Shown here in pieces: positions 1 to 64,000 of a stretch of DNA of 64,000 bases. Origin of the DNA: Roseibacillus sp. (GTDB lineage Bacteria > Verrucomicrobiota > Verrucomicrobiia > Verrucomicrobiales > Akkermansiaceae); the NCBI GenBank assembly GCA_051251855.1, contig JBPOGI010000001.1, forward strand, positions 1,312,001 to 1,376,000. The letters run 5' to 3'. The stretch's first letter is position 1. Each line of letters opens with the position of its first letter. A program made the position numbers and the translations under genes. Under the pieces are notes generated by a model. It was not told the origin of the DNA. It saw only the letters and a list, made by a program, of their open reading frames with translations, and made no database searches.

Positions 1-1
1 G

Positions 2-559
2 CCAGAAAAGACTGATATTTTCGATGATCTCACATCACTTGGACGGCCCTTAGATGAGGTCATTCCATCTCGTAAGATCATGACGTCGTTGCCTCTACGG
101 AAACCTCGTAGGGATGAATGGGTCCGACTTCACCGAGAGATTCTGGCCCGAGTCTACATTTACGAATCAAAAAGTGACGGTTCCTCGTATCTTGTAACGC
201 CAGAGGTCGTCGAGCCTTTGTCTGATGTCGTGAGGTATGTCCAGTTGACCTTGGCGGTGAACTACGTCGGCTCGGTATTCGCTTGGCCCGTTCCGGTTCC
301 GACCGAAAGCAGGCCGCACCGGGCTCATTTGACTGCCTTTGCAGGTGCTGAACAGGCGACTACTAAGTGGATTCGTATTTCTTGGGGGGATGGAGAGTAC
401 GATGTCTTCCAACGCTCCTCGACTAAAGCCGAACCTGTTTGGCCAGAAGAAATCAAAACCCCGAGTGAGATGTTACGCTTCATTGCGAAGTCAGGCGGCT
501 TCGAAGTGATCGATTCAGCTGACCACCCGGTAGTTCAAGGACATCTAGGCCTCGACTAA
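2..559 (+). CDS. Hypothetical protein, putative ssDNA-binding protein of PolA-encoding elements (5' end probably outside window)
   Basis: The frame is open from position 2 (PEKTDIFDDL...IMTSLPLRKPRRDEWVRLH...). It lies directly upstream of the PolA gene. The SSB function is an inference from context. Confidence 0.5.
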   Translation, partial: PEKTDIFDDLTSLGRPLDEVIPSRKIMTSLPLRKPRRDEWVRLHREILARVYIYESKSDGSSYLVTPEVVEPLSDVVRYVQLTLAVNYVGSVFAWPVPVPTESRPHRAHLTAFAGAEQATTKWIRISWGDGEYDVFQRSSTKAEPVWPEEIKTPSEMLRFIAKSGGFEVIDSADHPVVQGHLGLD

Positions 560-611
560 TGTTATAACCAGTAGAGCCCTTCATCTTTCCGATGGAGGGC
601 TCACTTTCTGA

Positions 612-2354
612 ATGAAAACATTTTGCATAGACTTTGAGTATCGCGCAGAGAACGGGCGATCTCTCCAAATTTGGTGCGTCGCATGGGTTTGTCTCGAAAC
701 CGGAGAAGAAAAAACACTTTGGCTTGATCGCGACAATACCACCACCCCTTTCCCAAAAGAGTTTCGAATGGTCGCCCACTATGCTCTCGCAGAATTATCC
801 TGTTTTCTCGAACTAGGATGGAAGTTGCCAAATGAGGTTATCGACACCTTGGTTGAGGCGCGAACTGTGAGAGGACAAAGAGCGCCAGCATTGGGGGGCT
901 GGAGTTTACTCTCAGTAGCCAACTCATGTGGCATACGAACCATGAGCTCTGAGCACAAAAACGAAATGCGTGACCTAGCGATGGGCCACATCGTCCCAGA
1001 GGATAAAAGGACAGAGTTAGAGCTATACTGTCTAGATGATGCGCTCGCAGGGCTTGCCGTATACAAAACCCTTGAACCCAGAATAGAACAAAATGAAGCG
1101 ATCCTCCGGGGGAGATTCTTAAAATCTTTGGCACTGATAGAGCGCCGAGGAATTCCGAGTGATCGTGACCTAGTCGTGAAGCTAACAGAGCATCACTCCG
1201 CAATCCTCGAAGCCTCTTGGTTAAAGGCTAAAGACAGCTACCCTGGGGTCATCTCCGAAACCGGAAAATTCTCATCAAGGGCTTGGGCCGATTGGTGTGA
1301 GAGCCACAACATTCGTTGGCCTCAACTCGCTAGCGGCTTACCAGCCTTGGACGCAGACACTTTTAAAAGAGCTGCCGAGATTCACCCGGTTGTTAGATTG
1401 ATGGGCAACGCACGAAAAATGAGAGGTCAAAACCGAAAGTTTGATTTTCCCTTGTGCTCCGATAATCGCCTTCGGTGCATGTTGTCACCTTTCTCTTCCG
1501 ATACGGGGCGGAACCAACCGCCCAGCAGTAAGTTCATATTCGGGGCGAGTTCTTGGTTGCGGTCTATTGTATCTTGCCCCGAAGGCAAAGTTTTAGCCTA
1601 CGTTGATTACACTTCACAAGAAGTTGGTCTAGCGGCAGCCCTGTCGAAAGACAGAGCCCTTCTTTCGGACTACGAGAGCGGAGACCCTTACATCGCTTTT
1701 GCGATTCGAGCGGGTGCTGCGCCCTCAGGTTCGACGAAGAAGACACACCCTAACGAGCGAGCGAGCTACAAAACCGCAGCACTTGCGATCCAGTATGGCA
1801 TAGGTGAAGTATCTCTAGCCGGAAACCTTGGTATTCCACTCCCCGCTGCCAAGCGACTAGTGAGAGAACACCAGTCTGCGTATCCCAAATATTGGCAATG
1901 GCGCCAAACTGTTGTTGATGAGGTAAACTGCGGAGGTACTATCTCAACTCAGTTTGGATGGCAGCGTAAGGCTAAGCAAAAAGATTCAGCAAACTCAGTC
2001 GCCAACTTCCCTGTCCAGGCCGCAGGCGCAGAGATTCTCAGGATTGCCATCATTGCTCTGGAAGAATCCGGCCACAGTGTTGTTGCTCCTGTGCACGATG
2101 CTGTCTTGGTTGAAATGGAGTATGAGGGCTGGACCGAAGAGCTAGCAGAAGTTCGTAGACTGATGAGTAAGGCGGCTAAGGCTGTCACCGGAGGTCTTTC
2201 TATCCCCACAGATGTTGAACTTACCTTTCCAGGCGAAAACTTCCTGGATTCAAGAGGACAAAGCTTCTGGGAAATCGTGAAGCCCGTCATTGGACGAGGT
2301 CCTCTGATGAACCCTAAATTTGATGCATTCCGAGCCTCAGAATCCCAGATGTGA
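612..2354 (+). CDS. Family A DNA polymerase with 3'-5' exonuclease domain, no 5'-3' exonuclease (mobile-element type)
   Basis: ExoI CIDFEY, ExoIII YCLDD, motif A YVDYTSQE, motif B RASYKTAALAIQYG, NFPVQAAGAEILR, motif C PVHDAVLVE. 580 aa. Confidence 0.93.
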   Translation: MKTFCIDFEYRAENGRSLQIWCVAWVCLETGEEKTLWLDRDNTTTPFPKEFRMVAHYALAELSCFLELGWKLPNEVIDTLVEARTVRGQRAPALGGWSLLSVANSCGIRTMSSEHKNEMRDLAMGHIVPEDKRTELELYCLDDALAGLAVYKTLEPRIEQNEAILRGRFLKSLALIERRGIPSDRDLVVKLTEHHSAILEASWLKAKDSYPGVISETGKFSSRAWADWCESHNIRWPQLASGLPALDADTFKRAAEIHPVVRLMGNARKMRGQNRKFDFPLCSDNRLRCMLSPFSSDTGRNQPPSSKFIFGASSWLRSIVSCPEGKVLAYVDYTSQEVGLAAALSKDRALLSDYESGDPYIAFAIRAGAAPSGSTKKTHPNERASYKTAALAIQYGIGEVSLAGNLGIPLPAAKRLVREHQSAYPKYWQWRQTVVDEVNCGGTISTQFGWQRKAKQKDSANSVANFPVQAAGAEILRIAIIALEESGHSVVAPVHDAVLVEMEYEGWTEELAEVRRLMSKAAKAVTGGLSIPTDVELTFPGENFLDSRGQSFWEIVKPVIGRGPLMNPKFDAFRASESQM

Positions 2355-2887
2355 GGATTCCCATTCTCTTTAATATAATAGACATGAGCTTCCCTACCAA
2401 CTCTTCAAAAACAACTTCTCCACGTTCGCCCTCATGGGTAGCTGAACGAGATGCACTCCGCGAACTTGGCGATAGAAAAACTCGCACCATATTGGCTGTT
2501 TATCTGGCTCGGAGAAGCGCTCGAAGGTTGCACTTTTTCGTCCACCCAGATCTAGCCAAGCTCTATGGCCTCAGTCCTTCAGATCTAAATTGGGCTCTCG
2601 ATAGACTAGAGGGTGAACTTGTTGAAACGCTGGGAAGTAAAAAGGGCCGATATCGTAAGCTTAGACTTATCCCCGACTTTGAAAACTCTGTGGGGAATGA
2701 GCCACATCCTCAGCATGATTTTGAGAGGAAATCCAAAAGAGCCTCTCTTCATGGAGAAAAGCTTATCCCCCACTCCGACCTTTTGGTCCGTCAGCCCCCC
2801 GATAGCCAGAGAGGACTTGCACCTGAGATCATTGAAACGCTAAGGCAACTAGGAGCGACAAAACAGACACGATTAGAATCGAAGTAA
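2351..2887 (+). CDS. Hypothetical protein, possible winged-helix DNA-binding domain
   Basis: Overlaps the PolA stop. LAKLYGLSPSDLNWALDRLEGELVE resembles an HTH plus wing. The real start may be the ATG at 2384. Confidence 0.5.
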   Translation: MRIPILFNIIDMSFPTNSSKTTSPRSPSWVAERDALRELGDRKTRTILAVYLARRSARRLHFFVHPDLAKLYGLSPSDLNWALDRLEGELVETLGSKKGRYRKLRLIPDFENSVGNEPHPQHDFERKSKRASLHGEKLIPHSDLLVRQPPDSQRGLAPEIIETLRQLGATKQTRLESK

Positions 2888-2938
2888 CAAATTTTTTAAG
2901 CTCTCTGCACATACTCCTCTGCACTCATTCAATTCTAT

Positions 2939-4390
2939 GTGATCTTGAGAGATCACAGATCCGCTGCGCCCCGGCGACGAAATGAACCTTTATTCTTCAA
3001 TCCCATGGAATCCAAATCAGTCGAACGTCTTCAGGCCTTCCTTTCGCAATTCAATCTCACCGATCTCGGTGACGGCGATCTAGTCGCAGGTGCTAACACC
3101 TTGGCCGCTCACCTCTGCTCGATAGCCAACCTTTCCCGCCCGGGTAGCTGTATCATGACCGAAAACGAAAGGACTTTCGGAATCGGCGTCAATCTCGTGG
3201 TGAGCGGTGGCTTGAGTTCCAGCCTTTGCTCTGAACACATCGGCTCCCAGCTCGCGCAATACCAAGACAGTTTCAACGCTCACACGAAAAGCTTCTTACT
3301 AGCGGCCAAGGAGGATCAAGAGTCCCCGAATCGGCACGAATGGTCCAACCTATCTGAGTTCAAAGGCAACCCGGCGCAAAACACCTTCTTTGGCCTTCAA
3401 CAGGAAGAGCACATGCCTTTGCAGACCACAGAGAAAGAGTGGGAATACGTTCTGTATTCTCCCCCTCACCCCTCCCGAGAAGAGCTTTATCGAAACTCCC
3501 AAGTGTATCTCCGGACAAGCGAACCCAACAAAACCACCCCATGCCTCGCCCATGCGCATAGCGGGAAGCCCTTTCTCCACTTTGGGATGCAGTCTCCCGA
3601 ACAGTTCATAGGCTCTCAAGCTATCCTCAGTAAGATCATGGATGGCTACAATGTGGGGTCCTCCCCGCCCTCTTTCCATCGAGGCTCTGTCCTTGTTGAG
3701 GATTCTACCAACTCCTTCTACCGAGTCATCAGGAATAGCCCTGACAACTTCCCTAGATTCATTTGGCTGCTTGATGGTGGATCGGGCATGAATCTACCCC
3801 AGCCACCAATCAATACGAAGAACACCTCAAAGCCAGTTGAGTTGAGGCATTTCAGATTGAGCCTCCTCACTGCTTTTGCCCGCCGGATTGATCACCATCA
3901 AGTTGGCCCTCAGTTCATCTCCCACGAACTCTCACGGCTACATGCAAAATGGGTTCGCTTTTTAGCAACTCAAGAAGAGGACTACCCAGGAATAACAGGC
4001 TTCGCAAAAAGTCTTCCTGCCACTCTCTTTTTTGGGCTCCAGGGGATCTCCAGCACATACTTCGAAGAGTCAAGGAAGGCTCTCAACGCGGCAGGCCTCT
4101 TTGAGTTTGCGCAGTATATTATACTGCGCTCCGTTGCGGCGCGAAAGGCCATCCTTTGGGCCGAGGAGATGGAGAGAGACCAACAGCTCAAAGTTCGTCT
4201 GTTAGCTAGGCTTCAGCCCGAGGCTCTGGAGAACCGTGAAATTTATCGCTCGCTCTGCATCTCGGCTGCTAAGTGCGAGGAACTCCTTACCGGCCTTGAG
4301 CGAGATGGAACCATCCGGCGAGAGAATAAAAAATGGCTTCTCACTAGTGAGCACCCCGAAAGCGCCCCAGCTCTCGAGCTGGCTTCATAG
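2939..4390 (+). CDS. Hypothetical protein, degenerate DUF3987/YfjI-like fold with C-terminal winged helix
   Basis: ILSKIMDG and FPRFIWL recall the DUF3987 motifs LLKxWDG and FLARFL. There is no intact Walker A. The C-terminus REIYRSLCISAAKCEELLTGLERDGTI is wHTH-like. Start probably the ATG at 3005. Confidence 0.5.
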   Translation: MILRDHRSAAPRRRNEPLFFNPMESKSVERLQAFLSQFNLTDLGDGDLVAGANTLAAHLCSIANLSRPGSCIMTENERTFGIGVNLVVSGGLSSSLCSEHIGSQLAQYQDSFNAHTKSFLLAAKEDQESPNRHEWSNLSEFKGNPAQNTFFGLQQEEHMPLQTTEKEWEYVLYSPPHPSREELYRNSQVYLRTSEPNKTTPCLAHAHSGKPFLHFGMQSPEQFIGSQAILSKIMDGYNVGSSPPSFHRGSVLVEDSTNSFYRVIRNSPDNFPRFIWLLDGGSGMNLPQPPINTKNTSKPVELRHFRLSLLTAFARRIDHHQVGPQFISHELSRLHAKWVRFLATQEEDYPGITGFAKSLPATLFFGLQGISSTYFEESRKALNAAGLFEFAQYIILRSVAARKAILWAEEMERDQQLKVRLLARLQPEALENREIYRSLCISAAKCEELLTGLERDGTIRRENKKWLLTSEHPESAPALELAS

Positions 4391-4393
4391 GCA

Positions 4394-5731
4394 ATGAATG
4401 CAATCGGCAACTTTACGATTCCAGACAAGCTCAAGAAGCTCTCCGAGCCGAGTCTCGATGCTCTTCTAGAGTTTGCTACTTCGTGCTCTGAGGACCGCGA
4501 TACTCGGACACTCGTGGTAACCGCAGCAGTCCTGAGCTTCTGGCAGCTAGCTGGGAAGAGGACCGCCGGGACATTCCCCTCCCTAGTTTTCGTTAACGAC
4601 TCTACGGCTCCTCAAAGCCATGCCGTCGAAGCCGCTAAAAAACTTCTCACCCTACAAAGCGACCATACGCCACATGTGCAGAAAGAGGGCCCCTTTGCTT
4701 TCGGTGCTATCGAAAACGCCCCCGTACGAATGGCTACTGCTGTCAAAGACTACAATCACTCCTTAAAGCTAACCAAAGGGATTCCCGGCTCGAAGACCGC
4801 TACGCATTACCGTGGTGATTTCTACGCAGCCCAGAGGACTGGTTATGGATATGGTCGCAGCCGTCCTTATGCCAGTTCTTGGGACGAACACTTCGGACTT
4901 ATCAGCGACCAAGACAGCATCGTCACTTTGCGTCTCGAAACCGATGAGGACATCACCCTTCTCAAGCAAAATCTTCGGGACAAAAAAACTCTTCTCCCAC
5001 CAGAAGGATTCGGCAGGCCGTTAGCAATGGTTCCTAAAAGGATAGCCTTGGCCGGATCGCTTTCAGTCGAGCAATGGGACTTTGTAACAACCTCTCACTT
5101 GCTAACACTGGGACTCCCAATCATACCCCTTCCTGACATCAGCAAAGGAACTCTCATCGATCCCAACTGGCCGCATCTCGAGAATCTAGCGACGATGTGG
5201 CCCCAGACACAAGTTTCGCAGATAGGACCCATTTCCCGGTATTCGATGAAGAGCGAAAGTGATCGCCTCTACGAAAGACTTCGCCAGCGCCTCCATCTTC
5301 TTCCCGCAGACTACGAATTCGCCATCCTCACTCTCGTTCGCGAACTTTACTCGATGTGCTACAGCCTCGTCGGGCTGGCAGCCTCACAAAGCCCCCAGGA
5401 GTCGTTTCCCAAAATTGACGAGACGATCCACAAACTCTACGGCGAAACTCTACGCGGCATTACCCTCGGTGTTGAGTCCCTCACTTGGCACGGCCTCGGC
5501 CTGCCCACAAGCCACCCACCGGAACTGATCTCCAAGACTCTCCAGGTCCTTCGTGAGAACGGTTCCCTTTCACTCCGGGATCTTCAACGAAGTGCACGTC
5601 TCCTCACATCCACAGCCCGAGACGAGATTCTCGCTGGCTTGAAAGAGGTTGGCGTAGTTCGCGTTCAAAACAAGACTGCAACTGCCGCTACATTCTCGGA
5701 GTTCTCCCACGGACTCAGCGCTCGCGTGTGA
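4394..5731 (+). CDS. Hypothetical protein, probable paralog of the upstream gene with C-terminal winged helix
   Basis: 445-aa ORF starting 3 bp after the previous stop. The C-terminus LSLRDLQRSARLLTSTARDEILAGLKEVGVV is wHTH-like, and the size and layout match the upstream protein. Confidence 0.5.
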   Translation: MNAIGNFTIPDKLKKLSEPSLDALLEFATSCSEDRDTRTLVVTAAVLSFWQLAGKRTAGTFPSLVFVNDSTAPQSHAVEAAKKLLTLQSDHTPHVQKEGPFAFGAIENAPVRMATAVKDYNHSLKLTKGIPGSKTATHYRGDFYAAQRTGYGYGRSRPYASSWDEHFGLISDQDSIVTLRLETDEDITLLKQNLRDKKTLLPPEGFGRPLAMVPKRIALAGSLSVEQWDFVTTSHLLTLGLPIIPLPDISKGTLIDPNWPHLENLATMWPQTQVSQIGPISRYSMKSESDRLYERLRQRLHLLPADYEFAILTLVRELYSMCYSLVGLAASQSPQESFPKIDETIHKLYGETLRGITLGVESLTWHGLGLPTSHPPELISKTLQVLRENGSLSLRDLQRSARLLTSTARDEILAGLKEVGVVRVQNKTATAATFSEFSHGLSARV

Positions 5732-5938
5732 CACCCTCGAAACGTCACACCTCATAAGGCGTTAATAATGATAAACTTGAAACGAAGAAGAAACCTTCTC
5801 TCGCGCTTTGTCACAGCATTTTAGCCTCTAGGTAATCAACAACCAAAATGGCTCTCTGACAAACCTGACAACTCAGACCCCGACTGACTATTAGCTGACA
5901 ACACTATGACATCCGCCGCCACTACCACTCAGCTGTCA
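5729..5938. repeat. Iteron-like cluster of TGAC(A) motifs, possible replication origin
   Basis: TGAC at 5857, 5866, 5885, 5896 and 5907, plus AGAC at 5875, giving 9-11 bp spacing. Further GTCA/TGAC copies near 5729, 5744, 5810 and 5935. Confidence 0.4.
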
Positions 5939-6078
5939 AATAAGAAAATATTACTTCCGAAAGTGAGCAAATAGACCTCCACCCAATACGACAGCTAGAG
6001 CATCGAATCCCTCCTCTTCGAAGGAGACTTCAACGATAGTTTCTCGCCTTCTCTGCTCGTTTATTCATTCTCTTCCCA

Positions 6079-8724
6079 ATGTCCCGCTACCTCTTTGGCC
6101 TCCATCTCGATGGAGTCCCCACCCCTTCTACTCAGCCGGAAATCCAACCTACTATCTGCGGTCCCGAGGGCCTGCTAACAGCCCTAGAATCTTCTCTGGG
6201 ATTACCCCCCGTCGGGGTGTCGCCCCTCCTGCGGAGTCTTGCTTTCCGTGATGTCGTCGCAGAGTCGCTCACCGACGATCATTTCTACGCCCGGTCTTTC
6301 GACAATGATCCGCTTGCCACTGCGCGCCTGCTTCTCACTTGGCGGGACACCCTTGTCGAGGCGGGTTGGCATGCTGGTCTCGACCACCGCAGCGCTCCTC
6401 CCCGCCTCAGAGCTCTTGCGGCTCTAGAACCCTCCTTTGACAGCTCCGGCCTCGCCACAGCCACTCACGCAGGCCGGATCGGTAGCATACGTGCGGAACT
6501 GTCTTCCGGGGCAACACCAGCTATCGACACGCTCGTCATCACCGACTCTCCAGAAACACTCCCCCATTGCTGGCGCGAACTCCTCAAGGACCTCGGTGCA
6601 AGCTATGAAAACCCTGCTCCAACTAAAGCCCTCCTTGCCGCCTCCACCACCCTCGGCCTCGCTCAAGCGAATTTCCTCGGAGAGAAAGGTAGCTCTCCAG
6701 ACAACGACAATAGCTTACGCATCGTCACAGCCTCGACCCCGGAAGCCGCAGCCGAAGCTCTCGCCTCGCAACTGAGCTCCCTCGACCTAACGTCTACCAC
6801 ACTCATCGCAGACTCGTCCGAACGTGCACTCCTCAATCGACATCTCGCCCACCACGACCTCCCCCTCACCACCGCCAAGACAGAAACAGCCGCTGCCCTT
6901 CTCGAACTGCCAGCCCTCTTTCTGCGCTGCCGAATTGGTCCCTTAAACCCACAGGCCTGGATCGAATTCCTCCTCCACTCTGTTTCTCCAATTCCTACCA
7001 AACTCCGCCATCGTCTTGCAGGCGCAATCAACGACATCCCCGGTCGAGGGGCACATTGGGAGAAAGCTCTTGAAAGGAGTGTTGCCGACAATGACGACAA
7101 AGATGCCGTGACTCGAATTCGAAAGGCCTACGCCGACTGGATCGAACCACCCCTCGTCGAACCAGATCAGCTCACGGGCCCCGTCCTTGCGGACATACTT
7201 TCGCCCCTCACTCAATGGCTCAGCAAGCGAGCTGGCGGGAAAAAATCGAACAATGCCTCCGACGCCTTGGAATGGCTCGTCGCCTCCCGTGCTCTGGCAC
7301 AACTGGAAGCCATTGTCCGAAACGAGAATGAACTCACCAGCACTGGACTCGAAAACCTCTTGGTCGAGTGGCGTCAAAGCGTCTCCATCTCGACCCGCTT
7401 TCCGGGCCAGGTCGGCGCCGCAACAACACTCGCATCCCCCGCTCAAATACTCGCGGCTCAAGACCATCTCATTTGGTGGTGTCCCACGCCCACCCAAACG
7501 CTGCGCTCCCCATGGACGGGCTCTGAGCTGGACTGGCTCGCCTCCCAAAACGTCAGCCTCCTTGATGAAAAAGCCCTCGCTCTCGCCGCAGAGAAAGCCA
7601 CCGAACGTGCCGTCCTACTAGCGGGCAAATCCCTCACGATCTATCATGTCACTCAGTCTGCCGGAGGAGCCACCGAACAGGCCGGAATCCTCACTCGTCT
7701 GCAGACCCAATCTCAAACCTCCCTCATTGTCCCGGCGCGGGATCTGATTGCTACTCAAGCGATGCCCCTCCGCGCTCTTCCCCCGCTCCGCCGTTGGTGG
7801 AATCTCAAACAGACTCACCTTTTAGGTCCACGTGAATGCGAGTCCTTTTCGTCCCTATCCAAAGCTATCAGCTTCCCTGTGGACTGGGCTCTCGAATACC
7901 ATGCCAAGCTAAGGCGGGGTCCCATCAGAGAAAGCCGCGTCAGCGACAGCGCACTGCGGGTAGGCTCCATTCTCCACGCCGCTGCCGAAGAGCTTTTTAC
8001 GGAAGGAGCACTCAACTGGCAAAACTCAAGCAAGAACGAAACCCATCAATTCCTTGCCGACCTATTCCCTAGTCTCTTGGCCTCCCAGGCTGCCCACTAC
8101 CTCACTCCAGGGAATGAGGCCGCCCGCAGCCGTCTCCTGAATACAACTCAGGAGAGCCTTTGGTACCTGATCGAAATTCTCCGCAGCTCCGAGGTCGAAT
8201 CCGTTACTCTCGAAAAAGCGGTTGATGCGGTCCCTTTCACAGGAGGTCAGGTTGCGGGTCGCATCGACCTCATCGCCCGCCGCAGTGATGGCGAAACAGC
8301 CGTCATCGACCTCAAACTCGGAGGAAAAAGTAGCCGCACAAAGTCGCTTCAGTCCAACCTTCACCTCCAACTGGCAATCTATGGTCACCTTTTGTCCCAG
8401 AGCGAGGGCGTCCAAGCAGCCACCGCCTTCTTCATCCTTTCCAATGGCGGCACTCTCCTCACCCGCAACGACACCTTCTTCCCTAACATCACCCCCATCA
8501 GACCCAAAAGTGACACCCCCGAATCTGACTGGGAGGACTGCTGGCAGGAGTTTGAAGAGATTTACCGCTGGCGTCGTCAGCAACTCGACGAAGGGCTCAT
8601 CGAAGTCCCCGTGTCTGGCACTGAACCGAACGACCCTCCCCCCATCGAACGCTGGGAACCACCGAAGGAAGGCAACCCTTATAGCTCTTATTCAAACCTC
8701 ACCGGATTCCCTCTGAACGCATGA
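6079..8724 (+). CDS. AddB/RexB-like protein: inactive helicase scaffold plus C-terminal PD-(D/E)xK nuclease
   Basis: SFSSLS...P, GSILHAAAE, GRIDLI, VIDLK and QLAIYG match RecB-family nuclease motifs. It overlaps the downstream UvrD gene by ATGA. Confidence 0.8.
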   Translation: MSRYLFGLHLDGVPTPSTQPEIQPTICGPEGLLTALESSLGLPPVGVSPLLRSLAFRDVVAESLTDDHFYARSFDNDPLATARLLLTWRDTLVEAGWHAGLDHRSAPPRLRALAALEPSFDSSGLATATHAGRIGSIRAELSSGATPAIDTLVITDSPETLPHCWRELLKDLGASYENPAPTKALLAASTTLGLAQANFLGEKGSSPDNDNSLRIVTASTPEAAAEALASQLSSLDLTSTTLIADSSERALLNRHLAHHDLPLTTAKTETAAALLELPALFLRCRIGPLNPQAWIEFLLHSVSPIPTKLRHRLAGAINDIPGRGAHWEKALERSVADNDDKDAVTRIRKAYADWIEPPLVEPDQLTGPVLADILSPLTQWLSKRAGGKKSNNASDALEWLVASRALAQLEAIVRNENELTSTGLENLLVEWRQSVSISTRFPGQVGAATTLASPAQILAAQDHLIWWCPTPTQTLRSPWTGSELDWLASQNVSLLDEKALALAAEKATERAVLLAGKSLTIYHVTQSAGGATEQAGILTRLQTQSQTSLIVPARDLIATQAMPLRALPPLRRWWNLKQTHLLGPRECESFSSLSKAISFPVDWALEYHAKLRRGPIRESRVSDSALRVGSILHAAAEELFTEGALNWQNSSKNETHQFLADLFPSLLASQAAHYLTPGNEAARSRLLNTTQESLWYLIEILRSSEVESVTLEKAVDAVPFTGGQVAGRIDLIARRSDGETAVIDLKLGGKSSRTKSLQSNLHLQLAIYGHLLSQSEGVQAATAFFILSNGGTLLTRNDTFFPNITPIRPKSDTPESDWEDCWQEFEEIYRWRRQQLDEGLIEVPVSGTEPNDPPPIERWEPPKEGNPYSSYSNLTGFPLNA

Positions 8725-11700
8725 ACCCTTCCATCGAATTCACCTCAGCTAGCGCGGGTTCCGGCAAAACCTATCGCCTTGTCGAGATCGTCTCGGAGGC
8801 CATCCTCGACGGCTCTGCACGCCCCCAAGGCATCGTCGCCACGACCTTCACGGTGGCCGCCGCCAATGAACTCCGGGAACGACTCAGCGCAAAGTTTTAC
8901 GAGACAGACCGCCACACCGATGCCGTCCTCCTCCGCTCGGGGATGATTGGCACGGTCCACGGTATTTGTCTTGATCTCCTGTCCCGGTTCTCCCTTGAGG
9001 CTGGCCTCTCGCCCGAGGTCACCATTCTCGACGACAATCAATCCAAGGAACTTCTCTCCCGTGCCTTCGACGCCATTCTAACCGGAGACGACGAGCAACA
9101 GCTCTATCAACTTTCGAAGCGGCTCTCCCAGGTCGACCCTCAGTCGAGCACCCACAACTTCCATTCGGTCATTCCCAGCATCGTCAATAATGCGCGGAGC
9201 AACGACATCGATCCCACAGACCTCCCCAAGACCGGGAAAGACAGTTGGGAGGAAATGAAAGCCGCGCTTCCTGCTCCAAGCAAAGATGATCTGGACAAGG
9301 AACTTGCAGACGCGATCAAGTGCGCCCTGAAAGAACTCGACCCGAACGCCAAGGCCAATGTTGTTCAAACCTACCGCCAACTCCTTCAGCAATGCTTGCG
9401 CGCTCTTGATAACGAAGGGCTCGATTGGTCGCACTGGAACAAACTCACCACTGCTAGCCCGGGCAAGGCTCAGGCTAATCTAGCCATCGCGCTCCCAGTT
9501 CAGGAGGCGGCCTCCCGTCTCGGTGAACACCCACGCTTTCACGAGGATCAAAAAAGCTACCTGAGTCTCCTTTTCAAAAAGGCTCAGCATCTCGCCGAGA
9601 GCTTTGGGCAACTCAAACGTGAACGCGGCGTAGCGGACTTCGCCGATCTCGAGAAAGAAGCGCTCGACCTGCTCACGAACTCGGAAGAAGTTCGCTCTAT
9701 CCTCAGCGCGGAGATCGACCTCCTCGTTGTCGATGAATTCCAGGACACAAGCCCCATCCAGCTCGCCCTCTTTTCTCGTCTTGCGGAGTGCGCCAAGCGC
9801 GTCGTCTGGGTTGGTGATGTCAAGCAAGCCATCTATGGTTTTCGTGGTTCCGATCCCGAACTCATCATCTCTGCCGTGGCCGGCGCGACAAAGACGCCTC
9901 CTCTCGATCTTTCTTGGCGCTCGGCTCCCGACCTCGTGCATTTCGTTAATGGATTTTTTGCCAAGCCCTTCGAAGAGAGCCTCGGCCTCCCACCAGAAGA
10001 AGTCACCCTCACCCCCCATCGCGAAACTCACGCCGAGGCCTCTCCTGCGCTGCGTATCGCCAAGGTCACCAGCGGCGAACAGACGGCAAAGGGACTTCCG
10101 AAAAAAACCAAAAACGAACACCGTATCGCTGCCACCGCCGACGCCATTCAGGTCTTTCTCGACTCCGACGAAAAGGTCATCGACAAGAATTCGATCACCC
10201 CACAAGACCCAGTTGGGAGCCTCCGCCCCGTCACCCCTCGCGATCTCGCCATCCTGGTCCGCACGGGTAAGAACGCCAGTGATCTGGCCGACGATCTGCG
10301 CGCCCGGGGAATCGACGTCTCGCTTTCCACCTCCGGACTCCTTACCACTCCGGAGTGCCAACTCGCTCTCGCCTGTCTTCGCGTTCTCGTTGATTCTCGC
10401 GACTCCCTCGCCTCCGCAGAAGTCATCGCCCTTGAGGCGAGTCATGCGCCCGAATCGTGGCTCAGTGATCGCTTCGAATACCTCAAGCAGAGAGCCGAGA
10501 ATCCTCCCGGGGAATCCTCGAAAGCATGGGGGCGCAAGGGCACAGTCTCCTCCCCAAGTATCGACGCCCTTCTCACAATCCGGGACGAACACAACCTAGC
10601 GACCCTGAGCCCACTCGCTCTCTACGATCTTGCTCATACCGCAGCCGATGTCCCCTCGCTCGCCTCAGCATGGGGCCCCACCCAACAACGCGCTGAGCAG
10701 CGCTTTGCCAATCTCTCCCGCCTCCGCGAGCTTGTGCAAGAATACCAAACCGCAGCTCATTCCAGCGCAGCCCCCGCAACCCTCAATGGACTCTTCGTTT
10801 GGCTAGATGACCTCGCCGATGACTTTGGTTCCAAGGAAGCCAAAGACAAGAGACCCATCGATCCGGAGATCGACTCTGTCCATATTGGCACCTACCACGG
10901 AGCAAAAGGCCTCGAATGGCCGGTGGTCTTTGCCTGCGACCTTGATTCCAAGACCCGCTCCCGTCTCTTCACTCTTCGCCAACTCAGTGAGTCCGCGAAA
11001 CTCGATTTCGCGGACCCTCTTGCCGGGCGTACCCTACGCCTCTGGATCAATCCTTTTGGAAAATCCAAGTCCCAGCTTGTCGACGACCTCGAAGCCTCTC
11101 CCGTTGGGCAACAGTCCGAGCAGAATGCCCAGTCCGAGGAGCTTCGCCTTCTCTATGTCGGATTCACCCGGGCACGCGACACCCTCGTTCTTGTGAACGA
11201 CCCTGCTACCACCCCCGAATGGCTCGACTTGACCTCTGCCGGTGACTTCCTCAAGGCCGAGAACAGCCCCTTCACTCTCGGAGAACACAGCCTACCTCTC
11301 ACCACTAGCACCCAAATTTACGAGCCCTTCGTTTCGCTGCCTCCCCCGGCCCCAACGATCCAACTCCCTGTCCGCGCCCCATCCCAAACTTCCCGCTTAC
11401 CACTCCACATCACACCCTCCTCACGCGAACCGATCGCCGGGGCCATCGTCACCGAAACCATCGAGTTTGGAACAGCTCTCCAAGTCCCATCGAGAATCAA
11501 CGCCCGTGATTACGGAGATGCCATGCACCGCATCATCGCGGCAGAGATTCAAAACCCAAACCACCCAGACCGGAACCTGCGCGCCGAGCGCCTCCTCACT
11601 CACTGGGACCTTCAGGAATCCATCTCCACGGACGAAATCCTAACTACCGTCGACACCTACCGCAAATGGATTGAGGATACATTCAACCCGACTCAACAAC

Positions 11701-11990
11701 TCATCGAAGTCCCCTTCACTCACACCACTCCTGACGGGCAACAAGCAACCGGCTTCATAGACCATCTCGTAATCACCCCGGATGGTCCGATCATCATCGA
11801 CCACAAGATCTATCCCGGCCCCAAGTCGACCTGGGACGAGACCGCCCTTTCATACTCTGGACAGCTAGCCCTCTACCGCCAGTTCGTCTCCACGATCTTC
11901 CCCGGGCAAAAAGAACCCGAATGCTGGATCCACTTCGCAAGCCACGGAGCCTCTCTCAAGGTCGAGATCCCCTCGACGAGCTTATCATAG
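8721..11990 (+). CDS. AddA/RexA-like UvrD (SF1) helicase with C-terminal RecB-type nuclease
   Basis: ASAGSGKT, TFTVAAANELRERL, VDEFQDTS, VGDVKQAIYGFRG, TYHGAKGLEW, RLLYVGFTRAR; nuclease motifs GFIDHL, IIDHK and QLALY. Confidence 0.9.
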   Translation: MNPSIEFTSASAGSGKTYRLVEIVSEAILDGSARPQGIVATTFTVAAANELRERLSAKFYETDRHTDAVLLRSGMIGTVHGICLDLLSRFSLEAGLSPEVTILDDNQSKELLSRAFDAILTGDDEQQLYQLSKRLSQVDPQSSTHNFHSVIPSIVNNARSNDIDPTDLPKTGKDSWEEMKAALPAPSKDDLDKELADAIKCALKELDPNAKANVVQTYRQLLQQCLRALDNEGLDWSHWNKLTTASPGKAQANLAIALPVQEAASRLGEHPRFHEDQKSYLSLLFKKAQHLAESFGQLKRERGVADFADLEKEALDLLTNSEEVRSILSAEIDLLVVDEFQDTSPIQLALFSRLAECAKRVVWVGDVKQAIYGFRGSDPELIISAVAGATKTPPLDLSWRSAPDLVHFVNGFFAKPFEESLGLPPEEVTLTPHRETHAEASPALRIAKVTSGEQTAKGLPKKTKNEHRIAATADAIQVFLDSDEKVIDKNSITPQDPVGSLRPVTPRDLAILVRTGKNASDLADDLRARGIDVSLSTSGLLTTPECQLALACLRVLVDSRDSLASAEVIALEASHAPESWLSDRFEYLKQRAENPPGESSKAWGRKGTVSSPSIDALLTIRDEHNLATLSPLALYDLAHTAADVPSLASAWGPTQQRAEQRFANLSRLRELVQEYQTAAHSSAAPATLNGLFVWLDDLADDFGSKEAKDKRPIDPEIDSVHIGTYHGAKGLEWPVVFACDLDSKTRSRLFTLRQLSESAKLDFADPLAGRTLRLWINPFGKSKSQLVDDLEASPVGQQSEQNAQSEELRLLYVGFTRARDTLVLVNDPATTPEWLDLTSAGDFLKAENSPFTLGEHSLPLTTSTQIYEPFVSLPPPAPTIQLPVRAPSQTSRLPLHITPSSREPIAGAIVTETIEFGTALQVPSRINARDYGDAMHRIIAAEIQNPNHPDRNLRAERLLTHWDLQESISTDEILTTVDTYRKWIEDTFNPTQQLIEVPFTHTTPDGQQATGFIDHLVITPDGPIIIDHKIYPGPKSTWDETALSYSGQLALYRQFVSTIFPGQKEPECWIHFASHGASLKVEIPSTSLS

Positions 11991-12398
11991 CTACGTCTAT
12001 CGACCTCCTCTATTCATTAGGAAAACCTAGTCACCCCCGCTTCTCCTCAAAGTGCCTCTGAGGCTAAAAGACAACAAGGGACGGCACGACCTATTTCGTC
12101 GCCACGTTATCGCATTCTGCCATCAACCAGCGCATTCGAGAGCACACCATCAACGGCGAAGACCTCCTCCCCAGCCGCATCTCTCTTAGCAACGGTTTCC
12201 CCGATGCGCTATTTATTGACATTTGCTCGCCTAACCAAAAAACTTGAGACAGTAGCGTAAAAGAAAAAAGCAGAAGACGAAATCATTTTTCCTGAACACC
12301 CTCTACAATATCCAAGTTGTTTGATATATTGGAGAGTTTTGAGGAAACGTTTAAGAGTTCTACTTAAGAAGCATTAAAATTAATTAGAAAATCACTAT

Positions 12399-14075
12399 AT
12401 GGCGACGATGTTCCCTGCATACTTCCCCGACCTCAATCATGTCGACAATCCAGAATTTCAGGTCTACCAACTGCTAAGAGAACTTCCTGATAGCTTCTCT
12501 GTAATCCATTCGAAGAAGCTCAAGGGAGGCTTAAACTGTAAAGAGGAGACTGAAATTGACTTTCTCATCTTTGACGGGGGAAAAAACCTCATTTGCTTAG
12601 AGGTGAAAGGTGGCGAGATCGCCTACAATGGCTCTGAGTCTCGCTGGCATCAGAACGGGAAACCAATGAAACGTTCGCCCGACAGGCAGGCCTCCGCAGC
12701 TTGTCACGCCATTATCGAATTCCTTGGAAAAGACGCAGGCAACATCAACATAAATTGGGCACTTGCATTTCCTGATTGTAGTCGGCCTGCCGGATCGGGC
12801 CGTATACTAGAGGTCCCTGACGACCTCATCCTTGACTCAACGGCCCTTCTCAAACCGGTTGACGCCGTTCAGCGGGTTTGTCGATATAATGAGACTCATC
12901 ACGGTCGACCGGGGGTAAAACGATATCAGGCTTCGAACATTCTTGAACGCCTACTTCGTTCCGTTGGGTTTGTCACCAAAATCGGAGTCAACCTGATCCG
13001 AGACCAATCTCAACTCGTCAAGGCCACCGAGCAGCAGCTCGAGATCCTTGAGGATCTCGAATTGAACGAGAGAACCGCCGTCATGGGCTATGCGGGGACG
13101 GGCAAAACAATCATTGCAACCGAATTTGCGAAGCGGATGTCGAATTCAGGTAAACGGGTATTGCTGCTCTTCTACAATCGCATGGTGGCAAACTCAGTCC
13201 GCTACGGACTCGGTCGAGAATCCCCTATCGACTGCGCTACCTTCCATAGCCTCGCACGAAGAGAAATCGAGGCCAGCGAGAAGAGCTGGTGGAAAGCCAA
13301 CGTAAAGAAAGACGATCCCGAGTTCTGGGAAACCGAAGTTCCGCTCAAAATGCTCGAGGTGCTCGAGTCGAAAACGCCAGCCTACGACACAATCATTGTA
13401 GATGAGGGGCAGGACTTTAAGGCCGAATGGTTCGAGACGCTTGAAAGGCTTCTCGTTCGAAATGACAGCAGCCGTTGCGTTGTTTTCTATGATGACAATC
13501 AAGACATTTTTGGCCGATGGAACAATCTCCCCTGGGAGCCAAACACTTACACCCGCAAACGACTGAAGAAAAACTGCCGAAACACCAAGGCGATTATTGA
13601 TTACCTCAATTTGGTCATACCCTCCGAGATGATAGGATTCGCAAACTCTCCGGCTGGCCAACCTGTCCTCCTCAAAGAGCCCCCCAATCAGAATGAGGAG
13701 AGTAAACTGATCAAAAATGATATCGCCTTATTTCTGAAAGAAGGTGTAGAGCCCGGAAAGATCGTGATTCTCATCAATGACTCACTTGCTGAAAGCGCTG
13801 TCTCCTCGATCCAAAAAATTGGGCGTCACGCAGTCGAATGGATGGGTAGGACATACCGCCGCGACTCATCTGTAATCCAAGTTACTAATATTGAAAACTT
13901 TAAGGGACTGGAAGCTGACGTCCTACTTATTTCAGGGCTAACACCACAGGATGCAAAAACCGCGCCGGAAAAGCTCTATACTCAGGCGTCAAGAGCCCGC
14001 TTATATTTATCCATTTATTGCTCAGCCTCTGACAAGCCAGAATCCCGCACCCACATCAACAATCGACAACTGTAA
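12399..14075 (+). CDS. NERD nuclease domain plus SF1-like helicase/ATPase
   Basis: NERD motif EIDFLIF...CLEVKGG; Walker A GYAGTGKT; IVDEGQDF; NCRNT; FKGLE; YTQASRA. Confidence 0.88.
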   Translation: MATMFPAYFPDLNHVDNPEFQVYQLLRELPDSFSVIHSKKLKGGLNCKEETEIDFLIFDGGKNLICLEVKGGEIAYNGSESRWHQNGKPMKRSPDRQASAACHAIIEFLGKDAGNININWALAFPDCSRPAGSGRILEVPDDLILDSTALLKPVDAVQRVCRYNETHHGRPGVKRYQASNILERLLRSVGFVTKIGVNLIRDQSQLVKATEQQLEILEDLELNERTAVMGYAGTGKTIIATEFAKRMSNSGKRVLLLFYNRMVANSVRYGLGRESPIDCATFHSLARREIEASEKSWWKANVKKDDPEFWETEVPLKMLEVLESKTPAYDTIIVDEGQDFKAEWFETLERLLVRNDSSRCVVFYDDNQDIFGRWNNLPWEPNTYTRKRLKKNCRNTKAIIDYLNLVIPSEMIGFANSPAGQPVLLKEPPNQNEESKLIKNDIALFLKEGVEPGKIVILINDSLAESAVSSIQKIGRHAVEWMGRTYRRDSSVIQVTNIENFKGLEADVLLISGLTPQDAKTAPEKLYTQASRARLYLSIYCSASDKPESRTHINNRQL

Positions 14076-14218
14076 AAACGAGCCCATGAGCGCTTGAGTT
14101 GACCACCGTCGCAGTGATAAAATAAAATTAAACTAGTGGAAGATGTAGTAGGAAACCTCCCCTTCCGCTACAGATTTTATAGCCTTCTTTTTCTAAAGGA
14201 TCGGCTCGTCTCCAGGAC

Positions 14219-15175
14219 TCATTCCTCGTAGAGCGATGACCTGATCACTTGACTCTTAGCGCCCGGAACTGACCAAGAAACATCATCGAAGCAATAAGCT
14301 AACCACGGATAAAGGCGGGCTATAGCATCCTTAATTTCAAACCGATAAGGCAGCGGGACATCTTGCGCATTTTCATGAACAAATGCAGTAACTGCTCCGA
14401 AGTTCATTGATGGCCTACTTCGTATTTTCTCCACAATACGCTTCACAAAAAGTTGACTCTGGAAAGCCTGCATCGAGATCTCTTCAAAGTCTTCTTTTAG
14501 CAGATCACTCTCAGAGAGCTTGAGGCTTCCGATATCATGCAACATTTGAGGGCACATTTCATGGCCCTTAAGATAACTGGAAACGGCATCAAAGAAGGCT
14601 CGGGGACTCTCCGAAGCGGGCAGATCAGAAACCCTGAATTCCTTCTCCTCCATTGGGGGAAGAACGAGATTTCCGATAAACTGTGGGTCAACTTGAGATT
14701 CGTCGATCGCCCTCTGGTATGCCTCCACTACTTCTTTAGTTACTCTCCTGCTCTCATCGCAAAGACGACGGATATGACCGTAAGAATTGAAATCTAATGG
14801 ACTTAAAACCCCCATCTCCTCGTTGTAGGAATCACTCAATGAGAGCCCTTTATCCGTAATATTCGAACTCCCTGAATAGGCGAGACCTGATGAAAATTCA
14901 AAGAGCTTGAGATGAATCTTCGAATGTTGATACAACGGAATTTTTCTCTCCTTTAAGACGTCAAAAATCCCCAGATCAGAAGCACCTGCAAGAAGGTCCT
15001 CAACTTTCCACCTCACAACTAAGCGAGCGCTTTTAACAGGAAAAGTATCAAGAAACTCCTCTAGCGCACCACTCCTGATGAAGGGAGAAAAGGCAAGAAC
15101 CAGGGACTCATCTGCTGAAATATTAACTTTAAGATTTTTTAAGATCGGAGGCCAAATTGAGGGAAAACTGGACAT
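14219..15175 (-). CDS. Phospholipase D-family nuclease (single HxK motif)
   Basis: AFSPFI...IHLKLFEF...YSGSSNIT...NEEMG, the typical PLD/Nuc-type restriction nuclease domain, followed by a C-terminal domain of unknown function. Confidence 0.8.
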   Translation of the reverse strand: MSSFPSIWPPILKNLKVNISADESLVLAFSPFIRSGALEEFLDTFPVKSARLVVRWKVEDLLAGASDLGIFDVLKERKIPLYQHSKIHLKLFEFSSGLAYSGSSNITDKGLSLSDSYNEEMGVLSPLDFNSYGHIRRLCDESRRVTKEVVEAYQRAIDESQVDPQFIGNLVLPPMEEKEFRVSDLPASESPRAFFDAVSSYLKGHEMCPQMLHDIGSLKLSESDLLKEDFEEISMQAFQSQLFVKRIVEKIRSRPSMNFGAVTAFVHENAQDVPLPYRFEIKDAIARLYPWLAYCFDDVSWSVPGAKSQVIRSSLYEE

Positions 15176-15181
15176 ACGCCC

Positions 15182-16999
15182 TTACTTAAGACTCCCTTGA
15201 TACGCTTCGATCATATCGCTAACGCCTTTGCCCCACTTCATCCGCAAACTTTCATAATGTTTACGATCATCGTCGGTTATCCCCAAAGTGTCTTCGAGAC
15301 GAGCCCATGAGGCGAAGATTAATTTCAAACAATCAAATCCTATTCCCTCCTTCTCTTCAAGCTCTTCAATAAAAGCAGAATAAGCAGGATGCAACTTATT
15401 GATAGTAACTTTTAGTTTTCCAGCTGGGGTAGACACGTCGAAAATCACATCGCTCGCTCTGATGGGAGCTGAATTAAAAATATACTTCTCCCCTGCTAAC
15501 CACTCATTGAGTATAACCTCTTTATCTTCTTCAGCCGTATCTGAATCGTCCATTTCAAGCTCATCAGTAAGCTCCCTCTTTTTCTGAGCATCGGAAAGCT
15601 CAGCTGCTTTTTTATCGCTTACCCCTTCCTCGCCATCATGTTTAGCGGTCTTTGACGCTGCTGAAGCCGCTCGATCAGTTTCCTTGACTTTCTTTGCTTT
15701 CTTAACTCCGACAGTCTGTGACTTAATCGAGTTACGAATCCCACTTAAGAGTCTACGAATCTCATCGCAAATTTGGATAATGGGAAGCCTGGGATCGTCT
15801 TCAGACTCCATTTCCATTTCAAGTTGGGCAGCCTCAACGTCCTCGTCTTGTGCAATTTCACCTAAGCTGAGATTAGAAAATGCAGTGGCAGACTGCTTGT
15901 TGTTTGTCACACCAAAAACTTCGTCTAGGCCAGGCTCAAAGGCTACTTCGATACCCCACCATCGCTCAGTAGGATTATATGAATTTTCGAAGGATCTATT
16001 TAACTCTAGCTCTCGACCAGCTCTCAGAATTGAGACACCCTGATTCTTAGCAGCATGCTTTCCAAGAGGAGTTGATCCTGCAGGTAGATTAAGAGCATCG
16101 CAAGCCCGTCTAAAATCCTCTCTAGCTTCTGAAGCTTTAATTACCACCTCATGTTCTTGTCCACCCCAATTTATTTTTAAGGTTTTCGAGTCTCCGTATT
16201 GGACAAATTGAGCCTGCTTTTTATATCTGAAAGTCTCGTCTCCAACCTCGATTGACTCAGGAGCCTGCGTTCCCGTCATGAGATAAAGAGGGTCGTTAGG
16301 CTTACAGAAAGATTCGGTAAACGTCTCGTCTCCACCACTTTCAAGATATGCTGCGAGCCTAATCGTACAGGTCCCATCGTTAAGAAAGTAACGATACATT
16401 CTCCCCACAATAGCTGCAGTGTTAGCAAAAAAGGCCCGGCTTCGCCCCCACTTCATTCGATCAAGACGACTCCAAACTACCAATGTTCCGTGTTCCTCAA
16501 GCTTAGACTTTATTCGGCTTTTCCACTTTTCGGGAATTCCATCTACCTTTTCGGGAACTGGAACTTCATCCTTACCATCAATAATTTCATTTATATCTAG
16601 GTGAGAATGATGAACAGCGCCATCTCGCCAAGACCACACGTCAACCCTCTGACATTGAGAGACCGAGGAGTTGGGAAGCCCCATGCCAAACTTGCCCATG
16701 CCGATCTCAGCATCTAAATTAGTTCCTTGGGCAAACGCGAGAGACAGTTCCAAAGTTTCAGCGTCCATTCCACATCCATTATCGTAAACAGCAATCTCTT
16801 TTATTTTTTTGGAAGACCTGCGAGTTATGATAGTTTCTTCTTCAAGACAAATCAGCTCTACATCGATATTTTTTTCAGTTTTAAGTCCAGCCTGAATGCT
16901 GTTATCGATTATTTCGGCTATAGCATGAGCGGCATCTTTGTAGCCACTGTCACGCATCGCCTTTACGGTTAGCCCAGAAGTGAAATATTTTTTTGGCAT
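15182..16999 (-). CDS. MORC-like GHKL ATPase
   Basis: AIAEIIDNSIQA (N box), YDNGCGM (G1), GKFGMGL (G2), HGTLVVW, and S5-like GVSILRAGREL...LDEVFGVTNNKQ. The C-terminus is charged and coiled-coil-like. Confidence 0.88.
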   Translation of the reverse strand: MPKKYFTSGLTVKAMRDSGYKDAAHAIAEIIDNSIQAGLKTEKNIDVELICLEEETIITRRSSKKIKEIAVYDNGCGMDAETLELSLAFAQGTNLDAEIGMGKFGMGLPNSSVSQCQRVDVWSWRDGAVHHSHLDINEIIDGKDEVPVPEKVDGIPEKWKSRIKSKLEEHGTLVVWSRLDRMKWGRSRAFFANTAAIVGRMYRYFLNDGTCTIRLAAYLESGGDETFTESFCKPNDPLYLMTGTQAPESIEVGDETFRYKKQAQFVQYGDSKTLKINWGGQEHEVVIKASEAREDFRRACDALNLPAGSTPLGKHAAKNQGVSILRAGRELELNRSFENSYNPTERWWGIEVAFEPGLDEVFGVTNNKQSATAFSNLSLGEIAQDEDVEAAQLEMEMESEDDPRLPIIQICDEIRRLLSGIRNSIKSQTVGVKKAKKVKETDRAASAASKTAKHDGEEGVSDKKAAELSDAQKKRELTDELEMDDSDTAEEDKEVILNEWLAGEKYIFNSAPIRASDVIFDVSTPAGKLKVTINKLHPAYSAFIEELEEKEGIGFDCLKLIFASWARLEDTLGITDDDRKHYESLRMKWGKGVSDMIEAYQGSLK

Positions 17000-17011
17000 T
17001 ATGTGTATGTG

Positions 17012-18631
17012 TTAAAAATGAGAATTCCAGTGATTGAAACTTTCCGCAATACTGGTGAATGCAGGAAGATCACTATCGATAACAGTATGGACTTCACAGC
17101 TTTTCGTCCCATTCACCTTCGGACCACGTGTTGCTCTTCCAACCATCTGACTGTAAAGAGACAAGGAAGTAGTAGGACGAGTAATGATCACGGCTTGAGT
17201 CTGAGGAGCATCGAAACCGGTTGTAAGCACGCCGTAGTTAATCAAAATTTCGATTTCTCCAGATTTATATTCGGCAATGCGAGATGACCTCACCGCTCCT
17301 GGCGTCTTCCCGGTAACTAGTCCAACCTTCACCCCTTTATAAATTAAAAGAGCCGTCAGAGCCTCCGCGTGGGCAACCGAACACGCAAAGAGAATGGTTG
17401 GTAGCCCTCTTGCTATAACATCCAAAGTTCTCAAGATAATTTCGAAGTTTCGCTTAGTATCTTCCCCAAGCCGCTCCAGCATTTTAGGAGTAAAATCCTC
17501 TCCAATATCTAGCCGTTCTAGCTCGGATGAAGAAAAAAATAAATCAGATTTAGCCAACTTGAGGGGCCTGTATTCGACAAAAGACAAGTAACCTTCGGCT
17601 TGAAGAAATTGGATAGGTGAATCGAAGCCTTTAACCTCGAGCATTACCTTATTTTTATTGAAATATTGAGCAAATTTTGCATTTTCTTCTTCGTTCTCAG
17701 TAGATCTTCCCGGGGTAGCGGAAAGACCCAATAGGGATGCACTAAAAGCAGTGAGGTGTGTAACAACTGAATCGTAGGTAGGAGCCAAGATGCGATGCGC
17801 CTCATCAAAAACTACTAACGATGAATAAGAAAGAATTTGGTTTCTTTGAATCTGGTCCTTGAACGCCGCGTTCAACTTTTGCAAGCTAGCTACGACAATG
17901 CCAGGCTGAAGGTCGCTTAGAGGACAGGAGTAAGCGCCGTACAAACGAGTGAGTCTCTTTGGAGCCATCCCCAGAGCAGACCAGGCTTTATCAAATTCTT
18001 CAGCTGCTTGCGAACAAAGCTCCTCCGTATCAGCCAACCAGAATACAATCTTCTCGTCTCCCGATCTAATTTCATCATTAAGATGCTGGCAAATGATGCG
18101 CATCGCTGTCCGAGTCTTACCTGACCCGGTTGGCATGTGTAAAAGCGTTCGACCACCTTTTCTCAACAGTGCAGTTACTTTCTCGGCGGCATGCATCTGA
18201 TGCTCGAAGAGAGCGTATTTTGGAGAAATCAGCTCAGATTGCTCACACAGGTCTACTGCTTCTCTTTCCTCATAAACAGGCTTTATCAAACCAAAGAACT
18301 CTAACAACTGATCCTCTAAAGAAGAATCGTAGTTTAGCGCTACAGCCGTTTCCCAAGGATCATCTCCCTTGTCCACATTTACGGCCTCAAGAAAGGCCAC
18401 TACTTCACTCTCATCAAAATGACGTAATACACATCGTCTTCCCTTTTTGTCGAGGAGGATCCCTTCTGGCGTGTAGACATCACACAAGCATTGAGCCAGT
18501 TGAAGCTTATTCGTTTCGCCGCCAGAAACGTTTATCAGTGCGATGACCGCTGGAGAGACGAAAGTTTCGAAGTCTTCCATCCCGGCACGGGACAAAACTC
18601 TCGACAACTTTAAAGGTGACATATCGCGCAT
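17012..18631 (-). CDS. SF2 DEAH-box helicase (restriction-associated type)
   Basis: LFEHQ, HMPTGSGKT, FDEAH, LSATPGR, VLTTGFDAP, QMVGRATRG. The start overlaps the PAPS-reductase stop. Confidence 0.92.
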   Translation of the reverse strand: MRDMSPLKLSRVLSRAGMEDFETFVSPAVIALINVSGGETNKLQLAQCLCDVYTPEGILLDKKGRRCVLRHFDESEVVAFLEAVNVDKGDDPWETAVALNYDSSLEDQLLEFFGLIKPVYEEREAVDLCEQSELISPKYALFEHQMHAAEKVTALLRKGGRTLLHMPTGSGKTRTAMRIICQHLNDEIRSGDEKIVFWLADTEELCSQAAEEFDKAWSALGMAPKRLTRLYGAYSCPLSDLQPGIVVASLQKLNAAFKDQIQRNQILSYSSLVVFDEAHRILAPTYDSVVTHLTAFSASLLGLSATPGRSTENEEENAKFAQYFNKNKVMLEVKGFDSPIQFLQAEGYLSFVEYRPLKLAKSDLFFSSSELERLDIGEDFTPKMLERLGEDTKRNFEIILRTLDVIARGLPTILFACSVAHAEALTALLIYKGVKVGLVTGKTPGAVRSSRIAEYKSGEIEILINYGVLTTGFDAPQTQAVIITRPTTSLSLYSQMVGRATRGPKVNGTKSCEVHTVIDSDLPAFTSIAESFNHWNSHF

Positions 18632-19428
18632 CCGTTCGTTTCGTCCACTGGTTGGATTGACTTCTTTTTCCCGGCAACAACTTGGTCTAAGGTTTTTCCG
18701 TCCACCCAGGTAAATTGCCTATCTCCGATCTTTTTTTCGTATTCCTTGGCCTTCTCAAATAAATCTGGGTGATGTTTTTTCAGATTTTGCCATTCTCCAA
18801 TCTGTTGATAAAAGCAAAAATAGCATCCTGAACGCGACCTCCAATCATAGTAGGATGGCCATCCCAAGCCCGTTTCTTCAAGGATGTCTCTTACTCCATC
18901 GATTCCAATCTCAGCATCTCTAAATGGGTAAACCGCCTGGATTGTGGGCTTCTGCGAAAACACAGGGGGCTTTTTCCCCTTGTAGCCCTCACGGTCTTCA
19001 TCGCCTCTAATCCCGATATAGGAAATCGCGGTTGAGCCTTCTAGATGTTTCTCGAGAGGCTTAATTTTTAAGGTTCCGGTGCACCACCGTGAACGAGCAC
19101 TCGGAAGGTAATTTGACCAAATCTCAGTCAGAAAAATATCGAAAGGATTACGGTCCTTTTCTTCGATATTCAGGTAATTGAAAGCATTGATTCTCTCGAT
19201 CTTTTTTCCGAGAAGACGCTCTAATTTCTCAAGGAAATCGTAGGTCTCAGGGAGTTCGCACTTGGTGTCACAAAAGACATACTCTGCAGGAATCTGAGGA
19301 AAGTTGAGTTTGAGATACAATGCAAGTGCGGCGGAATCCTTACCACCACTTATGTTGACGATGTGTCTTCTTTCAGAATCTTCCGTAATCGCCGCTAAGG
19401 CTTCTTCCATGGATATCATTGTACTCAT
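18610..19428 (-). CDS. sspD: PAPS-reductase-family protein, SspD/DndC-like phosphorothioation enzyme
   Basis: PP-loop ISGGKDS, CDTKCELPETY, RWCTGTLKIKP, RSGCYFC, C-terminal CAICHL. It follows the DUF4007 and ATPase genes. Confidence 0.8.
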   Translation of the reverse strand: MSTMISMEEALAAITEDSERRHIVNISGGKDSAALALYLKLNFPQIPAEYVFCDTKCELPETYDFLEKLERLLGKKIERINAFNYLNIEEKDRNPFDIFLTEIWSNYLPSARSRWCTGTLKIKPLEKHLEGSTAISYIGIRGDEDREGYKGKKPPVFSQKPTIQAVYPFRDAEIGIDGVRDILEETGLGWPSYYDWRSRSGCYFCFYQQIGEWQNLKKHHPDLFEKAKEYEKKIGDRQFTWVDGKTLDQVVAGKKKSIQPVDETNGCAICHL

Positions 19429-22400
19429 CAGCGGCGTTTTCCTTTCTCTTTGGTAGCTTTTCCAAGCGATTCTAGAAAATCTGCAGCCAACTCTTCTCCC
19501 CCGACATCTTTAAGTTTTTGCAAAGCTTCCTCAATCCGAGACTGAATCAAATTAATCATACCTTTCGACTCGGTCTTGCTCGGTTTTAGGGATGATACGT
19601 CCTTACCGAAGGCGAAGTCCTCTACACTGCGAATACTTTCGGATAGTGTCGTACTAAAGTTATCGACGTCCCCGTCACCCCAGCGAGAAACCGAAGAGGA
19701 TGAGAGTTTTGGTAGGTCGGAAAGTGAGTCGATGAGTTGAGCATCACCTTCATAGTCGAATTGCATTCGCATAAGGATAACGTAGTCGGGATGGCTCTTT
19801 GAAATAAACTTGCTAAAGCTCTTCGCCCAGTCGTGAGCAGCCTCGCGCGTTGTTCTTTTGTCTGAATCTGGCACCTGAAGCGCTCGCCGAAGGAACTTGG
19901 CTGCGGTCTCGCGGTATTTGACGGTCACCGATTCAATTTCGGTTTTTGCCTCCGCTACAGACTTTTGCAGCTGCGGCCCGGACTCATCCTCAAAGATTTG
20001 TGGGATTCTAGTTAAAAGCAGAAACACAGGATCGTTACTGCGAAGAAGAGCATTTCTTAGGTCTTTTGCCGGTTTGGAAAGCTGTCGCGACTCCCTAACA
20101 GCCTCCGGCAGCTGGCGAAGCCAAGCCTGCAGAGCCTCAAAAGTTTTCCTTATTAAATCGGACTCATCACCCAGATGTTTTTGTTGGCAGAACAAATGAC
20201 GTAGCTCTTCAAGGTAGCTCACAGTGTCAGAGTCCAAGGCGAGGACTTTGACTCTGAACCTCTCCGGCTGCTTGCAGATTGTTTCAATCACTGACGGCAG
20301 AACGTCTGCGATATATTCCCCGTCTTTGAGGAGGCTCGTTGAGACAGCGAATGCCTTAAGACCTGCAGCAAAAAGAATGGGAAGAACTCCTGCCCTAACT
20401 CCAAAGGGTGGTGCCTGTAAGGTATCAAACAATTCTTGGGGCGAGCGCCCTTCCGGACAAGGGTCACGAAAGAAGTCTTCAATCAATGCCCAAACTTTAG
20501 ACAATCCAGGATCTTCAATGGCTGAAGGCTTAGTAAATCCCCATCCGTCGCTGAAAGGTGCATAAAGCCCTGTGTTGAGCAGAACCGTTCTAAAGATTGC
20601 GGCGTCAGGAAAATTCCCGGTAATTCCAAGCCCTTCTTTCCCCGTTCTCTCTAAAAGTGCTAACAGAGCTTTCTTCCGAGAATTAATCATCACAGGGGTC
20701 GGCTTCTTCTTAACGATCAGCTCATTCTGAATAACAGGGGTATCAGGATAGCTTTTGCCAGTAATCGCAGACAAAAAGATTTCGAGCTGACGGACAGATT
20801 CAATTTCAAAATCTTGCCCGCAATAGACCCAATCGGTTCCACTGGCGGAAGGTACAACAAGCTTATCCACCAATTTTGTTAGGTGGAGCCGAGCATCATC
20901 AAGCATTTGCTTAATCTCGGGAAGGACAAGTGGATCTGATTCAATGAGACCCGAGTCTCTTTCCATGCTCGAAAGAGCCGCAACCTCGGTGGCAGCATCG
21001 CGGATTTGAAGAGGTTCTGAGGGAATAGCAAAGACAATCCGCTTGTTTACCGAATCCTTGGTCTTGCTCGTTAGATTGATGGCCTTCCTGGCCTGTGCGA
21101 TCTCGTCAGCGGTTTCTCCAAGGAGGTAACAGACACGACCATCCACTGTCGAATCAAGCTCGAGGACCTCCGGGCGAATCACATTGAGATGATCTAGAAA
21201 ATCCTGCGCTCGAAAGTAGACACTCTCGAAATAACGTCGTACCCCGAAGGTGTCATTGTGCTCTCGCGGCCTCCAGCAAGGAGGAAGACACTCCCGTAGG
21301 AGGAATTGATTGAGATTGAAGACGGCCGACAGCCGTTGCTTCTCGTCCTCAAGCTTTGTGCGAAGATCCAAATCGGCTCCATGCCAGATAGAGACTTCAT
21401 CAGAATGCTTTCGGTGCAGTAAAAGTTTACGCGCTACCAGATTCTCAATCGTAGTTTCGGCTTCCGCTCGCGAACCATAGGAGGCACAAGCTGATACAAC
21501 CTGGTCGAAATTTACGCGGTATCTTTGTCCAGAGCTACCTAAGCTCATTAGGCAACAGGTTTTGAGAGCTTCTTCTTCAGCTGTAGTCTGAGCCTTGGAA
21601 AGAGCGCTCTCTGTTTCTAGCCACTGCCTAAACGTCCCACCCGCCTCGGAGTCGGTTCGCATCTGGTCACTAAAGAAGTCGTAGAGAACAGACGGCGTTA
21701 TCTCTTTCTCCAAGTCCAACGTGAACAAAAAGGTGAATAGGGTTCTTTCGTTCTGTGAGACACGTGCCGCAATCTTCGGCAGGAGAGCCAATGTTGAGGG
21801 ACTCAACGGCCATGCCCTTTTGAAAATCTCAGTGAGTTCTTTAATTGAAAAATTGGTCCACATCCCCTGCGCCTTTAACGTCTTAGCGGAACTCGCAATC
21901 TTAGCTTGAGAAGGGCTCTGAAGATCTGGACTACGGGACGAAACAATCTCCCCAAGGAGCCGGTAGATTTCCTTGCTGTCTTCAATGTAGTCGAGAGTTT
22001 GGAAGCGACCTTCAATCTTCTTCCACTCTCGCTTTGCCCCCGAAGGAAGCTTCTTCCCGTAGTGCATGAATCCCTGATGAAGAAACAGACTGAGAACTGT
22101 CGGTATTTTCTTCTGACGGGATACTCTTTCAGCAAGAGTCTGGAGGTCATGAAGATTTCCAGTGAGCCCCTCCGAAACGAGATACTCGAGATGACGCCCA
22201 AACTCATCCCAGTAAATGACAACTCGATCAGCTGAGGCTTTCTCTGCTGAATCTCTTAGTGCTACCATTACATCCTCAAGTGAACTCTTCTCTGATATCT
22301 CGGCAACGGGATAAGTCGCCGATTTTTTGCCCAGCCTCTTTAAAGAAGCGATAGCCGCATTAGCGATAGCGAGCGGAAGCGATTCAATCGCGCCCTCAAG

Positions 22401-22814
22401 GGCTAGGCCAAGGCCTTGCTCGCCACTTTCGATCCTTTGAATTGCAGCTTTTGAACTCGCAGCACTCACTTCACTCATTCTGCTCGCAATCTCAGAAAGA
22501 ATGGTTGCTCCCTTTCCCCGGTTCTCCACAAGTTGCAAGGCAAAGGTCGATGCTAGGCTCTTACCGGAACCGTATGGTGCGGTAACAAGAAACTCTCGTC
22601 CTTCCGTCTGACCTAGAAGCTTCTCAATGAGATCGACTGATTTTGCAGTTGGAAAAAAATGCGCAATTCTACCTGCGTCTCCTGCATCAAGAGCGACGTT
22701 TATAGACCGAAGGAAACGCTCTTGGGTTATCCGACTTTCTGGAGCTTTTTGTCTAGTTTTTGCCGCCATGATTTTAGCTTTGATTGTTCGTTCGATAGTG
22801 ACAATTTCAGCCAC
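19428..22814 (-). CDS. sspC: Large P-loop ATPase, SspC-like
   Basis: RFLRSINV, Walker A APYGSGKS, Walker B IYWDEFGRHLE, QNERTLFTFL, APPFGVRAG. It sits between DUF4007 and the PAPS reductase. The real start may be the ATG at 22769. Confidence 0.78.
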   Translation of the reverse strand: MAEIVTIERTIKAKIMAAKTRQKAPESRITQERFLRSINVALDAGDAGRIAHFFPTAKSVDLIEKLLGQTEGREFLVTAPYGSGKSLASTFALQLVENRGKGATILSEIASRMSEVSAASSKAAIQRIESGEQGLGLALEGAIESLPLAIANAAIASLKRLGKKSATYPVAEISEKSSLEDVMVALRDSAEKASADRVVIYWDEFGRHLEYLVSEGLTGNLHDLQTLAERVSRQKKIPTVLSLFLHQGFMHYGKKLPSGAKREWKKIEGRFQTLDYIEDSKEIYRLLGEIVSSRSPDLQSPSQAKIASSAKTLKAQGMWTNFSIKELTEIFKRAWPLSPSTLALLPKIAARVSQNERTLFTFLFTLDLEKEITPSVLYDFFSDQMRTDSEAGGTFRQWLETESALSKAQTTAEEEALKTCCLMSLGSSGQRYRVNFDQVVSACASYGSRAEAETTIENLVARKLLLHRKHSDEVSIWHGADLDLRTKLEDEKQRLSAVFNLNQFLLRECLPPCWRPREHNDTFGVRRYFESVYFRAQDFLDHLNVIRPEVLELDSTVDGRVCYLLGETADEIAQARKAINLTSKTKDSVNKRIVFAIPSEPLQIRDAATEVAALSSMERDSGLIESDPLVLPEIKQMLDDARLHLTKLVDKLVVPSASGTDWVYCGQDFEIESVRQLEIFLSAITGKSYPDTPVIQNELIVKKKPTPVMINSRKKALLALLERTGKEGLGITGNFPDAAIFRTVLLNTGLYAPFSDGWGFTKPSAIEDPGLSKVWALIEDFFRDPCPEGRSPQELFDTLQAPPFGVRAGVLPILFAAGLKAFAVSTSLLKDGEYIADVLPSVIETICKQPERFRVKVLALDSDTVSYLEELRHLFCQQKHLGDESDLIRKTFEALQAWLRQLPEAVRESRQLSKPAKDLRNALLRSNDPVFLLLTRIPQIFEDESGPQLQKSVAEAKTEIESVTVKYRETAAKFLRRALQVPDSDKRTTREAAHDWAKSFSKFISKSHPDYVILMRMQFDYEGDAQLIDSLSDLPKLSSSSVSRWGDGDVDNFSTTLSESIRSVEDFAFGKDVSSLKPSKTESKGMINLIQSRIEEALQKLKDVGGEELAADFLESLGKATKEKGKRR

Positions 22815-23683
22815 TCCTCTTTTGGTGCGTTCTTGATTTCGACCATTCGGTTACCCGCCATCCCGCGAACTCTGATCCACTCTTCACCCAATTCCTGCTC
22901 TGCCTTGAGAGCATAATCGTAGAGTTCTTCTGGACGCATCAGCAGAGCGCGTCCCGGGCCCGAACGACGTGACACGGCGTCCCCAATCGAGAGGGAAACG
23001 TAATCTTTGTCGTCCTCCGAAGAATCCTTAGCCCCACTTGCCATTACGCTGTAACCCAGCATGGTAGACGGAATCGACTTCATCCCGAATTGGGGAATAT
23101 AAAAACCCGACTCTCTCGAAAAAGTAAGTAAACCAAGACGAAGAAATGGGCAGTCTTTGGTATCCTCCGGTGTCAGGTCGAGCCGAGGTATCGTCTGGGC
23201 ATAACTGGCTAGAATCACTGAAACGTCCTTCTCTAGAGTCTTTTGTGCCGGACATCTGAAGCTCGGATTGTATTCGAGACTTCGTTTTAAGCTCTCCACG
23301 CAATAGGCCTTTTCAAAACGATTCGCTTTAAAGTCGTTGAAAAACCAGTTCCAAGCGAAGGCAAAGTTGGAGTTGTTTACCAGATTCACATGCAAGGCCC
23401 ACCAAGTCGCCTCTGATTGAAAGTAAGGATCAAATTCCTGAATCACTTTCGCAAGCTCACTTCTCTCGGTGACCTTCCCGCTTTCAGCTTCGAGAATTCC
23501 ATTCGTTAGCATTGTTGCGCTTAGCCAATGCCGAATCGATTTAATCATATTGCTACCGACACCAAGGATGTCAGCGGCCTCAGGAGACAAGAGCCCTTCT
23601 TCTCCAGGAACGTCGCAGATAGAGAGCCCCTTACGAAGCCACCCGTCCCTCAAATGGAATGTTTCGTGTCCTGCAAATTTCAT
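22727..23683 (-). CDS. sspB: DUF4007 protein, SspB-like nickase
   Basis: MKFAGHETFHLRDGWLRKG...LGVGSNMIKSIRHWL...FDPYFQSEATWWALH is the DUF4007 signature. Confidence 0.88.
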   Translation of the reverse strand: MKFAGHETFHLRDGWLRKGLSICDVPGEEGLLSPEAADILGVGSNMIKSIRHWLSATMLTNGILEAESGKVTERSELAKVIQEFDPYFQSEATWWALHVNLVNNSNFAFAWNWFFNDFKANRFEKAYCVESLKRSLEYNPSFRCPAQKTLEKDVSVILASYAQTIPRLDLTPEDTKDCPFLRLGLLTFSRESGFYIPQFGMKSIPSTMLGYSVMASGAKDSSEDDKDYVSLSIGDAVSRRSGPGRALLMRPEELYDYALKAEQELGEEWIRVRGMAGNRMVEIKNAPKEEWLKLSLSNEQSKLKSWRQKLDKKLQKVG

Positions 23684-24804
23684 GATACGAGAAGTTGTGA
23701 TTGCCGAAGCAGTTGAGTGAAGCTCGAGCCAATTCTGTTCACGGCGAGATCAACTTCCTCCGGTGAGTTGTAAATTGAAAAAGAAAACCTTATACTCGAA
23801 CGCGCGACTTCCTCAGAAACCCCCATGGCAGTGAGCACATAGGAGGGTTCGGGACGTCCAGTAATGCAAGCTGACACCTGAGAACAGATCACTCCTACAA
23901 GATCGAGTTTTGCGACAAGAGCGGCACCATCGACTCCCTCGAATTGAATGTTGGTAGTATTGGGGATACGCGGGCTTGTTGCTCCATTAATTCTCAATTC
24001 GGAATGAGATGAAAGAAGCTTGGATTCAAATTTGTTCCGTAATGACTCGAGGTATGCTGCGTTATTTCGTTCCGAAGCGAGGCGCTCCTGAACCACTGCT
24101 CCAAATGCAATAATCCCAGGTGAGTTCGGAGTATGTATATTTGAAAATAGAGTCTCGAAGTCACCCTGACTGTCTCCCACTAGGATTACCCCTACTCCTT
24201 GCGGTCCATGCATTTTGTGTGCGGTGAAGGTCATGAAGTCAATTCGTCCGACAAGGTCGGGATCAATTTCAATCTTCCCTACTACCTGGGCAGCGTCGAC
24301 ATGAAGAGTCGCGCCATGAAGCTTGCAAATTTCGACAATTTCGCAGATGGGCTGAAGTACCCCGGTCTCACTGTTAGCCCACTGAATCGAAACGGCTCGA
24401 CACTCGTTCTTCTCGAGCTTGAGTTTAAATGCCCCTAAATCGATCAGCCCGTTAGATTCCACAGGGAGAGAAAAAACCTTCTTGGACCGAATGCCTGAGT
24501 AGGCTTCAACTACAGAAGAATGTTCGGTTTCAAGAAAAGCCAAAACCTCACACTCCTTTGCCATGTGCTCTATGACCTTTCGATTTGCCTCTGCCCCCCC
24601 CGAAGTAAATCCAACGGACATTTCGTTGTCGGTTCCAAGAAATCTCGCAACACGATAAGCGGTTTGATTGATTGCACTGCGTGCGGATTCACCCACTCCG
24701 TGAATATTCGAAGGATTTCCCCACAACTCTCCAAGAGCGCGGTTCATCTCTTGAACAGCAACCCTCGACGGCATTGTTGTGCTATTATTGTCTAAGTAGA
24801 TCAT
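23680..24804 (-). CDS. sspA: Cysteine desulfurase (IscS/DndA/SspA-like)
   Basis: IYLDNNSTT, HVDAAQ, PLP lysine in TAHKMHGPQGVG, catalytic Cys in SAC. It is translationally coupled to the DUF4007 gene. Confidence 0.88.
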   Translation of the reverse strand: MIYLDNNSTTMPSRVAVQEMNRALGELWGNPSNIHGVGESARSAINQTAYRVARFLGTDNEMSVGFTSGGAEANRKVIEHMAKECEVLAFLETEHSSVVEAYSGIRSKKVFSLPVESNGLIDLGAFKLKLEKNECRAVSIQWANSETGVLQPICEIVEICKLHGATLHVDAAQVVGKIEIDPDLVGRIDFMTFTAHKMHGPQGVGVILVGDSQGDFETLFSNIHTPNSPGIIAFGAVVQERLASERNNAAYLESLRNKFESKLLSSHSELRINGATSPRIPNTTNIQFEGVDGAALVAKLDLVGVICSQVSACITGRPEPSYVLTAMGVSEEVARSSIRFSFSIYNSPEEVDLAVNRIGSSFTQLLRQSQLLVS

Positions 24805-25040
24805 AGGGAAGGATCTCCTCTCATCTTTGAATGTGGGGAATCAAATCCATCTTTGGATTGAAGATTTGTAGCCTGACTAGCAAACAACGACGGCTGCTTT
24901 TTATCTTCAACGTAACCGGTTGCTTTCTCAAGGAACCACGCCTTCAGATTGGTCTCATCTTCACGAAGAGCCGAATAAAGTTCATTTTTGAACTCCGGTT
25001 CTAAATCGATCACTATCCTTCCTGAATCACTCCGTGGCAC
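24801..25040 (-). CDS. Small putative ribbon-helix-helix regulator
   Basis: SGRIVIDLEPEFKNELYSALREDETNLKAWFLEKA shows a strand-helix-helix pattern. A GTG start at 25040 is assumed (alternative ATG at 25058). It overlaps the desulfurase start. Confidence 0.55.
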   Translation of the reverse strand: MPRSDSGRIVIDLEPEFKNELYSALREDETNLKAWFLEKATGYVEDKKQPSLFASQATNLQSKDGFDSPHSKMRGDPSL

Positions 25041-25041
25041 C

Positions 25042-25065
25042 CATGTAACATGGCTCATGTAACAT
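25042..25065. promoter_or_regulatory. Tandem CATGTAACAT direct repeat, candidate operator
   Basis: An exact 10-mer at 25042-25051 and 25056-25065, each copy nearly palindromic, immediately upstream of the small regulator. Confidence 0.5.
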
Positions 25066-25093
25066 CGCTCTTGAAAGAAAAATCTCTCAGCTC

Positions 25094-27115
25094 CTAGAGC
25101 TTTTTCAACCCGTAGCTGTAACCCATTTGTTTTAAAGCCTTTGTTAATTGCTCCTTTGTCGGACCGAACCTGCCGACTTGCTCTTCGTTGAGACCCAAAC
25201 GCGCGAGTCTACGTGAAAATGTCTCGGCCTTCGCTCGCAGTGGAGAATCTTTCGCGACCAGGCGTTCTTTAAAGTAAAGAAGCTGTGTTTTGTCGCTCTC
25301 GGCGTCAAAAACCCTGATAAAAAGGCGACGAAGGTCGATTTTGATCCGAGTCTTCATTTCAGGCAGGTTGAATCGCTCAAAACCCTTGTAGGTTTGGAGA
25401 GTCAACTTTCCCGATGTCGTGTGAATTTTAAACACATCGATATCGCTGAGATCTCCATAAAGCATCCCTCCACATCCCACATAAACTCGCAGCAAGGCGG
25501 GCAATTTATCGAGTAGAGAGTGATGAAAAAGGAAGTGTCCTTCATCATCATCATAATAGCCGAAATTCAAGTTTTCGACAGCAATCTCCAGCTCCATAGG
25601 ATCGCCTGCTGAAAAAAGGAGGTCTCTTGCTTGGTCACAGGCCTCCGAATAGCTCGGGAAGAAGGCCTTGATATCCCGTCTCAACCCCGGAGAAAGTTTA
25701 GCAATCGGAGTTCTTCTCTTTTTGAACTCCTCCTCGGCTAAATAAACCAAAAGATCTTCGACTCTTCTCGCTCGGCGTTCCTCGATGACTTCGAAACCAT
25801 ATTTGTCCTCGAATAATGCAGCCGCACGAGGAATGGATTTGCAAACTTTGCGAACTTCGTCAGTCCGCTCATACTCATCGCGGTGGGGTAGACGCGCCAA
25901 CTCGAGGTAGCTTTTCCAGAAATCATCGAGAAGCTCTTTATTCTTCTCGTAGGTCGAAAGACGCGGTTTGCGCTCTTTTGGACTAGGAGCACCAAACCCC
26001 AAGCGGGTTGCTAAGGCATCCCAATCTATCACACGACGACTACGTTTTGCCAGATAATCTTGCTGGTCTTCATTATTGCGAAAAACAAAAAAGACACCGG
26101 GAGCGGCAGCCACTGCATCTTTATGCAAGGCTGTTTCAATAAACGCTTGAAGCTCGGCCTGCTCGAAATACTTCTGGAACGTATTCGAGTTGGTTATCAC
26201 TCCGTCACCGTAAGACTTCGCATTGGCGTAGGAGTCTCCGCCCCTCACCATCGCAGAGACAACAAGAAGTCGTTCAGTGAAATCCCATGCCTTAAAAAGA
26301 GTTTCTACCCTTTCAGCAGGATCTTCGATTACGTTGATAACGTAGCCTAAATTCACGAAGTCTGCCTTCCTAAGCTCTCCTTCCGGACGATGAACTGGAT
26401 CCCAGGCAGCAACGTTATGACCAAGATTCTCTAGCCCTTTCACATCGGCGCCATGTCCGCACCCGTAGTCAAGGACAGTGGATTTGTTTTGTAAAAACTC
26501 GGACTGCAGAAGCATTTTAATCGGCTTCGAAAAGTCATAGCGAATCATCGCAGTTTTGTGCCTGTCTACCTCAATATCCGGCGACGCCTTCTCACCCTTC
26601 TTCTCTGTATGAAGAAGCTCATGGCCTACAACAGACAAGCCTTTGGATAAAAGAAGCTCTTCCCAGTTTTTTCGAAAGCCAATTATTCGGGGATTCTCGT
26701 AAAGTCCTGCTTCTTCCTCTGCCCGTGTTAGCTGACGAAATTTCGCTGCGTCTGGATGACCTTGAATTAGAAACTCTTCCTTACGGTGAAGAAGGGGAGG
26801 ATTGCCACGTTGATCGAAACTAGCGGTCTTAGCTTTACCTGTGGCTAGGTCGACAAGAATCGACTTCAGGAGAACAGGATGAGCGATATCGAAAAACTCA
26901 GGATACGCTAAAAGACTGACCTTGAACTGGGCCTTGTGAAGCTTGAGAACATTAAACTCATCCTCCACTGAGAGCATTTGTACAACCTTGGTGACTAGAT
27001 CTTTCAGCTCTTCACCTAGTTCCTCGATACCCTCACGGTGAACGTAGACCGCATCAGGCAATTTCTTCCCAAACCCCAGGTTTCCTAAAACCTTTTTATA
27101 TTCGAGGAACGTCAT
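25094..27115 (-). CDS. DNA phosphorothioation-associated putative methyltransferase (TIGR04096-like)
   Basis: GKKLPDAVYVH, NPPLLHRKE, RHKTAMIRYDFSKP, VLDYGCGHGADV, WDP, VNLGYVINVIEDPAER, TFQKYFEQ. Confidence 0.88.
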   Translation of the reverse strand: MTFLEYKKVLGNLGFGKKLPDAVYVHREGIEELGEELKDLVTKVVQMLSVEDEFNVLKLHKAQFKVSLLAYPEFFDIAHPVLLKSILVDLATGKAKTASFDQRGNPPLLHRKEEFLIQGHPDAAKFRQLTRAEEEAGLYENPRIIGFRKNWEELLLSKGLSVVGHELLHTEKKGEKASPDIEVDRHKTAMIRYDFSKPIKMLLQSEFLQNKSTVLDYGCGHGADVKGLENLGHNVAAWDPVHRPEGELRKADFVNLGYVINVIEDPAERVETLFKAWDFTERLLVVSAMVRGGDSYANAKSYGDGVITNSNTFQKYFEQAELQAFIETALHKDAVAAAPGVFFVFRNNEDQQDYLAKRSRRVIDWDALATRLGFGAPSPKERKPRLSTYEKNKELLDDFWKSYLELARLPHRDEYERTDEVRKVCKSIPRAAALFEDKYGFEVIEERRARRVEDLLVYLAEEEFKKRRTPIAKLSPGLRRDIKAFFPSYSEACDQARDLLFSAGDPMELEIAVENLNFGYYDDDEGHFLFHHSLLDKLPALLRVYVGCGGMLYGDLSDIDVFKIHTTSGKLTLQTYKGFERFNLPEMKTRIKIDLRRLFIRVFDAESDKTQLLYFKERLVAKDSPLRAKAETFSRRLARLGLNEEQVGRFGPTKEQLTKALKQMGYSYGLKKL

Positions 27116-27422
27116 CGGGGACCTTATGTCAAAGACAATTCAATTCTCAAGGAGGAAAGCCCCAACGCCCTGACAGAAAATAAAATATGACTGATAGCGA
27201 GAACCCTGAGACTATTCCAAGCCGCACTTCTTCAAGTGCCCCCCCTTTTGATGCCCGACGCTCTAACGGTGAAGCCGAGCTCCTCAGCCTGTCTGAACAG
27301 CCTCTGCTACCGCCGAACGAAGAGGCCTATTCACCAGATCCCGCTGCTCTTGAGTGGCGGTCGCAGCAACTACTGACTGGATAAAGGTGCCGCTGCACCC
27401 TCCTCTTGCTCTCGCTCATTTG

Positions 27423-27545
27423 ACAGACGTATTATAATCTGTCCTCACAGTAAAAGTAGAGCCCCAAAAAACAAAAGTTACAGGATGAGGTTAAACTGTC
27501 TTTTCATTTTATCTTGACACTTTGTAATGTGCGGGGTAGGGTGAT
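27423..27545 (+). promoter_or_regulatory. Promoter region with two ACAG-N12-CTGT palindromes and a TTGACA -35 box
   Basis: ACAG-N12-CTGT at 27423-27442 and 27480-27499. TTGACA at 27514-27519 with TAGGGT about 18 bp downstream. Confidence 0.5.
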
Positions 27546-27548
27546 GCT

Positions 27549-27998
27549 GTGCCGATTCCCCCTTCTTCTCCTGAACACGCCCTCCGCGTTCCACAAAAAC
27601 TCTCCTCAATTCTCTCGAACGCGCGGTATGCGCATCACCCCTTTCGCCGGGGTCAACTTCAGGAATTTGTCCAAATCGTTCCTGAGCTGACTTCGTTGCC
27701 CGAGCCCTCTTTTTCGAGTGCCCTGCGCCAAATCGAGCATCTTGTTCAGGAGCACGGAAACACCTGCTCCGGTTGCTATGGCAACGGACTCGCCTATCTC
27801 GTTCAACTCATTTGGAGCCGCCCTCACGAGGCTCACTACTGGCCTCACTATCTTGAACTTTGGGAGACCTACGTTCACCGCCGATCCTCTGGCCAAGAAG
27901 AGCGCCAAGCCCGGTTAGAGAGGATGGATCAACTCTTCTCGGATGCCGAGTCTCAGTCCCACTCTTCTCGAAACGAGCCCAGCCTGATCAGCCTCTAG
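27549..27998 (+). CDS. Hypothetical protein
   Basis: 149-aa ORF, first of a tightly packed plus-strand operon. Confidence 0.55.
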   Translation: MPIPPSSPEHALRVPQKLSSILSNARYAHHPFRRGQLQEFVQIVPELTSLPEPSFSSALRQIEHLVQEHGNTCSGCYGNGLAYLVQLIWSRPHEAHYWPHYLELWETYVHRRSSGQEERQARLERMDQLFSDAESQSHSSRNEPSLISL

Positions 27999-28008
27999 CA
28001 CCACGACC

Positions 28009-28500
28009 ATGATCTCCCTCCTTCTCTTCCTCGATATCGATGGCGTTCTCAACAAGGCTGGCTGCTTGACTAACGAGCCTCACTTTGAGCCCTCCTGCGT
28101 CGCGGCCCTCAAGCGGCTCATCAAGTTTCCAGACACCCGTATTGTGATGACGACCAGTTGGCGTCGAGGAATCTCCACGGAGAGCTTTGGCGAGCTTCTC
28201 GCCGAGCAAGGCATTGACAGCCCTGTCATCGGGAAGACTCCCTACCTCACTACTCGCTGGGACGAACAGGAAGACACCGGTCGAGGCCATGAGATCCAAG
28301 CATGGCTCGAAGAGAATCCCCTCCCTCCTTTTGATCCAGCCAGAGAGGATGCCATCCTCATCCTTGAAGACCAAGAAGACCTCGGCCCCGTTCGCAACCG
28401 TGCTTACTACACCAATCCCGATACCGGACTCACCGCCAGCGACATTCCAAAGATCGCCCGACTCCTCTCATCCCAATATTCTCAGAATTTCTATGCCTAA
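28009..28500 (+). CDS. HAD-superfamily protein (Swiss-Army-knife RNA-repair-like HAD domain)
   Basis: LFLDIDGVLN, IVMTTSWR, IGKTP, RGHEIQAWL, ILILEDQED. Confidence 0.82.
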   Translation: MISLLLFLDIDGVLNKAGCLTNEPHFEPSCVAALKRLIKFPDTRIVMTTSWRRGISTESFGELLAEQGIDSPVIGKTPYLTTRWDEQEDTGRGHEIQAWLEENPLPPFDPAREDAILILEDQEDLGPVRNRAYYTNPDTGLTASDIPKIARLLSSQYSQNFYA

Positions 28501-28933
28501 CAACTCTGATACCACCAGCGACTTCTCCGAGAAGTTCCATCCGCTCTCCCGTGAAGAGAAAAAAGCCGTTCCCCTTCCTCCTCTCATCGAATTTACAGGT
28601 CGCGATTCTTCTCACGGTAAACTCCACCGCCTTCATTACAAACTGATGCGCGGCCGCAGAAACATCACCTGCATGGGTCTCCACCCCAACGAAGCACCGG
28701 GAGTTGGCAAATTCATTGTCCCCAGAAAAACCATTCGACAACGCTGCCTCATCAACAGCGCAAGAGCGAACAACCTGACCCACGAACTCACCTGCAGCCA
28801 AAAGGGCTGCCACAATGCACCCGAGGGTCAGTGGCTGCTCAAGACCATCTCCGATTCTTCTCTCCTTCCACTCGATGCGGGCAGCGAATCATCCACCTAC
28901 ACCAATGCGCGACATGAACTCAAACACCTCTGA
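28493..28933 (+). CDS. Hypothetical protein
   Basis: The ATG overlaps the HAD stop (MPNNSDTT...). This is the 3' part of the track ORF 28187..28933. Confidence 0.5.
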   Translation: MPNNSDTTSDFSEKFHPLSREEKKAVPLPPLIEFTGRDSSHGKLHRLHYKLMRGRRNITCMGLHPNEAPGVGKFIVPRKTIRQRCLINSARANNLTHELTCSQKGCHNAPEGQWLLKTISDSSLLPLDAGSESSTYTNARHELKHL

Positions 28934-29372
28934 TCCACCTGAGCCTTCCGCGACCCCCAGCGATTCCTCCCCAGGAAATGATTTCGAGGCCTCTTTCCAA
29001 AAGGAAGTCAATGTCCCCCAGCTGGAGTTCGACACCCTAGAGCTCGACTACATGCTGACTCACACCTCCGGCCCTCAAATTTTCCGCGCCATCGTTCACT
29101 ACTACTATCAGCGCGAACTCACCCAGAACGGGACCCAAGAGCTCCCTCTCATTCGAGCCGGAGCCGTTCTCACCCCCGCCGACTACCCCCTCCAGTCCAA
29201 CCATACAAAACCCATTCACCACCTGGGTCATCAGCGCTTCTTCGATCTCGACCTCCTCCCCGAGCCCCTCGATGCCGGCGAGAACACTATCGAATGGATC
29301 AAAATCAACCGCGACCATACCGACCTCCTCGATCGCGATGAACTCGACCTCAGCGACATCTTTTCCACATAA
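28914..29372 (+). CDS. Hypothetical protein
   Basis: MNSNTSDPP... overlaps the previous gene, with codon usage like its neighbours. Confidence 0.55.
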   Translation: MNSNTSDPPEPSATPSDSSPGNDFEASFQKEVNVPQLEFDTLELDYMLTHTSGPQIFRAIVHYYYQRELTQNGTQELPLIRAGAVLTPADYPLQSNHTKPIHHLGHQRFFDLDLLPEPLDAGENTIEWIKINRDHTDLLDRDELDLSDIFST

Positions 29373-29401
29373 CTCACAACTCACAACTCACAACTCACAA
29401 C
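29371..29401 (+). repeat. Heptamer tandem repeat (AACTCAC) x4.4
   Basis: aactcac aactcac aactcac aactcac aac fills the whole spacer between a TAA stop and a GTG start. Confidence 0.9.
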
Positions 29402-29797
29402 GTGCCCCAACTCATTCGCCATATCGACGAAATCGCTCGCCAAAAGCAGCGGGACGTCATCTTCCTCAGCTTCTCGAACAACGAATGGTCCGCCCCTAAC
29501 AAGACTGCTCGCCAAGAGGCCGTCACCTGGTTGGAGGCCCACACCATCCCCTACGAGCCCTGCGGCCTCATGGCCAACGAGCATTGTATGCCCAGCTACG
29601 AAGGACATCTCTACCTCGATATTCCACCTGCTCAAGACAACCCCCTCTTCCAAAAAATCCTCGCCCACTTCGAGCACGAGGACGGCAGCAGCAAATTCCC
29701 CCACACCCTCATCTACTCCATGGACCTCGCCATGGCCCTCAAAAACAAACACCACGACGAACCCGGCTTCTGGGAACGCCAAGCTGAGAACTTCTAG
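29402..29797 (+). CDS. Hypothetical protein
   Basis: 131-aa ORF (MPQLIRHIDEIARQKQRDVIFLSF...HHDEPGFWE) with coding-like composition. Confidence 0.7.
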   Translation: MPQLIRHIDEIARQKQRDVIFLSFSNNEWSAPNKTARQEAVTWLEAHTIPYEPCGLMANEHCMPSYEGHLYLDIPPAQDNPLFQKILAHFEHEDGSSKFPHTLIYSMDLAMALKNKHHDEPGFWERQAENF

Positions 29798-29841
29798 CAT
29801 CAAGCGCCCCCCAGTGGCGGATAAACTTCAACATATCCGCC

Positions 29842-29907
29842 ATGACCAACTCATCCCTTTGGCAGCATCCTGACTTTCCCTCGTTCTACTGGAATGAGTA
29901 TGCCTAG
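29842..29907 (+). pseudogene. Truncated N-terminus of a Fic/DUF4172-like gene
   Basis: MTNSSLWQHPDFPSFYW resembles the DUF4172 start WIWQxPDWPxFxW. It is preceded by the perfect inverted repeat TGGCGGATA...TATCCGCCA (29815-29842). Confidence 0.45.
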
Positions 29908-30036
29908 AGCATCCAATTTAGCCTAGAAATCGCCCCACAAGGTCAAACAATTTCGGCAAAAGAGAATTGAACACCATCAACGGAATATCCAACATCCTCA
30001 CAGAATTAGTAGAGACCTCCCCCAAGAAATTAAGAC

Positions 30037-31788
30037 ATGCCCCCTGAATCCGAAAAAACTGAAACCGAAGCCAACACTTTACTAAGGTCCAAGGCCTATG
30101 AAATCCTAGAAAGTTTCTTAAAGAAGACTGATGAGTGTACAAAAACTGTTCTAGCTTCCAACGGTAATGAAAGAGCAATCTCATTAAAACTCAAACGTGA
30201 TGGCGACACAGATGAGCTTTCTAAATCGACTCACGGAGACATCCACACTTATACAGCCTTGGTAGGGTCAGACACCTTAACTGGCAGTGAACAAACGTTC
30301 GAAATCAAATTTCGAACCCTGTTTTCGGAAGGACTTTGTAAATTCTCGCTCTATAGTCCAACACTCGGAATCAACCATCCTGAAGCTTACGAGTGCCTCA
30401 CAATCGATTCGGAAAAGGCTCTATTCGACCTTGGAGATTTTAATTCAATTAGCGGAGCAACCAAAAACCGTAGTGAATATTACTCCGAGATCTTCGAAAG
30501 AGCATTTGGCAAAACACGCTTCAAAATTGATGAAGAAAACAAAGTCACCTACTCTGAGAGTAATGAAGCAACCGGAGATGCCGTAGCTGACAAAGATAGA
30601 TTCCTCGATCTACTTGCTTTCATAGTTTTCAGGAGGTCTCTGATTAAAAGCAATGAGAGTCATTGGCTTGGTGAAAAATTTCTGAGCAACTGGGAAGGTT
30701 TTCTAGAAAAAGACAAAAGCAGGGGAAAAATAGCAGTCAACGGCAATGCAGAAACAACCCTAAGTGCTACTCTTATAAATAAGGGACTCGTTTTCTCACC
30801 ACCCGACTTGGAAAGGATTGTTCGGGCATACAACTCAGGAAAGCACATCATTCTCTCTGGGGCACCAGGATGCGGAAAGACAGAATTGGCGGAGTGCATC
30901 GCCATAGCCGCAGGAAAAGAAAAGGAGTCTATAACCTGTACCGCAAGCCCCAGTTGGACCTCTGACGACCTGATCGGGAGATATCTCCCTTCCCCTGATG
31001 GAAAGGGTCTCGATTTTGCGGAAGGCTTCCTCCTAAAAGCACTTAAGAAACAAGACAACATCCTCATCATCGATGAGATCAACCGATGTGATTTGGATTC
31101 CTGTTTCGGAGAACTATTTACGGTTCTCTCGGGCAAGACAGCAAGACTCCCCTTTAAGATGAAGGCTGACGGCGAGTATGCTGACATCAGAATCGTCCCC
31201 TCTGGAAAGGCCTCCACGACGTCTGAGACCATTGACTACCCTGTAAGCGAACATTTCCGTATCATCGGGACAATGAACAACTACGACCGCTCACGACTTC
31301 ATCAGTTTTCCAACGCTCTGAAAAGGCGCTTCTGTATTATTCAACTTTCGCCACCAGAAAAAAGCGTCCAAATTGATCTCATCAGGGGCTGGCTTAACTA
31401 CACACCGGAAGGACTCCCGAACTACTGGAAGCAACTTTTCGTCGAAGAGCAGTCTCTACTTGATTCCCAATGCGTCACGCTAGCAATTATCAAAGACGCC
31501 TGCAAATACGCCCTTGACGAAAAAGACGCTATCGGAAACAGGATGCTCGAGGCACACCAAACAGCACTCGCTGATGCTCTCGCTCTATTTATTATTCCAA
31601 ATATTGATCCAGAGCAACCTGGCGTTGACCTGAAAATGGCTTGGAACAGTATTAGGGCGGCTTTCAAAGACAACAAAACGGAACAAGAAACCATCCAAGA
31701 AGCCTTTAAGCATACTGACTGGTATGAAAACGCAGATGATTTTCATCCCGGAATCTCCGCAGCCATCACCAACTGGGACGCTCTGTAG
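30037..31788 (+). CDS. McrB-like AAA+ NTPase
   Basis: HIILSGAPGCGKT, WTSDDLIG, LIIDEINR, FGELFTVL, and the McrB-type IIGTMNNYDRS...ALKRRF. Confidence 0.85.
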   Translation: MPPESEKTETEANTLLRSKAYEILESFLKKTDECTKTVLASNGNERAISLKLKRDGDTDELSKSTHGDIHTYTALVGSDTLTGSEQTFEIKFRTLFSEGLCKFSLYSPTLGINHPEAYECLTIDSEKALFDLGDFNSISGATKNRSEYYSEIFERAFGKTRFKIDEENKVTYSESNEATGDAVADKDRFLDLLAFIVFRRSLIKSNESHWLGEKFLSNWEGFLEKDKSRGKIAVNGNAETTLSATLINKGLVFSPPDLERIVRAYNSGKHIILSGAPGCGKTELAECIAIAAGKEKESITCTASPSWTSDDLIGRYLPSPDGKGLDFAEGFLLKALKKQDNILIIDEINRCDLDSCFGELFTVLSGKTARLPFKMKADGEYADIRIVPSGKASTTSETIDYPVSEHFRIIGTMNNYDRSRLHQFSNALKRRFCIIQLSPPEKSVQIDLIRGWLNYTPEGLPNYWKQLFVEEQSLLDSQCVTLAIIKDACKYALDEKDAIGNRMLEAHQTALADALALFIIPNIDPEQPGVDLKMAWNSIRAAFKDNKTEQETIQEAFKHTDWYENADDFHPGISAAITNWDAL

Positions 31789-31799
31789 GACCAATTTGG

Positions 31800-33101
31800 A
31801 TGAACAGTGAAGAACTAGCACAGAAGGAGAAAGACCTTTTTTTGGACCTAAGCAGATGGCTCATTTTAGAAGCCACAGTGACGGGAAAAAGTAGAATCAC
31901 ATGGCTCAGATTCTTCCTTGCGCATTGTGTTGATGAAGTCTCGCTCGATCTCGAGAAGGAGTTGATAAGAGCGTTCAAAATAGTGCACCCAATCTTCCTT
32001 GAAGGTGAGCAAGCTCTTTGTGAAATCGTTGACAATCTCTGTTTCACCTCCACCTCTCAAACAACCCTCAGTCACCCATCAAAGCATACTGATTGGGCTA
32101 AAAGCTTATCGAAAAGTCCATCAGGAATCCTCACCCGATTCATCGATAAACCGCGAAAAAATCGCTACCACGCTCAACTCCTTTCCGCTTTGTTTCGTCT
32201 CATCGGGGACCAACTGTCAATTTTAGAAACCTTCTGCGGCGGCCAACAGAGCATCGAGGGCCGAATGCGAAGATTAAAAGCCGCAGCCAAAAAACTACAA
32301 AATCATGCCTCGAACAAGTTCGATAACCGACAAAGATTCACCAAAGAAATAAAGCATCACCTGTTCATTGGCTACCCTCACCAAGCCGTCCGGGTATCTG
32401 CTATGCTCTCTTTTCTCCACGACGAACTTGACCCAATCACTGACGCAACAGCCTTTCAATCCTTCCTCGAAAGGATAGCTCACATCTTTGTTGCAGAGAA
32501 CTCCGATCATTTACTCGAGGTGATTTGTCGCCTCGCCATTGCAAAGGCTGCTTACGATGAGGGCTTTAAAATCGAAAAAATCGTCACCGAAAATAGCCGT
32601 TCAAAAAAGGAACTCACAGTCGAAATGCGAAATGCTGAGGGGGTACCCTTTTTGATTAGTAAGGGCCGTAGATTCATTAAAGAGAATACCCAGTCAAACG
32701 ATTTATCCTCTCAGATCCAAAATTGTGGGCGAGCAATGGGTGATTTTCCTTCCGGGCTAGAACCCGATATTTGCATCAAGTTCAATGATCGGATTTTTCT
32801 CGGTGACGCCAAGAGGAACCCAACTGGCGACGGAAGGGCCTACCGGGCAAGTTCAATCAAAACCTGCGCGAGCTATCTCCTAGAATACAAAAACGAAATC
32901 GAAAATTCCCATCCTAAGCTTACTCTCTTCTTTCTGCAGGGAGGCTCAAAAATCGCGAACATCACACGTGATTACATTGAGAGAGATGGCCTCCCAGATT
33001 GCAGACAAATTCCAATAATTGGCTTGGGTCTAGATCAAGATGATTTTGAAGGAACAGTCATTATGAAATGGTTTCAAAAAATCTCTGAAATCTCTGCATA
33101 G
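31800..33101 (+). CDS. McrC-like PD-(D/E)xK nuclease partner
   Basis: Directly downstream of the McrB-like gene. TDWAKSL and LEPDICI...FLGDAK match the expected motifs. Confidence 0.6.
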   Translation: MNSEELAQKEKDLFLDLSRWLILEATVTGKSRITWLRFFLAHCVDEVSLDLEKELIRAFKIVHPIFLEGEQALCEIVDNLCFTSTSQTTLSHPSKHTDWAKSLSKSPSGILTRFIDKPRKNRYHAQLLSALFRLIGDQLSILETFCGGQQSIEGRMRRLKAAAKKLQNHASNKFDNRQRFTKEIKHHLFIGYPHQAVRVSAMLSFLHDELDPITDATAFQSFLERIAHIFVAENSDHLLEVICRLAIAKAAYDEGFKIEKIVTENSRSKKELTVEMRNAEGVPFLISKGRRFIKENTQSNDLSSQIQNCGRAMGDFPSGLEPDICIKFNDRIFLGDAKRNPTGDGRAYRASSIKTCASYLLEYKNEIENSHPKLTLFFLQGGSKIANITRDYIERDGLPDCRQIPIIGLGLDQDDFEGTVIMKWFQKISEISA

Positions 33102-33138
33102 GGCTCAAACCACCTCAGAGTTTGGGGAAACAAGCCAT

Positions 33139-33663
33139 TTAAAACCTCCCCGCCCACTGCGCTGTCTTTTTCAGCAGTGGTGACGCTGATTGGAGGGTCT
33201 TGACCAGGCGGCGATGTTGCTTGAGGTATTGTTCGAGCACCCGTAAGGCGTCTTCCCCCATCTCTTGGCCAGCGAAGAGTTCCTTGCTACGTTCGGCAAA
33301 GTCGAGGCCGGGTTGAAGGCTTTCGCTCCCCAGCTCTGCTCCCACGGGATAGTGGCTGAGGAAGAGTCGCTCCTTCTTCTTCCCGGCTAGGGCCCAGCCA
33401 TCGATCATCCAGGTCGGCGAACCAAGAGCATCTCCATGAAGAAGCTCAATCAACTTCATCTCGACTTCCCAGAGGCTCTGAATGGTCGCCAAACTCATCC
33501 CTGCAATTCTCAGATACACCACCTGCCGAACACATTCGAACAGGCGCGGGTAGACCTCTTCTACCTCAAAGGCCTGCCCTTCCAAGCCCAGCGCTCGCAG
33601 GACTGCCCCGACTTCATCCTTGCGGCACAAGAGGTCGCACGCGATTTGCTTTCTTAGGTCCAT
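33139..33663 (-). CDS. Hypothetical protein, MerR-like HTH possible
   Basis: VRQVVYLRIAGMSLATIQSLW resembles the MerR helix pair. Confidence 0.5.
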   Translation of the reverse strand: MDLRKQIACDLLCRKDEVGAVLRALGLEGQAFEVEEVYPRLFECVRQVVYLRIAGMSLATIQSLWEVEMKLIELLHGDALGSPTWMIDGWALAGKKKERLFLSHYPVGAELGSESLQPGLDFAERSKELFAGQEMGEDALRVLEQYLKQHRRLVKTLQSASPLLKKTAQWAGRF

Positions 33664-33707
33664 GATTTCTTAAAGCTACCGAGTATAAAAAACCCACTGC
33701 CCACCAG

Positions 33708-34262
33708 CTAAACCTCAAACACTCCCTCGATCCCAAACTTCTTCACAGCGGCGGCGGCCATCTCTTCGTCGAAGAGGTTGCTCGTGAAATCAAAGTCCTC
33801 GCTCCGCAGCAGCTTCTCGAAAAACACCTTTGGGTCCATCCCTAGAATAATCTGCAAATAGGAGGCAAACTCATCGAAGGAAACGGCACAGAACTTTCGC
33901 CACTCTTCCACGGTCTCTTCCCGTTCATCAAGAATGCGGTAAGGATCCAGCATTTCTACTTTCCCGTCTTCGAGCCGAACCGGGTAAGGTGAGCCTCCGG
34001 TCTTTGACAACCACTCGTCAAAGCGCTCAGGGAAACACGTTCGCAATCCCCAGTCGAGAAAGGCGGCCCCATACCATGAGAAACGAAAGCGGTCTTCCGA
34101 ATCCTCCAGCAAATACCGCTCCTCCCCTGCCACCACCTCCAAGACCACCGCGCCACGATGGGTCAGGATGCCGTCGGTTTCGGGAGCTTGGTGCTTTTGC
34201 CAATAGGCCAAAAGCTCAGAAGGAAATTGATTGTAAAAGTAGTCGCGCAAGGGGGAAGACAT
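33708..34262 (-). CDS. Hypothetical protein
   Basis: 184-aa ORF in a minus-strand gene run. Confidence 0.6.
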   Translation of the reverse strand: MSSPLRDYFYNQFPSELLAYWQKHQAPETDGILTHRGAVVLEVVAGEERYLLEDSEDRFRFSWYGAAFLDWGLRTCFPERFDEWLSKTGGSPYPVRLEDGKVEMLDPYRILDEREETVEEWRKFCAVSFDEFASYLQIILGMDPKVFFEKLLRSEDFDFTSNLFDEEMAAAAVKKFGIEGVFEV

Positions 34263-34316
34263 CTTTGCAGAGTTTGGTGATTTGAGACCTGTTTGAAAAG
34301 CTCAGAAGAAGAGAAT

Positions 34317-34733
34317 CTAGCTGATTCTCCCAATCTCGGCCAACGCCCTCCGCGCTCGCGCATCGGCATCCCTCTCCACAGGATTGAGTTGCCAGAGTTC
34401 CCAAAAGCCCGCCCATCGTTTCTCACGATGAAGAATACGCACCCAGTGGACGAGATAGAACCAACCGAGCAAGAGCGAAACACCCAAAGGAGACCAGGCC
34501 CGCATTTGTTCTTGATGACCTTCCTCATGAGCCAAGACCCACTCGTTATCTCCACCGGGAGTGACCATGATCAATCCCGGTAAGGCTAACCCGAGCGCGC
34601 CCGACTTCCAAAGACGCTGCACCCGCACCACGCGCGCGGGCACAAACCAGACCCACGCCCATAGGGCCATGTTGACTACTACGAAGACCAGCAGCCCTGC
34701 TAAATTCAGTTTCAAACTCAAGAGATGTTCCAT
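34317..34733 (-). CDS. Membrane-anchored HExxH zincin-like protein
   Basis: Hydrophobic N-terminus; LAHEEGHQEQ...NPVERDA. Confidence 0.6.
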   Translation of the reverse strand: MEHLLSLKLNLAGLLVFVVVNMALWAWVWFVPARVVRVQRLWKSGALGLALPGLIMVTPGGDNEWVLAHEEGHQEQMRAWSPLGVSLLLGWFYLVHWVRILHREKRWAGFWELWQLNPVERDADARARRALAEIGRIS

Positions 34734-34742
34734 TTTTTTGTT

Positions 34743-35030
34743 CTAATATTTTCGATTACTATACTCGGTTTCACAGTCACTGCAGATGGTCGCGGCGCCG
34801 GGTCCAAACGCTTTCACAAGCACCCAAATCGGAAGCCCAAGAATCACAAATCCGCCCAAGCCAACCACCAGAACTCCAGAAACAACGCCTTCCAAGCTCG
34901 CCTCCGCAGCCCAACCGACCGCTACGCCCAGCATGAAAAAAACCAGGAGAAGGGGTTGCAGACAACCCATACGCTCTTCCTTTTTCGGCACCGTCCCACT
35001 CCGGCAATGTTCGCAGTATCTCTTAGTCAT
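34743..35030 (-). CDS. Small membrane protein with split CxxC...CxxC zinc ribbon (LITAF-like layout)
   Basis: MTKRYCEHC, two hydrophobic helices, then ICSDC. A GGAGG RBS lies upstream of the ATG at 35030. Confidence 0.6.
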   Translation of the reverse strand: MTKRYCEHCRSGTVPKKEERMGCLQPLLLVFFMLGVAVGWAAEASLEGVVSGVLVVGLGGFVILGLPIWVLVKAFGPGAATICSDCETEYSNRKY

Positions 35031-36117
35031 GGCTTCCTCCCTCCACTTGGGGCTCGCTACCATCGGGTAGGTCACTTCCCCTCTTCTCCGGGATCTTCGC
35101 GGCCCCCAACTGAGTCCTGACTTCCGCTAGCAGAGACTCCAGAACACCTTCCGAAATACCCCGCCCGGTCTGTAAAAAGCGGTGCCATACCAGAATAGCG
35201 ACCTCCTTAAACAAAGACTCCGGCAGTTCAGAAAGAGCCATCTCTTTTGGAAGCGCAAAGCCATAGCTGATGCGCTCTTGGGGCAGCGTGAGGGGATGCT
35301 TCTCACCGGCCTCGATACGGATGGAAATCGAGGCTCGGTTCCAAGGCTTTCGCGCCACCGCACCCTCCACAACGACCACCCCTCCCAGGATTTGCAGCTG
35401 GTAGAGATTGGGCACCAGAACGCACAACTCCTCGGATCGGACTTCGACTCTCATCACTTGGTCCGAATCCAAGTTCAAAGGAAAATGCCCATCAGCAAAA
35501 GTGTTCGCGATCACCTCTGGGCTCTCCAACATCAGATGGCAAGGATACTCCCCAGTCACCTGGTGCTGCTTCTTCATGAAGGGAGGAAAGAGCCGCCAGT
35601 CGGCTTCCCACAGCGGGCGCAAAGAACCACCTCTCTGGTAACTCTCGTCTTCCCCCCGAGAAGGAAAGGTCAGGAGACTCAAACAGGATAGAAGTTCATT
35701 CTTAAGAACAAAAAAACCTAACTGCTCGAACTTAGAGACCAAGTCAGTTGCCAGCACATCCAGCTCCTCAAGCCCCATGTTCTTCAAGTCAAAATCAAGC
35801 TCAACCGTCTCGAAAAGAACCGCAACGTTCTTGGAACTCTCAACCGGGGAGCCCATATCCTTCAGGCGCGCTCCTGGCAGCAGGAGATACTGGGACTGTT
35901 CTCCCGGAACGGCGACCAGCCAAAACCGCAACCACAACACGAGGGAACAACCCACCCTCTTATCGGATAGAGCCCGTTCTGGAGTCTCGGCCACGAAGTA
36001 GTCATGCCCTTTCCCGGAGCCCCCGAGCGTCAGTTCGTCCACAATCTTCTTGAACGAAGGCTCCTGCAGGACAGGCCGAGAACGCTCGTCATCGAGCAAC
36101 TCAATGGCTAGGCCCAT
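35023..36117 (-). CDS. Hypothetical protein
   Basis: 364-aa ORF overlapping both neighbours in the operon. Confidence 0.6.
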   Translation of the reverse strand: MGLAIELLDDERSRPVLQEPSFKKIVDELTLGGSGKGHDYFVAETPERALSDKRVGCSLVLWLRFWLVAVPGEQSQYLLLPGARLKDMGSPVESSKNVAVLFETVELDFDLKNMGLEELDVLATDLVSKFEQLGFFVLKNELLSCLSLLTFPSRGEDESYQRGGSLRPLWEADWRLFPPFMKKQHQVTGEYPCHLMLESPEVIANTFADGHFPLNLDSDQVMRVEVRSEELCVLVPNLYQLQILGGVVVVEGAVARKPWNRASISIRIEAGEKHPLTLPQERISYGFALPKEMALSELPESLFKEVAILVWHRFLQTGRGISEGVLESLLAEVRTQLGAAKIPEKRGSDLPDGSEPQVEGGSHD

Positions 36118-37072
36118 CGGTCACCTCCCTACCACCAAAGCGAAACAACTCTCCCGAAAAACACATCGGCATCTCCCTCCTCTTGACCTCTCGCTCGGTC
36201 CGCCTGCTCAGCCGCTTAATAGCGCCACCCACTTGCCCGCCATTACCACTTCGAGCCCAAACCGACTCCAAGGTCTCTGCACCTAGCCCAGTCATGCAGA
36301 GGGTATCGAGAAGAGGGCGACGGCAGAACCCAAACGCCAATCCCTCGCAAACAGCCTTCACATGCCGAACCGTGAACAAGCCGGAGCGCATCAAATACTC
36401 ATAACCATTATGATTCTCGACCCAGAGATACAGAAACGGCACCCGTTCGACATACCCTGTCTCCAGACAAGTCATCTCCATCACCGCCAAGATTCCGTCC
36501 GAGCCACGCTCTCGAAAGACATCCTTCCGAGCAGGTCCATAATAATTATGACGGCTTGTTCGTCGCCAAAGATCCTGATCCTTCAGTTGAACATGCTCAA
36601 ACTCCGCAATCCGCAACCGGGAGCGCCCATCATTGAAGCACTGACGGTCCTCACTCTCGAGAATCGCCATCAACTCGTCATCATAAACCGCCAGATTGGT
36701 CATCACGTGGAAGGTCGCTGGAGTCAGATCCTGATAGCTCTCCTTACGAGCGAGGTATCCCTTCGAGTAAAAAACGAAGGCACTCCAATCCACCCCCGCC
36801 GAAGGATGCCAGAGCACCGAGCTGAAATCACTGGGCTCCTGTTCCAGCTCCTTCACAAATAGATCGCTCAAGCGGCGGACCTCAAAATCCGGGGCCCACT
36901 GGAGGCTCATATCATAAAGATCCCGCCCCATGCGCCCCATGCGTCGGGGGCGACGCGGCGAAGGACGACGCTCACTCGGCCCAACTGGCTTAGCTGGCTC
37001 TGCCTCCTCATTGCTCAACCGGAAGTCCGGCTCCGCTTGCTCGTTTCTCTCTTTCATTTTCATCACTTTCAT
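36101..37072 (-). CDS. Hypothetical protein
   Basis: Long ORF with an AGGAG RBS before the ATG at 37072. Confidence 0.6.
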   Translation of the reverse strand: MKVMKMKERNEQAEPDFRLSNEEAEPAKPVGPSERRPSPRRPRRMGRMGRDLYDMSLQWAPDFEVRRLSDLFVKELEQEPSDFSSVLWHPSAGVDWSAFVFYSKGYLARKESYQDLTPATFHVMTNLAVYDDELMAILESEDRQCFNDGRSRLRIAEFEHVQLKDQDLWRRTSRHNYYGPARKDVFRERGSDGILAVMEMTCLETGYVERVPFLYLWVENHNGYEYLMRSGLFTVRHVKAVCEGLAFGFCRRPLLDTLCMTGLGAETLESVWARSGNGGQVGGAIKRLSRRTEREVKRREMPMCFSGELFRFGGREVTDGPSH

Positions 37073-37135
37073 AAACACAATTCTCCTATGAAAAGCCCAC
37101 CCGGGCCTTTCCACACAACCACTCTGACCCCAATC

Positions 37136-38437
37136 CTAACCAGCCTGAGAGAAGCCCACCGCTGGAGCCTTCTCCTCGGGCTTGACCGGCTTACCGCAGT
37201 AGACCTCCGCGAGGGAATAGGCCTCGCGCTCAACCTCTAACTGCCGCCCTAACTTCGTCGCCAACGCTTCCGCTTCAGCACGGGGCAGTAGCCCAAACTC
37301 GCGAAATGTCTTCAAGCGCCCCGAGCGCAACAGCGCTGGGTCAATCTTATCCACATGGGTATTGAAGGTCGCCACCACGTGGAGCCCCAGAGCCTGCCCC
37401 AAGATTCCATCCGTGCAGTTGAGCAAGTTACTCACCAAGGAGGCCTGGTAACCCGTGACCTGCTCGCGAGCCTGAATCAAGGCCTCGGCATCTTCCACAA
37501 TCAGCACCGTCCGCTTACCTTCTGGTCTTTTCTCCGCCAACTCAGCCCAGAACGAAAACGACTCAGGGCTCGAAATGGTCTCGAAATACTGGGTGGGCAA
37601 ATAGATAATTTGGTGCTGCGACTTAATGGTCGAAATCAAGTGCAGCAACAACGAGGTCTTTCCCACCCCGGGAGCACCCTGCAAGAGATGCAAACCCGAA
37701 CCGTCCTTCTCGAGCGAATCCAGCAACTGCTTTTGATAACCCAGAATTCCTTTCCCGCCGTAGTGCATGGTGAGTTCCTCCGGCGACATCTTTCGATCAT
37801 CCTCCATCTTCATGGGCGTTAGATTCAAATCTCCCCGGCGAGGGCACTTTGCCAAAAACTGCACCGTGGGCATCGTCCTTCGTGAGGAGGGCAACTCGTG
37901 CATGATGAAATACTTGTCCATCACCCTCTGCCACATCTCCTCACACTCCTCGTGCGAATCACTGACAATATCGACGAACCAGTTGATTCCCTTGTGCCCG
38001 CGAAAGCGAAGAAAGCGGCGATGAGACTCGTCACTCAGATTCACAATGAACTGATAGACCACCCGCAACTCACTCCCCACCTGACGAATCCCCAGGTAGT
38101 TGCCGCTTCGCAACTCTTTCCGAGGCGGCTCGAAGCATTCTTTGAACACCTTCTCATGAACCTCTGACCAAGTATCCCGGTCACTCAATCCATCCGTCTC
38201 GTCCCGAAGCGAAAACTCGATCTGCTCGTGAAAATCCTGCAACAGGTTCTCAATGCGAAAAATGCCTCCCAAACGAATGCGATGGAAAGGCCCCGCCCCC
38301 ATCTGGTGGGTGATGAGCGCCTCATCATCCTTATTAGCCAATTCGCACTCATTGAGAGCACGAACAGAGGGAAAAGGAGCATGAGACGGTGACTGCGGGG
38401 CGGGCTGAGACCGAGGTTTTGTGATAGAATTACTCAT
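37136..38437 (-). CDS. AAA+ ATPase (BCS1-like / DUF5925-type)
   Basis: LLQGAPGVGKT, LIVEDAE, SNLLNCTDG, ATFN, IDPALLRSGRL. Confidence 0.85.
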   Translation of the reverse strand: MSNSITKPRSQPAPQSPSHAPFPSVRALNECELANKDDEALITHQMGAGPFHRIRLGGIFRIENLLQDFHEQIEFSLRDETDGLSDRDTWSEVHEKVFKECFEPPRKELRSGNYLGIRQVGSELRVVYQFIVNLSDESHRRFLRFRGHKGINWFVDIVSDSHEECEEMWQRVMDKYFIMHELPSSRRTMPTVQFLAKCPRRGDLNLTPMKMEDDRKMSPEELTMHYGGKGILGYQKQLLDSLEKDGSGLHLLQGAPGVGKTSLLLHLISTIKSQHQIIYLPTQYFETISSPESFSFWAELAEKRPEGKRTVLIVEDAEALIQAREQVTGYQASLVSNLLNCTDGILGQALGLHVVATFNTHVDKIDPALLRSGRLKTFREFGLLPRAEAEALATKLGRQLEVEREAYSLAEVYCGKPVKPEEKAPAVGFSQAG

Positions 38438-38567
38438 AGACAGGGACGCCTTTCGATGACAGGATAGACGAAGTCAGAAAGACGAGACAAACTGTAAACA
38501 AGAAGACGGGGAACATCAAGATGTTTTTACGCTTCATCCTGTAATTTTAAATTTTCATCTATTTTCC

Positions 38568-39317
38568 ATGCTCCTTCTCGCCTCTATTGACGACCTCAAG
38601 CCTGAAAACAGCTACCTGATTAAGGGGCTCAAATCCTTTGAGGAAAAAACCACCCTGATTGGCTTCGCAGAACAGCTCATTGGATTCTTCAAAGCCTTCC
38701 ACAAGGCAAAGGGCCTCACCCCCCTCGAACACAACATCATCGCCGACCTCGAGAGTAAGCTTGGGCTCGACGTGAATCAGAACAAGAACGAAGACCCCAA
38801 GGACCTTCTTCGCACGATTCGGCACATGCTCTATGGCCACCAAACCATCTCAGGAGATCGAAGCGACAAAGAAATCACCCTCGATCACCAGGCACGAATA
38901 CAGATCCTACTCGCCAAACGCCTCGCCATTCACCGCGTCCCCCGCGAGATACGAGAATCCACATTGCAACGTCCCCTGCCCGAACTCGAAAAACTCCTCA
39001 TCCTCCCCATCGAGAACCTCAAGAGCGAACTGCTCCAATCTCCTCCAATCAAACCCAGCATAGTTGAACTCGACCGCAAACCCAACAGCCTCCTTGAGGG
39101 CCGTGCCCGCAGCGTTCTCCGTGTCCCTCTCACCCGAAACGCCGGGGATATTTTTCTCGAGCTCAACGAAATCAAAGCCAAACAACACCTCAAAGCACCT
39201 TCCATCAAACTGGAAGCGGTCGAACTCCTCATCGAGTATCTCTTCGAGCTCCAGCCCGACTCCAAGGAAGTGCAGAAGATTCGCTCCTTGTTGGAGAAAG
39301 CCAGCAAGGAGTCTTAA
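38568..39317 (+). CDS. Hypothetical protein, divergent from the AAA operon (possible regulator)
   Basis: 249-aa helical ORF. The regulator role is only positional inference. Confidence 0.55.
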   Translation: MLLLASIDDLKPENSYLIKGLKSFEEKTTLIGFAEQLIGFFKAFHKAKGLTPLEHNIIADLESKLGLDVNQNKNEDPKDLLRTIRHMLYGHQTISGDRSDKEITLDHQARIQILLAKRLAIHRVPREIRESTLQRPLPELEKLLILPIENLKSELLQSPPIKPSIVELDRKPNSLLEGRARSVLRVPLTRNAGDIFLELNEIKAKQHLKAPSIKLEAVELLIEYLFELQPDSKEVQKIRSLLEKASKES

Positions 39318-39429
39318 CAAAGGAGAGATTGCAGGCTCTCGCTCTTCCAGCTGAAAGCGCCCAAAGCTATACTACTAGCGTGAAAGAGCCGCTCACCTCA
39401 GCTTCTGTTTCACCAACCTAGACCACTCC

Positions 39430-40536
39430 ATGTCGACAACAAACGAAGCCCCTTTTTCTCCTCTCCAAGCCTTCCTTGAAAGCGAGGGCATCTTATTCGA
39501 ACATCCATCCCTCATCGAATCTCGTTTTCACGAAGAAATGGGTGAAGAATTATTCGAAGAATTCTACCAAGCGGAAGACAGCTTCATTGCCGGGAGAACT
39601 TCTCTCGAAGGGCTCTTCAGCATCCCTCAGACGAAGTCCCAACTTCATACTCTCTTCAGCCGCCAGAGCTACACCCTGAAGACTTGCTCCGAATGGCTCA
39701 CCGAGAAAGTCGAACAGCTACCCCCAGAACAACGCGAGCACATAACGGAATTGGGGTGCGCCACCGGCCTTCTCTCCAAATGGCTCAAAATCCAATTTCC
39801 TCACAGCCAGATCACTGGCCTAGACCGCAGCCCTGAATTCATCGAAATCGCGAGAGAGTCAGCCCCAGACTGTCACTTCATCGAATGGGACTATTCCTGC
39901 GGTAGTCCGCCCGAGGAGCTTCAACCCGCGACCGTCACGATCTCAGCCCTCGGAATCGACTTCTCCCTGAGACAAGATGAAATTTCAATCGAGCAAACCG
40001 ACCCCCCCTATCGCAAAGCCGATTCTTACGAATGGAGATACGAAGAGGCTAAGCGCATTTTGAAGTATTGGCGGGCCTCATGCGCCGAGGGAGCCACACT
40101 CCACACCATCCTCCGCGTCCCTCAACTCATTCACCTCCTTCCCTTTATTGATGCAGCTCAAGATGCCGGTTGGCAACTCGACCTCAAATCATCCGAGAAA
40201 GTCAAAATTGAAGACCCCTACGGTGAAGATGAAGTCATGCCCGGGCTCTGCTTCAAAGCGGTTCAAATCGAAACGTCACCAACCCGTATTCCCGAAGAAC
40301 GAGTGACCGGGTTCTGGATCTCTGACAGCATCGAAACAACCTTTCAAAACATTGAAGCCAGAGAGGTCTACAATCAACTCAAAGACGGAGTGGTCACCTC
40401 ACGAAAGGAGCAGGCATACGCAGATGGCACGACTAAGGTCATCATCGAGAAAACGTTCGGAACCTTCCGCATCCGATACAGCTACACCAGCACCGAATAC
40501 GCCGAGCTCGAGTTCCTTCCTCTCTTGCAGTTGTGA
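39430..40536 (+). CDS. Class I SAM-dependent methyltransferase, substrate unknown
   Basis: HITELGCATGLLS...ITGLDRSPEFIEIAR. Confidence 0.75.
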   Translation: MSTTNEAPFSPLQAFLESEGILFEHPSLIESRFHEEMGEELFEEFYQAEDSFIAGRTSLEGLFSIPQTKSQLHTLFSRQSYTLKTCSEWLTEKVEQLPPEQREHITELGCATGLLSKWLKIQFPHSQITGLDRSPEFIEIARESAPDCHFIEWDYSCGSPPEELQPATVTISALGIDFSLRQDEISIEQTDPPYRKADSYEWRYEEAKRILKYWRASCAEGATLHTILRVPQLIHLLPFIDAAQDAGWQLDLKSSEKVKIEDPYGEDEVMPGLCFKAVQIETSPTRIPEERVTGFWISDSIETTFQNIEAREVYNQLKDGVVTSRKEQAYADGTTKVIIEKTFGTFRIRYSYTSTEYAELEFLPLLQL

Positions 40537-40628
40537 AGTGTCCCCTCACCCACTCCACTAGAACTTTAAAACTGCTTTGAAAGAAAAGCGTGGGAGTGGT
40601 TTTCCTGACAAACCTCTGCACAGTTGCA

Positions 40629-40684
40629 CCTCAAGAACCGACTCGCCAGCGTGGTCGACTTCTTAACACCTAGTCTTGTTAGGA
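40629..40684 (-). repeat. attC-like repeat, copy A (partial)
   Basis: On the minus strand TCCTAAC overlaps the stop codon, followed by AAGAC...GTCGACCACGCTGGCGAGTCGG...CTTGA, homologous to copies B and C. Confidence 0.45.
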
Positions 40685-41143
40685 CCTGATGGTCGCGGAT
40701 TTGTCCACCGCCTCTTGCTCAAGAGGTGCTTCCGGGTATCCAACCGTGAGACATTCAGTCAAATACTGCCTCAGAAATCTTTCAACACTGCCAAGCCTCT
40801 CATATTGGGACGTGTGAACACATTCGTGGGCAATCAATTCGCGCTCTCCCCAGCAATCCGTTCTAATGAAGATCCCATACCGAAGCGCCATTCCTCCTGT
40901 GTTAGGTGAAATCAACCCGGTAGCTGTTGCGGCAGCACTGAGAACGGGGTCACTTGGACTGGGAACAACGCTTACCTTCAGCACTCGGATCTTCTCAGGA
41001 TGCGAGACTCCAACTAGTCGCGCATCAGCAATCCCCTCCTCTGAAAGTGGCTCGCCCTGCAGCAGGATCATCTTCTCCTGCTCTTCGACCCATTGTGTCG
41101 CGAGAGGAAGAATCGTCTCAAATTGGCTGAGGATACTATTCAT
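40679..41143 (-). CDS. DUF4157-like HExxH protein (cassette-like gene)
   Basis: GMALRYGIFIR...LIAHECVHTSQYERLG...APLEQEA. Confidence 0.7.
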   Translation of the reverse strand: MNSILSQFETILPLATQWVEEQEKMILLQGEPLSEEGIADARLVGVSHPEKIRVLKVSVVPSPSDPVLSAAATATGLISPNTGGMALRYGIFIRTDCWGERELIAHECVHTSQYERLGSVERFLRQYLTECLTVGYPEAPLEQEAVDKSATIRS

Positions 41144-41149
41144 TTTCTA

Positions 41150-41278
41150 AGACAACGTTTCAACACGACCTATCCGACTGGCTTGACGCACCTTCGCTAC
41201 CCGTACCATGCCCCTGCCTCCAGTCAAGCCTTCGACCCACCAGCGGGGTCGAATTTATGATTCTTCGTATTGTCAGCC
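41150..41278 (-). repeat. attC-like repeat, copy B (129 bp)
   Basis: Starts at the HIRAN stop (GGCTGAC) and ends GAAACGTTGTCT, with the GTT 10 nt before the next ATG. It shares a ~60-bp near-identical core with copy C. Confidence 0.5.
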
Positions 41279-41884
41279 TTCTGGAACTGCCGCCTTGCGA
41301 ACGACGACTTCAACGGCACCGTAGCCACCGTGCCTATGAACCTCCTCTATCTCGCAGAGCAAGCAAACACCATCACGCAACTGTTTCCAAATCGCTACAT
41401 TACTCGTCCGCGGAATATACCCCAGCATAGCACTTTCAAATAATACAGCCACGGCATTGGCGTCATGCGGGTGAGAGGTCAACGCCACCATCCTTAAAAT
41501 CCCCCCAATTTTCAGTGTTCTCTTTATACCCGGTCCGTCGTAATACTGAAAGCCAGCAATAGGATACCTCTTTCCGTCCTCATAGAGGCCTGGAGCGCTT
41601 CTCTTGCGGCGTCGAACCGGTTGCTCACTCCGCTCATCACTGCAAGTAGGTTCAGGAAATCGGAGAATCCTCTCCGGCTTAAATGGATGAGTCAGATCTA
41701 GGATATCGATACCCAGCTCGCTAATCATTCGTTCAATGTCCAAGCTACACTTGTCACTCTGACGGATTGCTAAATCTAGCGAGTTTTGGCGCTCACCCAA
41801 AGCGCCATTCGCCGACCCGCATGCCAGCCTGAGCAACTTGTGAACTAGGTCAAATTCCCTCATCGATCCCCGAGTATGCTGCAA
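41273..41884 (-). CDS. HIRAN-domain protein (start uncertain, N-terminus may be decayed)
   Basis: YPIAGFQYY...HPHDANAVAVLF...LGYIPR is the HIRAN signature. Confidence 0.72.
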   Translation of the reverse strand: MQHTRGSMREFDLVHKLLRLACGSANGALGERQNSLDLAIRQSDKCSLDIERMISELGIDILDLTHPFKPERILRFPEPTCSDERSEQPVRRRKRSAPGLYEDGKRYPIAGFQYYDGPGIKRTLKIGGILRMVALTSHPHDANAVAVLFESAMLGYIPRTSNVAIWKQLRDGVCLLCEIEEVHRHGGYGAVEVVVRKAAVPEG

Positions 41885-41950
41885 ACTGGGATAATAAGTC
41901 GATCTTTTACTGGGGTGTCACTCGGCCGATTATGCTCATCGATTTCTTCA

Positions 41951-42080
41951 GCCGAACGTTCAATTACACCGAATCCGACCGACGCAGTGCCCTTTCATTA
42001 TTTTCACCACCTTCCCTCCTCCAGTCAAGCCTCCGACCCACCAGCGGTGGTCGAACTTATGGCTCTTCGTTTTGTTCTGA
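41951..42080 (-). repeat. attC-like repeat, copy C (130 bp)
   Basis: On the minus strand: TCAGAAC AAAACGAAGAGCCATAAGTTCGACCACCGCTGGTGGGTCGGAGGCTTGACTGGAGG ... TTGAACGTTCGGC, with AAC...GTT termini. Confidence 0.55.
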
Positions 42081-42893
42081 TACACCTTTCGCCTCTCATT
42101 TATGTAGGGTCTTCGCGAGTCCTCAAGAGTCGCTTCCCATAAATTATTAGAGATTGTCCAAGCCTGAACTTTGACTCACCGTTAGTCTTGACTGTCAAAG
42201 TGACGTCTTCGTCACGCTTCCAATTCTTTCTCTCTAACAATGCCCTTGGCCTGACTCCTACCCTGCCGAGGAGAGGTCAACCGTATCCTTATGGCGGCAC
42301 CTTCGCTCATATTGCGGTCGGCAAAGCCGCTAGGCTTTCCAGATAAGGAAGAAGCCATCGCACTCGGAATGCCACAAATTCACAATGGCCAGAGGCGATC
42401 AGGCAATTTGATTCGCGGCGAAGAACTGCAGGGCTAAGACGAGAATTAGATTACGCACATCTAGAAAAGTAGTGCTATTGGAAAATTTTCATAAGTGAAT
42501 ACGCAATTTTCGCACCTCTGGTGTCATTAGATTCTGAGTAGGGAGCAGTTAATCTGTGGGGCCGGGTTAAAGGTGATTCTTTGCGATGCTGGGAGCAGTG
42601 GGCTGCTTCGTGCCAGTTAGCTGACTCGAACCTTTCTCCCTGACCGCTCCTGACCGCTAGGAAATCTCAAAGACAACGAGCCATCCTGTAACAAAAATAT
42701 CAGCATCGCACGGAGGGTGGATCCTCCAATCTTGACGAGCCGACCTTCGCGCGATTCAACCACTACCAACACTCTCCCCGCGTCTGCTATTCCAGCAGGT
42801 CCGGGAGCCACCTGGCAATCGCCACGGCAGGCTCCTGAGTAGGGGTCGTCGTGTTGTTTGCCTTTCACAACCAACCGAAAGGAAACCCCAACG

Positions 42894-43547
42894 ATGAGTC
42901 CCATGATGGAAGAAATGTTAGTACAAGAAGTCGTGCCTCGCCTGCGAAATGCAGCAAGCACAATTCCGAAAATCGGCCATGAAGACAACGATGAAATCGT
43001 TCAGGACGCCACTTTGATGGCGGCCCGAATGATGGACTCCGCCGAAAAGGCAGGCCGCAGATTCACCGCCGGAACCATGTCTTACTATACGATCAAAGCT
43101 GCGAGAAGCGGACGCCGTAGTTATTACAGTGGTCGCAGTGAAGCATTATCAGCCGGTTGTCAAATCGACGGCAAGGCAAAGCACCAATGGATGGATATGG
43201 AGGTCGAGTTCGAGAACGGAGATGTCGGGACCTTGCACGACGTCATAGCGCCCAGTCGCTACTTTGGCCAAGAACCCGATCCTGCCGAGGAAGCCGCACG
43301 TAATCTCGATTGGGAGGCCTTTTTCGCCAATCACTCGAAGCGCCACCGCAAAGCCATTCTTGCACTAGTTGAAGGTAATACCATGCGCGAAGCTGGAAGA
43401 CGATGTGGCCTCAAAGATAGCGCCGCGCTGAACTTGAAACGCCGCATCGCCGCCGACCTCATCGAGTTTTTCGGCGAGGACGTAATCCGGTGTTTGTTGG
43501 ACGGCGCGCGCCCTCACTGGGAATCCGGTCTACAGATATCGCGTTAG
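42894..43547 (+). CDS. Sigma-70/ECF-like putative transcription regulator
   Basis: Region-2-like EDNDEIVQDA and region-4-like SKRHRKAILALVEGNTMREAGRRCGLKDSA. An AAAGGA RBS lies upstream. Confidence 0.55.
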   Translation: MSPMMEEMLVQEVVPRLRNAASTIPKIGHEDNDEIVQDATLMAARMMDSAEKAGRRFTAGTMSYYTIKAARSGRRSYYSGRSEALSAGCQIDGKAKHQWMDMEVEFENGDVGTLHDVIAPSRYFGQEPDPAEEAARNLDWEAFFANHSKRHRKAILALVEGNTMREAGRRCGLKDSAALNLKRRIAADLIEFFGEDVIRCLLDGARPHWESGLQISR

Positions 43548-43704
43548 CGGTATCTACCGTGTTACCGATGAATTCAATGCGTCAGAGCAGTCGAAGACAC
43601 GAGGTCACTCCCAGAATCCTGAGCATAAGCTTCGAGATGACATCGCCGCGCGAAAAAGCAACCTGAGTAAAAGTCTTCAACAGCCGCAGAATAACAAAAC
43701 AACA

Positions 43705-43749
43705 AGCTTGCCACGCCACCTTCGTTGAGGGTGGCGGGCCTGCTTTTTT
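43705..43749 (+). terminator. Intrinsic terminator
   Basis: CGCCACCTTC-gtt-GAGGGTGGCG hairpin followed by a T run. Confidence 0.6.
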
Positions 43750-44011
43750 ATCTCCCTCCATCGCGACGGCTTCATCAAAGCTGGCTCAACACCCGGAGGA
43801 TTGATTACTGAAATCCTACCAACAGTTTTAAAAGGCTAAGCAATGTCCGTTCAGACACTGAAAACGTTCGACCCCACAAAAAACGCAAAAATCCTTCGCC
43901 ACTATTTCGCCAGTAAGTGGCCACAAACCCCTGCATTTGGGTGCATACTGCTGCATTTCCAACACACACTAAATCCGATTCAACCCTTTAACAGAAAGAG
44001 ATTTAAGAGAG

Positions 44012-44085
44012 AGGCGGCGGGCGGATTCGAACCGCCGAATACAGGTTTTGCAAACCCGCGCCTTAGACCACTTGGCCACGCCGCC
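44012..44085 (-). tRNA. tRNA-Cys(GCA)
   Basis: GGCGGCGTGGCCAAGTGGTCTAAGGCGCGGGTTTGCAAAACCTGTATTCGGCGGTTCGAATCCGCCCGCCGCCT: acceptor stem, GCA anticodon, TTCGAA loop and U73 discriminator. CCA is not encoded. Confidence 0.95.
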
Positions 44086-44230
44086 TTAGTTTTCTTCCGC
44101 TCAAACGCGAACGGGCGCAAGGCTTAGAGTCTCGACGGGAAGCTGTCAATCCCCCTCTTGCTCGAATCTTCCATTCCGTCACAGAAAAGCGTGTGCCCTC
44201 CAGCACTCTTGGGGTTAGAATATCCCGCGC

Positions 44231-45790
44231 ATGGAACTGTATCCCCGAGAATCCGAAAATCGCCCTGAGGCTCCCGCCATTCGCGCCTCCATTCATGTCG
44301 GCGCTTCGGCCATCTCCATGCTCATTCTCGACTGCGGAGATCCCGAACAACCACTCCCTCTTGAATTCCTCGAACAACCCCTTCCCTTAGGTCGAGACGT
44401 TTTCTCCAATGGTCTGGTTTCGCGCTCTACTACAGAGCGAGCCGTCGAAATCCTTACTGGGTATCTCGTCTCTCTTCGCGAGCTCGGAGCTGGTCCTGAA
44501 GAAGTCTCACGCGTGGTCGTTTCCAATATTCTTTCTGAAGCCACCAACAAGGAAATCGTTTCCAACCGTCTCTCGGTAGCCACCGGACTATCCATCGAGA
44601 TTCTTGACGATGGTGAAATGACCCGACTCGTCTACCTCAAGACCCTACGCCGACTCCACGAAATTGAGTCCATGAAAAAGCGGGTCACGCTCGTCGCCCA
44701 CGTGGGTCCCGGTAATACGCGCGCCCTTCTTTTTGCGAAAGGCCACATCGACGAATACGAATCCTACCGACTTGGCACCCACCGTACTGCCGAAATCATC
44801 GACGCCTCCTTCACCGAGGGCGAGGCCCAGCTTCGCCTCATTCGCGACAGCGCCTCGGGACCAATCTCGCGCGTCCAGTTCGACCTCCGCGAGCACCAAG
44901 TAGAAGAGCTCGTCCTCATCGGTTACGAGATTCAACTGCTAGCCCCTTACCTTCTCAAGTCCGAAAACGCTTCCCGTTGCTCAGTCAAGGCGTTACGCAC
45001 TCTTTGCCAAGAAGCGGCCAATCTTCCAGAAGACCAACGCGCTGCCGCCTACCAACTCGACTACCACACCGCCGACGCGCTTCTTCCCGCCCTCCAGATC
45101 AATCTCTCCATCGCAGAGGCATTCGGAGTTAAATATATTCACATCCCTACCTCAGATTACGAGCGAGGACTCCTCCACGATCTGCCCTTCTCTGCTGGCC
45201 TCACCCGCGAGTTTGAAGACGAGGTGATTCGTTCCGCATCCAACCTCGCCGAAAAATACGAGACCCATAGTAATCACGGAGAACAAGTCGCTTTTCTCTG
45301 CAAAAGACTCTTCGAAGAAACGCAAAACCTTCACCGCCTCTCGGACCAAGACAGCCTCCTCCTCCACGTCGCGGCTATCGTTCATGAGGTTGGAGGTTTC
45401 GTCAGCCCCCACGCGCACCACAAGCACTCCCAATACATCATCCTTAATTCCGAAATCTTTGGACTCTCAGAGCGGGAGCGCACCCTGGTCGCCTTAATCG
45501 CTCGCTATCACCGCATGTCAGCCCCCAAGCTCACCCACGATCTCTACCGCGCGCTCTCCCACCCCGACCGCATTCGGGTGAGCAAGCTTGCCGCCCTCCT
45601 CCGCGTCGCCGACGCCCTTGAGCGTACCCACTCAAACCGTGTCCGAGACCTCACCGTATCCATCGTCAAAAACAAACTCGTCCTCCAACTTAAGGACATC
45701 CCCGATGCTACCGCCGAACGCCTCGCCCTTGAGGGTAAGGCCGACCTCTTCCAAGACATTTTCGGCCTCGAAGTGATCATCAGCGAATAA
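44231..45790 (+). CDS. ppx: Ppx/GppA exopolyphosphatase family with HD domain
   Basis: ASIHVGASAI, VAHVGPGNT, AAIVHEVG...HHKHSQYII...LLRVADALE. Adjacent to ppk1. Confidence 0.88.
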   Translation: MELYPRESENRPEAPAIRASIHVGASAISMLILDCGDPEQPLPLEFLEQPLPLGRDVFSNGLVSRSTTERAVEILTGYLVSLRELGAGPEEVSRVVVSNILSEATNKEIVSNRLSVATGLSIEILDDGEMTRLVYLKTLRRLHEIESMKKRVTLVAHVGPGNTRALLFAKGHIDEYESYRLGTHRTAEIIDASFTEGEAQLRLIRDSASGPISRVQFDLREHQVEELVLIGYEIQLLAPYLLKSENASRCSVKALRTLCQEAANLPEDQRAAAYQLDYHTADALLPALQINLSIAEAFGVKYIHIPTSDYERGLLHDLPFSAGLTREFEDEVIRSASNLAEKYETHSNHGEQVAFLCKRLFEETQNLHRLSDQDSLLLHVAAIVHEVGGFVSPHAHHKHSQYIILNSEIFGLSERERTLVALIARYHRMSAPKLTHDLYRALSHPDRIRVSKLAALLRVADALERTHSNRVRDLTVSIVKNKLVLQLKDIPDATAERLALEGKADLFQDIFGLEVIISE

Positions 45791-45804
45791 CTTGCCTTTC
45801 AAAC

Positions 45805-47892
45805 ATGCCCGACCAATTCATCAATCGCGAACTCTCCTGGCTTGAGTTCAATCAACGCGTCCTCGAACAAGCAAAGAGACCTAACATCCCTATTCTCGAG
45901 CGTGTCAAATTTCTCGCCATCACAGCCTCGAACCTCGACGAATTTTTCCAAGTGCGCGTGGGTGGGCTCACAATGATGCGACGTTCTGGTTCAACCCTGC
46001 GCGATCAGACCGGCCTTACCCCCTCCCAACAGCTGGCCCAGATTCGTAAGCGCTGTCAGCAAATGTCCGAAGAGCAATATCGCATCCTCGTCGACGAAAT
46101 TTCTCCCGAGCTCTCCCAGCGTGGATTGATCTACTTGCAACCCAAAGACCTTACCCCCGAAGAGCGCATTGGAGTCGACGACTACTTCTCCTCTTTCATT
46201 TTCCCCATGCTCACTCCTCTGGCACTAGAGTCTTCCCAGCACGCCATTGCCCTTCCTTCTCTTCAAATCGTCATTGCGGCACGCCTCGAGTCCGCCGAAG
46301 AGACTCGCTACGCTTTCGTCCCCATCCCCATCAACATTCCTCGGTTCATCTCGGTTCCTCGTGAAGACGGCGAAGGGTTCGTCATGTTAGAGGACCTTGT
46401 TCGCTTTCATCTCGGCGACCTCTTTCCTCGCGAAACAGTCACTGGCACAGCCCTTTTCCGCCTCACCCGCAACACTGACATCGCCGTTGACGAGGAAGAC
46501 GCCTCTGACCTCATTGACGACATGAAGGAAGTTCTCTCCGCTCGGCGCTTCTCGGCCACAGTCCGCCTACAACTTCGCACCGGAGCCCCTCGCGACATCA
46601 CGCGCCTAATCCAAGAGCTCACTGGAACCGGCCCCGGCCACCTTTATCGTGTCCCAGGTCCCCTGGCGCTCGCCGAGTTCATGCAGCTCGCTTTTCGTCC
46701 CGGTTACGATCATCTCCGAGAGAAAAATTGGGCCCCACAACCCCCTCCTGCTCCCGACCCTGCTATCTCAATCTTCGAAGCCATTGCCTCTAAGGATGTC
46801 CTGCTTTCTCACCCCTACGAGTCCTTCGAACCCGTCGTGCGCTTGCTCAAGGAATCAGCCGAGGACCCCGGTGTTCTCTCCATCAAACAAGTTCTCTACC
46901 GCACCGCCGAACAATCGGGTGTTATCGACGCTCTCATTCGTGCTGCGCAAAACGGCAAGCAAGTCACCGTCCTCATCGAGCTCAAAGCACGCTTCGACGA
47001 GGCTCGCAACCTTCACCGCGCCGAGGAGTTGCAACGCGCCGGAGTGCAAGTCGTCTATGGCGTCAAAGGGCTCAAGACCCACGCCAAGATCACCCTCGTC
47101 TCTCGCAACGAAGACGGACGTTTACGCCGCTACGTCCATCTCGGCACTGGCAACTACAACGAGTCCACCGCCCGACTCTACACCGACATTTCTTACCTCA
47201 CCTGCCGCCCCGAGTATGGCGCCGACGCTTCCCTCTTCTTCAACGCCGTCACTGGCCGCTCCAAGCTCGTTCGTCTTCAAAAACTGGCTCCCGCACCCAC
47301 CATGCTCAAGCAACGAGTCCTCGAGCTCATCGAAGGTGAAATCAGCCGCGCCCAGCAAGGAGACACCGCCCTCATCATGGCCAAGATGAACTCGCTTCAA
47401 CATCCCGAAATCATCTCCGCACTCTACAGAGCCTCCCGCGCCGGAGTCGAAATCAAACTTAACGTGCGAGGCATCTGCTGTCTCAAGACCGGCAACCGCA
47501 AGGACGCGAAAAACATTCAAGTGGTCTCCATTGTCGATCGCTTCCTCGAGCATGCCCGCATCTTCTACTTTCATCGCGGGGGCGACCCCGACATCTACAT
47601 TTCCTCCGCCGACTGGATGGTTCGTAACCTCGACTCCCGCGTCGAGCTCATGACCCCCATCGAAGACCGTTCATGCAAGCGCCAACTCATTCGAATTCTT
47701 GAAGCCTGCTTCAAAGACAACACCAATTCATTTCTCATTAGAAGCGACGGCACCAGCACCCCCATTCAGCCAGCCAAAGGAGAACGCACCTTCCGGCTCC
47801 AAGAGCACCTCTACAAGCAAGCCGCCAAAGCTGCTCGCAACCACGAGCGCCAGAAAGCAACCACCTTCGAGCCCTACCTCCCCAACGACTAG
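45805..47892 (+). CDS. ppk1: Polyphosphate kinase 1
   Basis: FINRELSWLEFNQRVL, SNLDEFFQVRV, ELKARFDE, KTHAK, GTGNYN, RFLEHARI, SADWMVRNLDSRVE. Confidence 0.97.
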   Translation: MPDQFINRELSWLEFNQRVLEQAKRPNIPILERVKFLAITASNLDEFFQVRVGGLTMMRRSGSTLRDQTGLTPSQQLAQIRKRCQQMSEEQYRILVDEISPELSQRGLIYLQPKDLTPEERIGVDDYFSSFIFPMLTPLALESSQHAIALPSLQIVIAARLESAEETRYAFVPIPINIPRFISVPREDGEGFVMLEDLVRFHLGDLFPRETVTGTALFRLTRNTDIAVDEEDASDLIDDMKEVLSARRFSATVRLQLRTGAPRDITRLIQELTGTGPGHLYRVPGPLALAEFMQLAFRPGYDHLREKNWAPQPPPAPDPAISIFEAIASKDVLLSHPYESFEPVVRLLKESAEDPGVLSIKQVLYRTAEQSGVIDALIRAAQNGKQVTVLIELKARFDEARNLHRAEELQRAGVQVVYGVKGLKTHAKITLVSRNEDGRLRRYVHLGTGNYNESTARLYTDISYLTCRPEYGADASLFFNAVTGRSKLVRLQKLAPAPTMLKQRVLELIEGEISRAQQGDTALIMAKMNSLQHPEIISALYRASRAGVEIKLNVRGICCLKTGNRKDAKNIQVVSIVDRFLEHARIFYFHRGGDPDIYISSADWMVRNLDSRVELMTPIEDRSCKRQLIRILEACFKDNTNSFLIRSDGTSTPIQPAKGERTFRLQEHLYKQAAKAARNHERQKATTFEPYLPND

Positions 47893-47966
47893 TAAAGGTT
47901 TCGCAAACAAGCTTCCAAGTATCAGCCTCGACTCAGCGCCAAAAAACACCCAGTCTCCCGCCCTCA

Positions 47967-49220
47967 ATGCCTCAGCAGGACAAAAACATTCGCCGCGCCG
48001 CCGTCTCTATTCTTCGAGCTTGGTCCAAGGGCCACGTCTACGCTGAAAACCTCATCGACAAGCATGCTCGCAAGAACAAGCTCTCGACCGCTGATCGTGG
48101 CTTGCTCAATGCCATTATTCTCGCTGTTCTGCGCAATCGGCGACTCCTCGATTTCTACATCGGGCATCTTCGAAAAGGGAAACTCGACCACGAAACCCGC
48201 GATATCCTCCGAGTCGGACTCGCCCAAATTCTGCTCCTCGGCATCCCCGAGCACGCCGCCGTCAACGAGACCGTGAACTGCGGTCGCGCACCCGTGCGCG
48301 GGCTCATCAATGCCGTCCTTCGCCAAGCTATCGAGCGTCGCAAAGGCATGATGTCCAAAGCGGCCTCTCTTCCACCAGCTCAACTATACTCCCACCCCGA
48401 TTGGCTCGCCAAGCGATGGCGCGGACAATTTGGTAAAGACCACACCACCGAGTTGATGCACTGGAACAACTATCCCGCCGACACCACTCTGCGACTCAAC
48501 CCTCTGCGTCCCGACTCCGCCGCACTCGCGACCGACCCACGTCTCGAAGCCATTCCTGAAGTCGACGGATTCTTCATCCTCGACGGAGCCGTTCCCCGCG
48601 ATTGGACCGAAGCAGGCCTCGTCTACATGACCGACCCTGCCACCCGCTTATCGGTCGAACTCCTCGACCCTAAGCCTGGCGAAAAAGTGCTAGACGCTTG
48701 CGCCGCCCCCGGTGGCAAAGCGGCCTTTATCGCGGCCAAGATGAATAACCAAGGCCAAGTCCTTTGCACCGACCTCAACGAACTTCGCCTTCCCCGCCTT
48801 CAGGAAAACCTCACCAACTTAGGCGTCACCATCGCTGAGACCAAAGCCTTCGACTGGACCTCCCCCCCCCCCGAAGAGTGGCTCAAAAGCTTCGACGCCA
48901 TCCTTCTCGACGTCCCCTGTTCTAATACAGGTGTTCTGCGTCGTCGAGTTGACGCTCGATGGCGCCTCACTTCCGAACAAATCGATGAACTTACAGTCAT
49001 CCAGAAAACCATTCTCACCAACGCTACCAAGTGCCTAAAGCCAGACGGACGCCTCGTGTATTCAACCTGCTCCATCGAAACTGATGAGAACCAAGACCTC
49101 ATCTACCCATTTGCAAAAGGCCACAACCTAACCGTCGCCGAAGCCCGTCAATCCTTGCCCCATCGCGACAAGCAGGACGGAGCCTTTGCCGCCCTACTGC
49201 GCTTCCGCGAGGGCGCGTAG
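47967..49220 (+). CDS. rsmB: 16S rRNA m5C967 methyltransferase (NusB-like domain plus RsmB)
   Basis: LDACAAPGGK, ILLDVPCSNTG, LVYSTCSI; N-terminal AAVNETV...GLINAVLR. Confidence 0.92.
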   Translation: MPQQDKNIRRAAVSILRAWSKGHVYAENLIDKHARKNKLSTADRGLLNAIILAVLRNRRLLDFYIGHLRKGKLDHETRDILRVGLAQILLLGIPEHAAVNETVNCGRAPVRGLINAVLRQAIERRKGMMSKAASLPPAQLYSHPDWLAKRWRGQFGKDHTTELMHWNNYPADTTLRLNPLRPDSAALATDPRLEAIPEVDGFFILDGAVPRDWTEAGLVYMTDPATRLSVELLDPKPGEKVLDACAAPGGKAAFIAAKMNNQGQVLCTDLNELRLPRLQENLTNLGVTIAETKAFDWTSPPPEEWLKSFDAILLDVPCSNTGVLRRRVDARWRLTSEQIDELTVIQKTILTNATKCLKPDGRLVYSTCSIETDENQDLIYPFAKGHNLTVAEARQSLPHRDKQDGAFAALLRFREGA

Positions 49221-49263
49221 TCCAACCTTGCCCTCTCCCTCTCAAAAGAGTTAAACTCTCTCC

Positions 49264-49428
49264 ATGAAAACCTTCGTCAACTTCACCCTCGCCATCCTTC
49301 TGCTGATTGCCTTCGTGGGTTCAGGTGCCTTCTTCGTCATAATTTCCAGCGATCTCAAGCTGGAACGTAACGAACCCGCGAACACCATCCCTCCAGCTAC
49401 AGAGGCTGGAGAGGCTCTCGAAGAGTAG
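49264..49428 (+). CDS. Small membrane protein (54 aa, not in ORF track)
   Basis: MKTFVNFTLAILLLIAFVGSGAFFVIISSDLKLERNEPANTIPPATEAGEALEE, one TM/signal segment with host codon usage. Confidence 0.6.
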   Translation: MKTFVNFTLAILLLIAFVGSGAFFVIISSDLKLERNEPANTIPPATEAGEALEE

Positions 49429-49433
49429 TAGTG

Positions 49434-51284
49434 TTAGGCTTGGATCAGCTCATCATCCTCTTCCCTAGACAAGGCTAGCGCGCAGTCAATCAGTGCCAAG
49501 TGACAATACGCCTGAGGAAAATTCCCGAGATGGCGACGAGTCTTGATATCTAGATCTTCTCCAAAGAGACCATGCTCGTTTGATGCCGCGAGCAGGCCTT
49601 CATACATCTCGCGAGCTTCCTCCTTCTTCTTAATCTGCACCAAAGCTTTCACCAACCAGAACGAACAAACGGTGAAGGCACTTTTAGGCTCGCCAAAATC
49701 ATCGTGATTTCGATACCTGAACATAAGCCCATTTTCACAAAGCTCTTCTTGGGACTTCACCACCGTCGATACAAAACGAGGATGGGTCGGCTCGATAAAT
49801 CCATACTCAGCCATCAACAGATTAGAAGCGTCCAGATCATCCTCGCCGTAAGCTTGTACAAAGGCGCCCTTCTCTTCGTCCCAACCCTTTTCATGAATAT
49901 CTTCATGAATCTCTTCCATTGCAGGTCGCTGCATATCGGCCCACTCATTCTTACCAAGAAGCTCCGCAATCTTAATCGCACGATCCATTGCCACCCAACA
50001 CAGCATTTTAGAAAAAACAAAGTGTCTCTTATCTCCACGAATCTCCCAAATTCCCTTATCGGGTGTTTTCCACGTATTCAGAACAATGCGAGATACCGCT
50101 CTTACTCGTGTCCAAATATGGTCTAAGGACTCTGGCGTGCGCTGCCTCTGTAAAAGATCTTGATAGACGACATCAAGCATCACCCCATAAATATCATGTT
50201 GCGACTGGGTGTAGGCCGCGTTGCCAATCCTCACCGGATTCGACCCCTGATAACCCGACAGGTGATCCAGCGTGTGCTCCGTCAAATCACGTTCTCCCCG
50301 AAGACCATACATGATCTGTAAGGAATCATCCTTCGTCGGCATCGTGCGGAGCATCCAGTCGATGAAGCGCGTCGCCATTGCGGGATGCCCAATTTTGTGA
50401 AGAACCGCCACCGTCATCGAAGCATCACGAATCCAACAAAAGCGATAATCCCAATTTCGTTCCTCCCCAATCGTCTCCGGCAACGAAGTGGTCGCTGCCG
50501 CCACCAAAGCACCGGTAGGGCTGAACTGCAGTAATTTGAGAAGGAGCGCACTCCGAATCATTTCGTCCTGATACTGAACCGTCTTGTGTGTCCTCGCCAC
50601 CCAGAGCAACCAATAGGAACGCGTCCGTTGCAACATCAACTCCACCAACTCAGAATCCGGCTCCTGCACCTTATCGTGATAACTTAGTAAAAAATAGCCA
50701 TCCTCCGTAAGCTCAAGAGCTTCCCCGCGCTTCACCCCTTCAGCATCCAAATCAGTCCACAAATAGACCGATTCATACACATCACCCTTCTCGGACTGCC
50801 ACTCTGTCGTCGCTTTCAGTCCACCTTTGTGACTCTCAATCTTGGTGACGTCCTGCGCATACTCTAACTGTGGGTCGAAATTCACCTTCACTCGGGGCTT
50901 TCCGCTCACCACCCGCAAGACGCGCACAATATCAGAGGCCACGTCCCCCCTCGTACCCGCTCGTCCATCCCATGTGTAGCGAGGCATGAAGTCGATCACT
51001 TCAAAGGCTCCTGAGCGGCCTTCAAACCGGGTCACGAAAATATTCGTGTTCCGCTCATAGGCTTGCGAAGCCACCTTCCCGTCCTCCATGGCGATTCCAA
51101 AGCGTCCACCTTTTTCCTCGTCTAACAAAGAGGCAAAAACGGTTCCCGAGTCAAAGTCAGGCAAGCAGGCGAAAACAATACTCCCCAGCGCGTCAACAAG
51201 AGCACAAGTGCGCCCGTTGCCAATCAGAGCCATGTGGTAATCATCGTGGAGGCCGATCTCGTCGGCAGAAGAAACTGAAGTCAT
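49434..51284 (-). CDS. Glycoside hydrolase family 15 (probable trehalase)
   Basis: AAATTSLPE...RNWDYRFCWIRD, PDKGIWEIRG, LGNFPQAY. Downstream of otsAB. Confidence 0.92.
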   Translation of the reverse strand: MTSVSSADEIGLHDDYHMALIGNGRTCALVDALGSIVFACLPDFDSGTVFASLLDEEKGGRFGIAMEDGKVASQAYERNTNIFVTRFEGRSGAFEVIDFMPRYTWDGRAGTRGDVASDIVRVLRVVSGKPRVKVNFDPQLEYAQDVTKIESHKGGLKATTEWQSEKGDVYESVYLWTDLDAEGVKRGEALELTEDGYFLLSYHDKVQEPDSELVELMLQRTRSYWLLWVARTHKTVQYQDEMIRSALLLKLLQFSPTGALVAAATTSLPETIGEERNWDYRFCWIRDASMTVAVLHKIGHPAMATRFIDWMLRTMPTKDDSLQIMYGLRGERDLTEHTLDHLSGYQGSNPVRIGNAAYTQSQHDIYGVMLDVVYQDLLQRQRTPESLDHIWTRVRAVSRIVLNTWKTPDKGIWEIRGDKRHFVFSKMLCWVAMDRAIKIAELLGKNEWADMQRPAMEEIHEDIHEKGWDEEKGAFVQAYGEDDLDASNLLMAEYGFIEPTHPRFVSTVVKSQEELCENGLMFRYRNHDDFGEPKSAFTVCSFWLVKALVQIKKKEEAREMYEGLLAASNEHGLFGEDLDIKTRRHLGNFPQAYCHLALIDCALALSREEDDELIQA

Positions 51285-51293
51285 CGAAATATT

Positions 51294-53492
51294 TTAAAGG
51301 GAAAGTTCACGCTGCAGGCTCTCAAGAAAGACCCGCACACCGCTCGTATCAGTGCGATATCCAGCACGCGTCGATCCAGTGCCCACTTTCACGGTGTAAT
51401 AGTCCGTCCCTTCCGGGGTCAACGCAAACATCGTCTCGTCAGTCTGATCATCGCCAGCCGCAAACGCGACCTTCGTCTTCCACAATCCCATTAGATAGTC
51501 AACAGCAGCTCCCTTGCTTACTTGAAGACTCGACACCTCCACAATTTTTTTCCCGTGGTGCACAGTCACCGGTAAGTTCGCGGCCATCGCCGTCAACTCA
51601 TCTAACAATCCGCGCGCACGCCAAAGACCAAACTCAGGTTCAGCCATACGGTAATGCCAAACTACCGCTGACTGCTTCTCCTCTACATGAGTCCCCGGCG
51701 TTAAAAGCGCTGCTTGCTCCAAGTGCTCTCGGATTTGATGCCTCCACTCCGTATCAACGTGAGGATTGAAGAGCGCCCACTCACCCTCTCCACCATCCAA
51801 CCAGCGGTAGCCATGCTCCCCTACGAGGGTCAGCCCCAAACCTCCCAAATGCTGTTCGAGAAATTCAGGTGGCCTTCCACTCACAATACCAATCTTCATG
51901 CGATCCGCCGCACCCAATGATTTTAGTAAAGGCGGAAGCTCCGCATCTGGTATTGCATCTTCCGGCTTATCGACGAAGTCACGTAACGTGCCATCATAAT
52001 CCAGAAAGAGACCCACCGACTCACCCTGCCGCCAACGATTCGCAATTGTCTTCGCCAAGGGCTCCATTTCAAAGACCGCCACCCGTTGCTCACGCGCAGG
52101 CACCTTTTCCAAATCTTCCACAAAGCTCTGCGCCCAAGGTCCGCTGTGTCGCAGCCGAAGCCGCTTCTGCATCGCCTCGATGCGTGACTTACGTTCCTCA
52201 TCCGGCATCTCTAGTGCATGCGCAATCGCCCCCGCCACCTCATCAGTATTGTGCGGATTGACCTGAATCGCATTCGACAACTCCTCCGCAGCCCCCGCCA
52301 ATTCGCTCAAAATCAAAACTCCCGGGCGCCCCGCAATTTCCTCACGCTGACAGTCCAAAAATTCTTTTGCTACCAAGTTCATACCATCACGCAGTGGCGT
52401 CACCAGACACAACTCCGAGAGAGCATAAAGAGCCGCCAAATCCGCAGGAGGAAAGCCACGATGCAAAAATTGGACTGGAGAATGCCCCACCGAACCAAAC
52501 TCGCCATTAATCGCCCCCACTGCGCGCTGCACCTCCTCAGTGAGCTGATCATACTCTTCCACTCCTTGTCGCGAAGGAACCGAAATCAGTACAAAGACCA
52601 CCTCCTCGCTCATCTCAGGATGATTCTCCAAGAAGCGATGAATCGCCTTAAGCTTTTGTGGCACTCCCTTGGTGTAATCTAATCGCTCCACACTCAACAC
52701 CAGCCGCTTGCCATTCAACTCAGCACGATGAGTCGCCACGATCTCATCGAACCCCTCGCTCTCCATACTCTTCTGGAATCCAAGATGATTGTGCCCAATG
52801 GGCGCCGCCAACAAGCGGACCTCCCGCCCTCCATACCAAATCCCATCCATCTCAGACTCCATCCCCAACACCCTCAACAAGGAAGAACGGAAGTGACGGA
52901 GATAGGAATGGGTATGAAAGCCAATTACATCCGCGCCTAATAACCCCCGCAACAACTCCGTACGATGCGGCAAGACTCGAAAGACTTCACTACTACAAAA
53001 CGGAGTATGCAAAAAGAAGCCCACGCGCAGATTTAAGCCCTTACCGCGCAACAGCTCCGGCAGAAGGAACAGATGATAATCGTGAATCCAAACCATATCC
53101 CCTTCTTCCGCGATACTCAAAATGACATCCGCAAACTTCTGATTCACCGCCTTATAAGCTTCCCACCACTCCTGAGAGAAATCGGCTCGTTCCACCATGT
53201 AATGGAGAATAGGCCACAAAGTCGAATTGGCGTAGCCCTCGTAGAATCCATCCAACTCCTGCTGCGAAAGATAGACCGGCCACGTATTCTGCGCATTGAG
53301 CTGCTTCGTAATCGCATCCGTGTCCTCAAAATCCTCTTCCGCCCCTCCCGGCCAACCTACCCAAACTTGCTCATTCTCCAAGTCAGCTCCCTCTAAGGCA
53401 CTCGCCAAGCCTCCCGCCGTTCGCGTCGCAGTGCCATCCGCTGCAATTTTCACAGGAAGCCGGTTCGATACCATAAAGAGTCTTTTTTTCAT
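51294..53492 (-). CDS. otsAB: Bifunctional trehalose-6-phosphate synthase/phosphatase
   Basis: VSNRLP, WIHDYHL, FFLHTPF, ERLDYTKG, RDGMNLVAKE; HAD domain FLDYDGTL and GDDQTDE. Confidence 0.95.
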   Translation of the reverse strand: MKKRLFMVSNRLPVKIAADGTATRTAGGLASALEGADLENEQVWVGWPGGAEEDFEDTDAITKQLNAQNTWPVYLSQQELDGFYEGYANSTLWPILHYMVERADFSQEWWEAYKAVNQKFADVILSIAEEGDMVWIHDYHLFLLPELLRGKGLNLRVGFFLHTPFCSSEVFRVLPHRTELLRGLLGADVIGFHTHSYLRHFRSSLLRVLGMESEMDGIWYGGREVRLLAAPIGHNHLGFQKSMESEGFDEIVATHRAELNGKRLVLSVERLDYTKGVPQKLKAIHRFLENHPEMSEEVVFVLISVPSRQGVEEYDQLTEEVQRAVGAINGEFGSVGHSPVQFLHRGFPPADLAALYALSELCLVTPLRDGMNLVAKEFLDCQREEIAGRPGVLILSELAGAAEELSNAIQVNPHNTDEVAGAIAHALEMPDEERKSRIEAMQKRLRLRHSGPWAQSFVEDLEKVPAREQRVAVFEMEPLAKTIANRWRQGESVGLFLDYDGTLRDFVDKPEDAIPDAELPPLLKSLGAADRMKIGIVSGRPPEFLEQHLGGLGLTLVGEHGYRWLDGGEGEWALFNPHVDTEWRHQIREHLEQAALLTPGTHVEEKQSAVVWHYRMAEPEFGLWRARGLLDELTAMAANLPVTVHHGKKIVEVSSLQVSKGAAVDYLMGLWKTKVAFAAGDDQTDETMFALTPEGTDYYTVKVGTGSTRAGYRTDTSGVRVFLESLQRELSL

Positions 53493-53658
53493 AAATCTTA
53501 AGAGGAAAAACGAGAGTCAAACCGTTTACCTTCACCCCCTAAGCTACCATCCTCAGAATTCTACCCAAGACCCGAAAACTTTTTCCTAAAGAGCTCTCAG
53601 CAGCCCCCCTAAAAAATGGCCATTCCCTTTTGCTCCGACCTTCGCTCTGATAGCACGC

Positions 53659-54420
53659 GTGAACCACTCCGTCTCCTACTGGCCCTTCGCCCAAATCCCG
53701 CTCTCTGAATTCGCTCATAAGCTTCTCAGCTTTGGCTACCAAGGCATTGACCTCCTCCACCCCGCGCAAGCTCTCACTGTCGCTCCATTGGGCATCAAAT
53801 GCCCCGTCACCGCAGCCCCCGAGCATTCCTCTGGCCTCGGTTGTATCGAACGCGCTTTCAATCGCATCGAGCACCACGAAACACTCTATCAAATCTACCA
53901 CGATCTCATCCCTGCAGCTGCTGAGGCGGGAATCCCCCAAGTCATTTGCTTTTCAGGCAATCGCGAGGGTCTCGACGACCTCACCGGACTCGAAAACTGC
54001 GCTCGCGGCCTCGAACCTCTCCTCCCCCTCGCCGAAAAGCACGGCATCACCCTCCTCATGGAATTGCTCAATTCCAAAGTCGATCACCCCGACTACCAGT
54101 GCGACCACACCGCTTGGGGAGCCGCCCTGTGTGAAAGGCTCGCAAACCCACATTTCAAGCTCCTTTACGACATCTACCACATGCAAATCATGGAAGGCGA
54201 CGTCATCCGCACCATCCGCGAGTTTCACCAACACATCGGCCACTATCACACCGGAGGCAACCCGGGTCGCAACGAGATCGACCACACCCAAGAGCTGAAT
54301 TACCCCGCCATTGTCTCAGCCATTCGCCAAACTGGCTTTGAAGGCTACCTCGGCCAAGAATTCATTCCAACGAAGGACCCCTTTGAGTCGCTAGCAAACG
54401 CCATCAAGCTCTGCTCGTAA
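53659..54420 (+). CDS. Hydroxypyruvate isomerase / xylose-isomerase-like TIM barrel
   Basis: LMELLNSKVDHPDYQCD, LLYDIYHMQIMEGD, HYHTGGNPGRNE. Confidence 0.88.
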   Translation: MNHSVSYWPFAQIPLSEFAHKLLSFGYQGIDLLHPAQALTVAPLGIKCPVTAAPEHSSGLGCIERAFNRIEHHETLYQIYHDLIPAAAEAGIPQVICFSGNREGLDDLTGLENCARGLEPLLPLAEKHGITLLMELLNSKVDHPDYQCDHTAWGAALCERLANPHFKLLYDIYHMQIMEGDVIRTIREFHQHIGHYHTGGNPGRNEIDHTQELNYPAIVSAIRQTGFEGYLGQEFIPTKDPFESLANAIKLCS

Positions 54421-54429
54421 AAGCACGAA

Positions 54430-55119
54430 CTATTGCGAAGGACGCCCTGTAGCATCAATCCTATCAACCGTAAGGGAGTGATAGAGGTTCTTTCCCACCT
54501 TCTTGACCCAGGCACAACGATTCGGAATCACTTTTGTGTAATTACCCTTGGCATAGACGGGCTCGCTCTTGCCATTGGCATAGGATTGACGAACTTTGAG
54601 ATTCCACGCTTCCTCCCGAGCGACCCTTTCATTTTTGCTCGGATTGATTTCCAACACAACCCCTTCGTTTCGGCGTGAAAAGCAATCAATCCTTCCCGTT
54701 CTCTTCTCTCTTAAAAATCCATAGTTGAGATTCACCTCGCATCGGATACCGGCACCATCCGTCGCCACGCTCATCTCCCCTCGATCGCCGAACCAACTTC
54801 CATCGCTCGAAAATCTTTCCCAATCTCGGCCGCGCTTAGGACCATCTAGAGGCATACTCTCACCACTGCGAATGAGCACGGAGGGCAAGCTGTAGATGCC
54901 ATTTCCTGATTCCCCTGCCAAACGCCGGTTCAGGAGAGCAGCTTCATCCTCGCGATAAAGACCTTCCCTAATCTTACTTCCTCCGGAGACGACAAACACC
55001 TTTTGCATCACCCTGATTTGATTGTGGACCCGAGTGGCCACTTTGCTCGATTGGGAACAGCTTAACAGAAACAAGGTTGAGGCAAGAGCCTTACAAATAG
55101 AAGGTTTCACACCAAACAT
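54430..55119 (-). CDS. Hypothetical lipoprotein
   Basis: Lipobox-like LFLLSC near the N-terminus. Confidence 0.55.
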   Translation of the reverse strand: MFGVKPSICKALASTLFLLSCSQSSKVATRVHNQIRVMQKVFVVSGGSKIREGLYREDEAALLNRRLAGESGNGIYSLPSVLIRSGESMPLDGPKRGRDWERFSSDGSWFGDRGEMSVATDGAGIRCEVNLNYGFLREKRTGRIDCFSRRNEGVVLEINPSKNERVAREEAWNLKVRQSYANGKSEPVYAKGNYTKVIPNRCAWVKKVGKNLYHSLTVDRIDATGRPSQ

Positions 55120-55216
55120 TCACTGATCAACCTCCAATCAGTCAAGATAGAAACCGAATAGTTGAGGAACCCATACAGCCCTTGCACCAAGGCAAATTTT
55201 CCGATAAAGCCACCTC

Positions 55217-56245
55217 ATGCCAGTCGCAACTCCAGCCCAGTACCGGGACATGCTCGATGCCGCTCAAAAGAACGGTTACGCCTATCCTGCCATCAACATC
55301 ACTTCCATCATCACCGCGAACGCCTCTCTCAAGGCCTTCGCCGATGCTAAGTCTGATGGCATCATCCAAGTTTCCACCGGTGGTGGCCAGTTTGCTTCCG
55401 GACTGAACGTCAACGACGCCGCTTTCGGGGCCATCGTCCTCGCCGAAGCCGTCCACCGCCTCGCGGAGAAATACGATGTCCTTATCGCCCTCCACACCGA
55501 CCACTGTCACCCCGAAAAAGTCGACTCTTTCCTTCGTCCCCTCCTCGACGAATCACGGAAGCGCAAAGAGGCCGGTCTTGGGCCACTCTTCAACTCTCAC
55601 ATGTTCGACGGCTCCGTCGTTGAGCTCGACGAAAACATGAAAATCTCCGCCGAACTTCTCAAGGAATGTGTCGAACTCGACATCATCCTTGAAATCGAAG
55701 CCGGCTGCGTCGGTGGCGAAGAAGACGGACACGACACCTCCGGCCTTCCCATCGAAAAGCTCTACACCAGCCCCGACGACATGATGCAGGTCTACGAAAC
55801 CCTCAACCCCATCGGACGCTTTATGTTCGCAGCCACGTTCGGAAATGTTCACGGCGCCTACAAGCCCGGCTCAGTCAAACTCAAGCCCACCATCCTTCGC
55901 GATGGCCAAAAAGTAGTCACCGACAAATACGGCGCCGAAGCTGAAATGGACCTAGTCTTCCACGGTGGTTCAGGCACCTCTGCCGAAGACCTGCAAGAGA
56001 CCCTCGACTACGGCGTCATTAAGATGAATATCGACACCGACACTCAATACGCCTTCACCCGCCCCATCGTCACCCACATGTGTGAGAACATCGAAGGCGT
56101 TCTTAAGGTCGATGGCGAAGTCGGTAACAAGAAGGTCTATGATCCACGTGGCTACCTCAAAAAGGCCGAAGCCTCTGTCGCAGCTCGCCTCGTGCAGGCT
56201 TGTGACGAGCTCAAGTCTAGCGGACAAACCATCTACTCGGCCTAA
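55217..56245 (+). CDS. fbaA: Class II fructose-bisphosphate aldolase
   Basis: ALHTDHC, FNSHMFDGS, GGEEDG, FGNVHGAYKPG, VFHGGSG, KMNIDTD, KKVYDPR. Confidence 0.96.
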   Translation: MPVATPAQYRDMLDAAQKNGYAYPAINITSIITANASLKAFADAKSDGIIQVSTGGGQFASGLNVNDAAFGAIVLAEAVHRLAEKYDVLIALHTDHCHPEKVDSFLRPLLDESRKRKEAGLGPLFNSHMFDGSVVELDENMKISAELLKECVELDIILEIEAGCVGGEEDGHDTSGLPIEKLYTSPDDMMQVYETLNPIGRFMFAATFGNVHGAYKPGSVKLKPTILRDGQKVVTDKYGAEAEMDLVFHGGSGTSAEDLQETLDYGVIKMNIDTDTQYAFTRPIVTHMCENIEGVLKVDGEVGNKKVYDPRGYLKKAEASVAARLVQACDELKSSGQTIYSA

Positions 56246-56263
56246 AATCCTCTTCCCCTTTTT

Positions 56264-56301
56264 AAAGACCTCCCGAGCAACCTGCTCGCGAGGTCTTTTT
56301 T
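56264..56301 (+). terminator. Intrinsic terminator after fbaA
   Basis: AAAGACCTC-c-CGAGCA...TGCTCG-c-GAGGTCTTTTTT hairpin. Confidence 0.75.
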
Positions 56302-56326
56302 ATGGAACTTCAGGCTCTAGCCTGAA

Positions 56327-57130
56327 TTACCCACCAACTAAAGGCCCCAACTGAATCTCCTGAGCCGAGAGAGACTCACCATCAAAATCCAGCGCGAGCC
56401 CTTTACTCACCTTCATCAAGGATCCAGTATTCCAAACCGTTCGCTCACCCACCACAAATTTTCCGCGTCGATGAAAATGCCCGCAGACGAGAATCTTACT
56501 TTCAGGCGCAAACCGATGCAGAAAACGTTCCCCTTCCTTGAAGAACCCTCCCCAAACTCTCACCACCTCCGTCAGTCTCTCAGGCGGCCACAAGGCAATC
56601 TTGAGATAGTCAACGATGCCATCGGGAGCTTTTCCAGAAGGCCGCAACAGTCGACCCACCTCGCGGGCACATTCCCAACGAGTATCCAAAGAGTCGCTCT
56701 CTCTCTTCTTAAGAAGTTCGTGAACCTCTTCCCGTTTCGCAAAGAGTTCACGACTCCAAGGAGACATGGTGTCGTAAATCATATCACCGTGAGTCACTAG
56801 AATGTGCCCCCCGGCAAGCTTCAACCAACCCTCGCCTGAGACATTGGGGTCGTGATTCCCTGTCAGAGCGACGAACAAAATTCCACGCCTTTCGCAGGCC
56901 TCTTCCAAATCCTTCCAAAGACGATTGGCTGCATTTCGCCAACCTTCGACCAATTCCTCCCGTCCATCACCAACCATTACGAGAGTTCCAACTCCTTCTA
57001 AGAGATGCTCCACCCGTGCAATCGAATTCACCTGCGATCCCGGATGCCCCAGATGCCAATCGGATACCATTCGAACCGGTAGCGGTAGCTCCCGAGTCCC
57101 CGTGGTCAACTCTGACAATGCCGCATTCAA
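56327..57130 (-). CDS. Calcineurin-like metallophosphoesterase
   Basis: SDWHLG, VGD, GNHD, THGD, CGHFH, NTGS. Confidence 0.88.
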
Positions 57131-57714
57131 GACGAAGTCACTTCCAAGCGCTGTCTCACCGCCTCATAAAGACAGACCCCCGTAGCCACGCTCGCATTCA
57201 AACAAGGCACTTGACCCAACATCGGCAACTTCACTAGAAAATCACACCCCTCTTCCGTCAAACGGCGCAAACCATCCCCTTCCGCCCCGATCACCAGTCC
57301 CAGGCTTCCCTTCAAGTCGGTCTCAAAGAGAGTCTTCTCAGCCTTATCGCTGGTTCCAACCAACCACATTCCAGCCTCTTGCAAAGACTTCATTGCTCGC
57401 GACAAGTTCGTCACTCGCACAAAAGGCACCGAATCGGCCGCACCGACTGAAATCCGGCGCACCGTATCGGTAATCCCTGCCGACTTGTCCTTCGGAACAA
57501 TCACCGCCTGCACTCCAGCGCCATCAGCCGTCCTCAGAATGGCACCCAGGTTGTGAGGATCCTGCACACAGTCCAAAATCAGGAGAAAATTCATCTCCCC
57601 CGACCTGACTTTATCGACAAGGTCTTCCTCTACCAAAGTATTCCCACGCACGGGACCACTGGGCCGGCCACGGACATGTCGATTCTCGCGGGCTTCACCG
57701 GTTCGTTTTCGCAT
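57127..57714 (-). CDS. rlmB: 23S rRNA Gm2251 methyltransferase, TrmH/SpoU family (short N-terminus)
   Basis: [35 protein letters not shown]. Confidence 0.85.
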
Positions 57715-57751
57715 CGCGGAGAGACTACGAAGTCCCCTCAAAAATGTCCAC

Positions 57752-58465
57752 TTACCAAATCCACACAACCGGACGAACGACTACCTTCACGTCCCCCCCG
57801 TTCTCCTGCTCACTCTCCTCAATGGCCGAGGCCACTCCATCCTCGAACTCAATCACCACCTTCGAAGTCTCCTCTTGAGTCGTATGGGTATATCGACGAT
57901 AGACCGCCCCAGTATAAGTATCCACCACCGGTTCGAAGTGCTTCACCTCCTCGTATTTGGTAAATTCCATCGATCCTCCCATTCCTTCTTTAGTCCGACG
58001 CAAAGTCTGCTTGGTAGGTTTCCCCAATACCCGACAAACCTCGTCACGTGACATTCCAAGCGCAATCTCACCCTCTTCGATGAGCCGCTTCACCTCCATC
58101 TCACGGGTATAGACCGTCTTGAGAAGCTCTTGAATATTTCCTTCTTTCGCAGACAACAGCGACGGCTTAATCCATCCAATCTGCCCCTGCCCTTGGACCT
58201 TACAGGCCCGATTATCGAATCCAATCAGCTTCACCTTTCCCCCTTTGATAACCCCCAGCTTACGCCCTCCATTCTTGGAAGTATAAACCTGCGCGGGCTC
58301 AGTAACCGTCAGCTCAACGCCCTCTTTTTCAGGGACAAGATCAGCCACATACACGACCTCTGGATCCGAATCGATCAGCGAGCGCTTCCCTCCACCACGT
58401 TCCCGCTCCGCTGCTAGGACCATCACCGATCCCAAAAATATCCCAATAAACAGGTGGCTCTTCAT
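57752..58465 (-). CDS. Secreted hypothetical protein (SH3-like plus SmpA/OmlA-like motifs)
   Basis: Signal peptide; [21 protein letters not shown]. Confidence 0.6.
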
Positions 58466-58527
58466 TCCTTATTCTACCCCACTAAGACGGCAGTGAAAGG
58501 GAGAATATTCGCGATAAATGAGGGAAA

Positions 58528-59742
58528 TCAGCCCTCCTTCGAAAACAAGACCACACGATTCGTGTTGGTTCCCTTACCCAAGTTTTCCACGCCCCAGCAA
58601 TTAGCTGTTTTGGTGAATTCTTGTTCATTCACCAAAATCAGCTCCGCTTTCAGGCCCGCCGAAATGCCTGCCGGCACCACCAATTCCTCCAATAGAATCG
58701 AGCCATTCCGCACTTCACCAACCTCAAATGCGACCTGCCCACCAGGCTTCAAAACCCTTACTATCTCGCCAAGAACCCTTTCCATTGCCTCTTGCCACTC
58801 TTCGGGTTTGCGAAACCCCCAAATCTTGACCGCTGAAGCATCAAAACCGTTGAACCAACATCTGAGCCAATTATCTCCCTTATAATCAATCACATCCAGA
58901 AATGGCGGAGAGGTCACCACCAGATCCACGCTCTCCGAAGCTAGAGCAAAAGTCTCCGCAGCCGATGAGGTAAGAATCCGAGCCCCTTGTCCTCGCTTCA
59001 CAAATCCTCCCTCCTTCTGAGAGTCAAAACTCTTCAAAAGAGAGCGACTCTTTTTCAACACAATGGCAGGAACGTCACGAACAGGGGGAACCTGCTCACG
59101 CTTGGCATTAATTTTTTCCTGAGCCCGAATCGAAGTCGCCTGATTGGGTGGAAGAGTATAGACCGAAAAAAAGCCCGGTGAATGTCCCGTCAGTCGATTC
59201 GTTGCGACCATCCGGATCCACCGATCCACTTCATCCATGAGCTGCCCTTTCTCCCCAAAATAGCGCTGCAAGGCTCTCATTTGAACCAATGTCTCAGGGT
59301 GAAAAAACACATTAAGTTTCTCACTCTCCACCGATGGACCCTCAAAGGAAATCTTCAGCAACCTTTCCTCCACATCTTCTAACCTTGGAGGCTGCAGTCT
59401 CGGAAGGCACAGAATTGGAGCCAAGGGATTGATGTCACAGCCAATCACTTCGCGGTCCAACAACGCGGCCTCTACCAGCGTCGTCCCTCGTCCCATAAAA
59501 GGATCGTAAACCACATCACCAACCTGGGTGAGACGCTCAATAAAAAAACGAGGCAGCTGAGGCTTAAAACAGGCCCGATAAGAGACCTCATGAAGAGAAT
59601 GAGCAGCTCGCTGCTTTGAAGTCCAAAACTCATTTACATAGTAAGGAACTTCGACTCCTCCGAGTTTCCGCTTTAAGCACCGAGTTTGTTCTCCAAACTC
59701 TTGAAAACTTTTGAGGTCGGACGCGAACTGAGCCGCTGTCAT
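58528..59742 (-). CDS. Orphan amino (N4-C/N6-A) DNA methyltransferase
   Basis: Motif I YDPFMGRGTT, later motif IV VTSPPF. No neighbouring endonuclease. Confidence 0.85.
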   Translation of the reverse strand: MTAAQFASDLKSFQEFGEQTRCLKRKLGGVEVPYYVNEFWTSKQRAAHSLHEVSYRACFKPQLPRFFIERLTQVGDVVYDPFMGRGTTLVEAALLDREVIGCDINPLAPILCLPRLQPPRLEDVEERLLKISFEGPSVESEKLNVFFHPETLVQMRALQRYFGEKGQLMDEVDRWIRMVATNRLTGHSPGFFSVYTLPPNQATSIRAQEKINAKREQVPPVRDVPAIVLKKSRSLLKSFDSQKEGGFVKRGQGARILTSSAAETFALASESVDLVVTSPPFLDVIDYKGDNWLRCWFNGFDASAVKIWGFRKPEEWQEAMERVLGEIVRVLKPGGQVAFEVGEVRNGSILLEELVVPAGISAGLKAELILVNEQEFTKTANCWGVENLGKGTNTNRVVLFSKEG

Positions 59743-61391
59743 TTTCCTAAACCTCGAATAGCTTGCTCCATCATTTTGCGGGCCTTGCTTCGATGCTGAA
59801 TTGAAACCTCGGCGTCGGCCATATGAAAGGAAGAAAAAGTATGCGAACTCATAGACTGCTCTGCCGCATTGCTCTGCGCTGTGGCGTAAATCGACCGATA
59901 CTTTCGACCCACGTCACTTTCACTCATCCCCATTCTCTTTTGGCTCAACTCCCGATTCAATTCTAGAATCTGTGTCACAACGTTCAGTTGACGATTATCT
60001 TGCAGCACATCTCTCACCGTTTGATCTCCTCCAGCCTTCGAGTTCAATGCCAGACCATCCGACTTTGGGGGAATCACCGCCAATGAAAGGAGAAGCCGAG
60101 TCACTCGATCAAAACGCTCCATCTTCTCGCGCGCCCCCACGAAACTCCCCAAACTTGCCTTCTCCCAAACAATTGGGACATCAATTCGGCAAGCAAAACG
60201 CTTGGAGTGAGAACGTGTCGACGATGACGCCCCTTTCCAAACATCGTTTCGAACAGCCATTGGCTCAGTCAGAATAGCCAAGACGTTCCCCTCACTCGTC
60301 ACAACGGGCGCACCGCTCGACATTCTGATAAGGGAAGAAGTTCCCTCGTAGCTATCAGCGTTCACCTTGCGCAGCTTTCCCAATTCCAGCGAAACAGAGT
60401 TAACTCCACTTAGAAACCCCAAGGACGCTACCGCAATCCCTAGCACCGGCACTTCTCCCTGAGGCTGTACCGTCAAGACATGGTCGACAGGCTCAGAAAC
60501 CGCCAAGCGAACCAAATTTACTCCCTTAGCAACTTCCAAGTCGCCAAAAGATTTCCTCTCACGTCCAGTAGCATCAACAATTTTAAGCTGACTATTTCCG
60601 TCGAGGACATGGGCCGCTGTATAAAGATAGGTCGTAATGCCATCTTGAACAAAAAAACCAGTTCCTTCCCCCCCACTTCCCGAAATCGAGACCAGCGCAC
60701 CTTCAATCCTGCTTTGTAAGGAGTCTAATTCATCTCTCTCTTTTTGCTTATCAATTCGACCCTGTTTAAAGGCTGAGAGCGGTGGCTCAGCAGCTCCTAC
60801 CTCCCCAGAAGGGACCTGCACAGGAGGAGGATTCAGAAAAAGCGCCAATTCTCTTGCCCTCTCCGCAACCTCTTCTTCACTACGCAAAAAAAAACGCTTC
60901 GTCCATTCTGCAGGAGCGGTCTCGCTATTAAGAGTTGCGAAACCACTTGCGTGACGAACTTTCACCCCAGTCTCGGTGATACCATTAATTTCTACATTTT
61001 CGAGAGTGCGGCCGGCAACCTCAAGGACCGCATATTTCTCGCCAAAGGCCTTACTCCTCACTTTAGCCTCATACTTCTTCTGATAGGCGTCAAATTTCTT
61101 GCGGAGTTCCCGCATTTTTTCCTCGGTTGCCTCCTTCGCCTTGCGCAACTCATCAAGCTGCACATCTTTCTCATCGGCCGAACGCGCTTTCGCCTCTACT
61201 TCATCATAGGTCTCAAATTTGAGGTCATACTCATCCAGTTCCAAATAAGCCTCCTCAAGCTCGCTTTCTAAGATTCCCTTCTCCTCTAAGAGAAACTCAA
61301 ATTCCTCCTGTTGGAGTCCGTCATCCTCTTCTTCAAGACACCCGCTCAAACAGAACGTTGATATAAGAGCTAGTGAGAAAATAGACTTCAT
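59739..61391 (-). CDS. Lipoprotein with coiled coil and trypsin-like domain
   Basis: MKSIFSLALISTFCLSGC lipobox; GTGFFV...YTAAHVL; SSGAPV. Confidence 0.7.
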   Translation of the reverse strand: MKSIFSLALISTFCLSGCLEEEDDGLQQEEFEFLLEEKGILESELEEAYLELDEYDLKFETYDEVEAKARSADEKDVQLDELRKAKEATEEKMRELRKKFDAYQKKYEAKVRSKAFGEKYAVLEVAGRTLENVEINGITETGVKVRHASGFATLNSETAPAEWTKRFFLRSEEEVAERARELALFLNPPPVQVPSGEVGAAEPPLSAFKQGRIDKQKERDELDSLQSRIEGALVSISGSGGEGTGFFVQDGITTYLYTAAHVLDGNSQLKIVDATGRERKSFGDLEVAKGVNLVRLAVSEPVDHVLTVQPQGEVPVLGIAVASLGFLSGVNSVSLELGKLRKVNADSYEGTSSLIRMSSGAPVVTSEGNVLAILTEPMAVRNDVWKGASSSTRSHSKRFACRIDVPIVWEKASLGSFVGAREKMERFDRVTRLLLSLAVIPPKSDGLALNSKAGGDQTVRDVLQDNRQLNVVTQILELNRELSQKRMGMSESDVGRKYRSIYATAQSNAAEQSMSSHTFSSFHMADAEVSIQHRSKARKMMEQAIRGLGK

Positions 61392-61528
61392 CAAGGTCAG
61401 TTCTAAACCAGAGTATGGTTGCACCAAGAGCAAAGTCACCTGCTGCCAAGAAAAGTGGTAGCATTGAATCATTTTCCACTTGTCAAGATAGCGCCCTTCG
61501 GACTAAAACGCCGCCCCCTCACTTTGAA

Positions 61529-61604
61529 GGCCTGTTAGCTCAGTTGGTAGAGCAGAGGATTGAAAATCCTTGTGTCCTTGGTTCGATTCCGAGACGGGCC
61601 ACCA
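61529..61604 (+). tRNA. tRNA-Phe(GAA)
   Basis: GGCCTGTTAGCTCAGTTGGTAGAGCAGAGGATTGAAAATCCTTGTGTCCTTGGTTCGATTCCGAGACGGGCCACCA, with CCA encoded. Confidence 0.96.
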
Positions 61605-61640
61605 CTTTTTCGCCATCTTCGGCATTCCCTCCCACTCCAT

Positions 61641-62342
61641 ATGAAAACCGGCAAATTGATTCACGATTTGCCGGATGGAGAAAAGCCCCGCGAGAAGATG
61701 CTACGCCTTGGACCGGGCTCTCTGGGAGACGATGAACTCCTTGCCATCTTCTTGCGAACCGGAGTCCCCGGTGAAAACGCCATCGCAATCGGTCGCCGTC
61801 TCCTCGACAATCACGGAGGGCTTCCGGGTCTCGCGCGAACCGAACTCCCAATTCTGGCCAAAGAACATGGTCTGGGCCCAGCCAAAGCCTGTCAACTGGC
61901 TGCCGCCTTCGAGCTGGGAGTCCGCCTCGCACGCCGTAACTTAGATCGCACCGAGCTCAGAAGTCCTGAGCAAATCTACCGCTTTATGGCCCCACAGATG
62001 CAGGCCCTCAAAACAGAGTCCCTCCGTGTCCTCGCACTCGACTCTCGTCTACGATGCCAACAAGTTCAGGAGGTTACCCACGGCAGCAGCAACCAAACCC
62101 TTGCTATTGTGCGAGATGTCTTGCGACCCGTCATCGTCAGTCAGTCACCTTCCTTCGCTATCGTCCACAATCACCCTTCAGGCGACCCCACTCCCAGCCA
62201 AGCGGATATACACTTCACTCGTAAGCTACATGAGGCGGCTTCTCTTTTACAACTAGAGCTCATTGACCACGTCATTGTCGGACATCCATCCTCGGAGGGT
62301 GAGGCTTATTACTCGTTCCTTGAAAATGGGAAACTTGATTAA
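61641..62342 (+). CDS. radC: RadC family JAB-domain protein
   Basis: EKPREKM...LGDDELLAIFLRTG, GLGPAKA, HNHPSGDPTPSQAD, LIDHVIVG. The start is set at the ATG at 61641, after the tRNA. Confidence 0.93.
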   Translation: MKTGKLIHDLPDGEKPREKMLRLGPGSLGDDELLAIFLRTGVPGENAIAIGRRLLDNHGGLPGLARTELPILAKEHGLGPAKACQLAAAFELGVRLARRNLDRTELRSPEQIYRFMAPQMQALKTESLRVLALDSRLRCQQVQEVTHGSSNQTLAIVRDVLRPVIVSQSPSFAIVHNHPSGDPTPSQADIHFTRKLHEAASLLQLELIDHVIVGHPSSEGEAYYSFLENGKLD

Positions 62343-62373
62343 GGGAGGCTTCTCTCTCGGCCGCTCACCAACG

Positions 62374-62401
62374 AAAAAGAGCCTCGATTAGGAGGCTCTT
62401 T
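62374..62401. terminator. Bidirectional intrinsic terminator between convergent radC and coxB
   Basis: AAAAAGAGCCTC-gattag-GAGGCTCTTT. Confidence 0.7.
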
Positions 62402-62431
62402 CGAAGACTAAAGACTAGAGAAAATGCTCTC

Positions 62432-63220
62432 TTAATTGACGGCAACCTCAGGAGAAGACTCCTCTTTCGTATTACGCTTGAGAGCTGCTTCCGACTGCTC
62501 ATCAGCCCAACTGTCAAAGGAACCCTGCTTCACCACTTCCATCAACCCACGCATGTTACCATGTTGGTCGCCACAAAGCTGAGCGCACACCACATAGGTT
62601 TCGAGAGTCTTCGTCGGAGTAAACCACATCGGAATGTCCTGTCCGGGAATAGCATCCTGCTGAACACGCATTGGAACAATGGCGTAGTTGTGAATCACAT
62701 CTGTTGCCGTGACCATGACGATAGTTGGCTTATCAACCGGAACCTTCATTGTCGCTGCAGTAAAATCGTCCCATCCATTTGGATCGTCAGGGTCAATACA
62801 AGGATCCCCTACATTCGCTACCAAGTGACGGTCGATACGGCCGAACTTACCATCCTTACCAGGATAATGGTAATTCCAAGCAAACTGATAACCGATAGCG
62901 CGCACACGCACTGGGTCCTGCTTTTGAATGTCTTCATATTTATCAGTCCGTTCACGCCAGAGAGGAAAAGCAAAACCAAGAAGGAGAACTGCCTCAATAA
63001 TCACAACGCCAACCTCCAAGTGGCTCGAAACGTGATTTTTAACACCCGTATAATCCGCCTTAGGATTGCGGCGAGCAGCAAAACGCCAACAGCAGTAGAA
63101 GAAAAATACTGTCCAACCTACAAAGAGGATGAGCATGAACCAATGCACAACAGCAATCAGGTGGTCGACACCACCGCCGTGTTCGGAAAAGTTTTCGGTT
63201 ACACCGAGAAGTTCGTTCAT
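62432..63220 (-). CDS. coxB: Cytochrome c oxidase subunit II
   Basis: Two TM helices, GYQFAWNYHY, DVIHNY, and CuA motif CAQLCGDQHGNM. Confidence 0.92.
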   Translation of the reverse strand: MNELLGVTENFSEHGGGVDHLIAVVHWFMLILFVGWTVFFFYCCWRFAARRNPKADYTGVKNHVSSHLEVGVVIIEAVLLLGFAFPLWRERTDKYEDIQKQDPVRVRAIGYQFAWNYHYPGKDGKFGRIDRHLVANVGDPCIDPDDPNGWDDFTAATMKVPVDKPTIVMVTATDVIHNYAIVPMRVQQDAIPGQDIPMWFTPTKTLETYVVCAQLCGDQHGNMRGLMEVVKQGSFDSWADEQSEAALKRNTKEESSPEVAVN

Positions 63221-63223
63221 AAT

Positions 63224-63433
63224 TTAGTGAGAGCTTTGAGGGTTGAAATCGTCTTTGTAGCGCGAGTCGAGGTTGGCTTGCTCACGGCGCATCATGCGTG
63301 CCATGAGAAACCCCACAATTCCAAGAATGCCAACGATGACGATGAGGAGAAATAAAATGGCCAAACCAGCCGCATTGCCTCCAGCAGCATGAAATGCCTT
63401 AGCACATGTGGTGCATCCGAGTATAAAGTTCAT
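63224..63433 (-). CDS. Small membrane protein of the oxidase operon
   Basis: CTTC N-terminus and one TM helix, packed in the operon. Confidence 0.6.
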   Translation of the reverse strand: MNFILGCTTCAKAFHAAGGNAAGLAILFLLIVIVGILGIVGFLMARMMRREQANLDSRYKDDFNPQSSH

Positions 63434-63445
63434 TTCGATACAGAG

Positions 63446-63649
63446 TTATAGAATTAAATTCTTGGCCTTACGGTAAAACCGCACGCCGTAATACGGCAAC
63501 AGAACTGAAGCAATCGACATAACGACGCCAAGAATCGTCACCGACATCCCGCTCCCGCGAGGAGCGAAACCAAAACACCAAACGGCAAGTCCTACACAAA
63601 GAAGGGTCGCAAAGGTAATGAAGACAAGATGGAATCCGCGTAGAGACAT
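63446..63649 (-). CDS. Small membrane protein of the oxidase operon
   Basis: MSLRGFHLVFI..., two TM helices. Confidence 0.65.
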   Translation of the reverse strand: MSLRGFHLVFITFATLLCVGLAVWCFGFAPRGSGMSVTILGVVMSIASVLLPYYGVRFYRKAKNLIL

Positions 63650-63657
63650 GACTTAAT

Positions 63658-64000
63658 CTACTGTGGTGGTTTCGAGGGGTCGTAGAAGCCCGACTTATTT
63701 TCCTTGGTCGTCCCTTTGCCATACTCAATGGGATCCGAAAACGCCCAAGCAGTAATTGCCATAAGGAAAACGCCAAGAACGATACCCATGATAAAGAGAA
63801 AATAAACCAGTTTTTTCTCATGGTTCAAGTGCATGAAGATTAACATCACTAACGAAGCCTTAAAGGCTGCGATCACGAGTCCCAGCACCATATCATAGAC
63901 ATCGAAACCATGTCCCCCGAAATCGAGGGCAGGCACAGTCGCAACTGCAACTGTTATACCAGTGAAAATGAAAAGGGTAAGCCCAATAAAGGTATAAAGC
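63658..64000 (-). CDS. Cytochrome c oxidase subunit IV family protein (5' end outside window)
   Basis: IAAFKASLVMLIFMHLNHE motif. The frame is open to the window edge. Confidence 0.8.
   Translation of the reverse strand, partial: LYTFIGLTLFIFTGITVAVATVPALDFGGHGFDVYDMVLGLVIAAFKASLVMLIFMHLNHEKKLVYFLFIMGIVLGVFLMAITAWAFSDPIEYGKGTTKENKSGFYDPSKPPQ

Follow-up and report, generated by a model that had tools for sequence, protein, structure and literature searches.

The window, by which we mean the whole stretch of 64,000 nucleotides that was analysed, carries seven genes on the minus strand in the order sspA-sspB-sspC-sspD-helicase-MORC-PLD (Table 1), and we refer to the last three as the trio. The ORFs at these coordinates leave intergenic gaps of -4, -88, -1, -22, +12 and +6 bp in the same order. 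The first-pass annotation had described seven co-oriented genes that overlap or are closely spaced, with the helicase start overlapping the stop of the PAPS-reductase gene, and the ORFs agree on both points, with gaps from -88 to +12 bp and an overlap of 22 bp with the sspD stop. The real start of sspC may be the ATG at 22769 rather than the GTG.

The modification genes sspABCD are intact, with adjacent sspB, sspC and sspD and a cysteine desulfurase gene, PADLOC matches from 1e-159 to 5e-84 and the expected motifs present. The SspABCD family places single-strand phosphorothioate (PT) marks on host DNA. BREX type 4 was considered and rejected, as there are no PglZ or BrxL matches among the 12 locus proteins scanned, and it is further ruled out by SspC and SspD models that score far above BrxC and BrxP in PADLOC. 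An 85-aa ORF and a gene for a TIGR04096 methyltransferase extend the sspA strand upstream. The methyltransferase is a frequent, optional companion found in 10 of 45 SspD-bearing metagenome loci, and the small ORF, with no matches in Pfam, PADLOC or NCBIfam, is possibly a regulator.

Table 1. Features of the Ssp locus and its island (window positions except where a contig is named)
Feature	Position	Strand	Evidence
SspA, cysteine desulfurase, 374 aa	23680..24804	-	PADLOC SspA 4e-84; Pfam Aminotran_5; AHKMHG at 195, SAC at 311
SspB, DUF4007, 318 aa	22727..23683	-	Pfam DUF4007 4e-61; PADLOC SspB 5e-84
SspC, P-loop ATPase, 1128 aa from GTG	19428..22814	-	PADLOC SspC 1e-159 vs BrxC 1.5e-74; Walker A APYGSGKS at 79
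SspD, PAPS-reductase-family PP-loop protein, 272 aa	18610..19428	-	PADLOC SspD 4e-88; SGGKDS at 27; Cys motifs at 114, 198, 267
SF2 DEAH helicase/translocase, 539 aa	17012..18631	-	Pfam ResIII/DEAD/Helicase_C; motor motifs intact
MORC-like GHKL+S5 ATPase	15182..16999	-	Pfam HATPase_c_3 2e-17; invariant motifs; predicted fold
Single-HKD nuclease, Nuc/BfiI/SauUSI-type	14219..15175	-	Invariant catalytic residues; predicted fold; sub-threshold PLDc_2
85-aa ORF overlapping sspA start	24801..25058	-	Homologues directly upstream of sspB in metagenome loci L020, L033
DNA phosphorothioation-associated putative methyltransferase, 673 aa	25094..27115	-	TIGR04096 559 bits, cut-off 150
Right attachment repeat of island, within tRNA-Cys	44008..44056	.	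49-bp direct repeat, 94%
tRNA-Cys	44011-44085
Left attachment repeat	G000:C1:1309038-1309086 (just outside window)
Island integrase gene	G000:C1:1309186-1310367 (just outside window)		Pfam Phage_integrase 1e-09

The locus sits inside an island of ~47 kb integrated at tRNA-Cys, which also carries other defence-like genes, a NERD helicase and a McrB-like AAA. In the genome that carries the window (G000, 95.4% complete), tblastn found no genes for SspE (three related queries), SspF, SspG or DndB-like proteins, and SspH was represented solely by a pair of partial matches, on a different contig, to the FtsK region at its C-terminus. An SspE gene (DUF262/DUF1524) had been reported as not visible in the window, and this stands in the Pfam and PADLOC scans of the locus as well as in the genome search. 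Scans for promoters and terminators did no better than on shuffled sequences, and no repeats beyond chance were found within the window. CCA in the first 2.5 Mb of G000 has a ratio of 1.195 and so shows no depletion, a result that carries no information here. A single-protein scan of genome contigs gave one spurious 16-residue match and no relatives.

Domains and conserved residues of the three partner proteins

The helicase begins with a variable domain of ~130 aa, followed by the motifs MPTGSGKT at 166, DEAH at 276 and QMVGR at 495, and the GKT and DEAH motifs are kept in all 55 type A homologues. The MORC-like protein has a GHKL+S5 ATPase at residues 1-432 and an uncharacterised C-terminal domain at 432-605. 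Residues E29, N33, D73, T172, R326, R329, K368 and Q369 and the G-boxes are invariant in 84 of 84 homologues, and the GHKL ATP-binding motifs are followed by an S5 domain, as in the MORC family. Its structure model (pLDDT 88.5) has MORC3 (Z 20.7), SMCHD1 (Z 20.4) and MORC4 (Z 19.2) as top fold matches over about residues 1-432, with a margin of about 1-2.5 Z over Hsp90, topo VI and MutL. The S5 motif, GVSILRAGREL at 321, matches the pattern GhXhhpXXRhl, which separates MORC from paraMORC (Iyer, Abhiman and Aravind 2008, PMC2292703), except for a Glu at the penultimate hydrophobic place. The MORC profile had no matches among PDB sequences, and in the ESM Atlas the C-terminal part matched small unnamed proteins at 0.94. 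A complex prediction with two MORC C-terminal domains (432-605) and the helicase scored 0.01 against a mark of 0.32, which gives no answer either way.

In the nuclease, the sole Pfam match is PLDc_2 at E 0.008, below threshold. Our assignment to the HKD nucleases is based instead on the catalytic residues H88, K90, N105 and E120, which are invariant in 113 of 113 rows, and on the predicted fold, in which a single HxK...GSxN...E set lies on a PLD half-fold as in Nuc and BfiI; the 'D' place varies, with Asp in 30 of the 113 rows. Nucleases of the Nuc/BfiI family must dimerise to build one active site. The structure model (pLDDT 95) divides into a nuclease domain at residues 1-156, which matches SauUSI (Z 12.7), BfiI (Z 11.7) and Nuc (Z 10.6), and a helical/winged-helix domain at 176-315 with middling matches to 3bhw (Z 7.7), N.BspD6I (Z 7.3), BrxA (Z 6.1) and FokI (Z 5.6). 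As modelled, this second domain resembles the recognition domains of BrxA, N.BspD6I and FokI. With hhalign we found no link between it and SspB or SspG, and a comparison of the PLD C-terminal, helicase N-terminal and MORC C-terminal domains with SspB/C/E/F/G/H and the type B nuclease described below gave a best probability of ~3%. The ESM Atlas returned unnamed or PLD-family clusters alone for the PLD part, at scores <0.8.

Linkage to ssp genes and exchange between loci

The first-pass annotation proposed checking whether the trio is conserved beside sspBCD elsewhere, and the pairing recurs across phyla in metagenome loci, plasmids, genomes and viral contigs. The metagenome set comprised 80 loci chosen by MORC similarity alone. 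Of the 25 flanked by at least 6 kb to each side, 24 contain sspB/C/D and the 25th carries sspFGH. The helicase lies directly upstream of the MORC gene in 73 of 75 loci with at least 400 bp upstream, and a nuclease gene follows in 54 of 57 with at least 1 kb downstream (41 PLD and 13 PD-(D/E)xK); the other three (L010, L035 and L049) have neither nuclease beside the helicase and MORC genes. Three loci of at least 10 kb each (L048, L054 and L065) show no ssp gene within the locus sequence. All 12 full-length plasmid matches examined adjoin ssp genes, the plasmid carriers being Alphaproteobacteria, Cyanobacteria, Bacteroidota and Spirochaetota, and among the matches listed the trio is a full-length match on 11 of 60 SspD-bearing plasmids. 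Cultured carriers include Roseobacter litoralis B14 (pROLI83), Mesorhizobium onobrychidis (pOM4) and Trichormus variabilis ATCC 29413 (plasmid A). In a sample of 401 genomes of the window's own phylum, DUF4007 occurs in 18 and MORC in 2, each of which also has DUF4007; one of these two (G092) has the same gene order as the window. In 401 genomes of a second phylum, all four strong matches are trios with ssp genes, and over the two samples together, with the window excluded, 5 of 5 strong matches are linked to ssp genes. Of six full-length matches on viral contigs, five have sspABCD with the trio. More distant MORCs (H14, H16 and H19; weak viral and genome matches) lose the link. Given that the pairing is recurrent in many unrelated bacteria, the trio is probably the 'attack' half of a sulfur-based anti-phage system.

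The three proteins co-diverge with one another but hardly with SspBCD. Distance matrices over 29 loci gave Spearman correlations of 0.53-0.75 within the trio and 0.64-0.91 within SspBCD, but between the two modules they were just 0.10-0.25, mostly inside the permutation range, and therefore the module moves between Ssp loci. Such a weak correlation is compatible with a trio that relies on a shared product instead of a contact that co-evolves; a parallel is SspFGH, reported to work with foreign SspBCD (PMC8092258). Equally weak co-divergence would, though, be left by a guard or repair module with a loose link. The trio is co-oriented with sspD, often overlapping and right behind it, in 34 of 62 loci; it lies on the opposite strand in 26 of the 62 and must thus be its own transcription unit there.

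The trio had originally been described as standing in place of SspE. None was indeed found in G000, but the description is too narrow, since SspE adjoins the trio in two metagenome loci (L024 and L158), so that the trio is not a strict SspE replacement; in L049 SspE adjoins the helicase-MORC pair. Our SspE search on plasmids used one query at E 1e-40 and gave 4 records, which is an undercount because of the single query at that threshold. The module that is excluded by the PLD form is SspFGH, rather than SspE. It was found beside the PLD form in 0 of 49 metagenome loci, a figure inflated by the 10-kb flanks and by the use of HMMs built from these same loci, and on 0 of 10 PLD-type plasmids compared with 34 of 60 SspD plasmids among the matches listed (nominal p 7e-5), where kinship and host bias inflate the contrast and 5 of the 10 are cyanobacterial. 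The six closest plasmid relatives of the window's SspD, among the matches listed, all have SspG instead of the trio.

A derived clade (type B) has a dead helicase, with GKT in 0 of 14 and DExH in 0 of 14, and a PD-(D/E)xK nuclease with a restriction fold and a PADLOC effector-endonuclease match. It sits with SspFGH in 10 of 15 loci, and plasmid pUSP2 of Aminobacter MSH1 is one of its carriers. As this dead-helicase clade is still kept, translocation cannot be essential in every form.

Proposed function and its alternatives

The reading that we prefer, and consider probable, is that the trio is a third, uncatalogued Ssp restriction module that cuts unmarked DNA, which would make the locus a complete PT restriction-modification-like defence. 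SspABCD would put single-strand PT marks on host DNA, and the helicase, MORC-like ATPase and HKD nuclease would form a separate, swappable module dependent on the mark, filling the SspFGH slot of other loci and able to stack with SspE. In this mechanism a MORC dimer would act as an ATP-gated clamp that closes on duplex DNA and licenses or loads the rest. The SF2 motor would then translocate along the DNA and thereby sample PT density over a stretch, which would suit the mark because PT is only partly present at its sites. Finally, a nuclease dimer would engage the DNA through its BrxA/FokI-like domain and nick or cut where PT is missing, the target being incoming phage or plasmid DNA without PT. 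What the data show is the gene content of the locus, its intact catalytic motifs and folds, the linkage to ssp genes, the exchange between loci and the lack of SspFGH next to the PLD form; that the three proteins form a complex, cleave DNA, sense PT and act against phages is inferred. A more specific claim, for and against which we find the balance about even, is that a bacterial MORC clamp, structurally closest to MORC3 and SMCHD1, reads a backbone sulfur mark and gates a helicase-nuclease pair, as a widespread third Ssp module.

The strongest alternative, though an unlikely one, is a guard or abortive infection role, in which the trio would stay silent while SspBCD works and would not read PT on target DNA. 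The trigger would be either a block of the Ssp machinery by a phage or the binding of a phage structure by MORC, and the trio would then attack host and phage DNA alike. The coexistence with SspE in L024 and L158 and of type B with SspFGH is consistent with this, as is retention of a dead helicase, which would be expected of a scaffold or sensor, and suicide action has been raised for HKD+SF2 effectors of PT systems (Rakesh et al., PMC10853773). However, a guard of an SspBCD protein should co-diverge with SspBCD, which the between-module correlation argues against, and the PLD form is often the sole partner present, as in G000, and is not seen with SspFGH. The dead-helicase form found together with SspFGH may have such a guarding role.

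Less probable again is a role in PT-lesion repair or mark maintenance, in which the trio would cut out PT sites that have been oxidised or broken, or take its strand signal from PT, and have no anti-phage role. A GHKL ATPase, a helicase and a nicking nuclease together resemble MutL-UvrD-MutH (also after Iyer 2008). The trio is tightly linked to the mark and not to one SspBCD clade, in NCBIfam the helicase scores best with RadD, a repair helicase (118 bits, where the cut-off is 720), weak MutL matches occur in 10 of 47 MORC rows, and PMC12914056 speaks of PT oxidation and repair. Against this, most Ssp loci do without the trio, which is present in just 2 of the 18 DUF4007 genomes of the own-phylum sample. 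That it is missing next to SspFGH suggests that the two fill equivalent slots, and conflict systems typically show both the replacement of one nuclease by another, here PLD by a restriction-fold enzyme, and a presence on plasmids, islands and viral contigs.

We regard it as very improbable that the trio assists the modification machinery itself in these lineages, for example by opening or nicking the DNA for sulfur insertion: its frequent position right behind sspD would be in keeping with this, but SspBCD and IscS are reported to make PT without any helicase, MORC or nuclease gene (PMC8092258), and the trio does not co-diverge with SspBCD and is often on the opposite strand. An independent defence system that merely shares defence islands with ssp genes, as the defence-rich island of the window and the reassortment of the trio and SspBCD might suggest, is close to refuted, since we found no well-flanked stand-alone copies, ssp neighbours accompany 25/25 metagenome loci (6-kb flanks), 12/12 plasmids and 5/5 genomes even though DUF4007 is in just 18/401 genomes, and it is the distant MORCs that lose the link.

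Returning to the trio as a third restriction module, its value lies in offering a concrete candidate partner for sspBCD loci without SspE and SspFGH, with the whole locus available as one 10.6-kb block. Such loci made up 83.9% of the sspBCD loci surveyed by Wang et al. (2021, PMC8092258), where further partners were suggested, and if the more specific claim on the MORC clamp is true the module would account for part of these 'orphan' loci. It would also mean that a prokaryotic MORC acts on an epigenetic mark and that a natural derived form, with a dead helicase and a swapped nuclease, has joined SspFGH. The trio also bears on the reading of a PT mark that is sparse and partial, and the two natural forms (live helicase with PLD, dead helicase with PD-(D/E)xK) provide a built-in comparison of motor and clamp roles.

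Comparison with known systems

A further check proposed at the outset, comparison with catalogued systems, left the trio without a counterpart: it is not SspE, SspFGH, DndFGH or any other full PADLOC or NCBIfam system, with domain-level matches to MzaB, PbeA and DrmC alone. The PADLOC library recognised SspE in L024 and L049, and SspF/G/H in L002 and L011 at 1e-219 or better. A literature search confined largely to non-subscription papers found no paper on a helicase-MORC-PLD set beside ssp genes.

SspABCD-SspE, described by Xiong et al. 2020, has the same modification genes as the window and differs in its partner, SspE reportedly being a single DUF262-DUF1524 protein rather than a trio; no DUF262 + DUF1524 (GmrSD-type) matches were found in the locus or G000, and we rejected this identity. 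SspABCD-SspFGH shares the modification genes and also a three-gene partner beside sspBCD that is reported to be exchangeable between SspBCD clades and stackable with SspE (PMC8092258). It differs in having a Walker A motif in SspF and a C-terminal FtsK-like region in SspH (SspF, SspG and SspH are about 600, 500 and 1800 aa in related loci), where the trio has an SF2 helicase, a GHKL ATPase and an HKD nuclease, and with no SspF/G/H matches in PADLOC this identity was rejected as well.

PbeABCD with DndCDEA likewise links PT modification to an HKD nuclease and an SF2 helicase, but PbeA is reported as an HKD-helicase fusion that is encoded next to dnd genes and acts together with a CxC ABC ATPase and a cognate of DndE (PMC10853773), whereas the trio has a separate nuclease, a GHKL ATPase and an ssp partner. 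PbeA is the top PADLOC match of our helicase, at 1e-25 over about 200 aa; this match is partial, the helicase has no HKD domain and PbeB/C/D have no matches, and PbeABCD was rejected. SauUSI and BfiI are the best structural matches of the HKD domain. In SauUSI a single polypeptide includes an SRA reader and the target is methylated DNA, while the trio has split parts, an added MORC-like ATPase and the helical/winged-helix C-terminal domain; the union of PLD nuclease and helicase in SauUSI is described in PMC12707154. Mza (Gao) has in common the GHKL domain of MzaB, which alone is matched, at 63 bits against a cut-off of 850 and with no other Mza genes in the locus, and DISARM has the HKD domain of DrmC (51 of 113 nuclease rows at E <=1e-5), with no DrmA or DrmB matches in the locus scan; both were rejected.

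Another precedent in gene content is the set of prokaryotic MORC/paraMORC operons, in which a GHKL+S5 ATPase lies beside an SF2 helicase and a nuclease, HKD in a few cases, and for which a role in restriction-modification was predicted (Iyer, Abhiman and Aravind 2008, PMC2292703). Those operons have base methylation as the mark and the HKD domain fused to the helicase, whereas in the trio HKD stands on a protein of its own, together with a helical domain, and the associated mark is PT; a word search of the main text of that paper gave no mention of phosphorothioate, Dnd, PAPS or desulfurase. With the trio, the 2008 proposal that restriction by prokaryotic MORCs involves the reading of DNA marks could be examined in a compact system.

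The locus and its island

The first-pass annotation had described seven co-oriented genes, and all seven open reading frames were found on the minus strand, where the junctions in the order sspA-sspB-sspC-sspD-helicase-MORC-PLD are -4, -88, -1, -22, +12 and +6 bp. PADLOC identified the first four as SspA, SspB, SspC and SspD, with motifs intact in each. Upstream, the same gene run goes on with an ORF of 85 aa and then a methyltransferase-like gene (TIGR04096). The GC content of the locus genes is 44-49%, against 53-54% for the large contigs of G000, the genome that contains the window. A 49-bp direct repeat (94%), part of tRNA-Cys, has a second copy 47 kb off, just left of the window and adjoining a tyrosine integrase gene. 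Given this repeat pair and the integrase gene, we place the locus on an integrated island. The housekeeping genes ppx, ppk and rsmB begin past tRNA-Cys.

The island carries other genes as well. A NERD nuclease and SF1 helicase (PADLOC RTasNERD-Hel, 4e-59) converges on the PLD gene and is probably a separate defence gene, since a homologue lies near just one related locus, L049. A 433-aa protein without a family match comes after a McrB-like AAA_5 protein, and the two look like a McrBC-type pair. An AddB/AddA-like pair, consisting of a PD-(D/E)xK protein and a UvrD helicase-nuclease, has a higher GC content (58%) within the island.

Features of the window and of related loci
Feature	Where	Coordinates (strand)
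Repeat copy in tRNA-Cys	window	44008-44056
NERD nuclease + SF1 helicase	window	12399-14075 (+)
AAA_5 protein + 433-aa protein	window	30037-33101 (+)
AddB/AddA-like pair	window	6079-11990 (+)
Other cargo: family A DNA polymerase, HAD_SAK_2, AAA ATPase, HIRAN-domain genes	window	612-2354 (+), 28009-28500 (+), 37136-38437 (-), 41273-41884 (-)
MORC-C-terminal-like small gene	L024	11793-12701
	L035	11804-12685
	L044	11766-12296
	L053	9474-10148
	L060	5007-5552
	L066	3604-4263
	L076	11144-12058
Second GHKL gene	L010	6668-8323
	L048	12740-14650
	L085	12767-17142
	L080	
Type B clade	L002, L003, L011-L015, L018, L019, L021-L023, L027, L030, L031, L039, L041	

Linkage to the ssp genes

A recurrent helicase-MORC-PLD trio beside sspBCD, proposed as a check on the first reading, was borne out in metagenomes, plasmids, genomes and viral contigs, with loci gathered by ATPase similarity alone. 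On plasmids the ATPase matched 36 records, 14 at a coverage of at least 80% and 13 of that set at an identity of at least 30%. Twelve of these 13 were examined, and all (12/12) have helicase, MORC and nuclease beside ssp genes; the 13th has an SspD match 5 kb away. Among four more distant matches examined, three lack ssp genes by profile, and at the distant plasmid locus H15 the genes are rearranged to MORC-PC4-helicase-PLD, sspD lying roughly 6 kb away. In the best 80 of 521 confirmed metagenome stretches, many of them short, sspB/C/D were found in 51 and any ssp gene in 56, rising to 40/46 and 43/46 for loci of at least 10 kb and to 24/25 and 25/25 for those flanked by 6 kb or more on each side. 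An evenly drawn sample of the window's phylum has the ATPase in 2/401 genomes and DUF4007 in 18/401, and the sole other ATPase carrier has a gene order identical to the window. The phylum of G401, another sampled genome, gave matches in 6/401 evenly drawn genomes: four strong, with trio and ssp genes, and two weak, GHKL-only and without them. Of 16 viral loci, sspABCD and the trio occur in 5/6 full-length matches, the sixth beginning at a contig end, and the ten weak matches lack both.

Of 62 loci, 34 have the trio behind sspD in the same orientation, 24 have it downstream but facing sspD, and 4 have another arrangement. In the 29 loci with all six genes, pairwise-distance correlations are 0.53-0.75 within the trio and 0.64-0.91 within SspBCD, but 0.10-0.25 between them (permutation maxima 0.20-0.43), which argues that the trio keeps to Ssp but swaps its Ssp partner. 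The simplest reading is that the trio depends on the phosphorothioate (PT) product and not on a fixed protein contact.

A divergent Ssp subtype (L043, L048, L053, L095, also L134, L146 and L148) has the order long PAPS-reductase-like gene (about 540-570 aa in the last four), sspB, sspC, divergent desulfurase, and its partner is the trio at some loci and SspE at others. DndB/DGQHR-family genes lie between sspD and the trio, or adjoin the trio, in L006, L008, L042, L054, L069, L091 and L093; these are possibly regulators borrowed from dnd systems.

The three proteins, their two forms and a possible mechanism

The window helicase carries Walker A, DEAH, SAT and motif VI. The ATPase model (pLDDT 88.5) has a GHKL+S5 module at about residues 1-432 and best matches the folds of MORC3 (Z 20.7, rmsd 3.7, 310 aligned), SMCHD1 (Z 20.4) and MORC4 (Z 19.2). 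Since Hsp90, topo VI and MutL rank just below, we keep to the name MORC-like, which on this model seems fair in the wider sense (MORC or paraMORC). Its catalytic residues are invariant in 84/84 homologues, and 4602 of 8000 candidates scored are relatives at E <=1e-20. In seven loci a small extra gene directly after MORC resembles the MORC C-terminal domain alone (profile about 463-598); the three scanned have no Pfam match, and the ESM Atlas has similar small unnamed proteins. Second, unrelated GHKL genes occur in or beside four loci; in one case the GHKL gene is joined to a DpnII/MboI-type nuclease.

For the nuclease, the N-terminal domain of the model (pLDDT 95) is a half-PLD domain whose nearest match is SauUSI (Z 12.7, rmsd 2.3, 146 aligned), followed by BfiI and Nuc. 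H88, K90, N105 and E120 are invariant in the 113 rows of the PLD alignment, and the family has 1248 cluster representatives at E <=1e-3. Over about residues 176-315, the C-terminal domain resembles 3bhw (Z 7.7), the nickase N.BspD6I (7.3), BrxA (6.1) and FokI (5.6). These middling scores make DNA recognition a lead only, of note because SspB belongs to the same structural kin as BrxA and the FokI recognition domain, according to the accessible text of PMC12839542 and PMC10853773.

Two forms were seen. Type A, to which the window locus belongs, combines the PLD nuclease with a live helicase (GKT and DEAH in 55/55). In type B the helicase is dead (0/14 for GKT, 0/14 for a DEAH-type motif), MORC is intact (17/17), and PLD is replaced by a protein of about 360 aa with a PD-(D/E)xK-like N-terminus that matches the PADLOC 'Effector, Endonuclease' model. 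Type B is a single clade nested in type A (SH-aLRT 100, 17 rows, in a quick, midpoint-rooted tree) and is thus counted as one event. Its genes often share one operon with sspFGH; perhaps type B extends SspFGH systems in a way not yet recognised. Among the best 80 of 521 metagenome loci, SspFGH accompanies type A in 0/49 and type B in 10/15. Over entire plasmid records, SspG is on 34/60 listed SspD plasmids (63 found) but on 0/10 type A carriers; counted by hand from two plasmid listings, this gives a nominal p of 7e-5, which overstates the exclusion because of kin and duplicates in the counts.

Family precedent and the genomic pattern lead us to favour the trio as a PT-protected restriction module that would cut unmarked DNA. 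The MORC clamp would be an ATP-gated loader, the SF2 motor would scan along DNA, and an HKD dimer would cut where the PT mark is lacking; Nuc-type nucleases work as dimers. A guard or abortive module is an unlikely alternative, and repair of PT lesions, for which MutL-UvrD-MutH is an analogue, is more doubtful still. A helper of modification seems very improbable, and a chance neighbour of the ssp genes even more so. Through the trio, the question of orphan sspBCD loci, those without SspE or SspFGH, becomes directly testable.

Comparison with catalogued systems

The first-pass annotation placed the trio in place of SspE. This agrees with G000 (95.4% complete), where tblastn with queries from related loci gave no match to SspE, SspF, SspG or DndB-like proteins, but it does not hold generally, as SspE lies beside the trio in L024 and L158. 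SspE is also in L049, a locus without PLD. In its accessible text, a 2025 review names only DndFGH/SspFGH, SspE and PbeABCD as PT restriction branches (PMC12707154); the word 'MORC' does not occur in the accessible text of PMC10853773, PMC12839542 or PMC12707154, nor do 'Ssp' or 'phosphorothio' in that of the Tiamat preprint (bioRxiv 10.64898/2026.09.30.754977). Our literature searches found no description of the trio beside ssp genes, although subscription papers and supplements may contain one. The trio is a real, conserved Ssp-linked module, apparently without a name in the literature. None of its three proteins matches the SspE, SspF/G/H or DndFGH models, and the same PADLOC library identifies true SspE and SspFGH in neighbouring loci. 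Matches to MzaB, PbeA, DrmC and ZacB are domain-level only, in line with the original remark that the combination is not a recognised system.
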